Assembly (NCBI GenBank): GCA_021815785.1 | Contig: JAKAZS010000002.1 | Location: 248-64,247, forward strand | Source of the DNA: a bacterium | GTDB lineage: Bacteria; Cyanobacteriota; Vampirovibrionia; Obscuribacterales; JAKAZS01 | DNA: 64,000 bases | Reading direction: 5' to 3' | Part shown: piece by piece, positions 1 through 64,000 of the stretch | Layout of the letters: each line of letters opens with the position of its first letter | How positions within the stretch are numbered: position 1 is the first letter of the stretch | The notes under the pieces: generated by a model | Database searches by the model: none | What the model saw: the letters and a program-made list of their open reading frames with translations, nothing else | Told to the model about the DNA's origin: nothing | Translations under genes and position numbers: made by a program

Positions 1-200
1 ACTTAAGCGGGGTTAAATCTACTAAGCAACTTTCAAAAAAATCCTCGTAAGTTTTAGAACACTGAGGACAAATTTTCAAAACAATTAATCTCCATACCTC
101 ATAAACCTATTATATATTAAATAAAACTAATATTTAACAATTTCACAAAAAATTCCATACATATCTCTAAATTATAATCATAGCAAAATTAATGACATCA

Positions 201-1325
201 TCAAAAAAACTGCTCAATAACTAAATTACTAACCGGCAAAGCTTTTAGGGTAAGGGCAATATTATTTAGATCTTTTAACAAATAACCATTTTCTTCTAAT
301 TCAGCTATAGTTTTGGCATGATTAATTGCAAAATTATAATTAAATTTATCCGAAAATTCCTGTAAATTTATACCCTCTTTTAATCTTAATCCTAACATAA
401 TTAATTCTTTCAACTTGGTTTTAGGATCAATATATTCAACCGTTTCACAAGTCTCATAATTAGCCAGGTATTTACTTATACTTTTCCAATTGCTTTGACG
501 ATAATTATTTAAATATTGATAACTACTTATCCCAAAACCATAAAATTCACCTAATTGCCAATAATTTAAGTTATGGGTAGATTGATAATTTGGTTTAGCA
601 AAATTGGAAAGTTCATAACGGTCATATCCAAATTGACTAGCTATTTTATTAGCAAAAATATACATATTTACACTTATTTCATCGCTAGGATACAATGGAC
701 TATTTTTGCTATGTAATTTATAAAATGGTGAATTTTCCTCAAGCGTAAGTCCATAAAGTGAAAAATGGGTAAGATATGGATATTGTTTACTTAAATTCAT
801 AAGTTTGAAAAACGAAGTTTGAAAAGATTCATAAGTCTGACTAGGTAAACCGTACATTAAATCAATATTAATGTTTTTAAACCCGGCCAAATGAGCAATT
901 TCAATTCCTTGTTCAGCTTGCAAACTAGTATGGTCCCTATTTATAGCAATTAATTCACTATCATTAAATGTCTGAACGCCAATGGATAAGCGATTAAATC
1001 CCAAATTAATTAATTCTTTGGTTTTAGCCAAGTCAAGCGAATGAGGTGTTGATTCAAGTGAAATTTCAATATCCGGAGCAAAGCTAAACTTAGTTTTTAA
1101 AACCTGAAAAACTTTGGCTAAATTTTCAATACTGGTTAAACTTGGCGTTCCACCCCCAAAGAAAATCGAATTAACAACTTGGTTTTGCTTAACCTTAAAA
1201 TCAATTTCTTTAATTAAAACATCTATGTACTTATCTTCAAGCTTGGCTAAACCTTGAAAAGCCGCAAAGTCACAAAACGGACATTTATGAGTACAAAAAG
1301 GTATATGAATATATAATCCCAACAT
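201..1325 (-). CDS. hemW: Radical SAM heme chaperone HemW / HemN-like family protein
   Basis: ORF 201..1433 contains the radical-SAM CxxxCxxC box in 'IHIPFCTHKCPFCDF', 'FFGGGTPS', and a HemN_C-like tail. I moved the start to the ATG at 1325..1323 (MLGLYIHIPFC), because the 36 codons upstream read through a 19-bp tandem repeat and look non-coding. Confidence 0.85.
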   Translation of the reverse strand: MLGLYIHIPFCTHKCPFCDFAAFQGLAKLEDKYIDVLIKEIDFKVKQNQVVNSIFFGGGTPSLTSIENLAKVFQVLKTKFSFAPDIEISLESTPHSLDLAKTKELINLGFNRLSIGVQTFNDSELIAINRDHTSLQAEQGIEIAHLAGFKNINIDLMYGLPSQTYESFQTSFFKLMNLSKQYPYLTHFSLYGLTLEENSPFYKLHSKNSPLYPSDEISVNMYIFANKIASQFGYDRYELSNFAKPNYQSTHNLNYWQLGEFYGFGISSYQYLNNYRQSNWKSISKYLANYETCETVEYIDPKTKLKELIMLGLRLKEGINLQEFSDKFNYNFAINHAKTIAELEENGYLLKDLNNIALTLKALPVSNLVIEQFF

Positions 1326-1386
1326 GAATATATAATCCCAACATAAAGATATAATCCCAACATAAAGATATAATCTCAATATAAAT
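1311..1386. repeat. 19-bp tandem repeat, 3 good copies plus 1 degenerate copy, covering the hemW start codon
   Basis: Read directly: atataatcccaacatgaat / atataatcccaacataaag / atataatcccaacataaag / atataatctcaatataaat. On the minus strand each good copy contains ATGTTGGGATTATAT (M-L-G-L-Y). Confidence 0.9.
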
Positions 1387-1486
1387 AAATTAATTTTAAA
1401 TAGTTTATAATATTGAAACTCAAATAATATCATAAAGTCACCATATTATCCAGACTCCTTATTCTATCGGGAATTAAACTAAATTT

Positions 1487-3682
1487 ATGTCAAATCCGGT
1501 AAACCTAAACACTAAAATCGAAAGTATTACTGGTGAAATTGAAAGAGTAACTTACCATAATGAAAGTAACGGTTTTTGTGTATTACGCATTAAGGTTAAA
1601 GGTAATAAGGATTTAATTACGGTAACTGGAAATGCTGTCAATATTCATCCTGGTGAATATATTGAGGCCAATGGTTTCTGGCTGAATGATAAAAACTATG
1701 GTCTACAATTTAAAGCGACGAACCTTAAATTAATTTCACCCAATAACCTTAACGGTATTGAAAAATACTTGGGTTCAGGTTTAATTAAAGGCATAGGCCC
1801 ACATTTTGCTAAAGTTATGGTCAATCATTTTGGTCTTAACGTAATTGATATTATTGATACCAATCCTGAATTATTACTAGAATTACCTGGAATTGGCCAA
1901 AAGAGATTAGCCATTCTTACCCAATCTTGGCAAAATCAAAAAGCTATTCGTAAAATTATGTTGTTTCTTCAATCACATGGAGTTGGCACCGCTCGCGCCG
2001 TTAGAATTTTTAAAACCTATGGCGAAAACGCCATTGACATTGTTACCCAAAATCCCTATAAACTTGCCAAAGATATTTATGGTATTGGTTTTAAAACAGC
2101 TGATCTTATTGCTCAAAACATAGGCATTCCCAAAGATTCACTTATAAGAGCCCAGGCTGGTCTTAGTCACATTTTACAAGAAGCTTCTAATCAAGGTCAT
2201 ATTGCTTTAAGTAAAAACGATTTAATTGAATCGACCAATAAAGTCTTATCAATTTCACCAGATACCATAAATGTAGCCATAAACCAAGAAATTGAACTTA
2301 AGAACCTCGCATCTGAATTTATTGCTGAAATTGAATATATATTTCTATCTTCTTTATACAATGCTGAACAATCTTTAGCTAAGAATTTAAGTCAATTAAA
2401 TCAAAGTCATTTTGACTATCAAATCAATGCAGACTCTGCCATAGAATGGGTTGAATCAAAAAACAATATTAGCCTATCAGCCTCACAAAAACAGGCTGTA
2501 ATTGCAGCCTTTACCAATAAAATACTTATAATAACTGGTGGACCTGGTGTAGGGAAAACTACTATTGTAAACTGTATAATTCAAATACTTGCTCAGAAAA
2601 ATATCCATATTGCCTTAACAGCTCCAACTGGTAGGGCGGCTAAACGTCTAACTGAAACCACTAAACTTGAAGCTAAAACCATTCATCGCTTATTAGAATT
2701 TGATCCAAAAATAAATAATTTTAAAAAAAATAAAGATAATAAACTAGATCTTGATTTATTAATAGTTGATGAATCGTCGATGATTGATATTATCCTCATG
2801 AATAAATTAATTCATGCCTTACCCAGCCAAGCTCAATTAATTCTTATTGGTGATATTGATCAATTACCAGCAGTTGGTCCAGGTAATGTCTTAAATGATT
2901 TAATCAGTAGCAAATTAATTAAAACTATTCATTTAACTCAAATTTTTCGCCAGGCTGCTGCCTCACAAATTATTACTAATGCCCATTTAATTAATCAAGG
3001 GGAAATGATCAATACTAAATATCATAAAAATGATTTGACTGACTTTTACTTTATTGAAGGTAAAGATAATGCTGATATTATGGCTAAAGTAATTGAAGTA
3101 GTTAGTAAACGTATACCTAATAAATTTAAATTAGACAGTTTAAACGACATTCAAATTTTAACGCCAATGAATCGCGGCAGTTTAGGTTCTCGATCTTTAA
3201 ATATCGAATTACAAAAACACTTAAATCCTAATTCACATTGTCCTATTGAAAAATTTGGCCAACGTTTTGATATCAATGATAAAGTCATTCAACTCGTAAA
3301 TAATTATCAAAAAGAAGTATTCAACGGTGATATCGGAAAGATATACAGCATCGATAAAGAAGAGTCAATAATTCAAATTGACTTTGATGGTAAAATAGTC
3401 GAATATGAATTTACTGACTTAGATGAAATTAATCTAGCTTATGCAACTTCAATCCATAAGGCTCAAGGCAGTGAATATCCTTGTGTAGTTATTCCCTTAG
3501 CCATGCAACATTATACTATGCTCCAACGCAATTTAATTTATACAGCAATAACGCGCGGTAAAAAACTAGTAATTATTATTGGGGAATCCAAAGCCTTATA
3601 TATAGCCATAAAAAACAAATCCGCTTTAAATCGTTTTACGACTTTAACATACCGTTTAACTAAAAGTCTAAGGACTATCTAA
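1487..3682 (+). CDS. recD2: RecD2-type SF1 ATP-dependent DNA helicase
   Basis: 731 aa. Walker A is 'GGPGVGKTT' and Walker B is 'LLIVDESSM'. It has 'LILIGDIDQLPAVGPG', the C-terminal 'TSIHKAQGSEYPCVV' and 'YTAITRGKK' motifs, and an N-terminal OB/HhH-like region typical of RecD2. Confidence 0.9.
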   Translation: MSNPVNLNTKIESITGEIERVTYHNESNGFCVLRIKVKGNKDLITVTGNAVNIHPGEYIEANGFWLNDKNYGLQFKATNLKLISPNNLNGIEKYLGSGLIKGIGPHFAKVMVNHFGLNVIDIIDTNPELLLELPGIGQKRLAILTQSWQNQKAIRKIMLFLQSHGVGTARAVRIFKTYGENAIDIVTQNPYKLAKDIYGIGFKTADLIAQNIGIPKDSLIRAQAGLSHILQEASNQGHIALSKNDLIESTNKVLSISPDTINVAINQEIELKNLASEFIAEIEYIFLSSLYNAEQSLAKNLSQLNQSHFDYQINADSAIEWVESKNNISLSASQKQAVIAAFTNKILIITGGPGVGKTTIVNCIIQILAQKNIHIALTAPTGRAAKRLTETTKLEAKTIHRLLEFDPKINNFKKNKDNKLDLDLLIVDESSMIDIILMNKLIHALPSQAQLILIGDIDQLPAVGPGNVLNDLISSKLIKTIHLTQIFRQAAASQIITNAHLINQGEMINTKYHKNDLTDFYFIEGKDNADIMAKVIEVVSKRIPNKFKLDSLNDIQILTPMNRGSLGSRSLNIELQKHLNPNSHCPIEKFGQRFDINDKVIQLVNNYQKEVFNGDIGKIYSIDKEESIIQIDFDGKIVEYEFTDLDEINLAYATSIHKAQGSEYPCVVIPLAMQHYTMLQRNLIYTAITRGKKLVIIIGESKALYIAIKNKSALNRFTTLTYRLTKSLRTI

Positions 3683-4399
3683 AGCATCATTTAACATATT
3701 GGTTGTTTCATCACCCATTATTAAAGAAACGTCGGTCTTAGCCAACGTATAATCATGGGGAATTTTATAAAATTCATCCAGTTTACTATTAGCTAAATTA
3801 GAAATTTTAAAAGTATCCCAGTATGTAGAAAGATTAGTCTCATTACTACTGCGCCAAACTTCTAATTTAACCGGTATGCCAAGGTTGGCTATTTCACTAG
3901 GTAATTGAAATATGCCATGAAAAAAAACCTTGCAGGAAATCTTATTGACTAATTTAGGTGCATCGATTACATATAATTTTGCGATTTTAATTTTAGTATT
4001 TTTTTCAATTAAAGTATAAAGCCTAACCTTATGACCACTTATCGAATCATTACATTTTTCTAATCTTGCCATACAATTGTCAAAGCGAAAATGGTTAGGC
4101 GTTGAATTAAGCTTACGAAATTTTTTTTCCCATTCTTGATCATTATATTCCATAAATTTCTTTGTGCTGTAATTTAATAAATAAACATTCCATTTAGGGC
4201 TTAAAATAATAACTCTACTTTTTAATCTTTTAAAATCAACACTTACGCCTTGGGGCGAAACAATCAAATGACCTAGACCACCATTATCTGACTTAAATTG
4301 GAGAATTAAATTATCGAAATTAGTATTACTGCTTGCATAACTAATGGGCAAAAGTAAAACTAGACCTAAGAGAATTAATTTAATTTTAAGTTTAAACAT
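3668..4399 (-). CDS. Hypothetical secreted protein
   Basis: 243 aa ORF with the signal-peptide-like N-terminus 'MFKLKIKLILLGLVLLLPISYASS'. I recognised no family motif. Confidence 0.5.
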   Translation of the reverse strand: MFKLKIKLILLGLVLLLPISYASSNTNFDNLILQFKSDNGGLGHLIVSPQGVSVDFKRLKSRVIILSPKWNVYLLNYSTKKFMEYNDQEWEKKFRKLNSTPNHFRFDNCMARLEKCNDSISGHKVRLYTLIEKNTKIKIAKLYVIDAPKLVNKISCKVFFHGIFQLPSEIANLGIPVKLEVWRSSNETNLSTYWDTFKISNLANSKLDEFYKIPHDYTLAKTDVSLIMGDETTNMLNDALDSP

Positions 4400-4590
4400 C
4401 TATATTTTTTACCAATTATTCACGCAGAATTTATTAACTAATTTTATTATTCCCAATTATATGCCAATATATATTTAAGTTTTGTACTAAATTGTCAACA
4501 ATTAGATAAAATCTTTTAAATTATTATAGTCAAATAGCTTTAAAAGTTGTAATCTAGTATTTCTTAAGTTTTCAAAATACCAAATCATTC

Positions 4591-5844
4591 ATGTTGAATA
4601 AAACAAAAATAATTTTAACTATTACTTACCTTTGTTCTACCCTTATGCCCGTTAGTGGTCAAGGTTTACTTGGTAATACGGAAATTTTAAACAATAGCGA
4701 AGATTTAAAAGAATATAAAAACTGGTCTTTACCATTTAATGATAATATTGGTCAGCCAATTACCAAAATTAAACCTAAACACCAAAATATTAGTTTTAAA
4801 AAAAACAATACTAAACCTAATGTAAATAAAAAAGCCTTAAAAGGAGAAGTATCCCTTTGGGATGAGCCACAAATTATTGGTGAAACAATCGAACACCTTG
4901 TTGATATTAGTTATAGCCAATCAGCAAAATCGAAATTATTAGACGCTGAAGTAAACAATTTATCTTCTAAACATGAAAAGACCAAAGCCTTAACTAAAGA
5001 TAGCTTAAATTATATGGTTGGTTACAAAGGCTGTGGACCATCGGTTGATATGGGCAAATTACTTCTGGGTAAAGATCCAAAAACTAAAGATTTATACATT
5101 GCTAGTTTAAGACGACAACAATTCATTGATCAAACTCATGAAAATATTGTGGCATCACTTATGCAGATTTCCGAAGCCATGGGTATAAATGATGAATCAA
5201 GACAGAATAAACTTATTAACGATGGCCTGACCAAACTAAAAGCGCTAGTCGGTGAATCTGAAGCCTTAAATACCCTAAAAAAATTAAATGATTATTACAG
5301 CAACCTGGAAATCGATAAAAGTGTTTTTACTGAAACACCATGGGATTCAGGAGCTAGACAGGATAAACTTAAAGCAATTTTAACCGGAGCAGTTACTAGT
5401 GATCCAATTGTCAAACAGGTAAAACAACAGTTTGAACATTATGCTAATCCCGGCCTATTTAAACGTGGAGCCAATTCAACTATTCAAACATCGTTAAATG
5501 TAGCCAGTTTCTTTGCTCCAGGCTATGTAATCCCCGGTATCCTTCAAGCTGTTTTAACCGGTTTTGTGGCCTCAACTGGGGGGTCTGAACAAAAGAAAAT
5601 TCAAACAGAATTTTTACTCGACAAACGGATTCAAAGTCGGGTTATGGCTTTAAATAATGAGGCCAGTTTATCTTTAGATAATTATCGCTATGCCCAAGTA
5701 ACCCATAATGCCTGCCTTCTAACGTTTTCGCGTAGCGTGATTAGTTATTTATCCGCTACCCATTCAAAAGAAGTATTAACCAATTTATCCCAAGGCAATC
5801 CTAATCCAATCAAAACCATTGCCAAATCTAACGACTACAATTAA
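4591..5844 (+). CDS. Hypothetical secreted protein
   Basis: 417 aa ORF with a hydrophobic N-terminus ('IILTITYLCSTLMPVSG'). The coding-like composition is the only other evidence, and I recognised no family. Confidence 0.5.
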   Translation: MLNKTKIILTITYLCSTLMPVSGQGLLGNTEILNNSEDLKEYKNWSLPFNDNIGQPITKIKPKHQNISFKKNNTKPNVNKKALKGEVSLWDEPQIIGETIEHLVDISYSQSAKSKLLDAEVNNLSSKHEKTKALTKDSLNYMVGYKGCGPSVDMGKLLLGKDPKTKDLYIASLRRQQFIDQTHENIVASLMQISEAMGINDESRQNKLINDGLTKLKALVGESEALNTLKKLNDYYSNLEIDKSVFTETPWDSGARQDKLKAILTGAVTSDPIVKQVKQQFEHYANPGLFKRGANSTIQTSLNVASFFAPGYVIPGILQAVLTGFVASTGGSEQKKIQTEFLLDKRIQSRVMALNNEASLSLDNYRYAQVTHNACLLTFSRSVISYLSATHSKEVLTNLSQGNPNPIKTIAKSNDYN

Positions 5845-7211
5845 TTTAGCCCTGACATTTTATAGCCTAAATCTTTAAAAATATTCTGTAATTCTAAAAG
5901 ACAAGTATAAGTTGGTAAAATCCTTAAATTGCCTTTACCATTAGCTTGTTTAAAACCTTCGTCAATTGCTACTTTTAAATCAGGCAAACAGATAATTTTA
6001 GTTTTGTCAAAATTTGCATGTTTTAAGCGCACGGCCATATCGTATAAACGTTTACCGGAAACAATAATCTTATTTTGGTGGTGGTTTAATAATTCAAATT
6101 GTGTATCCCAAAGCCAGGATATATCTCGGCCATCAGCTAAATTATCATTGATAGCAATTATAATAATTTCGTCTGGCTTAATTGATGATAAGGCCAAACT
6201 AGCACCAGCTGGATTTTTAATTAACTGAATAATAATATTCTGATTATGTAAATGAATTATTTCGGACCGTCCAAACAAAGGTTTATATTTAAGCAACCCC
6301 TCAAGAGTTTTATCAATATTTAAATTCAAAGCATAAGATAGCGCCAAACACCCAGAAATGTTATAAGCATTAAATAATCCTGGCAAGCTGTATGTAAGCT
6401 TATATTCTTTTAAATCAATGATGGCTTTGGCTTGAACATCAATGCCTTTCGCTTCAAGACTAGCTATTATAACATCAGGAAGTGGTCGCTTATTATTGCA
6501 ATTAGGGCAATACCAATCACCTAACTGATTATAAAAAACCGAATGATAGGCAATTTCACAATTACACAATTTACAGTAGGCTAATTCGCGAGTCTGATTA
6601 CCTGTTTGTGAATTAACAATATTAGCTGAATCGAGGCCATAAAAAACTTTTTTATTGTCTCTAGCCTCAATTTGACAAACATTAGGATCATCAGCATTTA
6701 AAATCAAGGTGATTTGGGAATTAATAATACCTTTTTCAATTAATTTTTTAGTCGTATCTAATTCACCAAATCGATCTAATTGGTCACGAAATAAATTAGT
6801 TACGACAAGGTAATCAATCTGGCTTTGACTACTGACGTTTGGTAAAGTAGCCTCATCAATTTCTAATAATAAATAATCACAATCAATTTGACCAAATAAA
6901 TTACTGGCATTAATTAAAGTGGTAGTAAGACCAGTAATCAGATTAGCACCTTGTCGATTATGGACAACTTTAAAACCATTAGCCGTAAGGCAGTTGTATA
7001 TAAGTCCACTAGTAGTGCTTTTACCATTAGTACCACTAATAGCAATAATGGCTTTATCCTTACTTAATTTTTGAAACAAAGCTGGAGCCAGTTTTAAACT
7101 AACTTTTCCCGGTAAATTAGTCCCTTGAGAAATTTTGGTTAATTTAGTTAAAAAAATTAACGTCTTACCAATATATAAGGCTAGTTTTTCTAGATTATTT
7201 AAATTGTTCAT
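5841..7211 (-). CDS. murT: MurT-like Mur ligase family protein (lipid II isoglutaminyl synthase subunit)
   Basis: Mur-ligase P-loop 'ISGTNGKSTT'. The Cys4 ribbon 'CKLCNC...WYCPNC' and the DUF1727-like C-terminus are typical of MurT rather than MurC-F. The start overlaps the nadK stop by 17 nt. Confidence 0.75.
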   Translation of the reverse strand: MNNLNNLEKLALYIGKTLIFLTKLTKISQGTNLPGKVSLKLAPALFQKLSKDKAIIAISGTNGKSTTSGLIYNCLTANGFKVVHNRQGANLITGLTTTLINASNLFGQIDCDYLLLEIDEATLPNVSSQSQIDYLVVTNLFRDQLDRFGELDTTKKLIEKGIINSQITLILNADDPNVCQIEARDNKKVFYGLDSANIVNSQTGNQTRELAYCKLCNCEIAYHSVFYNQLGDWYCPNCNNKRPLPDVIIASLEAKGIDVQAKAIIDLKEYKLTYSLPGLFNAYNISGCLALSYALNLNIDKTLEGLLKYKPLFGRSEIIHLHNQNIIIQLIKNPAGASLALSSIKPDEIIIIAINDNLADGRDISWLWDTQFELLNHHQNKIIVSGKRLYDMAVRLKHANFDKTKIICLPDLKVAIDEGFKQANGKGNLRILPTYTCLLELQNIFKDLGYKMSGLN

Positions 7212-8094
7212 TTACATTTTTATCAATAAAAGCAAATAAAAATTTAGAACTTGGTCGAACCATCACTTCATCACCTAAATTAAAATCAAAACTTAAATGA
7301 GGACCATCAATAAATGCTTTAGCCTGTCGCATTTTTGATACAATTTTGACACAACTAAGTTTATTTAAAATTCCTTTTTGGTATTTAAAAACTTCATTCG
7401 GGCGCAAACCTGGCTCGCGCACCAAATACTGAAAATTATCAGTATATATTGGCATAACCTGTCCTAACGCAGCTTTTAAAGTGCCAGTCGAACCGGCTGG
7501 AGTGGCAATAATTATTCCTGACGAACGCTGTTCTTCAAAATCAGCATTAATACTAATTAAATAACGGCTAGTAGCTGCAGGATTGGGATGGGTTAATAAT
7601 ACTTCATTCAAGATTAAATCATTTTGACTAATATTATTAATCAACAATTCCAAGCGTAATATGGCGATTGGATGAATATTATCATTTTCGATTGATTCTA
7701 AATAATGTTTAAAATTATGCCCTTGGGCTAGGCAAAAATGGCCAAAACTTGATGAAGTAGATGAATTAACACCAAGAATCGGAATCTTACCTTGAATAAA
7801 ATGACTGGCATCCAGCAATGTACCATCACCACCAACAGTAATGACTAAATCAACGTCGGTAATTTTATGGGTAATTTTAGATCTATCCTTAATGACATAG
7901 CTTATCCCTTTATCATCCAATATCTGAGTAATTAAATTCAAACTTGCTTTATGTTCTTCATGTGCCTGAACAACCTTTTTAATACTTTCATGATTATTTT
8001 GAATCAATGCTAAGAACTTACTTTCTTGATGTTCAAGTGCTTGAATTTCGTAAGTTGATTTTTTGCGGACAAGCAAAACCTTACTTATTTTCAT
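7195..8094 (-). CDS. nadK: NAD(+) kinase
   Basis: 'VITVGGDGTLL' (GGDG motif) and 'IIATPAGSTG', with typical length (299 aa). Confidence 0.85.
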   Translation of the reverse strand: MKISKVLLVRKKSTYEIQALEHQESKFLALIQNNHESIKKVVQAHEEHKASLNLITQILDDKGISYVIKDRSKITHKITDVDLVITVGGDGTLLDASHFIQGKIPILGVNSSTSSSFGHFCLAQGHNFKHYLESIENDNIHPIAILRLELLINNISQNDLILNEVLLTHPNPAATSRYLISINADFEEQRSSGIIIATPAGSTGTLKAALGQVMPIYTDNFQYLVREPGLRPNEVFKYQKGILNKLSCVKIVSKMRQAKAFIDGPHLSFDFNLGDEVMVRPSSKFLFAFIDKNVNEQFK

Positions 8095-8214
8095 AAAATC
8101 CTAACCTAAAAATAATTATTATTTCTAGGTTAGCAAATATTCTTAAGCTAGAAACAAAAGTTTATGATTTATAAAGAATATTATTAACAATTTTTTTAGC
8201 AATATTAAATAATT

Positions 8215-8721
8215 TTAAGCCGCAATAGCTAAACGGTCAGATTTAATTACGCTGTTAACTCTGATATCAATGACTGGAGCTAATTTAGCGAAACTATCTT
8301 GATCAATGTGGATTTCAAACTGACTCATACCAATGCGAATAATGTCACCAGCTTTTAATTCCATTTTTGCTTTTAGATATTTACCATTAACATAAGTGCC
8401 ATTTTTGCTGTTAATGTCTTCAATATAATACTTATTGTCAACAACGGTAATTTGCGCATGATGTCTGGAAACAGAACTATCATTAAGAATGACTTGGTTG
8501 TCTTCGTCACGGCCAATATTAATGCGAAAACCATATAATAAAACTTCATCTTCACTTTTAAGATTTTTTAAAAAAGCTTGTTGCGAATTTTCTTCATGAG
8601 TATAATCATCAATATCAAAATCACTAGGGCTAATAAATTTACAATAGTCACAAGTACAAGTATTGGCGTCAATATCTATAGTTTGGGTAGTTAAATGATT
8701 AACTAATAAATTCATTGTCAT
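8215..8721 (-). CDS. FHA domain-containing protein
   Basis: C-terminal FHA signature 'IGRDEDNQVILNDSSVSRHHAQI...SKNGTYVNG'. The N-terminus is Cys-rich ('CTCDYCKF'). Confidence 0.8.
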   Translation of the reverse strand: MTMNLLVNHLTTQTIDIDANTCTCDYCKFISPSDFDIDDYTHEENSQQAFLKNLKSEDEVLLYGFRINIGRDEDNQVILNDSSVSRHHAQITVVDNKYYIEDINSKNGTYVNGKYLKAKMELKAGDIIRIGMSQFEIHIDQDSFAKLAPVIDIRVNSVIKSDRLAIAA

Positions 8722-8858
8722 AGTTATAACTCCTTTCCTTCGTCTAAAATTGTAAACTTGCTTAGCCCTTAAGATACTTTTATCTTATCTAACTTCAATA
8801 CAATTTCAAAGCCCATAAAGAGTGAAATAAACAGGTTAAATATTTCCTCTAGCTTTTA

Positions 8859-8884
8859 TGTAACACTAACACTTTAGTGTTACA
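8859..8884. promoter_or_regulatory. Perfect 11-bp inverted repeat (tgtaacactaa-cact-ttagtgttaca)
   Basis: Read directly in the divergent FHA <> TPR/ilvE intergenic region. The arms are exact reverse complements with a 4-nt spacer. Confidence 0.5.
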
Positions 8885-8903
8885 CATTCAGGATATGATT
8901 AAC

Positions 8904-8948
8904 CTTAAATTGCCTAACTTTAATTCTCGAAGAGTTAAGCAAATTAAG
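8904..8948. promoter_or_regulatory. Imperfect 18-bp inverted repeat / hairpin with a 9-nt loop
   Basis: cttaaattgcctaacttt - aattctcga - agagttaagcaaattaag. Of 18 positions, 15 are Watson-Crick pairs, 1 is G-U and 2 are mismatches. Confidence 0.4.
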
Positions 8949-9047
8949 TTTAAGCTTTAATTATACAAACTTTTATTATTTCATACTATAATTAGGCTTA
9001 TAACGCTAATTGGTAATTAAATTATTTAATGCTTTGGAGACCATAAC

Positions 9048-9521
9048 TTGATTTACCTTAAAATATTTTTAGCAATTCTTCTTTTCCTTGGTTTAAATAT
9101 AACTAAAACTGATTCAGCGCCAAGCAATCAAAAATTCTTAAAAAAAGTTAACGCTGGTTATCAAGAGCTAAATCAAGGCGAGCTTACTACAGCGACCCAT
9201 ATTTTTGAGGCGCTTATTGCTACTTATCCTGAAAAATATGAGCCTCATCTTGGCTTAGCTAAAGTTTATCTCGAAAATAATGATTACCCATTAGCTCAAA
9301 AAGAACTAATAACCACGCTTAAAGATAATCCTAAATGTTCGGAAGCAGTGTATGATTTAGCTAATATTTATGAAAGTAATCAGGAATGGCAAAAAGCCAT
9401 AAATGAATTTCAAATTTATCTAAATCTTGAACCCGAAAAATCTAAGGAAAAATATATTGCCTTAAGAATTAAATATCTTAAAGACAACCTAACTAAAGCT
9501 AATCAGGAGAAAAATAATTGA
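9048..9521 (+). CDS. TPR repeat protein, secreted
   Basis: TTG start with GGAGA 8 nt upstream and a signal-like N-terminus. TPR-like helices are present ('HLGLAKVYLENNDYPLAQKEL', 'AVYDLANIYESNQEWQKAINEF'). The stop overlaps the ilvE start (TTGA). Confidence 0.6.
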   Translation: MIYLKIFLAILLFLGLNITKTDSAPSNQKFLKKVNAGYQELNQGELTTATHIFEALIATYPEKYEPHLGLAKVYLENNDYPLAQKELITTLKDNPKCSEAVYDLANIYESNQEWQKAINEFQIYLNLEPEKSKEKYIALRIKYLKDNLTKANQEKNN

Positions 9522-10459
9522 AAGATAATTTAGTAGCCTTTTTTGAAGATAATTTTGTTGGCCTTAATGATGCCAAAGTAAGTATTATGTGTCATGCTTT
9601 TATGTATGGCACCGCAATTTTTGAAGGTATTCGGGGCTATTACAATTCCAGCCATGACACAGTTTATTTATTCAGGCTAAACGAACATATTCAACGACTG
9701 CTAGAAAATATAAAAATTTTAAGACTAGAAGTTAAATATACCCAAAATGATATTTATCAGTTAATTGTTGATTTAGTGAATAAAAATAACCCTAAAGAAG
9801 ATATATACATAAGGCCTAGCGTCTATAATAGTGCCAAAAAAATTGGCCCTGGCCTAGGCACCATTAATCCCAGTGATCTTAGTATTTTTATGATTCCTTT
9901 CGGTGACTATTTTAATGCAAATTCCGGCCTTAAAGTCCACGTATCTAGCTGGCGCCGTGTTGAGGATAACGCTATTCCCGCTCGGGGTAAAATCGTTGGT
10001 GCCTACGCTAATACAGCTCTAGCTAAAGGTGACGCTCAAGCCAGTGGGTTTGACGACTGTATCGTTTTAACTGAAAGTGGACATGTAAGCGAAGGATCGG
10101 CGATGAACATTTTCCTGGTTAAACATGGCAAACTCATAACCTCATCAATTACGGATAATATCCTTGAAGGTATAACTCGCGATACGGTCATAAAACTGGC
10201 CAAATCGGAATTAAATATTGAAACTATCGATAGAACAATTGACCGCAGTGAATTATATCTAGCTGACGAAATATTCTTTTGTGGAACTGGGGCTCAAATT
10301 ACCCCAGTATTAAATGTGGACAATCGCAAAATTGGCAATGAAAAAGTTGGTTTAATAACAGCCAGAATTCAAGAGCAATACCTTAAAACTTGTCGAGGCG
10401 AATTAAATAAATTTAAGGATTGGTTAACGCCTGTAAAATCAACAAGTCAAGTACATTAA
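9518..10459 (+). CDS. ilvE: Branched-chain amino acid aminotransferase (class IV)
   Basis: 'YGTAIFEGIRGY', 'IYIRP', 'GAYANTALAKGDA' and 'LEGITRDTV' are class IV aminotransferase motifs. TTG start with AGGAGA 7 nt upstream. Confidence 0.9.
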   Translation: MKDNLVAFFEDNFVGLNDAKVSIMCHAFMYGTAIFEGIRGYYNSSHDTVYLFRLNEHIQRLLENIKILRLEVKYTQNDIYQLIVDLVNKNNPKEDIYIRPSVYNSAKKIGPGLGTINPSDLSIFMIPFGDYFNANSGLKVHVSSWRRVEDNAIPARGKIVGAYANTALAKGDAQASGFDDCIVLTESGHVSEGSAMNIFLVKHGKLITSSITDNILEGITRDTVIKLAKSELNIETIDRTIDRSELYLADEIFFCGTGAQITPVLNVDNRKIGNEKVGLITARIQEQYLKTCRGELNKFKDWLTPVKSTSQVH

Positions 10460-10523
10460 ATTTTAGAACTTTTTTAAATAAATTTCGTTATATCAATTAG
10501 AACTTTTATGAGGACTAATTGAT

Positions 10524-12044
10524 ATGTACGTAAAAATTTTATCGGGGTGTTTAAATGGAATTGACGCCAATTTAATTGAAGTTGAAATCGATTGTAATAA
10601 TGGCATTGGTCAAATCCAAATAGTAGGCTTACCAGGAACTGCCATTCGGGAATCCCAAGAACGCGTTCGCTCAAGTATAAAATCCTGTGGCTTGCTTATT
10701 CCCCCAGGCAAAAAATGGATTATTAACCTAGCACCAGCCGACGTCCATAAAGATGGACCGGCTTACGACTTGCCTATTGCTGTAGGGATATTAGCTTCAA
10801 CCCAAATGCTTAATACGGCAAGATTAAATGATTTTTGGTTTGCCGGTGAATTAGGCTTGGATGGTAGTTTAAAACCAATTCCCGGAGTCTTACCCCTAGC
10901 CATAGCGTGTAAAAATTATGGGATAAAAAATCTCGTTGTACCGCATTGTGTAGCATCCGAAGCATCCTTTATTGAAGGTTTAAATGTTTATGGCCTTAAT
11001 CATTTGAATGATGTTTTACGCTTACTAAATAACCAAGATGAAATTGCCCCAATGGCCAAGTTTAATCAAGAACAATTTGGCTTAAACCTTGAAATTATTA
11101 ATGATGACTTAGACTTTAAACATATTAAAGGTCAAAATTATGCCAAACGAGCCATTGAAATTGCCGCTTGTGGCAAACATAATATATTACTGGTGGGTCC
11201 GCCTGGCTCTGGTAAATCAATGCTGGCACGGGCAATTACAACAATTATGCCACCACTAACCTATGCGGAAGCTATTGAATTAACTAAATTATATTCAGTA
11301 GCTAAATTGCTTTATAATCCCGGACAACTGGTTACGACTAGACCGTTGCGTCAACCTCATCATAGCTCATCAATAGCTGGATTAATTGGTGGGGGGGTAA
11401 GACCAAAGCCTGGAGAAATTTCGCTTGCCCATTTAGGCATATTATTCCTCGATGAATTTACCGAATTTTCCCGCACCATTTTAGACAATTTAAGACAACC
11501 AATGGAAACCAATAATATAATTATAACCAGAGCCAACCAGACCTTAACCTATCCAGCTAATTTCTTACTGGTGGCTGCTTGTAACCCTTGTCCTTGCGGG
11601 TTTAAAGGTGACTTAGTCCAATACTGTAATTGTAGTCCCCATTTAGCTCAAAAATACTGGTCCAGATTATCTGGCCCATTATTAGACCGCATTGATTTAC
11701 ACGTTAACGTTCCAAGGTTAAATGAACAAGAATTAGCCAGTGATGAGGTAGCTGAATCATCTGAATCCATTCGCCAAAGGGTATTAAAAGCCGTAAAACG
11801 TCAGCAAATGCGTCAAAACAATCAAGAATTTATTTATAACAGTCTGCTTAAAGGCAAACTGTTAAAAAAACACTGTAACTTAGATAAGCAAAGCCAACAA
11901 CTACTAGCTAAAGCCGTTAATAGTCTTGGCCTATCAGCCAGGTCCTTTGATCGAATTATTCGAGTCAGTAGAACCATAGCGGATTTAGATGAAATTGAGG
12001 ATATTCAATACAAACATATTGCTGAAGCACTAAGCTATCGCTAG
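10524..12044 (+). CDS. YifB/ComM family Mg-chelatase-like ATPase
   Basis: N-terminal Lon-like ChlI domain, Walker A 'GPPGSGKSM', 'GILFLDEFTEF', 'PCPCGF', and a C-terminal Mg_chelatase_C-like region. Confidence 0.9.
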   Translation: MYVKILSGCLNGIDANLIEVEIDCNNGIGQIQIVGLPGTAIRESQERVRSSIKSCGLLIPPGKKWIINLAPADVHKDGPAYDLPIAVGILASTQMLNTARLNDFWFAGELGLDGSLKPIPGVLPLAIACKNYGIKNLVVPHCVASEASFIEGLNVYGLNHLNDVLRLLNNQDEIAPMAKFNQEQFGLNLEIINDDLDFKHIKGQNYAKRAIEIAACGKHNILLVGPPGSGKSMLARAITTIMPPLTYAEAIELTKLYSVAKLLYNPGQLVTTRPLRQPHHSSSIAGLIGGGVRPKPGEISLAHLGILFLDEFTEFSRTILDNLRQPMETNNIIITRANQTLTYPANFLLVAACNPCPCGFKGDLVQYCNCSPHLAQKYWSRLSGPLLDRIDLHVNVPRLNEQELASDEVAESSESIRQRVLKAVKRQQMRQNNQEFIYNSLLKGKLLKKHCNLDKQSQQLLAKAVNSLGLSARSFDRIIRVSRTIADLDEIEDIQYKHIAEALSYR

Positions 12045-12065
12045 GATATAATGACGAACGTACAA

Positions 12066-13445
12066 TTAAACAAATCCGTTTTCACAAGCAAATTTAACAA
12101 GTGCAGTACGACTTTTAAGTAAGAGCTTTTTCTTGAGCCGTGAAGAATGTAATTCAATTGTTGATTCAGTTAAAAATAATTTTTGGGCAATTTCTTTATT
12201 GCCTAATCCTTGAGCTATTAAAGTTAATACTTCAATCTCTCGAACTGATAATGGTGTTTGATTACTAGTAACTAGCCTAGAGCTCGATCCTAAAGAATTA
12301 GGAAGTGGAACCTGACTAGTATTTATCGTATTTTGTAATGTTAGAATTAACGATTGGACTAACTCAATATTCAAAAGTTGATCTTTTAATAATTGATGTT
12401 CAAGGTAAAATTTATACAGCTGACAAAAATTATCTACGAGCACTTTTACAATTTTTTCTTTGGTTCGGTCTAACTGAATATCATTATTACAACCCATCAT
12501 TAAGATAATACCACTATTAATATTATTAATAATCAAAGGATAACCAATAAGTGATTTCACGTTAATATCCTGAAGATAAAGTTTAACATTGGGTGTTAAA
12601 TCATTAAACTGACTTTGCTGATTAAAAGCTTTATAGACATGACTAAACTGGTTAAACAAATCAGAAGGAATCCGGGTTGACTTTAACGCCATTAATTGCT
12701 TATTACTATTATTTTGGGAAATTTCATTTATTTCAAAAGGGCGTAACTTATCTAACCCAGCAATAAGCACTATGTCTTTATTAGTAATGATTCTTAAAGA
12801 ATTTAAAGTATGTTTAATCAACAAATTCACATCAAAACATTGGGCAGTTTTTACAACCAAATCAAAGGTTTTCCAATCAATTTTTTCATTATTAAAACCA
12901 TCAGTATTAAATAATTCATCTTGATATTTATTTAATTCATTGGTTAATATCTTACTAAGTATTTTTAATGAGGCTAATTTGTCTTTACAATCTGTGATAA
13001 AAAACAATATCCCTTCCAACCGCTCTTGTTTAAAAACCGGAAAAATTAAGACATTATCTTCATTACTAAGACAATTTAAAATACTTTGATAACTATCGCT
13101 TATATCATCAAACGATTTATTAATAATAAATGGTATTTTTAACTGGTCAAAATCATTTTGATTAAGTTTAATCAAATGACTAAACTTAATCATTGCTAAA
13201 TCACCATGATTTAACTTATAAACCAATTCAAAATGATTTAAAGAATTTTGAGTCTTATTCAAAAACAATAGACAGTGTTTAATATCTAATGAAATTATGA
13301 TTTCCTGTGAAATAAACTTTAAATAATCAAAATTTTCCTTAAAATTAAGTTTTGAAATATATAGGTTATTAAATACCGTTAAAACTTTATCCAGAATAAG
13401 CTCATTAACGACAAAATCGGTTTTTAACATGGTATTTTGACTCAA
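12066..13445 (-). CDS. LuxR-family transcriptional regulator with GAF-like N-terminal region
   Basis: C-terminal LuxR HTH 'LSVREIEVLTLIAQGLGNKEIAQKLFLTESTIELHSSRLKKKL'. The ~380 aa N-terminus has two GAF-like segments; the fold call is an inference. Confidence 0.7.
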   Translation of the reverse strand: MSQNTMLKTDFVVNELILDKVLTVFNNLYISKLNFKENFDYLKFISQEIIISLDIKHCLLFLNKTQNSLNHFELVYKLNHGDLAMIKFSHLIKLNQNDFDQLKIPFIINKSFDDISDSYQSILNCLSNEDNVLIFPVFKQERLEGILFFITDCKDKLASLKILSKILTNELNKYQDELFNTDGFNNEKIDWKTFDLVVKTAQCFDVNLLIKHTLNSLRIITNKDIVLIAGLDKLRPFEINEISQNNSNKQLMALKSTRIPSDLFNQFSHVYKAFNQQSQFNDLTPNVKLYLQDINVKSLIGYPLIINNINSGIILMMGCNNDIQLDRTKEKIVKVLVDNFCQLYKFYLEHQLLKDQLLNIELVQSLILTLQNTINTSQVPLPNSLGSSSRLVTSNQTPLSVREIEVLTLIAQGLGNKEIAQKLFLTESTIELHSSRLKKKLLLKSRTALVKFACENGFV

Positions 13446-13674
13446 ATCACTTATCGGACAGCCTATTAGTAATAAATTTTATAAATAAATTAGAAATTTA
13501 ATTTGCTTATTATAAATTTAAGTTATATTATAAGAATATAATGAAATTGTTTTAATTTGCACAAAAATTAATCTAAAATTTCATTAAATTTTAATATTTA
13601 TTTAAGTTAGTTAAAAAAATATTAATTTTATAGTATAATATACATATGTATGGGATTTGCAAGGTAAAAATCGC

Positions 13675-14229
13675 ATGGCTGAAAAATTAACCAAAAAAGC
13701 AAAATTAGAAAAAAAACTTGGCAAATCGGTCATTGATATTGCCTTAAAATTACCTACTTTAATGGATGATATTGATAAAATTGAAGAAGCCGGTATTAAA
13801 ATAAAATTTATCGATGGTCCTTGCAAAGCTTATTATGATAAACGCAAACGTACAATATTCATCGGTAAATGGTGCCCACGTAACTATAAATTAATTAGTA
13901 TTGCCCATGAATTTGTTCATGCAATATTAAACCCAACCCAAGATCCTGTTCCGGGTAAAACTGGACGTAAAGAATTTATTGAACGCTGTCTTGAAGAAGA
14001 AACCATGGCTATTATTCACGAAATTAATATTGTTAAAGAATTGGTAAAAGCCAATGTTAAGATTGATAATAACGAATTAGAATGGCTCAAACGCTATGAA
14101 AAAGGTGGTAAAAAAGCCGTTTATAATGCTTTAAAAACTACCATTACTTCGACCACTGGCGAAGATTATCCTGAATATTATGGCGGCTGGTATGATGAAT
14201 CAATACCGGCACGTAAACGATTACCTTAA
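13675..14229 (+). CDS. Small putative zinc metallopeptidase (HExxH)
   Basis: ORF 13657..14229. I prefer the ATG at 13675. It has a single 'IAHEFVHAIL' HExxH motif, with downstream Glu residues at 'EEETMAIIHE'. No family recognised. Confidence 0.45.
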   Translation: MAEKLTKKAKLEKKLGKSVIDIALKLPTLMDDIDKIEEAGIKIKFIDGPCKAYYDKRKRTIFIGKWCPRNYKLISIAHEFVHAILNPTQDPVPGKTGRKEFIERCLEEETMAIIHEINIVKELVKANVKIDNNELEWLKRYEKGGKKAVYNALKTTITSTTGEDYPEYYGGWYDESIPARKRLP

Positions 14230-14238
14230 AACTAAAGA

Positions 14239-15126
14239 TTAATTAATATCATAAAGATAATTGGGTAATTGATCATAAACATCAATTTCAAATGGCTCGC
14301 TATTCAAACTTACTGGTTCCGGAATTAGTTTAGCTAATTCATTAGCAATATTAACCGCATCGGGTAATTGCGAACTCAAATGGATGGTTTGGTAATTTAT
14401 CGGCAGATAATGCCCGTCAACAACCCTAATCTCACCTTTATTTATTAAATGATTGGCCTGACTGATTATTTCGGCAGCTGTTTTAAGTCTAGCCTTAGGA
14501 TGACTTTCAGGCAACAATACTAAATTTGCATCATACACTCGATCAATAATGACTTCCCCGGCAACGCGTATATCAGCTCTTTGGCCGGCGGTAACCAAAT
14601 TTTCTGAACTGGGCCCAATTAAGATTAACCACTTATCAAATTCAGCGACAGCCTTGGCGATAGCCGTGGTAATGCGTAAGTCATTAAGCATCTGACGATA
14701 CAAATAGCCAACCGGACGGACCTGCGTAATTTCTAATCCATTAGCTTTAGCCATACCATACAATGAACCAAGTTGAAATAAAATGTAAGATCTAATTTCA
14801 CTTATGGGTAAATTAATTTCACGATGGCCTAAACTTACCATATCGGGCAACCCAATTAATGCGCCTAAACTATGTCCATATTGCTTAACTTCATTTAGAC
14901 AAGTTTCAATTAGGACAGGATCGCCGGCATGCATACCACAGGCAATGTTAACTGAAGTCACATATGGCAATAAGGCTCGTTCACCATCGAGGCGAAAAGG
15001 TCCATAACCCTGGCCAGAATTAGTATTTAAATCCAGACCTAACGTATAACAATACTGGCTTCTTGTTTGATTGGCCGGGTTAGGCATTTTAGCTTTAATA
15101 TTAGGGGGATATTTGAACCGTTTCAT
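14239..15126 (-). CDS. LamB/YcsF (PxpA-like) family protein, divergent
   Basis: It has the family core 'TSVNIACGMHAGDP'. Positions I remember as conserved (DLGE, GAHP, KPHG, HGD) read NSGQ, GALI, RPVG and SSQ here. Confidence 0.65.
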   Translation of the reverse strand: MKRFKYPPNIKAKMPNPANQTRSQYCYTLGLDLNTNSGQGYGPFRLDGERALLPYVTSVNIACGMHAGDPVLIETCLNEVKQYGHSLGALIGLPDMVSLGHREINLPISEIRSYILFQLGSLYGMAKANGLEITQVRPVGYLYRQMLNDLRITTAIAKAVAEFDKWLILIGPSSENLVTAGQRADIRVAGEVIIDRVYDANLVLLPESHPKARLKTAAEIISQANHLINKGEIRVVDGHYLPINYQTIHLSSQLPDAVNIANELAKLIPEPVSLNSEPFEIDVYDQLPNYLYDIN

Positions 15127-15326
15127 AAATTTATCAATGTATAAGACTCAAACTATTAATTTTACTGCAACAAATTAAATTTTGCTTGCTTTATTTTAAA
15201 GTTTAATTATAAGTTAAACTAGACTCATTGCTTAATTAAGAAAAAAACGTCATAATAACATTAAAAGAATTTTAACCAACAACTATATAATCAACTGCTG
15301 TTTTTCATTATCTTAATTAACAAATT

Positions 15327-16478
15327 ATGAAATCTCCATTAAAAACAATTAAAAAACTAATGTTTTGGACAATTGTTCTGACAATTTATTTATTATCTGG
15401 GCGCAGTATAAATGCTCAGTTAAAATTTGGGAATTTTGACGAGAAACCAAGTTATTTAAGAAATGAAGGCTTAAAATCTTATTTTAAAGGTGACTTAGAT
15501 ACAGCCTTTACTTATTTCCAGCGCGCCATAAAACAATCAATTAAAGACTTTGGCGAAAATTCAATTTATACTGCTGATTTATATTTTGAATTAGCTGAAT
15601 TAGCGCTTAAATCAGGAAAATTTCAAAGCGCCGAAAATAACCTTAAAAACGCTGTGGAAATAAATCCCAACTCAATTACCTACCATTTAAAATTGGCCAA
15701 AGTCCTACAACTAAGACATAAACCCGAACAAGCCTTTAAAGAAATCAGCCAGGCTCTAGCCAAAAACAAGTCCTCACTTGAAGCTCATGCAGCAATGATT
15801 AATTTCTTAACTGAACAAGGTATGTCAGTTACTGCTAGCCAAGAAAGTATTGTGTATAATTATCTGAAAACCAAAAATTCAGATGAAAATATTTTAATCG
15901 GTGCCATTGTTCCAGTTAATACTCTTAATGATAATCCCCAAAAGATCAAAGCATCAAAACCAAGTCCATCAAACGATTCTAGCGCCGTTAAAGTAAACGA
16001 CCAAAACCCAAACCCCCTAACTAAATCAACAGCCAATCAAACTGAACCGAAAACTAAAGTCCAGCCTTCGGTTAAATCAGTGGAAAAGCCCAAATTAGAT
16101 GTACCAAAACAAAATACACCTGATAAATTAATTAAACCAGCCAAAAACATAAAAATAAATAACCAGTTAGCTAAAACTAATATCAAAACAAAACCCAAAT
16201 CCCCTAAACCAAAATCAGGACTGATACCACCTCCGCCACCAACCATACCAAGTGCACCACCAAATACACCCATTGTTCCAGCACCAAGTCAAAATATCAA
16301 ACTTGATACCAGAGTAAAAATAAAGCCATTGACTGATAATAATAAAACTAGCCCTGAGACTAAACCGGTCAAAACCACTACGCCAAAACCAGCCGCAACT
16401 GAGCCTAACAATGATAACAAAAGCAGTGATGACGCTGATTTTATGCTAGAATGGGGATCAGTCAAGAAGAAACATTAG
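15327..16478 (+). CDS. Secreted TPR protein with Pro/Lys-rich C-terminal half
   Basis: Signal-like N-terminus and TPR-like helices, followed by a low-complexity 'KPKSPKPKSGLIPPPPPTIPSAPPNTPIVPAP' region. Confidence 0.55.
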   Translation: MKSPLKTIKKLMFWTIVLTIYLLSGRSINAQLKFGNFDEKPSYLRNEGLKSYFKGDLDTAFTYFQRAIKQSIKDFGENSIYTADLYFELAELALKSGKFQSAENNLKNAVEINPNSITYHLKLAKVLQLRHKPEQAFKEISQALAKNKSSLEAHAAMINFLTEQGMSVTASQESIVYNYLKTKNSDENILIGAIVPVNTLNDNPQKIKASKPSPSNDSSAVKVNDQNPNPLTKSTANQTEPKTKVQPSVKSVEKPKLDVPKQNTPDKLIKPAKNIKINNQLAKTNIKTKPKSPKPKSGLIPPPPPTIPSAPPNTPIVPAPSQNIKLDTRVKIKPLTDNNKTSPETKPVKTTTPKPAATEPNNDNKSSDDADFMLEWGSVKKKH

Positions 16479-16482
16479 CAAA

Positions 16483-16959
16483 TCAATCCTGATTACCGCC
16501 CATATTTTTGGCTAAAGCCAGTTTTTGTGATTTGTTCAAGACCTGTCTAACATTTAAAAAATCAAGTAATATTAAATTATCCATTTGATTCTTGGTATTA
16601 ATTAAATCCTTAAAATCACTTTTGATATTTTCATTACTAGCCGTAATACTAAACATATCATGTTTAATTTTAGCCTTTTGTTCCGTATAATTTTTTTTCA
16701 GAACTAACATTTGCTGTAAATTCATTTCCCGACATTTAATAATCGTAGCTTTCTGTTCAGGTGATAAATTCAACTTACCCAAATCAATTTGCATCCGACT
16801 CAACAAATAATGTCCACTTAATACATCATTATTGGTTGAATTACGCTTAGCGGCAAAAGCAAAATTCACCAAGGAGTTTAAAGCCCAAATTAATATTAAT
16901 AATTGATAAAAGCCTTTATTTCGTATAAAGACGTTAAAATTTAAGCGCATAAAAACCAT
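16483..16959 (-). CDS. Periplasmic LTXXQ (Spy/CpxP-like) family protein
   Basis: Signal-like N-terminus, helical Lys/Gln-rich body, and LxxxQ-type motifs 'LNLSPEQKATI' and 'LNKSQKLAL'. It is the last gene of the sigma/anti-sigma operon. The start is uncertain (possibly Met4). Confidence 0.5.
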   Translation of the reverse strand: MVFMRLNFNVFIRNKGFYQLLILIWALNSLVNFAFAAKRNSTNNDVLSGHYLLSRMQIDLGKLNLSPEQKATIIKCREMNLQQMLVLKKNYTEQKAKIKHDMFSITASNENIKSDFKDLINTKNQMDNLILLDFLNVRQVLNKSQKLALAKNMGGNQD

Positions 16960-17410
16960 CCTTGTTTGTATCTATTCCAATTTGATCCATTATAAATTCA
17001 TCTTGATTCTGAATTGGCAAATCAATTTTTAAAAGTTTTTTATGTTCATTTTTTGGACTAGTTGTACTTTGTGAAACAAAATTATAATTAACCAAATTTG
17101 TCCGATAAATAATGCTCTGCATAACAAAGGCTAAAATTATACTTAAAAATATGATTGCAACCAATGGCTGGAAGTTATTACGATAATTAATTTTTGAAAA
17201 CTTAATTCGATTTAAAGAATGCCTTACATCAATAAATACAGATGGTGAGACTTCCTTAGTCAGCTGAATACAATCTTTTAGCGCCAACTCTTCCTGTTTA
17301 CATACTGAACAGGTTTTAAGATGAGTTTCAATTTTAAATTTAATGCGGTTATTGACATCACCATCAATATAGCTATTCAATTCTTTCATAATATTGGCAC
17401 AGTCTGACAT
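16934..17410 (-). CDS. Anti-sigma factor (zf-HC2 type), single-pass membrane protein
   Basis: N-terminal 'HLKTCSVCKQE' (H-x3-C-x2-C) and one TM helix ('LVAIIFLSIILAFVMQSII'). It lies immediately downstream of the ECF sigma gene. Confidence 0.65.
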   Translation of the reverse strand: MSDCANIMKELNSYIDGDVNNRIKFKIETHLKTCSVCKQEELALKDCIQLTKEVSPSVFIDVRHSLNRIKFSKINYRNNFQPLVAIIFLSIILAFVMQSIIYRTNLVNYNFVSQSTTSPKNEHKKLLKIDLPIQNQDEFIMDQIGIDTNKDGFYALKF

Positions 17411-17413
17411 AAG

Positions 17414-18061
17414 CTATCCCTCACCATAAGTAAAGTTGTATTTTTTAATTGATTCACGAATTTTATTGCGTCCATAACACAATCTTGATTTAATTGTCGT
17501 TATCTCAACGTTTAAAATTTTAGCTATCTCTTTATAGGTATACCCATCAATATCATGTAAAACGATAACCTGTTTATATTTTAAAGGTAAGCTTTTAATA
17601 ACATCTTGAACAATTTGAACTTTTTCGGCCTGTTCAACCGGGTTAACTTCATTATAGCTTAGCTGTTCAATATTCTGATTAAAGCCGATTTCATCAAATG
17701 AGATAATGCGCTGAGGTAATTTACGTTGTTTGTACCTTAGAAAATCGAAACAAACATTACGGGTAATACTAGTCATCCAAGGCAAAACAGCTTTTGTTGA
17801 TTTTAATTGATTTATGCCTTTAATTACTTTAATAAAAGTTTCCTGGAGAATTTCTTCAGCTTCATCCTTAAGTCCAACATGTTTTAAGACATAGCGCAGT
17901 AAATAATATTTATATTTTTGATAAAGCGAATCTAAATTTAAGGTATTAAAATCTAAATCTTTAATATCATCATTTTCTTTAGTAATCTGATTATTACTAA
18001 CTGCTAAATTATCATTTTCTTCAGTAATATTATTATTAACCGATTTCAAAATAGGCTCCAA
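17414..18061 (-). CDS. ECF-type RNA polymerase sigma factor
   Basis: Sigma-70 region 2 ('AEEILQETFIKV', 'WMTSITRNVCFDFLR') and region 4 ('DIDGYTYKEIAKILNVEITTIKSRLCYGRNKIR'). TTG start. Confidence 0.8.
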   Translation of the reverse strand: MEPILKSVNNNITEENDNLAVSNNQITKENDDIKDLDFNTLNLDSLYQKYKYYLLRYVLKHVGLKDEAEEILQETFIKVIKGINQLKSTKAVLPWMTSITRNVCFDFLRYKQRKLPQRIISFDEIGFNQNIEQLSYNEVNPVEQAEKVQIVQDVIKSLPLKYKQVIVLHDIDGYTYKEIAKILNVEITTIKSRLCYGRNKIRESIKKYNFTYGEG

Positions 18062-18104
18062 AAAATACTAAATTAAATAAGCAAATTAGTTTTAAACCAA
18101 TTGT

Positions 18105-20240
18105 TTATTTATCTAGCAATTTTTTGGCTAATTTTGACCAAGGATAAAAGAAAATTATCGTATTCAAGATTAATTTTTCAAAAGCTTTATCATTTTTAAT
18201 TTGGGCAATTTTAAATAAAAACCAAAGCGCTTGCCAGTTAGATGGATCAATAAACAAGGCTTTGTTTAGATTTTCTCTAGCTTCAACAATCTTATTTAAT
18301 TTTATTTCACATAAACTTGCATTAACTAAGACATTAACATTGTCACAAGATGATTTTAGACTGGCTACGACCAAAGGCAACACATTATCTGACTGACCAT
18401 CATAGGCATAAAGAACAGCTAAATCCGAGTAAATTAGCCCAGTTAAATCTTCATCCTTATAAAATTTTGCCAGGCTCAAAGCTTTCGATAACAAAATATA
18501 ACTAGTTTTATAATGTTCACGACGATTTAAATCATGACCCATTATTCTTCTTAAATTACCTAATCTTTCAATGGCAATAATATTATTATGATTATTTTTG
18601 CCAGCCTTAATTAAAGCTTCCTGATATAAAGATTCACTTAACCGATAATTTCGTTGATAAAGTAACGCTTCATTACCTTGATTAATTAACTTAGCAAATG
18701 GAGACTGACTAGTTTCATTTTTGATTAAACTTATACAATGATTCGTTTGATCTAATACCAATATGTAATCTTTAAGAAATTGATTGCTTAAAATCCCACT
18801 ATATTCATCATTGGCCATTGCTACCGCCGTGTTTTGGCAAGGATAACGAAATCCAACCAAAGGCAATAATAAGTCACCAATACGGACATTTTTAAAATTT
18901 AAAATAGTCATTTGTTTAGGCTGGTTATTTAAATCTAAGGCCAAAATTTTACTAGAATATATATTTGTCACATCAGCCAAAGGCGCAATTGTATATTTCA
19001 GATAATTAAATTTTGCTCCTGTATCAAGCAAAAGCTTCATTGTAGTTGAACTATTCTTAACTGGCAGATTTGCTTCAATAATCGGCAAAGTATTTGACCA
19101 AGGCCAAACATTAACTGTAGTATTTGGGTTGTCCAGATTAAATGAAATTGTTTGCTTGCTATAATCAATAGCTATACGAGCATTGGTAAAAATATCCAAA
19201 CCAAAAACGATGTTTACATCATTAGATTTTATTAAATTGTCTAAATTAGCTAATTGAAAGGTAAAATTAGCCAAATTCAAATTATCAATTTTAAGCTTAT
19301 CAATCTGGATCTTAGAAATTACAAAATTATTTTGATTTTGATTAGTAATTTTCATTAAATTATTAGCGTAAGCAAATTTAGTATCAATAACTGAATTTTT
19401 AAAAGCCGATGAAAAAATAGCTTTAACCTTAGTATTATTACCCAACTCACAGTCAATAATAATTTCATTATCCCTAAACTTAAATGGGACAATAAGTGAT
19501 TCTGGTTTGAGTAAACCATCATTACTAATTATTTTATAATCAATTTGATAATCTTTATTTCTAGATATTGCTTCATAGGGAAAATATATTTGCCCATTTT
19601 TTTTATAATCGGACAATTCAACTACATTAGTTTCACTACCAGATTCGGAAAAAATAATTTCTTCAACTAAATAATTTTGTTGATTTACAATTAAAGTAAC
19701 ATTATCATTATTATTTACTTGTTCTTTAATTAAAAATACCGGTTGATTATTATGCTTTGAATCACCTAAATATAATAAATTAGCTTTATTATTAACTACT
19801 GTGCTAAGGATAAATTGAGCCTTAATTAAATAAGCTAATTTAGCAAATATTGCATTAGCTATTACGTTATCTTTAGATAAATTAGAAAAAAGCCCATTCT
19901 TATATTCAAGAATTTTAGGTAAATCATTAAATTCCGGATATTGCTTATCGGCAGAAACGTTAACTTGAAAATTATTTTGACTTATTTTAAAGTCCAACTT
20001 AAATAAAAAAAGTTTATCTTGATAACTAATTTGCATATTTCCGGATTGACTATATTCATTAGCCATTAAGGAAGTCAGCTTGCTATAGTTTCCCCAAAGG
20101 CCATTAAAAATTTGTAAAGTCAAATCAGCAGAATTGCTTTCATTATTACTTGTAACTAAAGTATCACTAAAACCACAATTAACAAAATTGACATAACAAA
20201 TTAGGCTAATAAAAGCGATTAATTTATTTACTAATTTCAT
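18105..20240 (-). CDS. Secreted retropepsin-like aspartyl protease domain + C-terminal TPR protein
   Basis: ORF 18105..20303. I moved the start to Met22 (20240, 'MKLVNKLIAFISLICYVNFVNC' signal). Internal aspartic-protease signature 'MKLLLDTGAKFNYL'. The C-terminal ~180 aa are TPR-like. Confidence 0.55.
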   Translation of the reverse strand: MKLVNKLIAFISLICYVNFVNCGFSDTLVTSNNESNSADLTLQIFNGLWGNYSKLTSLMANEYSQSGNMQISYQDKLFLFKLDFKISQNNFQVNVSADKQYPEFNDLPKILEYKNGLFSNLSKDNVIANAIFAKLAYLIKAQFILSTVVNNKANLLYLGDSKHNNQPVFLIKEQVNNNDNVTLIVNQQNYLVEEIIFSESGSETNVVELSDYKKNGQIYFPYEAISRNKDYQIDYKIISNDGLLKPESLIVPFKFRDNEIIIDCELGNNTKVKAIFSSAFKNSVIDTKFAYANNLMKITNQNQNNFVISKIQIDKLKIDNLNLANFTFQLANLDNLIKSNDVNIVFGLDIFTNARIAIDYSKQTISFNLDNPNTTVNVWPWSNTLPIIEANLPVKNSSTTMKLLLDTGAKFNYLKYTIAPLADVTNIYSSKILALDLNNQPKQMTILNFKNVRIGDLLLPLVGFRYPCQNTAVAMANDEYSGILSNQFLKDYILVLDQTNHCISLIKNETSQSPFAKLINQGNEALLYQRNYRLSESLYQEALIKAGKNNHNNIIAIERLGNLRRIMGHDLNRREHYKTSYILLSKALSLAKFYKDEDLTGLIYSDLAVLYAYDGQSDNVLPLVVASLKSSCDNVNVLVNASLCEIKLNKIVEARENLNKALFIDPSNWQALWFLFKIAQIKNDKAFEKLILNTIIFFYPWSKLAKKLLDK

Positions 20241-21060
20241 AATTTGGTATTTTGATTTCGGACAAGTTTTTTTGCAAATTATAAACTTTAACCAATTGTT
20301 CAATTAAATCAGTAACATAACTAATCGGGATTTGTGTAGCCGAATCACTTAAAGCCTTATCAGGATCCTCATGCACTTCCATAAAAATGCCATCACAGCC
20401 TGAAATAATTGCGGCCTTAGCTAAAGTTGGGATGTATTCTCTTTTCCCACCAGTTTGATTACCATTTGTTCCGGGCATTTGCAAACTATGGGTAGCATCA
20501 TAGATAACCGGAACACCAAATTCTTTCATAATTGGTATCGAACGAAAATCGACCACTAGATTATTATAGCCAAAACAGCTGCCACGCTCAGTTACCATAA
20601 TATTTCTATTACCAGCATCGTAAGCTTTTTTAATTGAATGCTTAATTTCCTGTGGCGACAAAAACTGTCCTTTTTTAATATTAATTGCCTTAGCAACTTT
20701 ACTAGCCTCATAAATCAAATCAGTTTGACGACATAAAAAAGCCGGTATCTGTAAAACATCGACAACTTTAGCAGCCGGTTCACATTCACTGGTTTCATGA
20801 ACATCAGTTAAAGTTTTAAGGTTTAGCGTTTTTTTTAACTCACTCATCATGTTTAAGCCTTTTTTAATACCAGGTCCGCGATATGAATCAATCGAAGTAC
20901 GGTTAGCTTTATCAAAAGAGCATTTAAAAGTAAAATCAAGATCATAACGCTTACTGATATCACTTAAAAATTTAGCCGTATTATACATTAACTCATAGGA
21001 TTCCATAACACAGGGTCCAGCTATCAATATCATTTTTGGCGGTGCCGTAGGATTATTCAT
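20224..21060 (-). CDS. kdsA: 3-deoxy-8-phosphooctulonate (KDO-8-P) synthase
   Basis: 'FKCSFDKANRTS', 'LQIPAFLCRQTDL', 'NIKKGQF' and 'VTERGSCFGYNNLVVDFR' are hallmark KdsA motifs. Confidence 0.9.
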   Translation of the reverse strand: MNNPTAPPKMILIAGPCVMESYELMYNTAKFLSDISKRYDLDFTFKCSFDKANRTSIDSYRGPGIKKGLNMMSELKKTLNLKTLTDVHETSECEPAAKVVDVLQIPAFLCRQTDLIYEASKVAKAINIKKGQFLSPQEIKHSIKKAYDAGNRNIMVTERGSCFGYNNLVVDFRSIPIMKEFGVPVIYDATHSLQMPGTNGNQTGGKREYIPTLAKAAIISGCDGIFMEVHEDPDKALSDSATQIPISYVTDLIEQLVKVYNLQKNLSEIKIPNYEISK

Positions 21061-21250
21061 GAAAGACTTAAAAACTCCTTAAAAACTGATTGTTTGATTT
21101 TGATAAAATTCTCAATAAATAAATTGTGATATACCTGTAATATGGTCAATTAACATTTTGGTACAAAAATTACTAATTAAAAATTAATACTAACAAAACG
21201 CTAAAAATTATACAAGAATATCTCAATTCAGAATAGGACTTGTCAATATT

Positions 21251-21505
21251 TTAATATCGGGAATTTAGATATTTAACTAGTTTATAAACGGTATAGCCAG
21301 CCCTTTGACTAACAGGCATCACTAACCCTTCTTTTATAGATAATGTCAATGGGCCTCGTAACGCTTTAATTTTTTTTATCTGTCTTGATCCACCAGCCAT
21401 TTCTGGTAAAGTTAAACCTAATGGATATTTTTCTAGCAATTTAACCACTTTGTTGTCAGGGGTTTTAATCGGCTCGGCTTTACTCTTATTATTACTAGAT
21501 TCCAT
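21251..21505 (-). CDS. Small hypothetical protein (84 aa)
   Basis: Isolated ORF flanked by AT-rich intergenic DNA. No motif recognised, and a winged-helix-like call would be speculation only. Confidence 0.35.
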   Translation of the reverse strand: MESSNNKSKAEPIKTPDNKVVKLLEKYPLGLTLPEMAGGSRQIKKIKALRGPLTLSIKEGLVMPVSQRAGYTVYKLVKYLNSRY

Positions 21506-21688
21506 AAAAATAAATATTTAAACAATGAAAGGAAATTGAAAATTAAGTTACAGTTTTTCATAATATATAGATTATAACCTAGAAGTTGTTTATATTATAG
21601 AAATTAAAAAAGTGGAAACCTTGGAAATTTAACAAATTTAGTTAAATTTACCGTACCTTAAAATTACTGTTTTAAAGCTGGACAAAAA

Positions 21689-23323
21689 ATGAGTGTTGGT
21701 TCTTTTGTATTTATGTTACACAGTCATTTACCTTATTACCGCAAAGCAGGTATGTGGCCATTTGGTGAAGAAAGTTTATATGAGTGCATGGCCGAAACTT
21801 ACATTCCACTTCTTGATGCAATCGATGAGTTATGGCAGGAAGGAATACCAGCCAAGCTTACCATTGGTATCACACCAATATTAGCTGAACAGTTAGCTGA
21901 TGAACACTTGATTAAAGGCTTTGAAACATACGTAAATGGACGAATTACTCAATCGACAATCGATGAAAAACGTTTTAGCGTTATGGGCGAAGAACCTCAC
22001 CCAAAACTACACCATCTGGCTAAGTTTTATCTTAATTGGTGGACTAAAATCAAAGACAATTTTGAAAATAAATGGCAAAAAAATATCTTGGCTGGATTTA
22101 AAAAATTCCAGGATTTAAATGCTATAGAAATCACCACATCAGCTGCTACTCATTGCTTCTCACCGTTAATTGGCCGCGATGAATCCTTAAAAGCGCAATA
22201 TCAAACTGGTGTTGAAGCCTATAAAGAACATTTTGGCACAAGCCCTAAAGGTGCCTGGTTACCTGAATGTGCCTATCGTCCAGCCCAAAATGGCAGGCCT
22301 AGCATTGATAAATGGCTTCATGAGTTTGGCTTAAATTATTTCTTTACTGAATCAACGGTAATCAAAGGTGGACAATCAGCACAAATGCGTAGAGTATTTG
22401 GACCTTATGGTACGATTGAATACCTGCCAGTAACCAACCAAAAGGCTACAGGTCATGATACCTATGAAGCCTATTGGTTGAATGATTATCCCGTAGCGGT
22501 TATGGGTCGCAACGAAGTTTGTGGATATCAAGTCTGGTCAGCTGATCATGGATATCCTGGTGATGGCGAATATCGTGAATTTCATAAAAAAGATGACAAA
22601 TCAGGTTTACATTACTGGAAACTAACATCTACCAAAACCGACTTAGGCGATAAAGAATATTATAATCCCGAATCAGCTTTATCCAGACTGAGTGAAAACA
22701 GCGATCATTACGTTGGTTTAATCCAGCAAACTTTAACTGATTTCTATAAAACCAATTCAAAACCAGGCCTTATTATGGTTAGTTTTGATACAGAATTGTT
22801 TGGCCACTGGTGGTTTGAAGGAATTAGTTTTATCAAAGATGTCATTCGCAAATTAAAAGCTTATACCGCTGTTAATGTATATACGGCATCTGAATATCTA
22901 AAATTACATCCACCGACTCAAGCTATTACATTACCAGAATCTTCTTGGGGAGCTGGTGGCCATTATCAGGTATGGTCAAATAATGACACACAGTGGATGT
23001 GGCCAATAATTCATGACTGCGAAGATAAAATGCAAGAATTAAGCCAACAGCAAAATTCTAAGACGGATCCTTTAAGTAAAAGAGCTTTTAAACAGCTTTT
23101 ACGTGAATTATTATTAATTCAATCCAGTGATTGGCCTTTTTTAGTCACAACCGGACAAGCGAAACAGTATGCAATTGAACGATTTAACGATCACTGTGAC
23201 CGATTTAATAAAATTGCCAAAATGATAACGGATAATAATATCAATGAGGAAAAGCTTTTCCAAATAGAAAATATTGACAATTGCTTTCCCCATATTAAAG
23301 CAGAATATTTTAGCTTGGCCTAA
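21689..23323 (+). CDS. Glycoside hydrolase family 57 protein (1,4-alpha-glucan branching enzyme type)
   Basis: N-terminal 'FVFMLHSHLPYYRKAGMWPFGEE...YIPLLD', 'WLPECAY' and 'DTELFGHWWFEG' are GH57 signatures. The C-terminus is DUF1957-like. Confidence 0.85.
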   Translation: MSVGSFVFMLHSHLPYYRKAGMWPFGEESLYECMAETYIPLLDAIDELWQEGIPAKLTIGITPILAEQLADEHLIKGFETYVNGRITQSTIDEKRFSVMGEEPHPKLHHLAKFYLNWWTKIKDNFENKWQKNILAGFKKFQDLNAIEITTSAATHCFSPLIGRDESLKAQYQTGVEAYKEHFGTSPKGAWLPECAYRPAQNGRPSIDKWLHEFGLNYFFTESTVIKGGQSAQMRRVFGPYGTIEYLPVTNQKATGHDTYEAYWLNDYPVAVMGRNEVCGYQVWSADHGYPGDGEYREFHKKDDKSGLHYWKLTSTKTDLGDKEYYNPESALSRLSENSDHYVGLIQQTLTDFYKTNSKPGLIMVSFDTELFGHWWFEGISFIKDVIRKLKAYTAVNVYTASEYLKLHPPTQAITLPESSWGAGGHYQVWSNNDTQWMWPIIHDCEDKMQELSQQQNSKTDPLSKRAFKQLLRELLLIQSSDWPFLVTTGQAKQYAIERFNDHCDRFNKIAKMITDNNINEEKLFQIENIDNCFPHIKAEYFSLA

Positions 23324-23442
23324 ACCAAAATTATATCGATGTTGTTAAAACATTAGTTCAAATGAACTGGCTATTCTAGCTTAACCTGAACCAGTATTTT
23401 GCTGATTTCAAGGCATCATTAAACAAAGTAAAGCAAAATTGG

Positions 23443-24156
23443 CTATCTTACTTTAGCCTGAACCAAAATTTTAACCGAGTTGTCAACCGCACAGCTTTCT
23501 TGAGGAATTAAAGCAGCCTTAATATTTCTTCGGGCTAATTTGGCATGTTCATTATATATTTTATATATTCTCGTGCGAAGCGAATATAAGGTTTTCGGTA
23601 ATTCCATTTTAACACCTTGACGAACAATCCAAGGTGGCACAGGTATTCCAGGTTCTAAATACATCGAAAAAGTAACTAAAGAAAATTTACCATTATTTAC
23701 GGGTTCAATATTCCAAAATCCTTCAAAATCTTTAATAGTGCCACTTAAGCTTTTGAAAGCCACTGATTTAAGCGGGGTATATTTTGATTCAACGACATAA
23801 TATATTTTGGGTAAAATAAAACAATACTCCAACATACATTTTAATATAGATTTTGAATTACAATCCAACTCAACTTCCACGTCTTTTAAATGCTCATTAA
23901 TTCGGTCTTTATATTCAAATGGATTAACCACAATCGGCCAAATTAATTTTGGCGGTTCATTTATCATAATACTGCCGGTAACAAATTTTTTACTGCCATA
24001 TTCAACTAGACTTACCGTTACATCATTGTCATATTGTTGCGTTAATGTGTTTTCATTAGTTTTAAGATCCGCACAAAATAATTTATTATTAATGCTGATA
24101 AAAAATATTATTACTAGTAATATTCCTAACTTTAAGCAGGAAAAAATTGGTTTCAT
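23443..24156 (-). CDS. Secreted SRPBCC/START-like protein
   Basis: Signal-like N-terminus. The 'GFWNIEPVNNGKFSLVTFSMYLEPGIPVPPWIV' pattern resembles polyketide-cyclase/SRPBCC folds. This is a weak call. Confidence 0.4.
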   Translation of the reverse strand: MKPIFSCLKLGILLVIIFFISINNKLFCADLKTNENTLTQQYDNDVTVSLVEYGSKKFVTGSIMINEPPKLIWPIVVNPFEYKDRINEHLKDVEVELDCNSKSILKCMLEYCFILPKIYYVVESKYTPLKSVAFKSLSGTIKDFEGFWNIEPVNNGKFSLVTFSMYLEPGIPVPPWIVRQGVKMELPKTLYSLRTRIYKIYNEHAKLARRNIKAALIPQESCAVDNSVKILVQAKVR

Positions 24157-24294
24157 GGCGAACCTTCTGTATTTTAATAATGTAGAAACAACTCATTTAA
24201 TTCTGCTTCTACTTTAATAATACTTTACAACCCGACAACTGTCTAGTAGTCAATGATATAAAATAATATAATTATTTCCTCTGTAAAATAAACT

Positions 24295-25740
24295 ATGACT
24301 AGAACAAAAATTATTGCAACCATTGGTCCAGCCTGTCAGGATCCAAAAGTCCTCGAAAAAATGATTAATGCCGGCATGGATATAGTTAGAATTAACTGTT
24401 CGCATGCCAGCCATGATAATATCGCCTCAATCATTAATGATGTAAGAACTTTAAGCCAAAAATTTGAAAATCCCATAGGCATTCTTTTAGACTTATCCGG
24501 TCCTAAAATTCGCACCGGTAAGCTTAAAGATAATCTAAGTGTTGAACTTATGACTAAAGCTGAATTTACTCTAACCGCACAAGCAATTGAAGGCGACCAG
24601 TCAATAGTTAGTACCAATTATCCTAAACTGGCCAATGAAGTTAAAGTAAATGATAAAATTCTTCTTGACGATGGTTTAATTGAATTAAAAGTCAAAGAAA
24701 TTAAAGACGATAATGTAATTTGTGAAATTATCACCGGTGGCATATTGAAAAACCACCAAGGCATCAATTTGCCAGGGGTAAAGTTATCAATTCCGGCTTT
24801 AACGGATAAAGATATAGCTGACTTAACCTTTGCCTTAAATTTTGAAATTGATTTTGTCGCTTTATCTTTTGTGCGTGATGCTAGCGATATCGTCCACTTA
24901 AAAAATATTATTGGCAACCATTATCCTCCGGTTATGGTTATCGCCAAATTAGAAAAGCCTGAAGCTATTGAATGCCTTGATGAAATCATGGATGTAGCGG
25001 ATGGCGTTATGGTCGCCCGTGGCGATTTAGGTGTTGAATTGCCACCAGAAAAAGTGCCGCCTGTGCAAAAACTTATTATTCAAAAAGCTAACCTTAAAGG
25101 TATTCCGGTAATCACCGCTACCCAAATGCTAGATTCTATGGCGAATAATCCAAGACCTACCCGTGCCGAAGCTAGTGACGTAGCTAATGCAATTTTTGAT
25201 GGCACTGACGCGGTCATGCTTTCCGAAGAAACCGCTACCGGTCATTATCCAGTTGAAGCCGTAGCTATTATGGATAGAATTGCCTTTGAAGCAGAGTCTT
25301 CAATTAATTTCAACCAATTACACTTACACGAATTACCGACCCAGGCTCATGCAATTGCTCATGCTGCCTGTAATATGGCCGTCGACATGAAAGTTAAATT
25401 AATTGCTACTTTTACTAAAACTGGTTCAACAGCCAGGTTAATTTCAAAATTCCGACCGCCTAATACCATAATTGCCTTAACTCAGCATTTACATGTATTT
25501 CGTCAATTGTCAATTTTCTGGGGGGTTAACCCCATTATGCTAACTGAAGTATCTGATACTGAAGCCACTTTAGCCTTAGTTGAAAGTACTTTACAAAAGA
25601 AAGGCTTAGTAAATCCTGGTGATGATATTGTTATTACGGGCGGTTTGCCCATAGCGGCTCGCGGTCCAGCTAATTTTGTAAAAATTGCCACCATTACTGA
25701 TCGACCAAAACGGTCATTTGTGGAATTTAAAGGCATTTAA
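24295..25740 (+). CDS. pyk: Pyruvate kinase
   Basis: 'TKIIATIGPA', 'MDIVRINCSH', 'DLSGPKIRTG', 'MVARGDLGVE' and 'ATQMLDSM'. Confidence 0.95.
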   Translation: MTRTKIIATIGPACQDPKVLEKMINAGMDIVRINCSHASHDNIASIINDVRTLSQKFENPIGILLDLSGPKIRTGKLKDNLSVELMTKAEFTLTAQAIEGDQSIVSTNYPKLANEVKVNDKILLDDGLIELKVKEIKDDNVICEIITGGILKNHQGINLPGVKLSIPALTDKDIADLTFALNFEIDFVALSFVRDASDIVHLKNIIGNHYPPVMVIAKLEKPEAIECLDEIMDVADGVMVARGDLGVELPPEKVPPVQKLIIQKANLKGIPVITATQMLDSMANNPRPTRAEASDVANAIFDGTDAVMLSEETATGHYPVEAVAIMDRIAFEAESSINFNQLHLHELPTQAHAIAHAACNMAVDMKVKLIATFTKTGSTARLISKFRPPNTIIALTQHLHVFRQLSIFWGVNPIMLTEVSDTEATLALVESTLQKKGLVNPGDDIVITGGLPIAARGPANFVKIATITDRPKRSFVEFKGI

Positions 25741-25745
25741 ATTTA

Positions 25746-26384
25746 TTAATTTATTTGCCCTGGTTCAAGTCCTGGTTCAAGCCCTGGTTCAAGCCCTGGT
25801 TCAAGCCCTGGTTCAATTTCATCTAAATTATCTCCAGGTTTTAACTTTCCTACTACCGCTAACCCGGTTTTAACTTCACCAATGCAACTATCCATGCCAT
25901 ACCAAGCTCGCAACCAGACCAAAGCCGAACTTGAATTGTCCGATATCGACAAATTAAGCTTTCTTATTTTTTGATAGGGTTCAAGACATTTATCATCATA
26001 ATCGTAGCTTTTGTTATTGCTTTCAACCCCTAAAACTTGCTTAAATGGCCCCATCCACTGGTCATAATAATTGGGATTTTTTTGTCTTGCGATATTACGA
26101 CTAAAACCACAAGGTCCTTTTATAAAGCTTTTTACAAACGGCTTATCATTAAAAGCATTATGGATAATTAAAGCCATTAATATGCTGACATTCTTCTTAT
26201 CTTTAACCGTAAAGGTAAAACTGCCTTTACTAGTTTTAACGCAAAATGTTGCAAACTTACTAGGCTTACCTTGATCTTCAGGTTGAGCTAACACCGCTGA
26301 ATCATTATCAACATCTTTAGCATAGACCATTGCAGTAAACAGATTGCCAAATAATAACAAAGCTAGAGCTAAAAATAACTTCAT
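25746..26384 (-). CDS. Hypothetical secreted protein with C-terminal (LEPG)n tail
   Basis: Signal peptide 'MKLFLALALLLFGNLFTAMVYA'. The body has faint cyclophilin-like features, on which I make no call. The C-terminus is 'EPGLEPGLEPGLEPGLEPGQIN'. Confidence 0.5.
   Translation of the reverse strand: MKLFLALALLLFGNLFTAMVYAKDVDNDSAVLAQPEDQGKPSKFATFCVKTSKGSFTFTVKDKKNVSILMALIIHNAFNDKPFVKSFIKGPCGFSRNIARQKNPNYYDQWMGPFKQVLGVESNNKSYDYDDKCLEPYQKIRKLNLSISDNSSSALVWLRAWYGMDSCIGEVKTGLAVVGKLKPGDNLDEIEPGLEPGLEPGLEPGLEPGQIN
25759..25816. repeat. 12-bp tandem repeat, ~4.8 copies (cctggttcaag[c/t])
   Basis: Read directly. It is in frame within the 3' end of CDS 25746..26384 and encodes (LEPG)5. Confidence 0.9.
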
Positions 26385-26646
26385 AAATTCTCCAATTTAA
26401 AATTAATTGTCTAGATTCTAGCAAAATTCTTCTTTATTTCAAATTAAGTTTAATAACTCCAGCATTTTTTAACTCCTTAACAGCTATCAAATATGGCCAG
26501 ATATGACTATGGATAGTTCTTCAAATTTAATTGGTGAATTTGGTCGAAAAGTTCTTAAATTCAAATAAATCTTTAAAAAATAATTAATGATTAAGTAATA
26601 ATAAGTATCTGCTAATAATGCTAAAATTATCAACTGGAGATCTATT

Positions 26647-28059
26647 TTGCGACAATTTTTTCTGGTTTTAATTTGCTTTTTAATTTTTCAGCCACAACAG
26701 TTATTAGCTAAAGCAGAAAATAAAACTTTAACACCACTCAATATCGTCAATTTAACTCCAGCTAATGACAAAATCGAATCTGTAACTAAGCAAATTTTAT
26801 TAAAAAGTATTGAACTAGAGAAACTAAACTTATATTTTCGTTTAAATGCAGGAACTCAAGGTCGATGGAAAGGACTGCGCTATTTTTTGTCTCAAGAAAC
26901 AAATTTTGGCTTAACTGAAGCGGGCGTAATTACTGGAGCATATGAACGCCTTAAAAACATCCATGAACCTCATCATCCTAATCGTAGTATTTTAAAGGAA
27001 GCTGCTATCCCGCAAATAATTGGACCAATTATAGCTAGTATTGGATCAGGTGTTGAATTTAGTATAAATGCTTATCACCAATACCAGGCCTATAAACTTA
27101 ATTTATCACCGGGTCTGGCTAAAAAACGTATTTATCAGATTCGTGATGAATTAAATACTCTAATGAAAGAACATCATCAATTAATTGTCCAAGAAGGAAC
27201 AATTGCAAATCTAAAAACTCCTATCAGAATAGCGTTAGCTGAAGAAAATGTATTACGGGATATAATTAACTTATCGATTATTGAATATCATTATTTTCAC
27301 ATGGACACCAGACGACTACTGGCTTTTCAACAATCATTATATTTACTGGATATTGCTAAAAACTCAATAGCAAGTATAGCTAATTATGTATCATATCGCT
27401 CTGAATTACATAATATCAGTGCCTTAAATCAACCCTTAGGTATTTTAACAATAATTTCTGGTAGCTTAATTGTAGCAACCCCAATTATTTCCAGGGTTAT
27501 TGGCAAAATGGCCTATAAATATCATGAAAGCCATCTTGATCTTCCCCGAACCAATGAAATTGATTTTGCCAATATGCTTAAAAAATTAAATTACGATCGC
27601 AAATTACTTATTTCACTTTTAAATGCAGTAAAAGAAGACGAATTATTTTTAGTTAGTAAACCATTATCACGAATGTATTTATATTCAAATCTTAAAGGAA
27701 AATTTAGAACTGAATTAAATGATGTTTTTAAACTTGAACACCGAGGCGTACTTGCTGCTACTGAAACTGTATTTTCAGGAGCCTTTACTGGTAGCACTAA
27801 AGTGACTAATGGCTGTTTGCTGACAGTAGCTGGATCATTTTATAATTCCAAACCTTACGTAACTAATAGCCTGTTAGCTGCCGGAGCTACCACTTATATA
27901 GCCGGAAATTCCTTAGCACTAATTGACAATGCCCGAATCCAAATTGAAAATGAATGGAATTATCAAAAACAAAAAAAACTGAAAATGTTACCTAGGGACC
28001 AAATTTACCGCAGGCTTGATGAATTAGATAAAACCGAAACGCTAATTAAGGCTGATTAA
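26647..28059 (+). CDS. Hypothetical membrane/secreted protein
   Basis: 470 aa, TTG start, signal-like 'FFLVLICFLIFQPQQLLAKA', and several Gly/Ala-rich hydrophobic segments. No family recognised. Confidence 0.5.
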   Translation: MRQFFLVLICFLIFQPQQLLAKAENKTLTPLNIVNLTPANDKIESVTKQILLKSIELEKLNLYFRLNAGTQGRWKGLRYFLSQETNFGLTEAGVITGAYERLKNIHEPHHPNRSILKEAAIPQIIGPIIASIGSGVEFSINAYHQYQAYKLNLSPGLAKKRIYQIRDELNTLMKEHHQLIVQEGTIANLKTPIRIALAEENVLRDIINLSIIEYHYFHMDTRRLLAFQQSLYLLDIAKNSIASIANYVSYRSELHNISALNQPLGILTIISGSLIVATPIISRVIGKMAYKYHESHLDLPRTNEIDFANMLKKLNYDRKLLISLLNAVKEDELFLVSKPLSRMYLYSNLKGKFRTELNDVFKLEHRGVLAATETVFSGAFTGSTKVTNGCLLTVAGSFYNSKPYVTNSLLAAGATTYIAGNSLALIDNARIQIENEWNYQKQKKLKMLPRDQIYRRLDELDKTETLIKAD

Positions 28060-28229
28060 AATTAGGCCAAGCCTAAAATAAAATGAATTTATAATAAAGT
28101 TTTCAATCAATTTTAAATACAACAAACTAGCCTTAGCCACTAATTGAGTTTGGCGAGGATCGAGACTTTAATAGCTAAAATATCAAATAATTTTTCTAAT
28201 ATGCGACCTTCAGTAATTAAATTAGCTTA

Positions 28230-28898
28230 CTATATTGCTTTACCAGTTTCATCGTTAGCAATATAGTAAGCACAAACTGGGGAGTTTTTAAGCATGTATT
28301 GTTTACGGACTACTTTAACACCTAAGAGATTTTCCATAAATCGCGGCTCTAATATACATAGTTGACGATAATTTTTAGCAATATCATGCAATGCGCAATT
28401 TTTTTGATAAATAATAAAATCACCCGCACCAATTTCTTCAAACTCAGTCATATAACCATCATCAGCAAAAATTTTAACGACTTCGATAATTTTTTCTTTT
28501 AAAGTTTTATGAAGAAGCCTATCTTTATATTCTTTTAACCTTTCTTCATCGCGTTTATTTAGAAGGTCCATAACCCCTTTATGACCATATTGGTTATAAA
28601 CAACTTGTAATAATTCTTTAGCTAAATTTTGAAAATTAGAGGGAAATAATGAATTAGCCTTATCCGTTAAACTATAAATGTAAATCGGCCTGCCCATTGG
28701 CTGTTTGACTAAGCGAGATTGAATCAATCCACTACTAATAAACTCATTTAAATGTCGGCGCACAGCCATAGAAGTTATTTTCAACAATCCACATAATTGT
28801 GGGACTGTTAATTCCTTATGGCTTTTTAAATGAAGGAGTAACGAATCTTTACTTGACTCAACATTAACGATATTAAGATTTTTGGTAATTTTGGGCAT
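28230..28898 (-). CDS. sufR: SufR-like iron-sulfur cluster biosynthesis transcriptional regulator
   Basis: N-terminal winged-helix 'LTVPQLCGLLKITSMAVRRHLNEFISSGLI...GRPIYIYSLTDKANSLFP'. The C-terminus has Cys residues with C-x12-C spacing ('CALHDIAKNYRQLC') plus a third Cys. It is divergently transcribed from the suf operon. Confidence 0.7.
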   Translation of the reverse strand: MPKITKNLNIVNVESSKDSLLLHLKSHKELTVPQLCGLLKITSMAVRRHLNEFISSGLIQSRLVKQPMGRPIYIYSLTDKANSLFPSNFQNLAKELLQVVYNQYGHKGVMDLLNKRDEERLKEYKDRLLHKTLKEKIIEVVKIFADDGYMTEFEEIGAGDFIIYQKNCALHDIAKNYRQLCILEPRFMENLLGVKVVRKQYMLKNSPVCAYYIANDETGKAI

Positions 28899-29107
28899 TT
28901 TTCGTAAATTTATGAGTCTTAAATCGAAGTGGTAAAATACAAAACATTAAAATAAAATAGACAATTCTTACTTTTTATACTATTATATCTCTAAAGTTGG
29001 TAAAATATGTATTATAAGCATTTAATCTGCTTAGAGTGGATAAATTAAAAAATCTGCTTAAAAAATAATATAATATAAATGTTCTATATCTAATTAAGGT
29101 CATATCT

Positions 29108-29905
29108 ATGAGTAATAAAAATGCATTGTTAATAATAAATGATTTACATGCGAAAATCGGTGATAAAACTATTTTAAAAGGCGTTAGTCTCGAAATCAAT
29201 CCTGGATCCGTCCATGCCTTAATGGGAAGAAATGGTTCAGGAAAATCAACTTTATCCTACACAATTATGGGTCATCCTAAATATGAAGTATCCCAAGGTG
29301 ATATTAAATTTGAAGGTAATTCGCTGCTTAATTTAAGTCCGGATGAAAGAGCCAAACTTGGTATAGCCTTATCCTTTCAGTATCCAGTTGCAATTCCTGG
29401 TGTTACTGTATTAAACTTTTTAAAGACTTCACTTAAAGCCGTTCTGAAACGTGATATACCGATTAAAGAACTAAGACCAATGCTTAAAGCTAAAATGCAA
29501 GAGTTAGAAATTAAAGATGAATTTTTATCACGTTATGTTAATGATGGATTTTCAGGCGGGGAAAAGAAAAAACTAGAAATTTTACATTTGAGTTTACTTA
29601 AACCTAAATTAGCCATTCTTGATGAAACTGATTCCGGGCTCGATATTGATGCCTTAAAAGTAGTAGCAAATGGAATTACCAGTCTTAATAAAGAAGGTAC
29701 AGCTATTTTGCTTATTACCCATTACCAAAGAATTTTAAATTATGTAACCCCACAATTCGTTCATATTTTTGAAAGTGGGGAGATAACCAATACCGGAAAC
29801 CACGAATTGGCCTTTAAACTAGAAGAATTTGGCTATGAATATTTTGCTAAAGCCAACCCTGTAGCTTCGACTAATTCAACCAAGGAGGTCAATTATGTCA
29901 GCTGA
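29108..29905 (+). CDS. sufC: Fe-S cluster assembly ATPase SufC
   Basis: Walker A 'GRNGSGKST', ABC signature 'FSGGEKKK', Walker B '[12 protein letters not shown]'. Confidence 0.95.
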
Positions 29906-31319
29906 AATTTCTACAATGGATAATCTTAACCAAATTGGTACTGATTATAAGTATGGTTTTAGTGATGTCGAAAATTATATTTTTAAATCTGGCCGTGGTT
30001 TAACACCAGAAATTGTCACCAAAATTTCCAATATGAAAAATGAACCTCAGTGGATGCTTGAATTTCGCCTTAAAGCTTTAGCTCTGTTTTACAAAAAGCC
30101 TATGCCGACCTGGGGTAATACTAAATTATTAAATGATATTGATTTTGCTAATATTTTTTATTATATCAAACCCTCAGAAAAACAAGGTACAAATTGGAGC
30201 GATGTGCCTGAAGGCATAAAAAATACCTTTGATCGCCTAGGCATCCCTGAAGCTGAACGCAAATTCCTAGCTGGGGTAACTGCTCAATATGAATCAGAAG
30301 TCGTCTATCATTCAATTCGTGAAGATTTAGAAAAACTAGGGGTTATTTTCACGGACATGGATTCAGGCTTGCGTGAGCATGAAGACCTTGTCCGCAAATA
30401 TTTTGCGACGATAATTCCGGCTAATGATAATAAATTTGCCAGTTTAAATTCAGCCGTCTGGTCTGGTGGCAGTTTTGTGTATGTCCCACCAGGTGTTAAG
30501 GTTGATATTCCACTCCAGGCCTATTTTCGAATAAATGCGGAAAATATGGGTCAATTTGAAAGAACTTTAATTATCGCCGATGAAGGCAGTTTTGTTCACT
30601 ATATTGAAGGATGTACTGCCCCCGTCTATTCTTCAGATTCGCTCCATTCAGCCGTCGTTGAATTAATTGCCCTACCAGGATCTCATATCCGTTATACAAC
30701 AATTCAGAACTGGTCCAAAAATGTTTATAATCTTGTGACTAAACGAGCCTATGCCTATGAAAATGCTAAGGTTGAATGGGTTGATGGTAATCTAGGGTCT
30801 AAATTAACCATGAAATACCCAGCCATATACTTAATGGGCGAAAATGCCCGAGGTGAAGTGCTATCAATTGCCTTTGCTGGCGATGATCAGCATCAGGATG
30901 CTGGTGCCAAAATGGTTCATGTAGCTTCTAATACAAGTTCCATTGTAGTCTCTAAATCAATTTCTAAAAATGGTGGCAGAACATCATATCGAGGTCTAGT
31001 CAAAGTATACGAAGACGCTAAAAATGTCAAAAGCTCAGTTAAATGTGACGCATTACTTTTAGATGACATCTCTAGATCCGATACCTATCCAACCATGGAA
31101 ATAAATGATCAAGACGTAAATATTGAGCATGAAGCCACGGTATCAAAAGTTGGTGAAGAACAGTTGTTTTATTTAATGAGTCGCGGACTGACTGCTGATG
31201 AAGCTACCGCAATGATTGTTAATGGCTTCTTTGAACCCTTTACCAAAGAATTACCTTTAGAATATGCTGTTGAGTTAAACCGACTAATTAAATTGGAAAT
31301 GGAAGGATCAGTTGGTTAA
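29895..31319 (+). CDS. sufB: Fe-S cluster assembly scaffold SufB
   Basis: '[15 protein letters not shown]', 'HYIEGCTAP', 'RYTTIQNWS' and '[19 protein letters not shown]'. AGGAGG Shine-Dalgarno upstream. Confidence 0.95.
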
Positions 31320-31335
31320 TTTAGGAGTGGTGACA

Positions 31336-32619
31336 ATGGAAACAACCAGTCAAATTGATAAGTTAAATATTACATTACCTAAATTTGCCAATGAAAATTC
31401 TGGCTTTACGCAAAACCGCTTAGAAGCTTTAAAACATTTTAGCTTATTGGCCATGCCCAATAATTATGAGCATAACTGGAAATATTCTAATATTGATAAA
31501 TTATCACTAAATACCTCTGTCAATATAGCTAATAATCATAAGGCCAACAACTTTGACTTTATTAGCCAATATCTAAAACCCTTCATTTCTAGTTTCATTT
31601 TTCTTAATACCACAACCACACAACAAACTGGTGACAGTGTTCCAAACTTATTTATGGACACTTTAAATAATGCTTTAACCAATAAACAAGGTTTAATCGA
31701 TAAATTAAACCAAAGTTTTAATACCGACAATGAATTAATTGATAAAATCTATTTTTATAGCCAAGCCTATTGCAATGCCGGAGCGGTAATCGACCTTAAA
31801 GCCAATACTAAAATTGAACCAGTTATAATTATCTACAATGAAATTAAAACGCCAACCAATCAATTAAATTTTCTCAATCTAAATGATAACAGTGAAGCTA
31901 AAGTTATCCTGATTAATTTTAATCAAAAACTGGATACCAATACTAGTCTTACAAATTGCCTAAATAAAATTAAAATCGGGAAAAATGCTAAATTATATTT
32001 AGCTGAACTAAATATACTAAATGATCAAACATTTTACATCGGTAAATCCTTTGTCGACCTGGAAAAAGATGCCCAACTTGAATATTTAAACTTTAGCCTT
32101 GGCAGTATTCAAACCAAAAGCGATATTTTAACTAATCTTAATAGCGGTAGTCAAGTTTCCTTATATGGTAGTGCTTTTGGACGCCAGGATAACAATTTAA
32201 GCTTTAATACCATAGTTAACCATTTGAATCCTCATGCTCAATCTAATATTGATTATCATATAGTTCTTAATGACAATGCTCAATCATTTTACCAAGGATC
32301 AATATTTGTTGATGAACACGCAAATGGAACTCAAGCCTATCAAAGCAATAAAAACTTATTATTAGGCAATGGAGCCCACGCCGAATCATTACCTAAATTA
32401 GAAATTTTAGCAAATGAAGTACATTGTTCTCACGGAGCTACGGTAGGCAAATTGGATTTAGATCAATTGTTTTACCTCCAGACCCGTGGTTTAACCAGAG
32501 TCGAAGCCGAAAAACTACTTATTGAAGGCTTCTTAAAACAAACCTTTAAACGTTATGCGCAAACTGAATTATTTGATTTACTAAGCTTATTCATCAATGA
32601 ACAATTAGAGGTAAAATAA
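31336..32619 (+). CDS. sufD: Fe-S cluster assembly protein SufD
   Basis: C-terminal 'CSHGATVGKLDLDQLFYLQTRGL' SufD/SufB fold. I prefer the ATG at 31336 (AGGAG 8 nt upstream) over the TTG at 31312. Confidence 0.85.
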   Translation: METTSQIDKLNITLPKFANENSGFTQNRLEALKHFSLLAMPNNYEHNWKYSNIDKLSLNTSVNIANNHKANNFDFISQYLKPFISSFIFLNTTTTQQTGDSVPNLFMDTLNNALTNKQGLIDKLNQSFNTDNELIDKIYFYSQAYCNAGAVIDLKANTKIEPVIIIYNEIKTPTNQLNFLNLNDNSEAKVILINFNQKLDTNTSLTNCLNKIKIGKNAKLYLAELNILNDQTFYIGKSFVDLEKDAQLEYLNFSLGSIQTKSDILTNLNSGSQVSLYGSAFGRQDNNLSFNTIVNHLNPHAQSNIDYHIVLNDNAQSFYQGSIFVDEHANGTQAYQSNKNLLLGNGAHAESLPKLEILANEVHCSHGATVGKLDLDQLFYLQTRGLTRVEAEKLLIEGFLKQTFKRYAQTELFDLLSLFINEQLEVK

Positions 32620-32677
32620 ATTAAAACAATAACTTAAATTTATTAACTTACAATTTAAGTTACTAAGGTTACTAATT

Positions 32678-32998
32678 ATGATTAATCAAGAAAATTTTAA
32701 ATTAGAAGTAAACCTTGACGACATTAAACCAGGTACTGTCAAAGTATATAATGTAGCTGATAAAAGTATTGTTTTAGCCAATGTCAATAACGAGTATTTC
32801 GCAGTGGAAAACATTTGCTCACATCAACACATACCACTTAACCCAGATGAAATAGTTAATGAGAATGAAATTGAATGCTCCAAACATGGAGCGCGCTTTA
32901 AACTTCAAACAGGTCTGCCAGTATGTTTACCGGCTGTTAAACCAATCAAAACCTACAAAGTAAAAATTGAAGCCAACCAACTTATTATCACCGAATAA
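32678..32998 (+). CDS. Rieske [2Fe-2S] domain protein
   Basis: 'CSHQH' (C-x-H) and 'CSKHGARF' (C-x-x-H) boxes in a 106 aa protein. Confidence 0.85.
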   Translation: MINQENFKLEVNLDDIKPGTVKVYNVADKSIVLANVNNEYFAVENICSHQHIPLNPDEIVNENEIECSKHGARFKLQTGLPVCLPAVKPIKTYKVKIEANQLIITE

Positions 32999-33021
32999 CA
33001 ATTTTAAAATAGGCTCAAATT

Positions 33022-34260
33022 ATGTTAGACGTAAAAAAAATCAAACGAGACTTTCCCATATTAAACCATTATATTGACGGAAAACCCTTGGTATACTTAG
33101 ACAATGCTGCCACCACTCAAAAGCCTAAAGTCGTCATTGATGCCATCAGCAATTTTTATGAAAACTACAATGCCAATATTCATCGTGGCATCCACACTTT
33201 ATCACAAAAAGCAACGATAGCCTATGAAGAGACTAGACTAAATGTCCAAAAATTTATTAATGCAAAATCCTACCAAGAAATAATTTTCACCCGTAATACT
33301 ACCGAGTCAATTAATTTAGTGGCCTATTCCTGGGCTAGACATAATTTAAAAGCTGGTGATGAAATTCTCTTATCACAAATGGAACACCATGCCAATTTAA
33401 TTCCTTGGTATGAATTAGCCAAAGAAAAACAAATCACTTTAAAATACATCCCCTTAACCAATGATTTTCGGCTTGATTTAAGCAATATTGATAATTTACT
33501 AACGCCCCAAACCAAGTTAGTATCATTAACCTTGATGTCTAATGTACTAGGCACGATTAATGATTTAACCTCCATTATCCAAAAAGCTCACGCTCTTGGC
33601 GCACTGGTATTAATTGATGCCGCACAAGCTATAGCCCATATGCCTATTGACGTTCAAAAATTAAATTGTGACTTTCTCGCCTTTTCTTTTCATAAGATTT
33701 TAGGTCCTACTGGTGTAGGTGTACTTTGGGGAAGACAAAAACTGCTAACCGACATGCCACCTTTTCTAACTGGTGGCAATATGATAGCAAGCGTTTACAC
33801 CGATAGAGCTACATTTAATGAGTTACCTTACAAATTCGAAGCTGGCACTCCGGATATTGCTAACGTTATAGCTAGTAATGAAGCCTTAAATTACCTGAAT
33901 GCAATTGGCTATGCTGATATTATGGCTCACGAGAAATGCTTAACAGCTTATGCCCTAGACATATTAGTCAAACAGGAAAATATAATTCTTTATGGACCAA
34001 ATAATACCATAAATCGCGGTTCAGTCATTTCTTTCAATCTAAACCAAATTCATCCCCATGATTTAGGTCAAGTTATTAATGATTCAGGTATAGCTGTTCG
34101 AGCAGGTCATCATTGCTGTCAGCCACTTATGCGGCAATTTAATATTACCGGAACAATCAGAGCTAGTCTATATATATATAATGATGAAGCTGATATTGAT
34201 ATATTAGCTAAAACTCTTCAATCAGCTTATAAGGTAATGGGCCATGTCGTTACAAGATGA
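33022..34260 (+). CDS. sufS: Cysteine desulfurase SufS
   Basis: 'YLDNAATTQKP', PLP-lysine 'FSFHKILGPTG', and active-site 'RAGHHCCQP'. Confidence 0.95.
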   Translation: MLDVKKIKRDFPILNHYIDGKPLVYLDNAATTQKPKVVIDAISNFYENYNANIHRGIHTLSQKATIAYEETRLNVQKFINAKSYQEIIFTRNTTESINLVAYSWARHNLKAGDEILLSQMEHHANLIPWYELAKEKQITLKYIPLTNDFRLDLSNIDNLLTPQTKLVSLTLMSNVLGTINDLTSIIQKAHALGALVLIDAAQAIAHMPIDVQKLNCDFLAFSFHKILGPTGVGVLWGRQKLLTDMPPFLTGGNMIASVYTDRATFNELPYKFEAGTPDIANVIASNEALNYLNAIGYADIMAHEKCLTAYALDILVKQENIILYGPNNTINRGSVISFNLNQIHPHDLGQVINDSGIAVRAGHHCCQPLMRQFNITGTIRASLYIYNDEADIDILAKTLQSAYKVMGHVVTR

Positions 34261-34696
34261 ATTATATAAAGAAACCATACTCGATCACTATCACTGTCCC
34301 CGAAATCATGGTGTTATATCTGGTGCTACGCTTAAACAGGAAGGAACCAACCCACTTTGCGGAGATGAATTAACATTATACATCAAATTAAATAATGATA
34401 CCATTGAAGATATTAAAATTGAAGCCAAAGGCTGTTCCATTAGTATGGCTTCAAGTTCAATGATGACCGAGGCTATAATAGGGCAAAAGATTAAAAATGC
34501 CCAAATAATTGCCCATAATTTTAAAGATATGATGCTTAATAAAGGTAATGATTATGTATTCAATGAAACAAATGAAGATTTAAATTCTTTAAACGGTGTC
34601 AAAAAATATCCGGTAAGAATTAAATGTGCCTTGTTAGCCTGGAATACATTATTACAAAGCCTAGAAAAAGACGAAGCGAAAGCTCAAGGAGAATAA
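34244..34696 (+). CDS. sufU: SUF system NifU-family sulfur acceptor SufU
   Basis: 'NPLCGDELTLYI', 'GCSISMASSSMM' and 'RIKCALLAW' carry the three conserved Cys. It overlaps sufS by 17 nt. Confidence 0.9.
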   Translation: MSLQDELYKETILDHYHCPRNHGVISGATLKQEGTNPLCGDELTLYIKLNNDTIEDIKIEAKGCSISMASSSMMTEAIIGQKIKNAQIIAHNFKDMMLNKGNDYVFNETNEDLNSLNGVKKYPVRIKCALLAWNTLLQSLEKDEAKAQGE

Positions 34697-34699
34697 AAT

Positions 34700-35008
34700 A
34701 TGACTTCATTACTCGAAGATGTTGTACGTGAAAGCTTAAAAACAGTTATCGACCCTGAAATCGGGATAAATATTGTTGACTTAGGTTTGATTTACGATAT
34801 TGAAGTTTCCCAAGAAAATGTCAACGTAAACATGACCTTAACTTCGCCAGCCTGTCCAATCGGTCCAGTCATCCAGGCTCAGGTCAATCAAGCCATCAAA
34901 AAATTACCTTGGGTCAAAGAAATCAATGTAAAACTGGTCTGGTCACCTCGGTGGGACCCTAAAGCCATGGCCAGCGAAGAAGCCAAGATGGAATTGGGAA
35001 TATATTAA
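34700..35008 (+). CDS. DUF59/MIP18-family Fe-S assembly factor (SufT-like)
   Basis: 'VIDPEIGINIVDLGLIY' and 'TLTSPACPIGP' in a 102 aa protein, the last gene of the suf cluster. Confidence 0.8.
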   Translation: MTSLLEDVVRESLKTVIDPEIGINIVDLGLIYDIEVSQENVNVNMTLTSPACPIGPVIQAQVNQAIKKLPWVKEINVKLVWSPRWDPKAMASEEAKMELGIY

Positions 35009-35068
35009 ATCTTAAAACTAACCAGGTCATTTAATGAAAATAACCACCAAAACCTTTAAACTATTTAA

Positions 35069-35995
35069 ATGGCAAAATTAATAATTCATGATCACGATGG
35101 ACATATTGATGATCTTATTAGTCTAATACTTTTATGGATTTCACCGGAAACTGATTTACAGGTAGTTGGCATAACTAGTGGCGACTCATTTGTTGAAGAG
35201 GCTTTTAAAGCTTCAATTAAAATTGCCACTTTCTTAGATTTAGAAACAGTGGAAATTGCTCAAAGTAATGAATCAGCTCTTAATCCTTTTCCCGAGTCCT
35301 GGCGCAAAGAATCTAGTCTAGTAGTTGATTTACCAATCTTTAGCCAAATCAGCCATAAACGCCCTTATCAAGATTTTAAAGGACGAAATTCATTAGTTGC
35401 TTACAGCGACTGCCTCAAACATGCAAACTCCAAAGTAACTATCGTTACCACTGGTCCATTAACCAATATTGCCTTATTACTGGAACAACAGCCAAAATTA
35501 AAAGACAATATCCAAGAAATTATTATTATGGGCGGAGCCATTAATGTTCCTGGAAATGTTGAAATTGACAATTTTAAACATAAAGCTGAATGGAATATAT
35601 TTGCCCATCCTCAAGCCTTTAGAACAGTACTTAATTCTGGTGTCCATATTAAACTTATACCTTTAGATGTAACTAATTTATTTCCCTTAAATAAAGAGCT
35701 CTTAATTAGCCTTGAAGAACGCGGTCAAAAATCTAAAGCAGCAAAATTAGCCTTAAAATTATGGTCATTAGTTTCAAGTTTTGAATATTATTACTGGGAT
35801 ACTTTAACAAGTGTCTGTGCCATCAAACCAGATTTATTTACCTTTAAAGAACAAAAAATCGATGTCGTTACCAGTGGCTCAAGTATGGGTCGAACTTATG
35901 TTTCACTATTTAGCGGGCGTCATATTGAAATTGCTACGCAAATAAGTAAGGCCGCTTTTGAACAAGTAATAATCGAAACACTTTTAATGACATAG
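35069..35995 (+). CDS. Nucleoside hydrolase family protein
   Basis: N-terminal DxDxxxDD-type box 'HDHDGHIDD', 'VTTGPLTNIALLL' and 'IIIMGGA'. Confidence 0.7.
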   Translation: MAKLIIHDHDGHIDDLISLILLWISPETDLQVVGITSGDSFVEEAFKASIKIATFLDLETVEIAQSNESALNPFPESWRKESSLVVDLPIFSQISHKRPYQDFKGRNSLVAYSDCLKHANSKVTIVTTGPLTNIALLLEQQPKLKDNIQEIIIMGGAINVPGNVEIDNFKHKAEWNIFAHPQAFRTVLNSGVHIKLIPLDVTNLFPLNKELLISLEERGQKSKAAKLALKLWSLVSSFEYYYWDTLTSVCAIKPDLFTFKEQKIDVVTSGSSMGRTYVSLFSGRHIEIATQISKAAFEQVIIETLLMT

Positions 35996-36055
35996 TTTAT
36001 GACTTATAACGGTAAAAGCGGAAAAACATAATCATAATCTGACACGGTTACCTAT

Positions 36056-36520
36056 TTAGCTTTGAGCTTTTTGACCTAAATAATCAACTAAAGCCATTAA
36101 CCCGTATTTATAACTATTACCACCAAAACCACTGATAACACCAAGAGCAATTTTACTAATATAACTGTGACTACGAAATTTTTCACGACTAAAAATATTG
36201 GACAGATGAATTTCAACAAAAGGAATATTACAGGCCAATAACGTATCATAAAGGGCAATGGATGTGTGGGTATAAGCGGCCAGGTTAACTAATAAACCAT
36301 CTATATTACTGGTTTTACAACGCTGGATTTCATTAATAAGGTCCCCTTCAATATTCGACTGATAAAAACTAAGTTCAACTTGCATATTAATTGCCAAATT
36401 AGTTAAATTTGCATTGATTTGGCTAAGGGTAAAATCACCATAAATCTCATTTTGCCGACTACCGGTTAAATTTAAATTTGGACCGTTAATAACTTTAAGC
36501 TCTAGACAACTACTCTTCAC
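36056..36520 (-). CDS. aroQ: Type II 3-dehydroquinate dehydratase
   Basis: 'VINGPNLNLTGSRQNEIYG', 'NLAAYTHTSIALYD' and 'VEIHLSNI'. GTG start overlaps the upstream ORF. Confidence 0.9.
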   Translation of the reverse strand: MKSSCLELKVINGPNLNLTGSRQNEIYGDFTLSQINANLTNLAINMQVELSFYQSNIEGDLINEIQRCKTSNIDGLLVNLAAYTHTSIALYDTLLACNIPFVEIHLSNIFSREKFRSHSYISKIALGVISGFGGNSYKYGLMALVDYLGQKAQS

Positions 36521-37127
36521 TATCTGGTTCCATAGCCGCTAAAGCACATTGGGCTTCAATCAAAAAAGGATCATTACGGGTTAATAACTGTTCCGATTTG
36601 ACTAAACCAATAATTTCGGCCAGTAAATCAGCTAATTGTAAAGCTTCACCACCATAATCTAAATTGTCATCCAGGCTAAACATTGAAGCTGACAATAATA
36701 AACGGGCTTCAACCGAGTTAATGTCAGTAAACTCAATAATTTGACCAAGTAAAGTTGGATTGGCGGTTTTATTAAATAAAACCCCTTTACAAAACTCACT
36801 AATTTCTTCACGTATTTTTAAATTTTTCTCATCAGGTAAACAAGAAGCTACTTGCATTAAATTTAAAGGATTCGTCGCACTGCCACGTGATTCAGCTAAA
36901 TCAATTAAATTGCGAACCTGATTAGCCTTAGTGTTAAACTGACGTTTAAGTTCGGTTTCTGAAGCCAGGGGATATGGCTTTGTGGCTAATTCCAGACGTT
37001 TGTCAAAATACTCCTGAACCTGTTGACGTTTAAGTTCAATTTTCAAAGGTATTATTTCAAACAAGACACATTCCAGCCCTTCTAACTGAGCTTGTAAATA
37101 GATTATTTCATCTTGACTTATTGGCAA
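36510..37127 (-). CDS. Hypothetical protein
   Basis: 205 aa helical ORF with a TTG start, apparently co-transcribed with aroQ. No family recognised. Confidence 0.4.
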   Translation of the reverse strand: MPISQDEIIYLQAQLEGLECVLFEIIPLKIELKRQQVQEYFDKRLELATKPYPLASETELKRQFNTKANQVRNLIDLAESRGSATNPLNLMQVASCLPDEKNLKIREEISEFCKGVLFNKTANPTLLGQIIEFTDINSVEARLLLSASMFSLDDNLDYGGEALQLADLLAEIIGLVKSEQLLTRNDPFLIEAQCALAAMEPDSEE

Positions 37128-37247
37128 CGGCTTTAATCAAATAATAAAAGTAAACTACAATAATATTATTTATTTTATTAAAAATACTATTTCTTTGAAT
37201 TTAAAAACATAAAAATATTTATTTATATGTATTATTTTTTTTTAAGC

Positions 37248-39491
37248 TTACTTTTCAGTATTTAGATCACTGCCACCACTTCCAACAATTCCACGGGTCA
37301 AGAAGGAATGACTCGCGCCTGCCATGGGTTCAATCCAAATTGGCGAGGTAAACAGTCTATCGACATAAGGTAAGTTGGCATTAGGATCTTGATTTTGGAT
37401 AAAGCCTTTAGCTAAACTATCAAAGGATTTACCAGAATTAGGATTCCATTGCTGGGCTTCAATATTAGTTACCTGGGCAAAAGGATCGCTATTATTATTT
37501 AATTCACTAGGATCAACACGGTCAATTTCAGCAAAAATCAACGACTTATTACCTAAGGTATGACTGATTGAATCAAAGGCGACTTGACTATTGCTGTTTA
37601 AAATGTCCTGACCGGATAATTTTTTAGTAGCAATAACACTGGCTAGATTATTATCACCAATATTAGGATCGCTCCAGATTTTTACCTGGTATTGAGCAGA
37701 TGGATCAATATTCCCCATAACTTTTACACTTGGCGTTAATTCATTAACGCCATTTTGGTCTAAAATATCTCCCATTAGGTATTTGCCGTCATTAGCCGTT
37801 AAAATTCCTGATAATTGTTTAAAATCAGTAGTTGCAATTGTACGTCGATTACGCAATCCATCTAAAAGACTCTCCTTATCCAGGCTATCGGTAAAAATTC
37901 CTGTCGCTGCCGGTGGGTTACCAATTCGTAAAGGTGATCCATCACTGTTAAAGCCAAAATGGGTGTCAGCCCCATAAGTTGGACTTAAATGAAAACCTTT
38001 ATCTAAATAACCAGCATAATCTAATGATGTTACATAATATGGATTGACATGACTTTGAACATTGGGATTTAAAGCTCCGCCTTTCATGACTTCAATATTA
38101 TGAACAAGGGGGTCCATTGCTTGAACCCATTCACCAGGTGAATTAAAGGATGCTGCGCCAAAATCATGGCCTTGCCTATCAACAGGCATTTGAGGATTAT
38201 AATCCTGTTTATATCGAGGATGATTAAATTGCATTATGGGATCGTTACCCGTTGAATCCTTAATATTTAATTTTTGCATTTGCGCAATCAAACCTTTATA
38301 GTCATTATCATTAAAAGTTATCACGGCTTGATCATCATTGGCCTTAAGCCCTAATTTAATCAAAGCTCTACTCATAAGACTCATATTGCCATTACGGGGT
38401 AATTCAAAGGTTTTTAAAAAATCCGGCGAATCAAATACATTCATGTGATTACCACCAGCAATATGACCAACCACAGGATCTGGCTTACCAATCGTACCAA
38501 CTTCGGAGCCAACTCCAGCCACAAATTTACCTTTTACGGTAGCGCTATTAGCCTGGGTAAAAGTATCAGCATATTCCTGGGGATCCTGGGCTTCAATAGG
38601 CGTACCTTCTTCATCAACAGCCCGAACGGACCCTGGTTCAACGCCACCACGGGCTAAAATGTGATTATGATCAGTTACAAACGCAAAATCGCGGCCAGCA
38701 TTTTGCTCAGCTGTATAAATTTCACTAGGCAGTCCCATTCCATCAGAATATTTGGAATGTAAATGCAAGTCACCAAAAAACATTTGCATCGAGTCTGCTG
38801 TATTAACGCCTCTTTCATGAGCTAATCGGGTTTTAAAATCGGGTAATACCTTATTTATAAGAGAATCGCTTAAACCAGATTGAGCAGCATTAACTAAGCT
38901 TAAATCGTTAGCGTTTAAACTATCGGGTTTAAAATAGTCAAGACCAGTTTTAGCAATTGACAGTCCAGCATTTTCACCTTTAATAATAAACTTTTGCGTC
39001 CCTTGACAAAAATCCCCATATAATGTGTCACTTTGAGCCAGTTTAAACCCAGCTTGTGCTCCAACAGCCCCACCGGCAAATGTCAAAGCCAAATTAGCCG
39101 ATCCAGTTACGGTGTCGCTGGCTAAATTATAAGCAATTTGCTGGACATTAGCATTCTTTTTATGGGATTCAGTATTTGCTTTCATTAAACTTTCAACGCC
39201 ATTTTTTAAGATCGGCAAGGTTAACACTCCAGCGGCAATTAAGGCGACTGGTCCACGAGCTGGAATAATACTGCCTAAAACCAAACCAAAGGCCGCTGAA
39301 CTTAAAACTTCCTTACTGGCTGTTTCAAGAGTATTTAAAGGATGATCATATGCATTCTTAGCCGCAGCCTCAGTAGCTAAAGGCAAATCCTTTATAGCTA
39401 AATCAAACACATTATTTTTGTTAATGTTTTTTTTGGCCGAAAGTTGGTTAATTTCCTTACTCGAAAAATTTATTGAATTAATTTCTTGCAT
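37248..39491 (-). CDS. PHP-domain metallo-phosphoesterase-like protein with hydrophobic Gly-rich N-terminal region
   Basis: PHP motifs 'FFGDLHLHSKYSDGMG' and 'DFAFVTDHNH', with later His boxes ('FNHPRY', 'GADTHFG'). The first ~230 aa contain Gly/Ala-rich hydrophobic stretches ('AAFGLVLGSIIPARGPVALIAAGVLTLPIL', 'LALTFAGGAVGAQAG'). Confidence 0.65.
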   Translation of the reverse strand: MQEINSINFSSKEINQLSAKKNINKNNVFDLAIKDLPLATEAAAKNAYDHPLNTLETASKEVLSSAAFGLVLGSIIPARGPVALIAAGVLTLPILKNGVESLMKANTESHKKNANVQQIAYNLASDTVTGSANLALTFAGGAVGAQAGFKLAQSDTLYGDFCQGTQKFIIKGENAGLSIAKTGLDYFKPDSLNANDLSLVNAAQSGLSDSLINKVLPDFKTRLAHERGVNTADSMQMFFGDLHLHSKYSDGMGLPSEIYTAEQNAGRDFAFVTDHNHILARGGVEPGSVRAVDEEGTPIEAQDPQEYADTFTQANSATVKGKFVAGVGSEVGTIGKPDPVVGHIAGGNHMNVFDSPDFLKTFELPRNGNMSLMSRALIKLGLKANDDQAVITFNDNDYKGLIAQMQKLNIKDSTGNDPIMQFNHPRYKQDYNPQMPVDRQGHDFGAASFNSPGEWVQAMDPLVHNIEVMKGGALNPNVQSHVNPYYVTSLDYAGYLDKGFHLSPTYGADTHFGFNSDGSPLRIGNPPAATGIFTDSLDKESLLDGLRNRRTIATTDFKQLSGILTANDGKYLMGDILDQNGVNELTPSVKVMGNIDPSAQYQVKIWSDPNIGDNNLASVIATKKLSGQDILNSNSQVAFDSISHTLGNKSLIFAEIDRVDPSELNNNSDPFAQVTNIEAQQWNPNSGKSFDSLAKGFIQNQDPNANLPYVDRLFTSPIWIEPMAGASHSFLTRGIVGSGGSDLNTEK

Positions 39492-39847
39492 TTTACAACC
39501 CCGCTTGAAGAATTCATAGCAAGATTATGCATTCGGCTAATTCCAATCTCAATGGGGAAATTACGTTAAATATTTTGGTCTTAAAATTTAATCTATCCAT
39601 TTTACCCGAAACCAAGAAGATTCTAATTTTAATAGAACTCATCCATTGACAAAGATAAAAAATCTTTGATAAGATAATATTATAATTATTTAATCTTTCT
39701 GTTGATAAAAATTATGAATAGTGTTTAATATTATTGTGAATAATATCCTTAATAACTGTATTATTCTCGGCTATTCATATAACACTAAATATTAATATTT
39801 AAATTCCAGGTATCCATTTTAAGCTTTAGTTTTTATAGGTGTAAATT

Positions 39848-42118
39848 ATGACAACTCCAATTAACCTTAATCCAGTTAAGCCTAAAATAAACCGTAATAT
39901 AAAAGGCAATATGTTAGCTTTAGTTGGTGGAATTACTTTAGTAGTATTTTTACTCTTGGGTTATTTTGCTTTAAATTATGCAAGATTGCAGGGTACTAAC
40001 CAAATACAAACAACGGCAATTGAAGCTGCGGCAATTACAGCAGCTGCTGATTTATCACGTATCGTATATGACGATCCTAATTTTGGCTATATTGCCTTAT
40101 CGGATCACCCACCCATTGCCCCAGCAAATAATGGGAAATTTGCTAGCGATGGCTATCCTTTATCGGTACAAAGTATTAATACATTACTAGGGACAATCCT
40201 ATTAGATTCGCAAATTGTTAATACTTTATCCTTAGATTCTTCATCTAAAAATTATATGAATCAATTAGTCCAATCTGATTATACCAATGCGGTTAAAGCA
40301 GCGACAAGTTTAAGTACTTTATTAATGTCAGCAACTAATGGCAATACTAATGTAACCGACTGGTATGATAATACGGTAAATGTCTTAGCTGATGCCCAAA
40401 CTGCCTATAATACTAATTTAAAAAATGGCTTAACCCAAGGCGGGGTTATTCAAGCCAATAATCTAAAACTAAGTTTAGGCTATTTAAATCAAGCCAGTCC
40501 GACTAATATACCTACACCTAATAATTATTATAATTATACGACAACCGGAAATCCTAACTACTGTTATTTGGCAAATCAAAATTATTCCGATTCAGCAGGC
40601 AATAATTATGTTTTTTCTAGTATTGGCGATTCTGTTCACCTGGTCAGCAATAACTTATTTTCCCAATCGCAATTAGTCAGTAGTCAAACTTTAATACCCA
40701 CAATTGTAAAAGCTAGCATAAGCCAAACTATAGCCTTAACCCCTGATGGCAAAAACAATCAAACTGTAATTAAAACAGCCTGTGCCCAGCCATACAATCA
40801 AATGGACCCTAAACCCAATCCGGGTGCCTTAAATATACGTTTCCCTCAAGGAGCATTACCTCATTTAATTTCGCCCATTTCAATTATAACGGACCCCCAA
40901 TCCCAAGGTAGTGTAGCACCTAGCACTGGTCCCTTTAAAGCCATTGGCAATACCAGGCCAGGTGGAAGCCTAGTTCCTTTTACAGGCAGTAATATCCCTA
41001 GTACTGTAGCGCAAGCTACTGTTGGTGGCTTATACCACTGGCTAAGACACGCTGGTGTCAAACCAATTTATGATCCAACTGTAGCGGCCAGCATAAATAT
41101 AAACGTACCAGCTACAACAACTGGACAGCAAACTTTAGCCGTTGGCGATATTAATACCATCCTCAACACAACTTTTAAGTCACCCAAAAATGTCATGTTT
41201 AAAGTTGTTGGCTTAAACTCACCTAGTGGCGCAACTCCACCAGGTAACAAACCAGTTGTTACAGCAGTTTATGATAAATGGTATCCTAGTGTGTACACTT
41301 TTACTTTTGACACAGCTGGTCGCATTGTAGCACAATTAGTGGACATAAATAATTACAGTCAACCACCAGATACTTTAGGATCACTCGTTAATGATCAACA
41401 GTTGTTATTTTATGCATCTCCTGGTAATCCCAAAAAAGGTCCACCCAAACAGGCTTTAGTTGCCCATCCAGGTTATTACGCTTTTACTGATAATCAGATG
41501 TTTAAAACAGCTATAAGGGTACAAGGACCGAATGGTGGAACCGCCACTCCTTTAATCTCTCTAAATGCCAGCCCTTTACCCCAATCGCTAACTAATCCAT
41601 TAACGGCAGTCACAGCTACAACACCAGGCAATATACCACCAGCCCAATGGGCAAAACAAAGTATTAACAGTGTCAATACCACTTTTGGCCCAGTATTAGC
41701 GGTACTTAATTCGGTTTTAAATCTAACAATTGTACCAACTGATGATAATGCTAATCCGGGACCACATCCCCTAGATGCCATAACTACGAATTTTAAAACG
41801 CCACATAGCCATTCAACACCATATAGTTCATGGACACAATTCAATGCTACAATTAGGGATAATTCCATTAAATTGGGTAAAACCAATGGTGGTATTCAAG
41901 GTGGCAGTCCGAATCAATCAGGTTTAAATACAATAATATCGACCAATCCCAGTTTAAGCAATTTTATAAGCTCTGGTTTAAAAGTAAGACCATCATATTT
42001 AGTCAATGGAACCGTTAGTGACATTCGATTCTTTACAACCCATCAATTTACTGGTGATGTAAGTTCCTCCAGTACGACTGACTATAATCCTAATCCATTA
42101 TCCAATCCTAATAATTAA
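39848..42118 (+). CDS. TadG-like (Tad_N / TadE-G-like N-terminus) large Ser/Thr/Asn/Pro-rich protein
   Basis: N-terminal 'GNMLALVGGITLVVFLLLGYFALNYARLQ...AIEAAAITAAADL' fits the TadE/G-like pseudopilin N-terminal pattern. I recognised no domain in the remaining ~690 aa. Confidence 0.55.
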   Translation: MTTPINLNPVKPKINRNIKGNMLALVGGITLVVFLLLGYFALNYARLQGTNQIQTTAIEAAAITAAADLSRIVYDDPNFGYIALSDHPPIAPANNGKFASDGYPLSVQSINTLLGTILLDSQIVNTLSLDSSSKNYMNQLVQSDYTNAVKAATSLSTLLMSATNGNTNVTDWYDNTVNVLADAQTAYNTNLKNGLTQGGVIQANNLKLSLGYLNQASPTNIPTPNNYYNYTTTGNPNYCYLANQNYSDSAGNNYVFSSIGDSVHLVSNNLFSQSQLVSSQTLIPTIVKASISQTIALTPDGKNNQTVIKTACAQPYNQMDPKPNPGALNIRFPQGALPHLISPISIITDPQSQGSVAPSTGPFKAIGNTRPGGSLVPFTGSNIPSTVAQATVGGLYHWLRHAGVKPIYDPTVAASININVPATTTGQQTLAVGDINTILNTTFKSPKNVMFKVVGLNSPSGATPPGNKPVVTAVYDKWYPSVYTFTFDTAGRIVAQLVDINNYSQPPDTLGSLVNDQQLLFYASPGNPKKGPPKQALVAHPGYYAFTDNQMFKTAIRVQGPNGGTATPLISLNASPLPQSLTNPLTAVTATTPGNIPPAQWAKQSINSVNTTFGPVLAVLNSVLNLTIVPTDDNANPGPHPLDAITTNFKTPHSHSTPYSSWTQFNATIRDNSIKLGKTNGGIQGGSPNQSGLNTIISTNPSLSNFISSGLKVRPSYLVNGTVSDIRFFTTHQFTGDVSSSSTTDYNPNPLSNPNN

Positions 42119-42147
42119 ATTGCTAAATCATTAAAAAAAACAATAAC

Positions 42148-42702
42148 ATGAAATCAATGCCCAATTTAAGAAAAAGAGTAAATAGCGCTCAGTCATTGAT
42201 TGAATTAGCTACAGGGGTTACGGTTCTTATTCCCGTGGTGCTATTATTTTTTGACCTATCGTTAATTGTTATAGCGGTCCAAACCAATGAAAATATTGCT
42301 AAAAATGCGGCTCGGGTAGCTTCTATGGGTAGTCCCTTGCAATACCAAAGCCGTGCTCAATCCTCTGTTAACCAATCGGCTAACAACCATAGTGGCCCAA
42401 TTAGTAATATAAGTTTGGTTAGTGCATCGACTAATTTAACCCAAAATGATATTTTAACCTGGGAAAGTAGCGGTGGGCTAGTTGTCCACCAAAATGGCAG
42501 TCAGACTCTGCCCGGTATTGTAACGGTGACTACTCAAGTTCAAGTTAAACCCTTTATTATTTCCATTTTTTCGGGAGGCAATCCCTTAAGTTTTAAAGCC
42601 AGTCGCAGTTTCCCTTTTTCTAGTGTAATGTACGATCCAGTTCTTAATACTAATCCCTGGGCTCTGCCCGCAACCGGGGGAATTGGATCTGCACAGCAAT
42701 GA
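42148..42702 (+). CDS. TadE-like protein
   Basis: 'AQSLIELATGVTVLIPVVLLFFDLSLIVIAVQ...AKNAARVASMG' fits the TadE-like domain pattern. Confidence 0.6.
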   Translation: MKSMPNLRKRVNSAQSLIELATGVTVLIPVVLLFFDLSLIVIAVQTNENIAKNAARVASMGSPLQYQSRAQSSVNQSANNHSGPISNISLVSASTNLTQNDILTWESSGGLVVHQNGSQTLPGIVTVTTQVQVKPFIISIFSGGNPLSFKASRSFPFSSVMYDPVLNTNPWALPATGGIGSAQQ

Positions 42703-42707
42703 TGGCT

Positions 42708-45392
42708 TTATTTAGACATCCAATTAGCTTGTTTAAATTTTACATTTGAATCAATTATTTCTAAAGTTTCTTTTAATGATTGTTTACCCAGTTTAAGTGG
42801 GTGTGCTTCGAAAAAGGTTTTAACCTTAGTCAAATCGTTTTCATTGCTTAAATTAGCCATAGCATGAATTAAATGAGGAATTGACATCGGTGCAAATCGA
42901 CTAGAAATAATGTCATAATTATTTTCAAAAAAGTCTAAAGCTAAACCTTGACCATTGCGATTGCTAAAACAGGCGCCGATAAGATGTGGCGCATCTTGAG
43001 TGCGAACTTTATCGGTTAGACTCAAAGCTAAAGTTTTGGCAATAAGTTTGGGGTCTTGAAAATTAGATAGGCAATATAAACAGTCCATCTCAATTTCAGG
43101 TACTTGCGCTTTTAAATACTGATTATAAATATTATCATAATCCTTTTCACTGCCATTATATGCAACCACATTAAGAGAAGTTTTAAGCTTATCCCCGTCA
43201 ATATCGCTAGCTTGGGCATAAAACTTGGTATCTAAATAGTTCTTACAATTAGCTAATATTTCTTTATTTTGACCATATGTACCTAAAAAGGTAACCAAAC
43301 TTGACCTTAAAGAACGAACGAGGAGGCTGTCTCCTGGCTTATTGTCGATACCATATTTGGTCAAAGCTTCATGTAAAATATCACTTGAATGTTTGGCAAA
43401 ATCAGCTAAAGAGTCATTGGCGATAAAATTAGCAATTTTGGCTAAACTGCCAATCATTTCTTTAAGAACATAGGTATCGGTTTCATGTTTAAAATTATAT
43501 AACAAACTGTCAAAGTCACTAAAATCAATGTTACATGATTTAGCTAAATTCCATTCATCATTTAAAAATGTCAGCCTTTCTTGAGCCGTTAAATATTTTT
43601 GATTATTATTTTTGAGTAAATCAAAATTACTGGCTGGATATCTAGATCGATAATAGCCATGAGCATTTACATTAGCTTTATAAGGTTCAAAACATTTAAA
43701 ATCCTGAATTGCTTCGTTGGGATCGTTAATTATGGTGTCTAAATTCTTTTGATAATTATTGGGGTTTTTGCTATCCTTTTCCATACAAGCTAAATTAAAG
43801 GGAACAAGCCAGTTTTGAATTGTATCAACAGAAGTATCCTTATTAAGGAAAAACTGTTTTTGACTGACTTTTAAGCGATTATCGGGCTCAATAGCTAATG
43901 TCAACAAAGGATAACCCGGCTGATTCACAAAGTTTTGAGCAACCTGACTTACTGGCTTACCGGACTTGGCTTCAATTGCTTGCCATAAATCGGCAGTTGT
44001 AGCATTATCAAATAAATGGGCTTTTAAATAATCACAAACGCCACCACGAAAATTTTCTTCACCAACCCATGACTCAATCATTTTTAAAACTGAACAGCCT
44101 TTTAGATAAGTTATATTATCAAACATTTCCATAGCTTCGGATGGACCACTTACATTAGCATGAATGGCTCTTGAACATTTTAAGGAATCAACATTCATAG
44201 CATATAACCGCCAAGTCGTATATCTTACATGATACAGCCAACTGGGTTCTAAATAATCAACGGCTTTAACTGACATCCAGGTGGCAAAAGCTTCATTTAG
44301 CCATAAATCATCCCACCAGGCCATCGTAACCATATCACCAAACCACATATGCGCCATTTCATGCGCAATTATTGAGGCAATATTTTGCTTGTTATCGACT
44401 GAACCAGTATTTTCATCAATTAACAAATCAGCTTCACGAAAAGTTATTGCCCCAAGATTTTCCATAGCCCCAGCTTCAAAATCTGGAATAGCAATTAAAT
44501 CCAATTTATTGATCGGATACTTGATATTAAAATAATGATTATAATAGGGCAGCAAATCACCGGCTTTATTTCGAGCATAATAAGCCAATTTCGTTTTATC
44601 TTTAACTGTCCAAACCTTGATTTCACAACCACTTTTACTAATTGACTGAGTTGATTCAAATGGCCCAACAATTAAAGCAACTAAATAGGTAGACATTTTG
44701 GGCGTGGGGGCAAACTCATATATTTCTTTATTAATAACTCGGTCAAAATACTTTTTACTAATTTGCGCATTGGAAATAGCGGTTAAATTCGGATCAATTT
44801 TAACCGTAATCTGGTATTGAGCTTTAAAAGCTGGTTCATCAAAACAAGGGAACATGCGCCTGGCATCAGCTGGTTCCATTTGGGTGGTAGCAATTTTATG
44901 TTCGTTATTTTTACTATCTTTATATTTAGATAAATAAAATCCTCTAAGCTTATCATTTAAAATTCCTCTATACTTTAAATGTAAAGTGTAATCACCAGGA
45001 ACTAAGGTTTTCTCCCAATTTTCCCCATGGTAATCCTTATCGTAATTGGTTACAGTTAATGTAGCGGTTTCATTCTGATTATCATAACTAACGCTTAAAT
45101 AATAATTACGCTTAGTTTTTTCATTAGTAACAATAGCATGGTCAATATGAATTTCACTACTATTCAAAACAATATCTTTAGTTTCTTTAGCAACTTTTAA
45201 TTTAATTGCTTCTTTACCACTAAAACTGGCTTTATCTAGATCTGGTACTAATTCAAGACTATAAAAATCAGGTTTAACATCTTGAGTTAATCTCGTTTCG
45301 CTAGCTTTTACGGTGACGTTAGCGACAAGCATAAAATAAAATCCGATTAATAAAAAAATATTTTTAAATTTAGCGGTACAGTTAATTGTCAT
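42708..45392 (-). CDS. pepN: M1-family aminopeptidase N, secreted
   Basis: 'GAMENLG' exopeptidase motif, zinc site 'HEMAHMWFGD...WLNEAFA', ERAP1-like C-terminal region, and a signal-like N-terminus. Confidence 0.9.
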   Translation of the reverse strand: MTINCTAKFKNIFLLIGFYFMLVANVTVKASETRLTQDVKPDFYSLELVPDLDKASFSGKEAIKLKVAKETKDIVLNSSEIHIDHAIVTNEKTKRNYYLSVSYDNQNETATLTVTNYDKDYHGENWEKTLVPGDYTLHLKYRGILNDKLRGFYLSKYKDSKNNEHKIATTQMEPADARRMFPCFDEPAFKAQYQITVKIDPNLTAISNAQISKKYFDRVINKEIYEFAPTPKMSTYLVALIVGPFESTQSISKSGCEIKVWTVKDKTKLAYYARNKAGDLLPYYNHYFNIKYPINKLDLIAIPDFEAGAMENLGAITFREADLLIDENTGSVDNKQNIASIIAHEMAHMWFGDMVTMAWWDDLWLNEAFATWMSVKAVDYLEPSWLYHVRYTTWRLYAMNVDSLKCSRAIHANVSGPSEAMEMFDNITYLKGCSVLKMIESWVGEENFRGGVCDYLKAHLFDNATTADLWQAIEAKSGKPVSQVAQNFVNQPGYPLLTLAIEPDNRLKVSQKQFFLNKDTSVDTIQNWLVPFNLACMEKDSKNPNNYQKNLDTIINDPNEAIQDFKCFEPYKANVNAHGYYRSRYPASNFDLLKNNNQKYLTAQERLTFLNDEWNLAKSCNIDFSDFDSLLYNFKHETDTYVLKEMIGSLAKIANFIANDSLADFAKHSSDILHEALTKYGIDNKPGDSLLVRSLRSSLVTFLGTYGQNKEILANCKNYLDTKFYAQASDIDGDKLKTSLNVVAYNGSEKDYDNIYNQYLKAQVPEIEMDCLYCLSNFQDPKLIAKTLALSLTDKVRTQDAPHLIGACFSNRNGQGLALDFFENNYDIISSRFAPMSIPHLIHAMANLSNENDLTKVKTFFEAHPLKLGKQSLKETLEIIDSNVKFKQANWMSK

Positions 45393-45409
45393 TAATTATC
45401 TCCATAAAA

Positions 45410-46681
45410 TTAGTTATTGGGGCTTTGAGTAATATTATCAGCAATTTCATTATTTTCATTGCAATCTAAATCATCAGGATTAAGCGTTCCATGAATCGGT
45501 TGATTTTTGGATGCACATAATTCATAAGGCATAGTATACGCTGTGGGCTTTTGTTCTACCGGAGCATTTTTAGGCGGGGCTTTTTTCTTTGGTTTTTTAT
45601 CTTCTTCTTCTTCTTCTTCCAATTGCTGGCGTAACTGCTGAAGAACACCATTAAGAGCTGGTTTAGCAAAAGAAAACCGAAAACCATAATATAATCTAAA
45701 GTCCATTCCGGATAAACCCACTACATCATTTGAATGCATATTATAGACCGGTTCAGCCCGAAAAAAAGCTAATAGCCCTGGAACAGCTTTAAAAATTTGT
45801 CGATCAATTTCAAAATCACAGATAAAGGAATAGTTGTTAGTCGGCAATAAGGCATTCACGCCAAACTGATTACGAAAATTCTGAACAAAAGTGCAGGTAT
45901 TAATAAACATCCAGCGACCACGTCGATAAATTGACCCAAACGTATAAAATGGATCAATTTCTCGATTGACACTATTCATAAACTGTTTACCCCGAAATTG
46001 GGTTAACACACTAACATAGGTTAAAAGGGCTGGCGTAAAATTATGATAATAGCTAACGCTCGGAATATAGTCAAAAACCGGATGAATGTTAGTTTCCCAT
46101 AATTCACGCATAAAAAAGCCTGTTTGAATATAACCTTTTTTATTTATATACTTCGTATTTTGGATACCACCGCCAGCAGAAAAAATATTGGTATCTAAAC
46201 TGTAATTTTTAATTAAGGTATCACGAATCATAAAGGCTGAGCTATATAATCTGGTGTTGGGAGTTAAAGCCCAGCCTACGGTAAAGTTAGGAAAAACCCG
46301 ATTAACATTATCAAAACTATTAACCGAAGCCAACCCCTTATTGGCAGCCGCCTTTTGCAATGGGGTCATTTTGGCATAAACCGCTGGGGACGGGTAATCA
46401 TGCCTTAAATATTCATATTTATTAGGCGTTTGATAAGGATTAGTCTCAATACGCATCGTTGATTCAACATAACCATTAAAATAAAGCCGCGCTGGCAATT
46501 TCTGCCATAAGCGAAATTGAAAATTCTGACCAAACAGTTGTTTGTCAGTGTTAGAAACAATAGGTGCTGAATCTGTTTTTAAAATAGTACTTTGTGCTAG
46601 ACAAGGACTGCCTAGCACAAAAATACTATATATTGTTAATATAAGTTGTAATAAATTTAATTGCTTCAATTTAATACACAA
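45410..46681 (-). CDS. Putative outer-membrane beta-barrel protein with charged C-terminal extension
   Basis: Signal 'LILTIYSIFVLGSPCLAQ', with alternating aromatic/hydrophobic strands ending in 'DFRLYYGFRFSF'. An 85 aa Glu/Lys/Pro-rich tail follows. The fold call is an inference. Confidence 0.45.
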   Translation of the reverse strand: MCIKLKQLNLLQLILTIYSIFVLGSPCLAQSTILKTDSAPIVSNTDKQLFGQNFQFRLWQKLPARLYFNGYVESTMRIETNPYQTPNKYEYLRHDYPSPAVYAKMTPLQKAAANKGLASVNSFDNVNRVFPNFTVGWALTPNTRLYSSAFMIRDTLIKNYSLDTNIFSAGGGIQNTKYINKKGYIQTGFFMRELWETNIHPVFDYIPSVSYYHNFTPALLTYVSVLTQFRGKQFMNSVNREIDPFYTFGSIYRRGRWMFINTCTFVQNFRNQFGVNALLPTNNYSFICDFEIDRQIFKAVPGLLAFFRAEPVYNMHSNDVVGLSGMDFRLYYGFRFSFAKPALNGVLQQLRQQLEEEEEEDKKPKKKAPPKNAPVEQKPTAYTMPYELCASKNQPIHGTLNPDDLDCNENNEIADNITQSPNN

Positions 46682-46688
46682 TTTTCAA

Positions 46689-47285
46689 TTATTTACTAGC
46701 TTCTCTTTTACCAGAGCTTGGCTTACTGTCAGCCAGTTCTTGATTTGGAGCTAAAATCTTGATAATTGGTTTGGTTATATCAACACCATCATCTAATACT
46801 TTTTGACCACCGGTAAAAATACCCGATCCATCAACCACTAAATCCAAGCCTTTTTCTTTAGCTACTTGAGTTGCAGCTTGCATAATTTTGGATGTAGCCA
46901 TTTGATTGGACGATTGAATTAATTGAGCTAAAGCTTGTTGCTTAGCACTTACTTCAGTTTGCAGGGTCTTTTGCATTTCTTGAATTTCGGATTCAGGTTT
47001 CTTGTCATCTTTAGCTTTTTGTAGTCTTTTATTAGCATCTTCAATATAGGCTTTTAATTGACTTTCGGCTTGACCTTTTAACGCTTCTGTTTCAGCAGCT
47101 TCAGGGCATACCATTTTCACTAAGGGAAGGCTAAAATAACCAACTTTGGCTTGAAATGGCTTAGCTGATTCATTAGCAGCTTGAGCTACAGATGAATTAC
47201 TGGCTGTAATTATAACTGAAAGAGCAACCATTGATAATACATTTTTGGTAATCATATTTAAATTAACTTTCATTTTTTTCCTCAT
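46689..47285 (-). CDS. skp: OmpH/Skp-family periplasmic chaperone
   Basis: Signal peptide, long Lys/Gln/Glu-rich helical arms, and the C-terminal 'AKEKGLDLVVDGSGIFTGG...VDITKPIIKIL' pattern typical of Skp. Confidence 0.65.
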   Translation of the reverse strand: MRKKMKVNLNMITKNVLSMVALSVIITASNSSVAQAANESAKPFQAKVGYFSLPLVKMVCPEAAETEALKGQAESQLKAYIEDANKRLQKAKDDKKPESEIQEMQKTLQTEVSAKQQALAQLIQSSNQMATSKIMQAATQVAKEKGLDLVVDGSGIFTGGQKVLDDGVDITKPIIKILAPNQELADSKPSSGKREASK

Positions 47286-47558
47286 ATTTGTTTTATTGAT
47301 GTATTGACATGAACTAATAAAATAAGTAGCTCATTCTTGGACTAAAGTCATTAAATGAACCTTAGCTTTAAATTATAACAGATGTGCCAAATGTATATAT
47401 CATTTTTTAATACTTGCAATAAATTTTAAAATTTCACGACAAAATAAAAGTTATTTAATTTAAGGAACAAAATAATTAAAAATGAGTCAAAACCTATTCA
47501 CTGTATCAATAATTAAATATATTTTTTTTGAATTAAACTTTCTTTATTTTTATATGTA

Positions 47559-47586
47559 TTGACTCATTAACTACTTCGTCTATAAT
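47559..47586 (+). promoter_or_regulatory. Candidate sigma-70 promoter for the giant gene (TTGACT-16 nt-TATAAT)
   Basis: Read directly: TTGACT at 47559-47564 and TATAAT at 47581-47586. AT-rich genomes produce such matches by chance. Confidence 0.4.
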
Positions 47587-47651
47587 TTACCTCTAAATGC
47601 CAGCGGAAACCTAAAAACAAGGCTTAATTCTTGCCTTCTTAATCCCAAACA

Positions 47652-47682
47652 AACTTCTTTCGCCAAAGAAGTTAGCTTTTTT
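47652..47682 (+). terminator. Terminator-like hairpin in the 5' leader (9-bp stem, 4-nt loop, then AGC + T6)
   Basis: aacttcttt-cgcc-aaagaagtt at 47652-47673, followed by agctttttt (T-run 47677-47682). It sits 4 nt before the GGAG (47686-47689) and 18 nt before the ATG at 47700. Confidence 0.35.
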
Positions 47683-47699
47683 GATGGAGAAAATTTAAT

Positions 47700-50600
47700 A
47701 TGTTTATAAATGCTGTCAATACTTTCAGTAAACTAATATTTACAGCTAAAACCAGGCCAAGACTTATTAGCCATCAAAAAGTTTTGAATATTATTATGAC
47801 ATTCACATTTGGGCTTACTGCGCTATTAATGCCACAGTCAGCCTTAGCTCAAAGTGTTAATGCTAACGCCATTACCCATGCAACGTATCAGCATCAACTG
47901 GCTAATGAAGCAACTCTTGTGCAATCTGCCAGTCAGACGCATATAACAAACGATCTAAACGCGATTTTACACAATGTGGTCAATAACAGCCTGGATTTAT
48001 CCTCAATCATTCACGATATATCAGCTTATTCAATAACAGGTTTTCACAATGTATCCATAACCCAGGGTGGACTTCATGATATTATAACCAATAACGCTGT
48101 TTTAACTCCGGCTGAGACTGTTGCTGTTATGCAGGTATTAAATCATAACAGTCAAAATTTAATTTTAAATACTAATGGCCAGGCCATTGGCGGTTACTTT
48201 AATCTAAGTACAGCTAACAGCAATTTAGGCGGATCAGTTTTAATTCCTAATAATGTAACAGCCATTGATAAAGCTAACAGTTTAAGTATTAATGGCGACT
48301 TAGCCAATTATGGAAACATCTATATAATCGGTAATGAAAAATCAGCGCTAATCGAAACGGCTGGAATTTACAACGCTCAATCCGGGTTAATTACGTCTAA
48401 TAATTTAAACTTAAATTTGGGTTCAGCAACTGGTTTTGTCCATGACACCAATGTTAATTTATTAAGTAATTCTAATTTTATTAACCAAGGTAATATTTCC
48501 AGTTCCGGTAATTTAAATATCCAGGCTCAAGGCGATATGATTAATAGCAATATTGTAACGAATACAACCAACGCTAATCTAACTGCCAATGACAATTTAA
48601 GCCTGGCAACAGGATCTGGCTATTTATATAATGACGGCATTATTAATGCAATTACGGGCAATATAAATATAAGTTCATCAGCTGATTTAAATTTAACTAA
48701 TATAAATGGAACCATTGGAGCTAATAATGGTTCCATTTATATTAATGACAGTAGTTTAAATAATATCAACAATATTTACTTAAATTTTGGCAATTATGCG
48801 GCTAGTGACATAAATATAAATGCGGTTAACAGTAACGTTTATGCTAATTATGTTAATTTAAATGGCGTCTTAAATATTAACGCCAATCAGTCCCATATAA
48901 TGGCTAATTCTAACAATTTATTAATTGGTAATCAAAATATCAATGGTGATCCTACCTATTTTAACCAAGGTAATATAACTATTACAGGAGCTATTGCAAC
49001 TAGTGGAAACCCCTTGGCCATTATTGCTAGCGGTAATATTTCAAGCAACAGTGGATCTTCAATAAGTACAGCATCATCAACAGGCAATGGTGGTAATATT
49101 TTACTAGTGGCTGGGGCTAATTTTATTCCAACTACTGGTGGGACAAGTGGTAGTACAAGTGGAACTGGAGATACCACGACTACGATCACTATTCAAGGTG
49201 GAAGTAATAGCGGTGGGGTAATTGATTTAAATGGTGGTAATGGAGGCTCTGGAGCCTTAACCGCTTTGACAACAGTTAGTACCAGTACAACAGCTGGCAG
49301 CCAAAGTGGTGGCAATATTGAAATGATTGCATTTGGTGGCAACAATCCCTTTGCAACTGTTACCGGCAGTGCAAGTCTACCAGGAACGGTAAACTTGCCT
49401 AATAGCATAACCATTGAAGCTGGTGGGGCTGGTTCTGGAAGTAATGGAAATTTAACTATTATGGCCGGAGCCTACGGTGGCACCTCGATCAATGGAACCA
49501 GCACCAATTTTACTTCAACTGGAGGTACTGGCGGTAATGGCTCAATCAATTTATATACGCAAGCTCCTGTCTTGAGTAGCAATAATTTTATTTCAGTATT
49601 AAATGGCGCTGTAACTGCTGGCAGTTTTATACCAGGACTAACTAATAATGCCTCAATTAGTTTTGGCAATATTACCACTTCGACTACCAGCGATGTTATA
49701 ATGGCTGGAAACAATGTAACTGTTGGTACAATCAGTAATTTAAATACGGTCAGTTCAAATTCAGACAGTGTTACAATTAATGCGGCTAATGGAACGTTAA
49801 CTCTTACCGGCAATGGGTCAGGATCAGTGGCCGTTGATGTTTCTGGAGCAGCATCAGTTAGTAGCGCTGGAGCAATGACTTTATCGGCACAAAAGATTGT
49901 CATGAATGCTTCTTCAACTGGCGTCATTATTTTGAACGCTAACGGTAATGGCAATAATCAAGCAGCGGGTTCGATAACGCTTAATCTATATGGCAATAAT
50001 CCTGTAAATATTGGGACTAGTAGTGGTGATTTAAGCTTAAGTGCAACTGGTTCAGCACTTGGTACTAGTTCATTTTACGATGGCGTAATTAGTATCAATG
50101 CTTATAATAGTATAAATGTCACCTCATCATCAGCTTTAAGCGTTGGAGCAAGCACTGGCGCTAGTAATTCAGCCGGTGGCAGTGTAAGCATAAATGCTGG
50201 CGTCAATAACCCTGGATTTGGTAATGTATTTATTAGCGGAGGCTTAAGTGTTAATGGCTTAAATTCTGGTCAAGGCGGCTTAGTTAATCTAAGTGAAAAT
50301 TCAAGTACAGCGTTTGTTATTGGTAGTAGCGCTACCAATAATGGCATAACCGGACTTTTAAGTGCTAATAGTGGTTTAACTACCGGCACTAATGCCGGTT
50401 CAATAAGTGTTATTAACAATGGCAGTGGGGGAATTAATTTATCTAGCTTAGCTAATATTAGCCTTACCACTTTTAATAATGGCGGCAGTTTAACTTTAAA
50501 TGCTAATGGCGGTGATTTAACACTACCGGCTGGAACGATAAATGTTGATGGAGTTGGAAGTAATAGTAATGGTGGCAATTTAGCCTTAATTGGCCAGAAT

Positions 50601-53600
50601 ATTAATTATGGTACAACTGCTGGGCTCAGTCTAACGGCTAACGCTACTGGCACAGGTAATGGTGGGAATATAACCGTAGATTCTTTAGCTTCTAACAGTA
50701 CTTTAAACATTGGACCCAGTGTTAACGATATTACGCTATCAGCCACGGGCGGTAGTTCTAGTTCGGCTTCGGGTAACGGCGGCAGTATCAATATTGGCAC
50801 AGCTGGAATATTAAATATTGCTAATGGATCAGTCAGTCTTGGTCCACTTGGGACAAATGGTAATGGTGGCAATTTAACTATTAATCAAACCGATTATTCA
50901 ATTGCTAACAATTTAACTATGACCGGAACTCTTAATCTTAATGGAATTGGTACCGGTAATGGCGGTAACTTTACCCTGTTAACTTCAAGTACCGAAACCG
51001 TAACCCTGCCTGGCACAATTAGCGCAAACGCAGGACTTACTGGAATAAATGCGGGAATTATAAATATTACCGATAATGGTTATGGTGGCAGTATTAATTT
51101 CAGCTCAGCATTAGCAATTTCAGCCAATGCCGTTGCCGGTGGTGGTGCTAGTAATGGTTTTAATAATTTAAACAACATATCGGTTATTGCTCCAAATACC
51201 ATTGTTAATTTCAATGGTGGAAGTATAAACTCTAATACATCAATTGGTGGTGGTTCAATAAATCTAAGTGCTGATAATATAATTAATTCTGGTTCAGCCA
51301 TTACTTTAAGCGCCAATTCCACAAATGGTAATGGTGGATATATTACAATGGCTACCACTAGTGGATTAGGGAATATAACTGTTGGCAGTGCTACTGGTAA
51401 TTTTCAGTTTAACGCAACCGGTGGAGGAACAACATCCGGTAGTGGTGGAACAGTATCTATTGATGCTGGGGGGAATTTAAATGTAGATGCTAATTATTTA
51501 AATGTCATTCCATCAGCTACTGCTACAGCTGGCAATGGTGGAAATATTACGCTAGCTACCGGAATTGCCAATAGTATTTCTGGCGGATCGCTTACAATTA
51601 CTGACAGTGCTACATCCGGAACAATTGGCTTAAATGCTAACGCAACTGGTACCGGTAATGGTGGAAGTATAAACATTACCGTTAATGACGCCCAAAATTA
51701 TATTAATAGCAACTTTGATAAACTGTTTACCCTAAATGTTAATACTAATATTTACGCCAATGGCGGAAGCTTGGGTGGCAATGGGGGCACTATCAACATT
51801 AACAATACTTACGATAGCAGTATCAACTTTGCTAATTCAGTTACCGTTAATGCCAATTCTCCTAATGGTAATGGTGGAGCAATTAATATTCAGTCAAGTC
51901 AATTCTCGCCACAAAACGCCGGTTCATTAGTCTTTGCCGGATCCAACACCCTAAGCGCTACTGGCGGCAGTAATGCTTTTACCAGTGGTGGGCAAATTAA
52001 TCTAGTAGCCAGCAACATAGTTAATAATGATTTAGTTAATCCATTAAATTTAAACGTTAGTGTAACAGGAAACTCGGCAACCGGTGGCAGTATTAATTTA
52101 AATACCTATGGTTCGCTTACAGTGGGCTCAAGTGGTGGTGATATTGCAATTAATGCCAGTACTGGTAATGTAAATGATACAGCCGGAACTGAAACCAGAC
52201 CCAATATTACGCTTACGGTTAATAATAATTTAGATCTTACGAGTGCTACATCAGCCTTTAATATTGCTGGCCTTGGAAATAATGTAAGCGGTGGTAACGT
52301 ATCTTTAACTCAAAACAATTCATCTAATGGACTGTTGTCCATAAATCAGGCTATTAATCTTAATAGTGCTGGCTCTGGTTATAGCCCAGGTAATATATCG
52401 TTATATGCCAATAATTTAATGACTATTAATAGTAACCTATCCGCTAGCTCACCAGCAAACACTACTAGCACTGTCGCTGGATCAATTACCATTAAAGACA
52501 ATAGTACAGCAAATTTAAATCTACAAAACGGTCTCATTTTTGATGTAAGTAATTTAAATTCTACTTCACAAGGTTCAGCTGGCAGTATTACTCTAACGGC
52601 CAATAACATAACTTATACCGGAACAAGTACCGCACCAGCCTTAAGCTTAAATGCTAACAGTGTAATTGGTTACGGTGGACAAATCTATTTAAATTCAAAT
52701 CAAGGTAATATTGCTATTGGCACCGGCAGTAATGACATAACCGCAAATATTTCCGGGTCTAATAATGCCCAAAATGGATCTTTATACCTAAACGCCTCTC
52801 AAGAAACCGTTAATATTGATCCTGCCGGCATTATTTCTAACCCTAACAGCAATTCTGGCGGTGTGGCCATTACCCTAAGTGGTTCAGGAAACACTTTAAA
52901 TATTGCCAGTTCAACTAATACTCCTTTAGCTGTGTCGGGAAATTACGGCTTTATCAGCCTTAACGTTACCGGTCAAATTAATATAGATGCCCCTTTAACC
53001 GCTAATAGTGCTTCAGGCAATGGTTCTAGCTCTATCACAATTAATGACCAACTGTCAGCTAATGCTTTATCTGGAATAAATTTTGGTGCCAATGCTAGCC
53101 TGCAAGCCACATCTACAACTTATGCCGGAACAATAAGTGTCAGCGCTCCCACAATCAATATATTGTCAGCACCTTTAATCATGAATGTAAACACAACAGG
53201 TAGTGGTTATGCTGGTGGAACCATTAAAATCAGTACATCTCAAGCTAATAGTAATTTAACCATTGGCAGTAGTACTGGTGATATTGAAATTAAGGCGCAA
53301 ACCGGATCTTCTACTGATAATTCACTAGAATTAGCTTCAACGGTTAATGTAACTGCTGGGGGTAATTTAACCGTCAATTCAAACTCTTTACTAGCTAATG
53401 GATTAGGCTCAAATGCCAATGGTGCAAATATAATTTTAGCTTCAGGTCACGTTTATCGTGGTGTTAGTGGATATCTTAGTTTACCTGGCAACATGAATAT
53501 TGGTAATACTTTGATTAATGGCGTTCTAAATGTAAGTGGCATTGGTTCAGGGAATGGGGGCAGTCTAAGTATTTATTCAGATTCAACGTCTGCGTTTACG

Positions 53601-56600
53601 ATTGGAACAAGTACCGGGATCAGTAATGGAGTAACTAACACGATAACAGCCAATTCAGGAAACACCAGTACCAGTGGCGGTAGTATTTATATCGCTAACT
53701 ATGGCAATGGTGGAATTACTGATAATAATTTAAGTGATATTGCTGTTGCCACAACTACTAACTCATCAGGAAGTATAAGTCTTAATGCCTTTATGGGTAA
53801 TTTAAATATGGTAACAACATCTACTAATGCTACACTAGCTTCTTCAAGTGGATCTAGCTCTAATGGTGGGGCAATAACTTTAATTGGCAATAATATTAAT
53901 GTGACCGGGTCCAATCCCTTAATTATAAGTTCGCAAGCTTTAGGTAATGGTGCTACTGGAGCCACAATAAAATTAGGAACAATAACGCCATCGGCCAATA
54001 TTACGATTGGTAATACAACTGGAACAACTAATGATATGGAAATTAATGCCAGTGTTGGTAATTCCGGTGATGTATCTACCGAAACCGGAGCCAATGTAAC
54101 TATTTCAGCTAGCGGCAATTTAACCATTAATCCCACCTATTTAAATACCCAAACAGTAGGTACCTTTGCTAATGGTTCTACGTTAAATCTTACGGCTGGA
54201 GCCAGTGAAAATACGGGCAATTTATTAATTAATGGCAATTTAAGTGTTAATAGCGGTAGCAGCACTGGTAATGGTGGAACGCTTAATTTAACGTCCAATA
54301 GCCTAATTCCTTTCGAAGTATCGCCATCATCTATCAGTACTAATGCGGTTATCGGCACCTTATCAGCTACCGGAATTGGTACAGGCGGAACGATATCAAT
54401 AACTAATAATGGGGGTAATATTTCCATTCCAGCTCTAACCAATCTTAGCTTAAGTCCAGGGAGCAATTTAAATCTTGCTGCTGCTGATAACATTATAAGT
54501 ATAGCTAGTGGGATTTTAAATCTATCTGGAACAGCCTCAAGTATTAATGGTGGCAATGTTAATATTTATGCTGGTACAATAGCTGTTACAGGATCTTCAG
54601 CTTTAACAATAAATACCACTGGTTATAATTCGGCTGGAACTAGTACTGGTGGTAATGTAGTCATTAATTTAACTAACACATTAAGTGGTTTAACCATCGG
54701 TAATAATGCGGGAAATGTGAGTATTAATACTACCGGTATTGATGCTGGAAATATAACCTTAACTACCGGCGGTAATTTAAATATAGATCAAGCTTATTTA
54801 CTAGCTTCAACTACAGCTACAGGAGTCTTTAATGGTAATGCTGGTAATATAGCTATTACGGCTGGAACTAATGGCAGTGGCAATTTAACCATCGCAGATG
54901 CCGGTAATCAGGCTATTAATCTAGCCGGTAATGCTGGTGGCAATGGCGGTAATTTTAGCGTAACGGCTCCAGGACTAATAACTTTACCAAGTAGCATTAC
55001 AGTATCCAGCGGGACAACGAGTGGCAATACTGGTCAGTTAGAAGTAATTGGCGGAAATGGTATTGCTTTTCCCTCAACAACTGCTATAACTTTATCAGCT
55101 AATGGTAGTTATCCTTTAAGTGGAAATACCAATATAATTATACTTTATGCAGGATCTGGCAATTTAAATCTAGACAATGGTGGAACTATATCGGCTCAGA
55201 ATTTAACAGCCAACGGGTTTAATATTTCGCCTAATTTATTTAATGTAAGTATTATTGCCCAGAACATTATTAATCCTAATAAATTATTAATCATTGATAC
55301 CAATGGAACAAGTACAGCTGTGGGCGCAAATGTAAACCTCGAATCACTTGCGTCAGGAGCTAATTTAATCATAGGCTCCGGTAATGGTGATATTGCCATT
55401 AATAACAGTGGCGCCAATAATAGTACCTCTTATTCTTCAATAACCAATATAATTTCGGCCGGCAGCTTAACGGTAAATACCACTAATTTAAATACAGTTA
55501 CAATTGACGCAACAGTTGGCTCAGCCTTTAGTAATGGAGCTAGCGTTACCTTAACCAGTGGAACTTTAAATAGCGGAAGTGGTATGATCATAAACGGTAA
55601 TTTAAATGTTAACGGTTTAAGCACAGGTAATGGTGGTATCATCAGCATTGCCAATTATAGTAATGCTGATATAAATATTAACGGGAATTTGTCAGCCAAT
55701 GCTAATTATGGTTCTGGAGTGGGACCAGGTGGTAATGGCGGCAGTATTACAGTTACCAATTATGGCAATGGCAATGTAAATTTCACGAATACAACATCAC
55801 AAGCTATAAATGCCGATTCTCCTTATGGTAATGCTGGGAACATAAACATTACAGCAAAACAAGGAAATGTAACTTTTGCTGCAAATACGCTAATTTCAGC
55901 TAATACTGGCAATTATAGTGATAAAGGCGTTCAAACCGGAAATGGCGGAAACATAACTATAGCTGGTAATGATTTAACCACCGCAAATGGCAATCTAGCT
56001 TTAGTTGCCAATGCAAATTCTGGCCAGGCAGGTTCAATCAGCATAAATACCTATGCTTCAACCAGTAATCTTACTGTTGGAAATGCATCGGGGAACATAG
56101 AGATTTCAGCTAACGGTGGAACAAATAATGCATATGGTGGCAGCAGTGAAACGGTTTCGGCTGGGGGAAATTTAACAGTTAATCCAGCTCAATTAATGCT
56201 TAGCAACTATAATAGTTTAAACTCCTCAGGTAGTGGTTTAAATGTAACTTTAGCCAGTGGTAATAACGGTATTAACCCTGGCAATTTATTAATCAATGGT
56301 TCATTAAATTTAAATAGTATTTCTGGTTCTGGAGATTCACTTACTTTAACCTCAAATAGCACAACAGCCTTTACTATTGGCGGAACCGGTTTAACCACCA
56401 ATGAAATTAGTGGATCAATTAATCTAGGCTATTTTGGCAGTTCTACTGGAGCTGCTGGCAGCTTAACAGTCAATAACTTTGGTACTGGTGGTATTACCTT
56501 AGCCAGCTTAAATAATTTAAACTTCACAAGCTCCAATCAGGCTGGCAGTTTAACATTGAATGCCTCTAATGGAAATATAACTTTGCCTGGTGGCAACTTA

Positions 56601-59600
56601 AATTTAACGGGCAATAATATAATTATTTCAGGATCAACTAATTCCGGAACTGGTGGCAGCGTTTCGTTGACTGGGCAAGCAATAAATGTAACAGGATCAA
56701 CAGCTTTAACTTTAAATGTTAGTAATTCAGGCAATAACAGTCAGGTCTATTACACATCAAACATAAATATAAACATTGATGGTTATGGGAATTCTTTAAC
56801 TATTGGCAATGCAGCCAATGATATTGCCATAATCGCCAATACTGGATCGAGTTACCAAACGCTACTTAATCCAAATTTAACGACTTCAGCCAATACATCA
56901 TCCGTAAATATTAACTTATTTGACTATTATGGCAATTTAAGCTTAAACGGCAATGGTTTAAGCAACACAATCGATTCCTTGAGCCAAGCTGTTAACACTA
57001 CCTATACTGACTTAAATGTTAATTATAACAACCAAAGCTCAGCGACAACAGCTAACAGCTATTTAGGCGGTAATTTAACTATTTCTGGACCAATTATAAC
57101 TTATGGTGGCAATATAAATATTAATGCCTACACTGATACTAGTGTCAATTCTTCTCCATTAACTATCACTGGCTTATTACAGGCAAATGGTTATGAATCA
57201 GCGCAAATTAACATTAATAACTATGGCAATTCTGGCATAACGCTTAACAGTGCTACCATTAATGACACAAGTTATAAATATTCAAATCCCCTAATAAACA
57301 TTAATGCCAATTATACAGACTCATCATCAGCCATTACTTTCAATAATTCAATTTTAAATGTAAACTCATACTCTGGCGTTGGCTACGAACCAAGTTTTAA
57401 TAACGGTAATGAAGTAAGCCTAGCGGCTGGCAACATTATTATAACTAATGGGGCTAATTCTTCAATATTAGCTAATGGTCTTGGCGTTGAACCAGGTCAA
57501 AGCATATCTATCGTAACTCAATCCGGCAATTTAAATATTGGCACAGGTAATGGACAGCTGTCTTTATCAGCTACAGGTGGATCAGTTAATAGTATTTTCT
57601 CCAATGGTGGTTCAATTAGCATTCAGGATCTAACCGGAAATATCACTTTAGCTCCCAGTGGCATTACGGCAAGTAGTCTAGCGCAAAATGGCAATGGTGC
57701 CGCCTATAATCTTCAGGCCGGCGTAAATACCAAAAGCAATAACAATTATCAAGGTCTTCAGGCTAACTTAATAATTTCAGGATCTCTAAGCGCTAATGGT
57801 AATGGTATTGGTAATGGTGGTTCTATAAAATTAGATTCAACCTCAACAAATTCATTTACCACCGGCTTAACAGCTACCCCAATCAATGGGATTGAAGGAA
57901 GTATATCTGTTAATGCCGGACTTAATGGCGGAAATGCCGGTAGTATTGTCATTAATAATTATGGCAGTGGTGGTATAACCATTACCAATACTACTGATTT
58001 AATAGCTTCAGCAGCTTTAGGAAATCAAGGCAGTATTACCTTAACGGCTAATTACAATTACTATAGTGCTGCAGTTACCTTTGTCAACTCTGGCACAATT
58101 AATTTGAGCGCACCATCAGGCAGTAATGGTAATGGCGGTAATTTAACCATAAATGCTAACAGTATTAACTTAAACAGTCCTGGTTTAACGGTGAACTTAA
58201 ATGGTAATGGCAGTGGTAGTGGCGGTAGCTTTACATTCTTCTCTAGCGGTGGTTTGTTTAACAATGGGTTATTGACCGTGAATGCTAACGGCGGGGTAAC
58301 TGGCGATGGTGGTGATATTTACATATACCAAAACGGTCAAAATTACGAAAATTTAATCGTTGGTTCAGCCAGTGGCGATATTAATATCAGTGCTAACGGT
58401 GGATCAACATCGGGTAATGCTGGTAGCGTAAATTTATATAATAATTTAACCTACTCTAGCCCAGCTCAATCAATAGCTATAAATCCCAGTAATTTAAGTT
58501 TAACAGCAATATCTGGCAATGGTGGCTCGTTATCCATAAATGCTAGCAATATTCTGATTACAGGTGGCTTAAACTTAAATGGCGCTGGCACGGGTAATGG
58601 TGGCAATCTAACTATAACTCAAACCAGCAACACTTCATTCTCGGTTGATGGTGGAGCTGGAATTGCTAACGGGATTCAAGGTAATGTAACGGCTAATGGA
58701 GGTAGTACCAGTGGTAATGCAGGTATTATTACCTTTAATTTAAGTAATTCAGCTGGATTAAACCTTGCTTCAGCTACAGCTATCCAGGCCAGTTCAAGCA
58801 ATGGTAATGGTGGAAACATCTCCTTAACTAATGTTAATGGTACTATAACTATTCCAACTGGAACTATTAACTTAAATGGTACAGGCTCATCTGGTAACGG
58901 TGGATATTTATATATAAGCAGTGCTGATCTGAACGTTACTGGACCCAGTGGGACTTTAAACGTTAATGCTAATGGTGCTGGTAATGGCAATGGTGGTAAT
59001 GTGGTAATTAATCTTACCGATCCGTTAAATAGCTCACTAACTGTTGGCTCAAACAACGATAATTTAGCCATTTCAGCAAATGGAGGCAGTTCAGGTAATA
59101 ACAAAGTTAATGCTGGCTCTGTATCGCTTACAGCAACTAATATAACAGTAGCAATGTCATCATTAAGCCTAGCAACACTTTCAACAAATGGCAATGGTGG
59201 TAGCTTAACTTTAAGCAATACCATATCCAATATTGGAGCGATAAATTTAACCGGTAATATCAACCTAGCAGGTACTGGCAATGGCAATGGTGGTAATTTC
59301 ACCATAGATGACAGTAGCACGTCAGCTTTTAATGCGCCAACGAAAATCAACGTGGATTCAGGACTAGCTGGTGGCAAGGGTGGAGTTATTAGCCTGAACC
59401 AATATGGCTCTGGTGGTATTAATTTTGCTTCAGCTGTAAATATTACGGCCGATTCAATTAATGCAAATGCTGGTAACATAACCATTAATTCAATTGAATC
59501 TAATGGATTTGCCCAAACTATCGTTTACAGCCCCATAACTTTTACCGGTGGTGGAACAATTTCAGCCAGTGCTACCTTAGGTAGCAGTATTAGTGGTAAT

Positions 59601-62600
59601 GGCGGTAATATTGACGTCTATGGTTATGATTTAACGATAACTGGTTCGACCCTAACCTTAAATGCTAATGCAAGCTCAAACAATGGTAATGGTGGTTTAA
59701 TGAATATTGTGGCTAACGATCCAACAACTGCTGGAGCTGTTACTATTGGTAGTGTAGCTGGCGATCTGGTTATTTCAGCTACTGGTGGTAATGCAGGGAA
59801 CCAAGCCATGGGTAATAACATCACTAATGGAGGAAGTGTTAATATATCATCAGCTAATAATGTTACGATTAATCCAGGATCATTAAGCCTAAACGGAACC
59901 GGCACAGGTGGCTTTTTATTTGCCTCCGCTGGAGTACAGGCTCTATCCAGTAACAGCTACCAATTCACTTCTGGCAATGTGTTAATAACGGGAAGCCTAA
60001 ATTTTTCGGGCTATGCCTTTAATTATGGCGGAACAATTAATATTCAATCTCGTTCCGCCACAGCTTTTAATCTTGGTGGCAGTATTTTAACTAACGGTCT
60101 TGAGGGAAATATAAATGTAACAGGTGGAACCGGTGGAACTGTTAATTTAACTAATTATGGATCCGGTGGTCTGGTTATCAATCCAAGTGATTTAAGCATT
60201 AATGGTACATACAGTAGCGGTGGATTCCTTGGTTTATATGGATATACTCCCAACGTATACAATCCTCTTGGGGGTGGTTCATCAAGCCCACGACCAGCTG
60301 GTGGTTTTGAAGGAGCAGTTACCATAACTAATGGCACGCTTAATGACAGTGGTTATAACAATGTCTATTTATCAGCTCAATATTCAACTACACCTGGCAG
60401 TATAACTATTGACGGCAGTTATCTTAATTTAAGTGGCAGTGGCATCAATCCCTTAACAATTATGGCTAATGGTGCGATCCAGGCTAATGGCACCAGTATA
60501 AATATCAATTTAAATGGAGCTGGTAGCAATTTAACTATCGGCAACAGTTTAGGGGATTTGTCCATTGTCGATAACGGTGGAACTTACATTAATAGTTCTG
60601 CTGGTACTGCTGGCAATGTCAGTATAAGTACTGGTGGCAGTTTAACTGTAAACACTACCAATCTTCAACTTAATAGCACAACTGTACCAATAGCTAATTT
60701 AACATATACATCGATTCCAGCTGGGTCACTAACTTTATCAGCTGGTAATAATGGTAATGGCAACTTACTAATTAATGGATCGTTAAATATAAATTCATTT
60801 CAAACTATTGCTAATACATATTACAACGCTTTAACAGGTGGAACAATTAATTTAACGAGTAATAGCAACAGCCCATTTGTTGTTGCCAATACAGCTACAA
60901 TTAATGGCATAACCGGCAGTATTAATGTGAATGGTCTCGGTGGGAGTGCAAGTGCTGGATCTATTACCATTACCAATAATGGCAATGGTGGCATTGATGT
61001 TACTAATCCTTCTTACATTATGGCAAGTGGCTATAACGGTGGCTTCGTAACCCTGGGCGGTATTCCCAATAACAGCTATACTTCTACACCAAATTACTAT
61101 GGCGTATATGGACCAATTATTAATAATAAGCCAACTGGTCCAGTCACTATTGCCAGTGGAACCCTTAATGTAAGCAGTAATGATTATGGACAGAATTACT
61201 TTTTAAACAATATTACAGCACCAATTTATGGTATTGAAAACGGTGGCAATGTAAATATTCTAGCTACTAATTTAAACATAACTGGTAGCAGTAATTTAAA
61301 TATATTAGCTAACGGTGGTGGTTTTGGCAATGGGGGAACAATTAGTATCACCTCAACAGCTCGAGGTGATAATTTGAATATTGGATCAGCAGTCAATGAT
61401 CTTAATTTATCGGCTACAGCTGGCAGCCCTGGACTCGACAATTCGGCGTCGTCAAGTATTACAGCCGGCAGTATTAATATTTATGCTGGCAGCAATATTA
61501 TTGTAAATTCAGCCAATTTAAATGTTGCTAATAATTTAACATCAACATCAACAAATACTTCGCAAATTAACGGTGGTAGTATAGGACTATATGCCGGCTT
61601 TGTTCCTCAAGTACATACCAGTTATAATGATGTCAACGTTTATAATGGCAATCTAATTATTACGGGTAATCTTAATGTTAATGGAGCTTACGAGGGTAGC
61701 GGCGGGAATTTAAATTTATACTGGAATTCGGCCAATGTATTTCAGTTAGATTCAGCTACTACTCCTAATAATGGTACAACTGGAATTTTAACAGCTAATT
61801 CCGAATATGGTTCAAGCAGCGTAAACAGTTTCAGGAGTAATGGTGGTAGTATTACCCTGGTTAATATGACTAATTTCAACTATGGTGGAATCAATATTGC
61901 TAATGCAAATGATTTATCAGCTATAGCTTCTGACGGCAATGGTGGCAATATTACAATCGATAATAACTATCAAGGCGGAAATATAACTATCGGCAGTGGT
62001 ATATTATCAGTTAACGCAACTAGTTCACCTAGTACAAACTATTATGGTGGCAATATCGTTATTGGTGGACAAAGTTCAACTAGACAGATGTCCTATCAAA
62101 ATATCAATATAAATGGAATCTTAAGCCTAACCGCTAACAGTTCAAACAATAATGCAATTGCTGGCTCCATTTCGCTGACTGGATACAATATAAATGTAAA
62201 TTCAGTTACAGGAAGCTTATTTTTAAGTGCTTTGGGCCAAGTGATTAGCTCAAATGTTAACACTATTAATATTGAAGCTGCCAGTCCAAATGCCAGTTTA
62301 AATATTGGGACAGGATTTGATAATATATCCGTAGCGGTCACGCCAAACCAATTCTCAACAAACGGACATTACGTATTTTCACCAAACATAAGTATACTTT
62401 CCGGTGGCAATTTAACCGTTAATCCAGCTGGCATAATATTAGCCAACTATAATAACCAAAACACAATTAATTTAACTCTAGCAGCTGGTGCCCCAATATT
62501 TAGCAATGACGCTTCAGTTGGACTAGGTAACTTGGTTATAACCGGAAATTTAAATTATGGAGCCGGATCCAACATTTACCTTATCAGTAATTCCAATAAT

Positions 62601-64000
62601 CCATTTGACATTGGTTCTTCAACTTTACCTTATAATGGCATCGAAGGCAGTATTACCGGAAGCTCACCAATAATTGGTGGTAATGGTGGCAGTGTTTATG
62701 TAACGAATCTAGGTATTGGCGGAATAACACTAAACTCAGACACAAATATTAATGTAGCAAGTTACGGTGGTAATGGTGGCACTGTAGAATTAGGCTATGT
62801 TCGCGACATAATTCCTTTTTATAGTAATCTCGATATTGATACTACTAATGGTCAGCTAACTTTGCCAGGTGGTAATATTAATACTAGTGGAACGGGCTTT
62901 AATTCAAACAATGGTCAGATAATTTTGGCTGGCAGTAATATAAACACTTCTAATACTGCCAATTTAGAATTAGTTAATAATGGCTATACGACAAATAATA
63001 ATTTAACGTCTGGTGCCTATAATGTTCAAATAATTGATAACAGTTCAACTGGTACTTTTAACATTGGAACTAGTTCTGGTCAAATCAGTATTCAGGCAAA
63101 TTTAAATGAAACTAATAATGGATCAGCAAGTTCCAGTAATTCTATCGAAATATCTACGCAAAACAACTTAACAGTTGATCCAAGCGCAATTCAACTTGTC
63201 ATTTCGGGAACTAATGCTAATCAAGCTGCGTTATCCTTATATTCAGCCAAAAATTTACTTATCACTCATCCGCTTAATTTAACTGGATTGGGCAATGGTC
63301 TTGGTGGAGCAGTTACTTTATTATCTAATAGCTCAAGTCCCTTTACCGTAGGGGGATCTTCATTAATCAACGGTATTCAAGGATCAATTAATGTTAGCGG
63401 AGGAAATAGTGGAGCTGCTGGTTCAATTTATATAGCTAATTATGGCAGTGGTGGCATGGTTGTAAACAATCCTTCAACAAATCTAATACTAACTACCAAT
63501 AATGGTAATGGAGGAATTTTAACTTTAGAAACCCAAAATTATTCCAGTTCAAACCAAACTCAGTCGCTAGCCAGTTTAACTATTAATACGGGAAGTAGTG
63601 GTGATAGTTTAAACGTTAATGGCAGTTATGGTAACGGCGGAACCATAAATATTAATACAGCCAGTTTAATTGTAAGTGGCGGTCCCTTAACCATAAATGC
63701 TATAGGAGGCAGTAACTCAGGCATTAATTCTTATGTAACCGGTGGTACCATAAATATCCTATCCAGTTTAGCGACTTCCAACCTTACCATTGGTAATGGG
63801 AATGGTAGCCTTGAACTAAACACTAACAGTCCAACTTATGCAAATGCCAATGGTGGCACAGTTGTTGTAATCGCCGGCGAAAATCTTAGTGTAAATAGCA
63901 GTTTTTTATATATTAACCCTGGAGCTAATAGTGGAAATGGGGGCAACATTATATTATTTGCTGGCGCTAGTGGTTACGGCAATCTAACAGTTAACGGCAA
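47700..64000 (+). CDS. Giant secreted repeat protein (beta-solenoid/adhesin-like), 5' part only, continues beyond the window
   Basis: ATG at 47700, with an in-frame TGA at 47682 and a GGAG Shine-Dalgarno upstream. I translated by hand continuously to ~51000 and spot-checked to 64000 without meeting a stop. There is a long signal leader ending 'LLMPQSALA|QSV', followed by Gly/Asn/Ser/Thr-rich repeats with recurring GNGG(N/S/T) boxes. It is absent from the ORF track, presumably because no stop lies inside the window. Confidence 0.9.
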   Translation, partial: MFINAVNTFSKLIFTAKTRPRLISHQKVLNIIMTFTFGLTALLMPQSALAQSVNANAITHATYQHQLANEATLVQSASQTHITNDLNAILHNVVNNSLDLSSIIHDISAYSITGFHNVSITQGGLHDIITNNAVLTPAETVAVMQVLNHNSQNLILNTNGQAIGGYFNLSTANSNLGGSVLIPNNVTAIDKANSLSINGDLANYGNIYIIGNEKSALIETAGIYNAQSGLITSNNLNLNLGSATGFVHDTNVNLLSNSNFINQGNISSSGNLNIQAQGDMINSNIVTNTTNANLTANDNLSLATGSGYLYNDGIINAITGNINISSSADLNLTNINGTIGANNGSIYINDSSLNNINNIYLNFGNYAASDININAVNSNVYANYVNLNGVLNINANQSHIMANSNNLLIGNQNINGDPTYFNQGNITITGAIATSGNPLAIIASGNISSNSGSSISTASSTGNGGNILLVAGANFIPTTGGTSGSTSGTGDTTTTITIQGGSNSGGVIDLNGGNGGSGALTALTTVSTSTTAGSQSGGNIEMIAFGGNNPFATVTGSASLPGTVNLPNSITIEAGGAGSGSNGNLTIMAGAYGGTSINGTSTNFTSTGGTGGNGSINLYTQAPVLSSNNFISVLNGAVTAGSFIPGLTNNASISFGNITTSTTSDVIMAGNNVTVGTISNLNTVSSNSDSVTINAANGTLTLTGNGSGSVAVDVSGAASVSSAGAMTLSAQKIVMNASSTGVIILNANGNGNNQAAGSITLNLYGNNPVNIGTSSGDLSLSATGSALGTSSFYDGVISINAYNSINVTSSSALSVGASTGASNSAGGSVSINAGVNNPGFGNVFISGGLSVNGLNSGQGGLVNLSENSSTAFVIGSSATNNGITGLLSANSGLTTGTNAGSISVINNGSGGINLSSLANISLTTFNNGGSLTLNANGGDLTLPAGTINVDGVGSNSNGGNLALIGQNINYGTTAGLSLTANATGTGNGGNITVDSLASNSTLNIGPSVNDITLSATGGSSSSASGNGGSINIGTAGILNIANGSVSLGPLGTNGNGGNLTINQTDYSIANNLTMTGTLNLNGIGTGNGGNFTLLTSSTETVTLPGTISANAGLTGINAGIINITDNGYGGSINFSSALAISANAVAGGGASNGFNNLNNISVIAPNTIVNFNGGSINSNTSIGGGSINLSADNIINSGSAITLSANSTNGNGGYITMATTSGLGNITVGSATGNFQFNATGGGTTSGSGGTVSIDAGGNLNVDANYLNVIPSATATAGNGGNITLATGIANSISGGSLTITDSATSGTIGLNANATGTGNGGSINITVNDAQNYINSNFDKLFTLNVNTNIYANGGSLGGNGGTININNTYDSSINFANSVTVNANSPNGNGGAINIQSSQFSPQNAGSLVFAGSNTLSATGGSNAFTSGGQINLVASNIVNNDLVNPLNLNVSVTGNSATGGSINLNTYGSLTVGSSGGDIAINASTGNVNDTAGTETRPNITLTVNNNLDLTSATSAFNIAGLGNNVSGGNVSLTQNNSSNGLLSINQAINLNSAGSGYSPGNISLYANNLMTINSNLSASSPANTTSTVAGSITIKDNSTANLNLQNGLIFDVSNLNSTSQGSAGSITLTANNITYTGTSTAPALSLNANSVIGYGGQIYLNSNQGNIAIGTGSNDITANISGSNNAQNGSLYLNASQETVNIDPAGIISNPNSNSGGVAITLSGSGNTLNIASSTNTPLAVSGNYGFISLNVTGQINIDAPLTANSASGNGSSSITINDQLSANALSGINFGANASLQATSTTYAGTISVSAPTINILSAPLIMNVNTTGSGYAGGTIKISTSQANSNLTIGSSTGDIEIKAQTGSSTDNSLELASTVNVTAGGNLTVNSNSLLANGLGSNANGANIILASGHVYRGVSGYLSLPGNMNIGNTLINGVLNVSGIGSGNGGSLSIYSDSTSAFTIGTSTGISNGVTNTITANSGNTSTSGGSIYIANYGNGGITDNNLSDIAVATTTNSSGSISLNAFMGNLNMVTTSTNATLASSSGSSSNGGAITLIGNNINVTGSNPLIISSQALGNGATGATIKLGTITPSANITIGNTTGTTNDMEINASVGNSGDVSTETGANVTISASGNLTINPTYLNTQTVGTFANGSTLNLTAGASENTGNLLINGNLSVNSGSSTGNGGTLNLTSNSLIPFEVSPSSISTNAVIGTLSATGIGTGGTISITNNGGNISIPALTNLSLSPGSNLNLAAADNIISIASGILNLSGTASSINGGNVNIYAGTIAVTGSSALTINTTGYNSAGTSTGGNVVINLTNTLSGLTIGNNAGNVSINTTGIDAGNITLTTGGNLNIDQAYLLASTTATGVFNGNAGNIAITAGTNGSGNLTIADAGNQAINLAGNAGGNGGNFSVTAPGLITLPSSITVSSGTTSGNTGQLEVIGGNGIAFPSTTAITLSANGSYPLSGNTNIIILYAGSGNLNLDNGGTISAQNLTANGFNISPNLFNVSIIAQNIINPNKLLIIDTNGTSTAVGANVNLESLASGANLIIGSGNGDIAINNSGANNSTSYSSITNIISAGSLTVNTTNLNTVTIDATVGSAFSNGASVTLTSGTLNSGSGMIINGNLNVNGLSTGNGGIISIANYSNADININGNLSANANYGSGVGPGGNGGSITVTNYGNGNVNFTNTTSQAINADSPYGNAGNINITAKQGNVTFAANTLISANTGNYSDKGVQTGNGGNITIAGNDLTTANGNLALVANANSGQAGSISINTYASTSNLTVGNASGNIEISANGGTNNAYGGSSETVSAGGNLTVNPAQLMLSNYNSLNSSGSGLNVTLASGNNGINPGNLLINGSLNLNSISGSGDSLTLTSNSTTAFTIGGTGLTTNEISGSINLGYFGSSTGAAGSLTVNNFGTGGITLASLNNLNFTSSNQAGSLTLNASNGNITLPGGNLNLTGNNIIISGSTNSGTGGSVSLTGQAINVTGSTALTLNVSNSGNNSQVYYTSNININIDGYGNSLTIGNAANDIAIIANTGSSYQTLLNPNLTTSANTSSVNINLFDYYGNLSLNGNGLSNTIDSLSQAVNTTYTDLNVNYNNQSSATTANSYLGGNLTISGPIITYGGNININAYTDTSVNSSPLTITGLLQANGYESAQININNYGNSGITLNSATINDTSYKYSNPLININANYTDSSSAITFNNSILNVNSYSGVGYEPSFNNGNEVSLAAGNIIITNGANSSILANGLGVEPGQSISIVTQSGNLNIGTGNGQLSLSATGGSVNSIFSNGGSISIQDLTGNITLAPSGITASSLAQNGNGAAYNLQAGVNTKSNNNYQGLQANLIISGSLSANGNGIGNGGSIKLDSTSTNSFTTGLTATPINGIEGSISVNAGLNGGNAGSIVINNYGSGGITITNTTDLIASAALGNQGSITLTANYNYYSAAVTFVNSGTINLSAPSGSNGNGGNLTINANSINLNSPGLTVNLNGNGSGSGGSFTFFSSGGLFNNGLLTVNANGGVTGDGGDIYIYQNGQNYENLIVGSASGDINISANGGSTSGNAGSVNLYNNLTYSSPAQSIAINPSNLSLTAISGNGGSLSINASNILITGGLNLNGAGTGNGGNLTITQTSNTSFSVDGGAGIANGIQGNVTANGGSTSGNAGIITFNLSNSAGLNLASATAIQASSSNGNGGNISLTNVNGTITIPTGTINLNGTGSSGNGGYLYISSADLNVTGPSGTLNVNANGAGNGNGGNVVINLTDPLNSSLTVGSNNDNLAISANGGSSGNNKVNAGSVSLTATNITVAMSSLSLATLSTNGNGGSLTLSNTISNIGAINLTGNINLAGTGNGNGGNFTIDDSSTSAFNAPTKINVDSGLAGGKGGVISLNQYGSGGINFASAVNITADSINANAGNITINSIESNGFAQTIVYSPITFTGGGTISASATLGSSISGNGGNIDVYGYDLTITGSTLTLNANASSNNGNGGLMNIVANDPTTAGAVTIGSVAGDLVISATGGNAGNQAMGNNITNGGSVNISSANNVTINPGSLSLNGTGTGGFLFASAGVQALSSNSYQFTSGNVLITGSLNFSGYAFNYGGTINIQSRSATAFNLGGSILTNGLEGNINVTGGTGGTVNLTNYGSGGLVINPSDLSINGTYSSGGFLGLYGYTPNVYNPLGGGSSSPRPAGGFEGAVTITNGTLNDSGYNNVYLSAQYSTTPGSITIDGSYLNLSGSGINPLTIMANGAIQANGTSININLNGAGSNLTIGNSLGDLSIVDNGGTYINSSAGTAGNVSISTGGSLTVNTTNLQLNSTTVPIANLTYTSIPAGSLTLSAGNNGNGNLLINGSLNINSFQTIANTYYNALTGGTINLTSNSNSPFVVANTATINGITGSINVNGLGGSASAGSITITNNGNGGIDVTNPSYIMASGYNGGFVTLGGIPNNSYTSTPNYYGVYGPIINNKPTGPVTIASGTLNVSSNDYGQNYFLNNITAPIYGIENGGNVNILATNLNITGSSNLNILANGGGFGNGGTISITSTARGDNLNIGSAVNDLNLSATAGSPGLDNSASSSITAGSINIYAGSNIIVNSANLNVANNLTSTSTNTSQINGGSIGLYAGFVPQVHTSYNDVNVYNGNLIITGNLNVNGAYEGSGGNLNLYWNSANVFQLDSATTPNNGTTGILTANSEYGSSSVNSFRSNGGSITLVNMTNFNYGGINIANANDLSAIASDGNGGNITIDNNYQGGNITIGSGILSVNATSSPSTNYYGGNIVIGGQSSTRQMSYQNININGILSLTANSSNNNAIAGSISLTGYNINVNSVTGSLFLSALGQVISSNVNTINIEAASPNASLNIGTGFDNISVAVTPNQFSTNGHYVFSPNISILSGGNLTVNPAGIILANYNNQNTINLTLAAGAPIFSNDASVGLGNLVITGNLNYGAGSNIYLISNSNNPFDIGSSTLPYNGIEGSITGSSPIIGGNGGSVYVTNLGIGGITLNSDTNINVASYGGNGGTVELGYVRDIIPFYSNLDIDTTNGQLTLPGGNINTSGTGFNSNNGQIILAGSNINTSNTANLELVNNGYTTNNNLTSGAYNVQIIDNSSTGTFNIGTSSGQISIQANLNETNNGSASSSNSIEISTQNNLTVDPSAIQLVISGTNANQAALSLYSAKNLLITHPLNLTGLGNGLGGAVTLLSNSSSPFTVGGSSLINGIQGSINVSGGNSGAAGSIYIANYGSGGMVVNNPSTNLILTTNNGNGGILTLETQNYSSSNQTQSLASLTINTGSSGDSLNVNGSYGNGGTININTASLIVSGGPLTINAIGGSNSGINSYVTGGTINILSSLATSNLTIGNGNGSLELNTNSPTYANANGGTVVVIAGENLSVNSSFLYINPGANSGNGGNIILFAGASGYGNLTVNG

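Follow-up and report, generated by a model that had tools for sequence, protein, structure and literature searches.

An analysis of the 64,000-nucleotide stretch of DNA studied here (referred to as the window) has revealed that the open reading frame occupying its last 16.3 kb corresponds to the 5' 60% of a real chromosomal gene of 8,998 codons. Judged from its N-terminal motifs, the product is a member of a large and still unnamed family of proteins from the Obscuribacterales/Melainabacteria. It is best explained, with a probability of about 0.65, as a giant Sec-exported, beta-helical surface fibre or adhesin whose expected C-terminal domain would probably link it to the outer membrane, with the barrel encoded by a neighbouring gene as the leading candidate for the partner. 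The start region and the visible part of the gene are the following:

47559..47586 (+), candidate sigma-70-type promoter TTGACT-16-TATAAT, 114 nt upstream of the ATG (11 of 12 consensus matches), called from the consensus match alone, which does not demonstrate function
47686..47689 (+), GGAG, Shine-Dalgarno-like site read in the sequence, 10 nt before the start codon
47700..64000 (+), giant ORF, first 5,433 of 8,998 codons (no stops, coding signature, full-length calls and near-identity in other assemblies)

Direct translation of the plus strand from 47700 to 63998 yielded 5,433 codons without a single stop up to the end of the window, and this was one of the checks that the original prediction had proposed. 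Its description of the start region was also correct: the ATG at 47700, the in-frame TGA at 47682 and the GGAG at 47686-47689 were all read in the sequence, and the interval from the TGA to the ATG contains no alternative start codon. With the base composition of this stretch, a stop has a probability of 0.069 per codon (about one stop expected every 15 codons); an uninterrupted run of 5,433 codons would then arise with a probability of about 1e-168, and a chance origin of the frame is excluded. The remaining five frames of the same stretch (47700-64000) contain 186-676 stops, and the GC content of the giant ORF at codon positions 1, 2 and 3 (0.38, 0.50 and 0.26, respectively) is a coding signature. 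The giant ORF was missing from the supplied ORF list because its frame runs off the window end and is skipped by the listing program, as had been guessed.

The same locus was located on 14 contigs by an exact-sequence look-up of the neighbouring OmpH-like protein. Two assemblies span all 27 kb of the giant gene, and a complete gene call of 8,998 aa is present in ENA ERZ27233573 (k141_358734, 86 kb) and in GCA_027399115.1 (DAHYZG010000020.1, 59 kb), which supports the earlier proposal of a single gene truncated at the window end. Its expected position is about 53350-80346 on the former contig and about 5251-32247, on the complementary strand, on the latter. Its last 3,565 codons (5,434-8,998) lie outside the window, and the gene is expected to end about 10.7 kb past it. 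The original prediction had also raised the possibility of an assembly artefact, and this was not borne out. An artefact, or a decayed and non-functional gene, is considered exceedingly improbable, although some contigs end inside the gene (2.0, 2.0 and 5.9 kb into it), which indicates that it is hard to assemble, and the contig of the window is perhaps only 66.9 kb long, in which case the gene would be cut there as well. Against such an origin, the window differs from five other assemblies by only 1-3 mismatches over 2.0-9.6 kb of the giant gene, and two assemblies cover it entirely. No tandem DNA repeats were detected in the gene with Tandem Repeats Finder, and its dispersed repeats do not exceed 60 nt, with 60-87% identity, so that repeat collapse or expansion is unlikely. 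The lack of stops over 16.3 kb, the strong codon-position bias and the existence of more than 1,000 homologues at 30-41% identity also argue against an artefact or a decayed gene.

The visible protein of 5,433 aa is composed mainly of Asn (16.8%), Gly (15.2%), Ser (13.6%), Thr (10.7%), Ile (9.6%), Leu (8.4%) and Ala (8.3%), which together account for 83% of its residues, and it contains no Cys, 1 Trp, 10 Arg, 22 Lys and 2.1% Asp. These counts agree with the product rich in Gly, Asn, Ser, Thr, Ile and Leu, and almost devoid of Cys, Trp, Arg and Lys, that had been described initially. For the full product, a mass of about 885 kDa is estimated; the pI of the visible part is near 4. Three regions were distinguished in it:

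47700..47849 (+), Sec-type signal peptide, aa 1-50, read from the sequence (basic n-region, hydrophobic VLNIIMTFTFGLTALLM, then ALA|QS)
47988..49739 (+), conserved N-terminal family domain, aa ~97-680, predicted beta-helix (alignments of the relatives, invariant columns, AlphaFold2)
49947..64000 (+), shaft of 19 complete modules and 1 cut module of about 222 aa, aa 750-5433 (self-comparison, module HMM)

Signal peptides are likewise found at the start of the homologues P0003, P0005, P0006 and P0011. The N-terminal domain is marked by the invariant motifs GDPT[YF][FY]N, LAIIASGNI and VAGANF, and its invariant columns include G365, D366 and P367. In the shaft, the copies of the module share 30-43% identity, the smallest offsets between them are 220-262 aa, and GNGGN[IL] motifs recur. 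The module HMM produced 20 contiguous matches on the visible protein, with E values from 1e-12 to 1e-57.

Structure prediction, one of the checks suggested at the outset, was carried out with AlphaFold2 on aa 52-720 by using an alignment of 27 homologues. The model obtained (pLDDT 82, pTM 0.83) consists almost entirely of short beta strands with a beta-helix-like arrangement, and the N-terminal domain of about 580 aa is confidently predicted to be a beta-helix. A Foldseek search with this model did not reveal any significant match in the PDB. The top-ranked, insignificant neighbours were TpsA secretion domains (EtpA and HMW1 TPS domains, E 0.7-2.1), autotransporters and tailspikes, with TM-scores of 0.2-0.38. 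A phage tail fibre was considered and rejected, given the chromosomal housekeeping genes of the context and the insignificance of the tailspike matches.

An exhaustive HMMER search has identified 1,115 cluster representatives related to the giant protein at E≤1e-3, 281 of them at E≤1e-30. Among the 150 matches listed, the best-aligning stretches correspond to aa ~97-680 of the query, that is, to the N-terminal domain. Many relatives are 3,000-7,400 aa long, and the 8,998-aa product of the window gene is the longest member when compared with the 150 relatives listed, which reach 7,404 aa. The closest relative among them, P0054 (6,886 aa, 41% identity), carries 12 copies of the same module of about 222 aa. 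The named relatives come almost exclusively from metagenome-assembled genomes (MAGs) of Candidatus Obscuribacterales or Melainabacteria, with the label exceptions of one Mycobacterium sp. MAG matched by the giant family and two cyanobacteria-labelled MAGs matched by the neighbouring barrel. A search for the GDPTYFN motif retrieved 56 metagenome loci. When GTDB representative genomes were scanned with the last 400 aa, only a relative with 39% identity was found (L007), and the organism of the window is absent from that collection. Family paralogues form tandem arrays, as illustrated by the four copies in L011.

The opinion that the protein could not be placed in any named family from its sequence has been confirmed by the database searches, which gave no Pfam or NCBIfam family above threshold. 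No Pfam match was found at E≤0.1 over aa 1-2000 and no significant PDB sequence match was obtained; Pfam, NCBIfam and PDB sequence searches were likewise negative for the giant protein, the C-terminal domain, the family profile and the barrel. The relatives also lack a Pfam domain or functional name, with the sole exception of P0045, labelled 'adhesin HecA-like repeat protein' by its source. Nothing relevant was found in the literature on giant proteins or adhesins of Melainabacteria or Obscuribacterales.

A conserved, non-repetitive domain of about 190 aa is located at the C-terminal end of all 11 full-length relatives checked, corresponding to 10 distinct sequences (P0005, P0006, P0011, P0044, P0045, P0049, P0054 and the proteins of L027, L030 and L060). 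Its conservation among paralogues reaches up to 60-85%; it shows no Pfam or PDB match, and was also found in small stand-alone proteins, a profile search retrieving short proteins only. By analogy with these relatives, the same domain would be expected in the window protein, beyond the window end.

The 47 kb upstream of the giant gene are ordinary chromosome, with genes for HemN, RecD2, MurT, NAD kinase, the Suf operon, pyruvate kinase, DAHP synthase, an M1 aminopeptidase and others. The host, judged from the names of the homologues, appears to be an AT-rich, Melainabacteria-like (Obscuribacterales-related) bacterium. Immediately upstream of the giant gene, on the opposite strand, lie two genes:

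46689..47285 (-), OmpH/Skp-like periplasmic chaperone gene, 198 aa (PF03938, 41 bits, cut-off 32), divergent from the giant gene
45410..46618 (-), uncharacterised protein of 402 aa with a signal peptide, predicted outer-membrane beta-barrel and putative partner (AlphaFold2 and PDB structure matches)

The AlphaFold2 model of the 402-aa protein (pLDDT 80) displays 12 long strands, after which come a helix at the C-terminal end and a disordered K/E/P tail, and it matches 175 outer-membrane barrels of the PDB at E≤1e-3. The protein is predicted to be a 12-stranded outer-membrane barrel. The best target-normalised TM-scores correspond to the 12-stranded KdgM (0.71) and to NanC (0.66), and further matches include autotransporter barrels (NalP, EspP, EstA) and FapF. 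Since its best structural matches are the small porins KdgM and NanC, the barrel may simply be a porin. No Pfam match was found for it at E≤1. Its family comprises 132 unannotated matches, and the named ones are from Obscuribacterales/Melainabacteria except for the two MAGs mentioned above.

Barrel homologues were found at 10 kb or less from family members in the window and in L008, L010 and L011; the members with such a neighbour include P0011, P0044 and P0006, and none lies within 10 kb of P0049. In the 56 metagenome family loci (623 kb in total), the barrel is present in 7, with 6 distinct sequences, and in 4 of the 16 loci of at least 15 kb. In L027, L028, L030 and L044 it directly adjoins the family member in divergent orientation, and in L010 and L060 it is the next gene downstream. 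The trio of OmpH, barrel and family member of the window recurs in L027, L028 and L030. The association is thus recurrent and probably enriched, although not obligate. The barrel density in family-centred DNA, about 1 per 100 kb, is estimated at about tenfold the expected value if there is a handful of barrel copies per genome, a copy number that is assumed.

These data have to be weighed against an alternative in which the giant protein is a surface fibre and the barrel and the OmpH-like protein are an unrelated housekeeping porin and chaperone, export and anchoring proceeding by another route. This alternative is considered unlikely, though by no means negligible. Most family loci have no barrel (49 of the 56 metagenome loci), no family member was found within 10 kb of the barrel homologue in any of 4 barrel-centred loci, and in L012 an OmpH-barrel pair resembling that of the window occurs in the absence of the giant gene; the porins KdgM and NanC heading the TM-scores of the barrel point in the same direction. 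Against a mere coincidence of neighbours are the direct adjacency of the barrel to family members in at least 5 unrelated loci and in several orientations, and the six distinct barrel genes in 623 kb, the estimated tenfold density being subject to the copy number assumed.

In the proposed explanation, the giant polypeptide, nearly free of Cys, Trp, Lys and Arg, would be exported by Sec and would fold outside the cell, probably into one long parallel beta-helix. The rod would comprise the conserved N-terminal beta-helical domain, dozens of diverged modules of about 222 aa and the C-terminal domain of about 190 aa. At about 20 residues and 4.8 Å per coil, its length would be about 0.2 micrometre, which fits a surface fibre or adhesin that contacts surfaces or other cells. 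A surface location and an adhesin role are suggested by the presence of a signal peptide, by the size and composition of the protein, by the confident model of a beta-helix and by analogy with FHA and the passengers of autotransporters. The C-terminal domain would probably couple the fibre to the outer membrane, and the best candidate for this coupling is the neighbouring 12-stranded barrel, which may engage the C-terminal domain, with the Skp-like protein acting as a putative chaperone of the periplasmic intermediate. The data establish a genuine gene of known size with a signal peptide, repeated modules, a predicted beta-helix, membership of the family and a barrel gene that recurs beside family members; the surface location, the adhesin function, the C-terminal domain of this particular protein and any part played by the barrel are inferred. 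The view that the C-terminal domain, a separate 12-stranded barrel and a Skp-like chaperone make up an export or anchoring route of Melainabacteria that has not been described previously can be put forward only tentatively.

A structural or motility element instead of an adhesin (for example a component of an S-layer or sheath, or a surface filament for gliding or swimming of the SprB or SwmB kind) appears distinctly unlikely. The similar size and repetitive, beta-rich build are compatible with such an element, the conserved C-terminal domain with an adjacent outer-membrane barrel mirrors the SprB-SprF pair (PMC9143113), and the tandem arrays of paralogues, four of them in L011, suggest an abundant structural family. 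On the other hand, neither a T9SS signal nor a PorP/SprF model match was detected, and motility genes were not seen beside the giant gene. The present data fit the adhesion and motility readings of the fibre alike.

Among the non-photosynthetic relatives of cyanobacteria, Melainabacteria are the closest and, to our knowledge, hardly anything has been learned so far about their cell surface. The family described here includes more than 1,000 clusters, yet it has no name, domain model or solved relative, and the definition of its N- and C-terminal domains would provide annotators with two new domain families. With the recurrent barrel neighbour, the idea of a new route of export or anchoring becomes testable. 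If the link with the barrel is true, it would point to a novel means of placing proteins of very large size on the outer membrane; otherwise, the protein would be one more giant adhesin-like protein, a class already known to be common.

Comparison with known systems begins with the TpsA exoproteins of two-partner (type Vb) secretion (FHA/FhaB, HMW1, EtpA, CdiA), which share with the giant protein a Sec signal, a very long parallel beta-helix poor in Cys and rich in Asn and Gly, and a probable role in adhesion or at the surface. It is nevertheless quite improbable that the giant protein is itself a TpsA exported by an Omp85-type TpsB, with a possible C-terminal toxin. In favour of a TpsA, besides these common traits, the EtpA and HMW1 secretion domains are the top PDB neighbours of the N-terminal model, and the homologue P0045, with its HecA-like label, passes the cut-off of TIGR01731 (FHA 20-residue repeat; 21.2 bits, cut-off 18), a repeat that was not detected in the window protein by the NCBIfam scan. 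However, the Foldseek matches are insignificant, the TPS domain PF05860 is absent from the window protein (aa 1-2000 scanned) and from six homologues, and the giant family has its own N- and C-terminal domains. No gene of the ShlB/POTRA/Omp85 type (Bac_surface_Ag), and hence no nearby TpsB, was found among the window ORFs scanned, all but some of the smaller ones, or in the neighbour tables examined; the neighbouring barrel is predicted to be 12-stranded and does not match any Omp85 or POTRA model. The C-terminal domain, conserved at up to 60-85% between paralogues, also differs from the polymorphic toxins of CdiA, and a CdiA-like toxin was rejected as a candidate on these grounds.

Type Va autotransporters (pertactin, Ag43, EspP, NalP) also combine a beta-helical passenger with a 12-stranded outer-membrane barrel, and their periplasmic transit is aided by Skp-type chaperones. 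In these proteins the barrel is the C-terminus of the passenger, whereas here it is encoded by a separate gene, whose product resembles porins no less closely than it does autotransporter barrels. The PF03797 barrel is absent from six full-length homologues, which end in the non-barrel domain of about 190 aa. RTX/LapA-type adhesins and the giant proteins of Omnitrophota belong to the same size class and presumably also act in contact at the cell surface. No N-terminal signal peptide is present in RTX adhesins, which contain Ca-binding nonapeptides, whereas the window protein has a Sec-type signal peptide, only 2.1% Asp and no match to GGxGxD repeats (PF00353; Pfam, aa 1-2000). Chlam_PMP repeats (PF02415) were not found either in aa 1-2000.

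Giant proteins are not rare in themselves, with over 41,000 proteins larger than 5,000 aa in UniProtKB according to the abstract of PMC11573180, and they have been proposed to mediate adhesion (bioRxiv 10.1101/2023.11.21.568195); Melainabacteria are not mentioned in the latter source, which deals with Omnitrophota. A beta-helical, adhesin-like giant in a MAG would not surprise specialists. The SprB-SprF system of Flavobacterium johnsoniae is similar in its giant repetitive surface filament, which has a Sec signal and a conserved domain at the C-terminus, and in the outer-membrane barrel gene that lies beside the cargo gene; SprB binds the product of this barrel gene, the PorP-like SprF (PMC9143113). 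T9SS is described as known only in Bacteroidota in PMC9143113 and in the abstract of PMC10202324. T9SS CTD and PorP/SprF models of NCBIfam gave no match with the full-length P0005, P0011 and P0045 or with the barrel, and the likeness of the giant family to T9SS cargo with a type-B CTD is one of arrangement alone. As no sequence model of autotransporters or SprB-SprF matches, resemblance and not membership can be claimed for both systems. The route considered above would amount to a 'split autotransporter' or to a PorP/SprF-like anchor outside Bacteroidota, a proposition that is doubtful at present. The giant protein resembles FHA and autotransporter passengers in its presumed way of working, yet the TPS domain was not found in the part scanned, nor the autotransporter barrel domain in six full-length homologues. 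What is new is a family that fits no known secretion class on the sequence features searched for, and that is large, phylum-restricted, unnamed and equipped with N- and C-terminal domains of its own.

The exhaustive search revealed many relatives of the giant, probably beta-helical surface protein with lengths of 3,000-7,400 aa, versus none longer than 1,748 aa returned by the word-indexed protein search. This latter search did not return the 8,998-aa protein itself, nor the long proteins behind the alignment of the family's C-terminal domain (A1) that was used as profile query. The word-indexed collection seems to lack very long proteins, and through such an absence giant families can stay hidden.

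At the other end of the size range, 18 short proteins of the C-terminal-domain type were found in the profile search of proteins with A1. Family members were also found as tandem paralogues in retrieved loci, with four of them (1,245-2,050 aa) in L011 (3680-24662) and two in L008 (3758-16195); the latter locus also encodes a separate 276-aa protein that is barely more than the family C-terminal domain. TPR-repeat proteins often adjoin family members or the predicted outer-membrane barrel (L009, L013, L015, L030 and L060), and those in L060 include one Ser/Thr kinase-TPR fusion. However, these genomes are rich in TPR proteins, so that the proximity may be fortuitous.

The region preceding the giant gene in the window is the following:

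47286-47699, intergenic region between the OmpH (Skp-like chaperone) gene and the giant gene

The distance between the start codons of both genes was 415 nt, versus 416 nt in the same locus of another assembly (L001), and this 1-nt change was the sole length difference noticed among assemblies. Inside the giant gene, the ORF listing contains four antisense ORFs of 102-269 aa:

49472-49954, minus strand, antisense ORF
50270-50578, minus strand, antisense ORF
53699-54556, minus strand, antisense ORF
58676-59485, minus strand, antisense ORF

In one of the antisense frames, no more than 186 stops occur across the 16.3 kb of the giant gene that lie in the window, and these ORFs look like side effects of the codon bias in the sense frame rather than genes.

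Other proteins encoded in the window showed weak domain matches:

18105-20303, minus strand, 732-aa protein with signal-like N-terminus, weak retropepsin-type match and C-terminal TPR repeats
37248-39491, minus strand, 747-aa protein with a weak PHP-domain match (E 0.0055) around an HLHSKYSDG motif

The retropepsin-type aspartyl protease matches (PF09668, E 0.0013; PF13975; PF13650) were all weak and sub-threshold, and their pairing with TPR repeats is unusual. No family above threshold was found for the 747-aa protein.

Two adjacent genes precede the giant gene by about 5 kb:

39848-42118, plus strand, 756-aa protein rich in Asn, Thr and Pro, with a single membrane helix at the N-terminus
42148-42702, plus strand, 184-aa protein whose N-terminus resembles TadE (sub-threshold PF07811 match, E 0.048)

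The first gene, whose product gave no family match, lies directly upstream of the second. Both proteins may be similar to pseudopilins of Tad/Flp pili.

Follow-up and report, generated by a model that had tools for sequence, protein, structure and literature searches.

The 64,000-nucleotide stretch of DNA analysed here (the window) comes from a Melainabacteria-like bacterium and ends inside a giant open reading frame. On balance, this frame probably specifies the first 60%, counted from the N-terminus, of an exported protein of 8,998 aa, which would form a very long, rod-like beta-solenoid and act as a Sec-exported surface fibre. The frame starts on the forward strand with an ATG at 47700, preceded by a GGAG 11 nt 5' of the start, and is still open at the window end (47700..64000). 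Its 5,433 aa in the window are measured against a full-length call of 8,998 aa for the same gene (GCA_027399115.1, contig DAHYZG010000020.1), and a scan of JGI metagenomes gave no exact match to the window's last 41 nt. A promoter-like site, TTGACT-16-TATAAT (47559..47586, forward strand), agrees with the consensus at 11 of 12 positions, a consensus match only, and the start codon lies about 115 nt downstream. Read directly from the sequence, aa 1-51 (47700..47852, forward strand) form a long Sec-type signal peptide with a basic n-region, the hydrophobic core VLNIIMTFTFGLTALLM and then ALA|QS; homologue N-termini begin with similar signal peptides. Asn, Gly, Ser and Thr make up 56% of the residues of the giant protein and Lys, Arg and Glu 1.4%, giving a nearly charge-free chain from which Cys and Trp are absent.

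The original prediction covered a region beginning at 49080, but the gene starts at 47700, and positions 47700-49652 encode the signal peptide together with a separate conserved N-terminal domain. This domain spans about 560 aa (aa ~97-651; 47988..49652, forward strand), carries the motifs LDLSS, LTPAE, GDPTY.N, LAIIASGNI and GGNILLVAGANF, and in at least 93 homologues comes immediately after the signal peptide. An AlphaFold model of the domain (pLDDT 80) is mostly beta, and the domain is predicted to be mostly beta-solenoid.

The rest of the frame encodes an array of 20 contiguous modules (aa 652-5433; 49653..63998, forward strand throughout) that profile tiling covers end to end, with typical lengths of about 230 aa, a range of 218-289 aa and a single short module of 149 aa. 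Twelve Phe codons that had been listed as repeat anchors all fall in frame 3 of one ORF, each Phe lying within the box '..S..(A/P)F'. They belong to Modules 2 (50307..50993, aa 870-1098, Phe at 50313), 7 (53589..54302, aa 1964-2201, Phe at 53595), 8 (54303..54965, aa 2202-2422, Phe at 54312), 11 (56364..57128, aa 2889-3143, Phe at 56370), 13 (57849..58631, aa 3384-3644, Phe at 57855), 14 (58632..59321, aa 3645-3874, Phe at 58638), 15 (59322..60056, aa 3875-4119, Phe at 59328), 16 (60057..60869, aa 4120-4390, Phe at 60066), 17 (60870..61730, aa 4391-4677, Phe at 60876), 18 (61731..62597, aa 4678-4966, Phe at 61740), which contains a large insertion, 19 (62598..63335, aa 4967-5212, Phe at 62604) and 20 (63336..63998, aa 5213-5433, Phe at 63342), which is cut at the window end. 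From 57855 onward the anchors are spaced by 783, 690, 738, 810, 864, 864 and 738 nt, in agreement with the spacings first proposed. What had been described as longer, interrupted units before 57855 proved to be ordinary modules, all recovered by a seven-module profile; the gaps of 3282, 2058 and 1485 nt correspond to 5, 3 and 2 modules with the anchor Phe substituted or lost. The anchor is absent from Modules 3 (50994..51686, aa 1099-1329), 4 (51687..52412, aa 1330-1571), 6 (52860..53588, aa 1721-1963), 9 (54966..55664, aa 2423-2655) and 10 (55665..56363, aa 2656-2888), and is replaced by Tyr in Module 12 (57129..57848, aa 3144-3383), while Module 1 (49653..50306, aa 652-869, 218 aa) aligns only to profile positions 21-224 and the short Module 5 (52413..52859, aa 1572-1720, 149 aa) positions 30-179 only.

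The seed profile was built from only the seven modules at aa 3386-5214 and iterated afterwards, and this seed found every upstream module with E-values of 1e-14 to 1e-42. The real sequence yielded 19-20 domains above 25 bits, with a maximum of 254 bits, whereas the best domain score in 60 composition-preserving shuffles (global, 30-aa local and 10-aa local) and in the reversed sequence was at most 9 bits, and the module repeat is thus far beyond chance. Module-to-module protein identity is 24-44% in a 19-module alignment, the longest DNA repeat families reach at most 60 nt at 60-85% identity, and adjacent modules are no more similar in the module score matrix than far-apart ones. Given that the composition is extremely biased, one might suspect an artefact, with a low-complexity frame, an assembly stutter or compositional bias mimicking repeats. 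We give this essentially no credence, and it is already refuted: shuffles that keep local composition lose all profile matches, the diverged DNA copies speak against a stutter, the giant gene turns up again at 99.98% identity in assemblies made independently (NCBI, ENA, Logan), and homologues number in the thousands. The well-diverged DNA copies, the missing neighbour effect and the near-identical independent assembly likewise uphold the proposal of an old protein-level repeat, neither a recent duplication nor an assembly stutter. A recent multi-module duplication producing higher-order blocks was rejected on the score matrix. One pair of modules, at aa 870 and 3645, scores better than the rest, and a co-linear match of about 500 aa at an offset of 2,778 aa shows ~38-40% identity.

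Closer inspection of the modules reveals seven differentiated coils of ~30 aa in each, marked by GNGG-x-φ-x-φ and made up of a Gly-rich GNGG loop followed by 2-3 short strands with alternating aliphatic residues. Within a module, GG-x-φ-x-φ is repeated at offsets of about 30, 60, 92, 122, 163, 190 and 222 (median spacing 29 aa), and a weak profile-profile similarity also links parts of a module to one another. The consensus of the 19-module alignment reproduces the predicted fixed order of motif boxes. An AlphaFold2 model of Module 14, computed from an input alignment of paralogous modules only, is all-beta (pLDDT 89.2, pTM 0.89), and each module is predicted to form seven turns of a beta-solenoid, a geometry that rests on AlphaFold. 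The earlier reading of short Gly/Asn-punctuated strands as beta-helix-like gains from the all-beta, solenoid-type model, but it had overlooked the grouping of the ~30-aa coils into modules of seven. Searched with Foldseek against PDB and BFVD, which hold solved and viral structures, the module and N-terminal models gave best E-values of 0.2-0.6 with TM below 0.35, and the module model matched PDB entries only at E of at least 0.59 and TM of at most 0.29; none of these matches is significant. The coil of ~30 aa differs in length from the right-handed three-sided coils of the pectate-lyase-like clan, which measure ~22-25 aa.

The positions conserved between modules in the 19-module alignment are almost only Gly, Asn and Ile/Leu/Val, and because these are turn and core positions, selection appears to act on the fold. 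We infer that the modules are structural spacer units rather than ligand-binding domains. With a beta-helix rise of ~4.8 Å per coil, a module adds about 3.4 nm and the 20 modules of the window about 65-70 nm, and by this calculation the whole giant protein could exceed 100 nm in length.

The original prediction had held that a confident profile hit to an already well-described family would overturn the proposal, and none was found. Pfam and NCBIfam searches over all 5,433 aa returned no family, only a chance 15-bit glucan-repeat match, and no Pfam family is entered in the precomputed record of the complete product of 8,998 aa. Profile searches of the PDB gave nothing significant with the module, the N-terminal domain, the 423-aa protein encoded nearby or the C-terminal domain of homologues, and homologue C-termini had no Pfam match.

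Among the closest characterised systems are the TpsA proteins FhaB, HMW1, EtpA and HxuA, which likewise combine a Sec signal peptide, an N-terminal beta-helical domain immediately after it and a very long, repetitive beta-helix shaft. Members of this class carry a TPS domain with NPNL and NPNGI motifs and have a cognate Omp85-type TpsB (POTRA domains and a ShlB barrel), usually encoded adjacently. The giant could be a very divergent TpsA whose N-terminal domain is a degenerate TPS domain and whose TpsB is encoded elsewhere in the genome, and the shared layout of signal peptide, conserved N-terminal beta-helix and long repetitive beta-helix favours this, as does the fact that the top Foldseek rows for the N-terminal model are all TpsA (HxuA 4rm6, the HMW1 secretion domain 2odl, and EtpA 8cpk/8vbb); one homologue (P0020) is labelled 'adhesin HecA-like repeat protein' by JGI. 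These structural matches are, however, non-significant (E 0.2-0.55, probability at most 0.35, TM at most 0.32), and PF05860 (Haemagg_act), the Fil_haemagg families and NCBIfam TIGR01901 gave no match at E up to 1 across the 5,433 aa, nor did TPS families match homologue N-termini. NPNL occurs once, at aa 3057, outside the N-terminal domain, and NPNG never; the FHA-type repeats PF05594 and PF13332 had no Pfam match, and the coil period is ~30 aa in seven-coil super-modules rather than the 19-20 residues of FHA repeats, which bears out the initial impression that TPS boxes and FHA repeats are missing. No ShlB/POTRA protein was found with Pfam among 39 window ORFs of at least 150 aa, and no TpsB-like protein recurs beside the giants across 53 related loci. 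Together, these results make a TpsA identity unlikely.

Far less probable still is a role as an enzyme with a beta-helix fold, or in binding ice or carbohydrate, on the model of pectate-lyase-like or antifreeze-like solenoids. The non-significant Foldseek lists do include polygalacturonases, pectate lyases and ice-binding proteins, but Pfam beta-helix, NosD and pectate-lyase families (PF13229, PF05048, PF12708 or similar) had no match, the acidic and basic residues that could form catalytic sites are almost absent, and 20 repeated modules favour a structural over a catalytic role. Rather unlikely, by our estimate, is a structural component of the envelope or of motility instead of an adhesin, for instance a fibrillar surface layer, a sheath or a non-flagellar movement protein like SwmB of marine Synechococcus; this departs from our favoured explanation in function only and keeps the same structure. 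Several paralogues per genome, a module number ranging from 1 to at least 21, a charge-free surface rich in Asn, Ser and Thr, and conservation of only the fold-determining positions all fit such a role; none of these features is specific for binding. Against it, no motility genes are linked to the locus, and SwmB-type proteins are not known to use an N-terminal Sec signal for their export.

Other large surface proteins share some of these traits. Autotransporter passengers (pertactin, Ag43, Hap, IcsA) and chlamydial Pmp proteins are also beta-helical, with folding believed to proceed vectorially once they are outside the cell, and appear low in the Foldseek lists. Classical autotransporters (T5aSS) end in a C-terminal 12-stranded beta-barrel translocator (PF03797), and the Pmp family has repeated GGA(I/L/V) and FxxN tetrapeptides (PF02415). 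In the 5,433 aa of the window, which end before the C-terminus, Pfam matched none of PF03797, pertactin and Chlam_PMP (PF02415), and none of them is on record for the full 8,998 aa; GGA[ILV] (3 against 2.4 expected) and F..N (13 against 16.7 expected) occur at chance frequency. RTX/T1SS giant adhesins have GGxGxD nonapeptides and a C-terminal secretion signal but no Sec signal peptide. The giant resembles RTX adhesins such as MpIBP and LapA, SwmB and the Omnitrophota giants in its lineage restriction, its tandem extender repeats and a size of the kind found among them (several thousand to about 10,000 aa or more), but it contains no GG.G.D, has no match to PF00353 and carries a Sec-type signal peptide instead of a C-terminal T1SS signal. 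For the Omnitrophota giant proteins, antiparallel beta-helix tubules and carbohydrate-binding-like regions are described, not this seven-coil module, and the paper describing them makes no mention of Melainabacteria (bioRxiv 10.1101/2023.11.21.568195).

The true homologues lie elsewhere. An exhaustive profile search identified 2,992 related clusters, whereas a homologue search by word index missed nearly all of the module relatives (5 and 9 matches), likely because G/N/S-rich words filled its list of 8,000 candidates. Among the relatives are giants of 2,000-7,400 aa in which a signal peptide and the N-terminal domain precede 1-21 modules; they also share a conserved C-terminal domain with the pattern '...GRR...SEFS.VSL...KTAACL..VT..HG.Y', and several paralogues occur per genome. 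In the window protein itself, the signal peptide is followed by an N-terminal domain bearing GDPTY.N and LAIIASGNI and then by the seven-coil module of ~230 aa, of which family members have at least one; this protein shows the most modules seen, no fewer than 20 within 60% of its length as against 1-21 matched stretches in relatives. All 53 related loci, collected with a 7-sequence alignment of the N-terminal domain, lie in Obscuribacterales/Melainabacteria MAGs or in unclassified 'bacterium' MAGs. Obscuribacterales 'hypothetical proteins' such as MBX9879478.1 (7,404 aa) share the same N-terminal domain and module but, unlike the characterised systems, have neither a name nor a characterisation, and none of the domain and structure databases that we searched contains this large family. 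Our literature search for giant proteins, adhesins or hemagglutinins of Obscuribacter or Melainabacteria found nothing relevant.

We also considered the genes beside the giant as potential export factors. Divergent to it lies a gene for a 198-aa OmpH/Skp-like periplasmic chaperone (46689..47285, reverse strand; Pfam PF03938, E 2.5e-10), homologues of which adjoin giants in 4 related loci, and the chaperone is possibly an accessory factor for the giant protein. The next gene, using a TTG start, encodes a 423-aa protein with a signal peptide and no family assigned (45410..46681, reverse strand); no record of it with this start was found. Its conserved core ends in 'GFRFSF', an outer-membrane beta-barrel-like ending, and is followed by a charged tail. 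Searches of Pfam, NCBIfam and PDB gave no match to this protein beyond a FomA porin at E 0.096, and its homologues adjoin giants with the N-terminal domain in 6 related loci, twice in one of them (L005). The 423-aa protein is possibly an outer-membrane partner of the giant. When neighbours were clustered across the 53 loci, only TPR proteins (the largest family, in 10 loci) and the 423-aa family (7 loci) recurred; no family exceeded 10 loci, and none of the conserved neighbours of the giants is a dedicated outer-membrane transporter.

Under our favoured explanation, a Sec-exported surface rod, the 51-aa signal peptide would direct the giant chain to the Sec machinery, after which the chain would most likely pass through the outer membrane in an unfolded state, with vectorial folding on the far side. 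The only candidate export helpers would be the divergent Skp-like chaperone and the putative outer-membrane protein of 423 aa. The resulting fibre may serve in attachment or as an envelope fibril, with the conserved N- and C-terminal domains acting as functional tip and cell anchor, or the reverse; an adhesin role is suggested by the architecture. A bolder proposal, which we regard as distinctly improbable, is that the giant travels as passenger through an outer-membrane export pathway specific to Melainabacteria and so far undescribed. Here the N-terminal domain would act as an 'export' domain, the Skp-like chaperone would hand the chain over to the 423-aa outer-membrane protein, and the seven coils of the module would define a new solenoid geometry and no variant of known beta-helices. 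If true, this pathway would be, in function, a two-partner-type system that is new and has no relation to Omp85/TpsB.

Bacteria are well known to make giant surface proteins with a beta-helical fold, and the family described here overturns no concept. With seven differentiated coils per module, it offers a clean case for how very long solenoids escape misregistration while folding, and the module, together with the conserved domains at the N- and C-terminus, supplies three profile-ready domains for annotation. The Melainabacteria/Obscuribacterales are non-photosynthetic relatives of the cyanobacteria known almost solely through metagenomes, and we know of no characterisation of their cell surfaces. 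Given an 8,998-aa member and several paralogues per genome, the family represents a sizeable unannotated share of Obscuribacterales coding capacity, and it provides a testable hypothesis on how these bacteria may attach to surfaces or prey.

The giant protein lies in frame 3 of the + strand, which is open from a stop codon at 47682 through the end of the window. Its first ATG is at 47700, with a GGAG 11 nt upstream and a near-consensus promoter-like site (TTGACT-16-TATAAT) at 47559-47586; the window therefore carries 5,433 codons of an unfinished gene. Through an exact-sequence match of the neighboring M1 peptidase we reached NCBI GCA_027399115.1 (contig DAHYZG010000020.1), an ENA contig, a second NCBI assembly and a Logan contig. 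The DAHYZG010000020.1 locus is 99.98% identical to the window across 22,685 nt and the giant has the same start there, so the ORF is real and reproducible across assemblies. Its product in GCA_027399115.1 comprises 8,998 residues, with no Pfam families on record, and about 60% of the giant thus falls within the window. The gene (47700-64000) has a GC content of 0.379 and a positive GC skew, against 0.33 and a negative skew in the remaining window, because its coding is rich in Gly (GGN) and Asn/Ser/Thr. Two antisense (- strand) ORFs of 160 aa (49472-49954) and 269 aa (58676-59485) lie inside it, and antisense ORFs within related giants form a shared cluster when neighboring ORFs are clustered across loci; such ORFs most likely represent shadow frames opposite the repetitive coding strand.

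All 12 Phe codons that the original prediction listed as repeat anchors are in frame, encode Phe and share the context '...S..(A/P)F', and the proposed order of motif boxes was reproduced by an alignment of 19 modules. When 300-aa pieces were compared with the whole giant by BLASTP, we observed hundreds of off-diagonal matches with up to 30-40% identity across ~300 aa and nearest offsets of ~220-275 aa. A profile built from only seven modules (aa 3386-5214) recovered all upstream modules (E 1e-14 to 1e-42), and after profile iteration modules covered aa 652-5433 end to end without gaps. The stretches originally described as longer and interrupted thus turn out to be runs of five, three and two regular modules whose anchor Phe is replaced. 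Modules 1 to 10 measure 218, 229, 231, 242, 149, 243, 238, 221, 233 and 233 aa, and modules 11 to 19 measure 255, 240, 261, 230, 245, 271, 287, 289 and 246 aa; the last module in the window (221 aa) is truncated by the window end. The real giant yielded 19-20 domains above 25 bits, versus never more than 9 bits for 60 shuffles keeping global or local composition and for the reversed sequence. DNA-level repeats are motif-sized only (≤60 nt, 60-85% identity) and adjacent modules do not resemble each other more closely than distant pairs do, bearing out the suggestion of an old protein-level repeat: the array is old.

Consensus positions in the 19-module alignment are nearly all Gly, Asn or aliphatic, with one invariant column (Gly). 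Along the module, the pattern [G/A/S][G/A]-x-φ-x-φ reappears at offsets of ~30, 60, 92, 122, 163, 190 and 222 with a modal spacing of 28-35 aa, and the sub-parts of one module show weak mutual profile-profile similarity; each module therefore consists of seven differentiated coils of ~30 aa. AlphaFold2, supplied with an alignment of paralogous modules, returned an all-beta model for the module at aa 3645-3874 (pLDDT 89.2, pTM 0.89) in which a Gly-rich loop and then two or three short strands make up every ~30-aa unit, and the fold is predicted with good confidence to be a beta-solenoid. The giant is rich in Asn (16.8%), Gly (15.1%), Ser (13.6%) and Thr (10.7%), poor in Lys (0.4%), Arg (0.2%) and Glu (0.8%), and lacks Trp and Cys; GNGG is found 37 times where 3 would be expected.

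Residues 1-51, read directly from the sequence, form a long Sec-type signal peptide, and residues ~97-651 form a separate N-terminal domain with 29-43% identity in 23 word-index matches. This domain directly follows the signal peptide in at least 93 fetched relatives and carries the sharp motifs LDLSS, LTPAE, GDPTY.N, LAIIASGNI and GGN..VAGANF. Its model is mostly beta (pLDDT 80), and the best Foldseek matches were all two-partner-secretion exoproteins (HxuA, the HMW1 secretion domain and EtpA), at non-significant values (E 0.2-0.55, TM ≤0.32), so this resemblance is a lead rather than a result. Unlike two-partner-secretion proteins, the giant contains NPNL once, far from the N-terminus, and no NPNG; the RTX core motif does not occur, and Pmp tetrapeptides are about as frequent as chance predicts. 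The 39 window ORFs of ≥150 aa represent standard chromosomal functions (SUF operon, pyruvate kinase, RecD2, MurT, GH57 branching enzyme and others), and we found no Omp85/POTRA, T1SS or other dedicated transporter among them. Pfam and NCBIfam gave no match across the 5,433 aa, PDB profile searches with the module and the N-terminal domain were empty, and Foldseek searches of the module against PDB and BFVD yielded nothing significant, the non-significant lists being filled by beta-helix proteins (TM <0.35). The giant has no counterpart in the curated families or solved structures that were searched; Pfam, NCBIfam and PDB gave no confident match to a well-described family, and the original prediction therefore stands on this point.

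When 1.84 billion cluster representatives were searched exhaustively with a profile, 2,992 proteins matched at E ≤1e-3, of which 754 reached 1e-10 and 122 reached 1e-30. The top-scoring relatives are giants, 2,000-7,400 aa long and containing as many as 21 matched stretches. Their common architecture is a signal peptide, the ~560-aa N-terminal domain, a variable number of modules (1-21 matched stretches), in many cases further repeats spanning thousands of residues, and lastly a ~200-aa C-terminal domain present once or twice. The latter, seen in full-length relatives P0029, P0030, P0032, P0034, P0044 and others and often as a tandem double, carries the motifs '..GRR..', 'SEFS.VSL' and 'KTAACL..VT..HG.Y' and is a candidate anchor or secretion signal. 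N- and C-terminal pieces of homologues had no Pfam or NCBIfam match beyond a single weak FecR hit to the C-terminal domain, which likewise had no PDB match. The sole named top match is MBX9879478.1, a 'hypothetical protein' from Candidatus Obscuribacterales, and we found no paper describing the family. Scanning one genome per species gave 53 loci encoding the N-terminal domain, up to five per genome and none above 42% identity, in MAGs labeled Obscuribacterales, Obscuribacteraceae, Melainabacteria, 'Cyanobacteria bacterium' and a few unclassified 'bacterium'. The family is restricted to this lineage and its terminal domains are conserved. Two of these loci, L003 and L012 (Melainabacteria isolate clean1587), have a GC content of 0.33-0.34, close to the window's 0.34, and in L002, L023 and L050, from some Melainabacteria genomes, two family giants lie side by side, in tandem or divergent, with 1 to 17 modules within the stretch fetched.

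Divergent from the giant, on the - strand, are genes for an OmpH/Skp-like chaperone (46689-47285) and a 423-aa protein of no known family with a signal peptide (45410-46681), whose conserved core ends in an aromatic 'GFRFSF', which by sequence looks like an outer-membrane barrel end, before a charged tail. Homologues of the 423-aa protein adjoin N-terminal-domain giants in 6 related loci and Skp-like homologues in 4 (together L005, with the former twice, L006, L034, L036, L039 and L041), and neighbor clustering revealed no other recurrent neighbors except TPR proteins; the association, at 7 of 54 loci, is suggestive but weak. Elsewhere in the window, a 756-aa protein with a single transmembrane helix at its N-terminus and a following 184-aa protein (39848-42702, +) have N-termini faintly resembling the pilus-assembly pseudopilins TadG and TadE (Pfam E 2.9 and 0.048, neither reaching threshold), and one homologue of the 184-aa protein lies near a giant in L007. 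The 747-aa protein at 37248-39491 (-), of no clear family, appears to be membrane-associated in its N-terminal third and has a weak PHP/CehA-McbA metallohydrolase-like region (NCBIfam E 7.7e-13, below cut-off). An ECF-type sigma factor is encoded at 17414-18061 (-), preceded by a 732-aa ORF and followed by two overlapping 158-aa ORFs. Pfam gave no match for any of these three ORFs, and this region (16483-20303) may be an uncharacterized sigma/anti-sigma module.

With its repeat architecture, ancient array and signal peptide, the giant appears from its architecture to be an exported rod-like surface fiber in which the modules act as structural spacers, a role supported by the confinement of conservation to turn and core positions. 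Beta-helices rise 4.8 Å per coil; by this general geometry a module would be ~3.4 nm long, the array in the window ~65-70 nm and the whole protein >100 nm. A chain that lacks charges and Cys would be well suited to passing through unfolded and then folding vectorially outside the cell, and these properties may possibly be related to export. The giant is a genuine feature and belongs to a new, uncharacterized family, a variation on the giant beta-helical surface proteins already familiar from bacteria.
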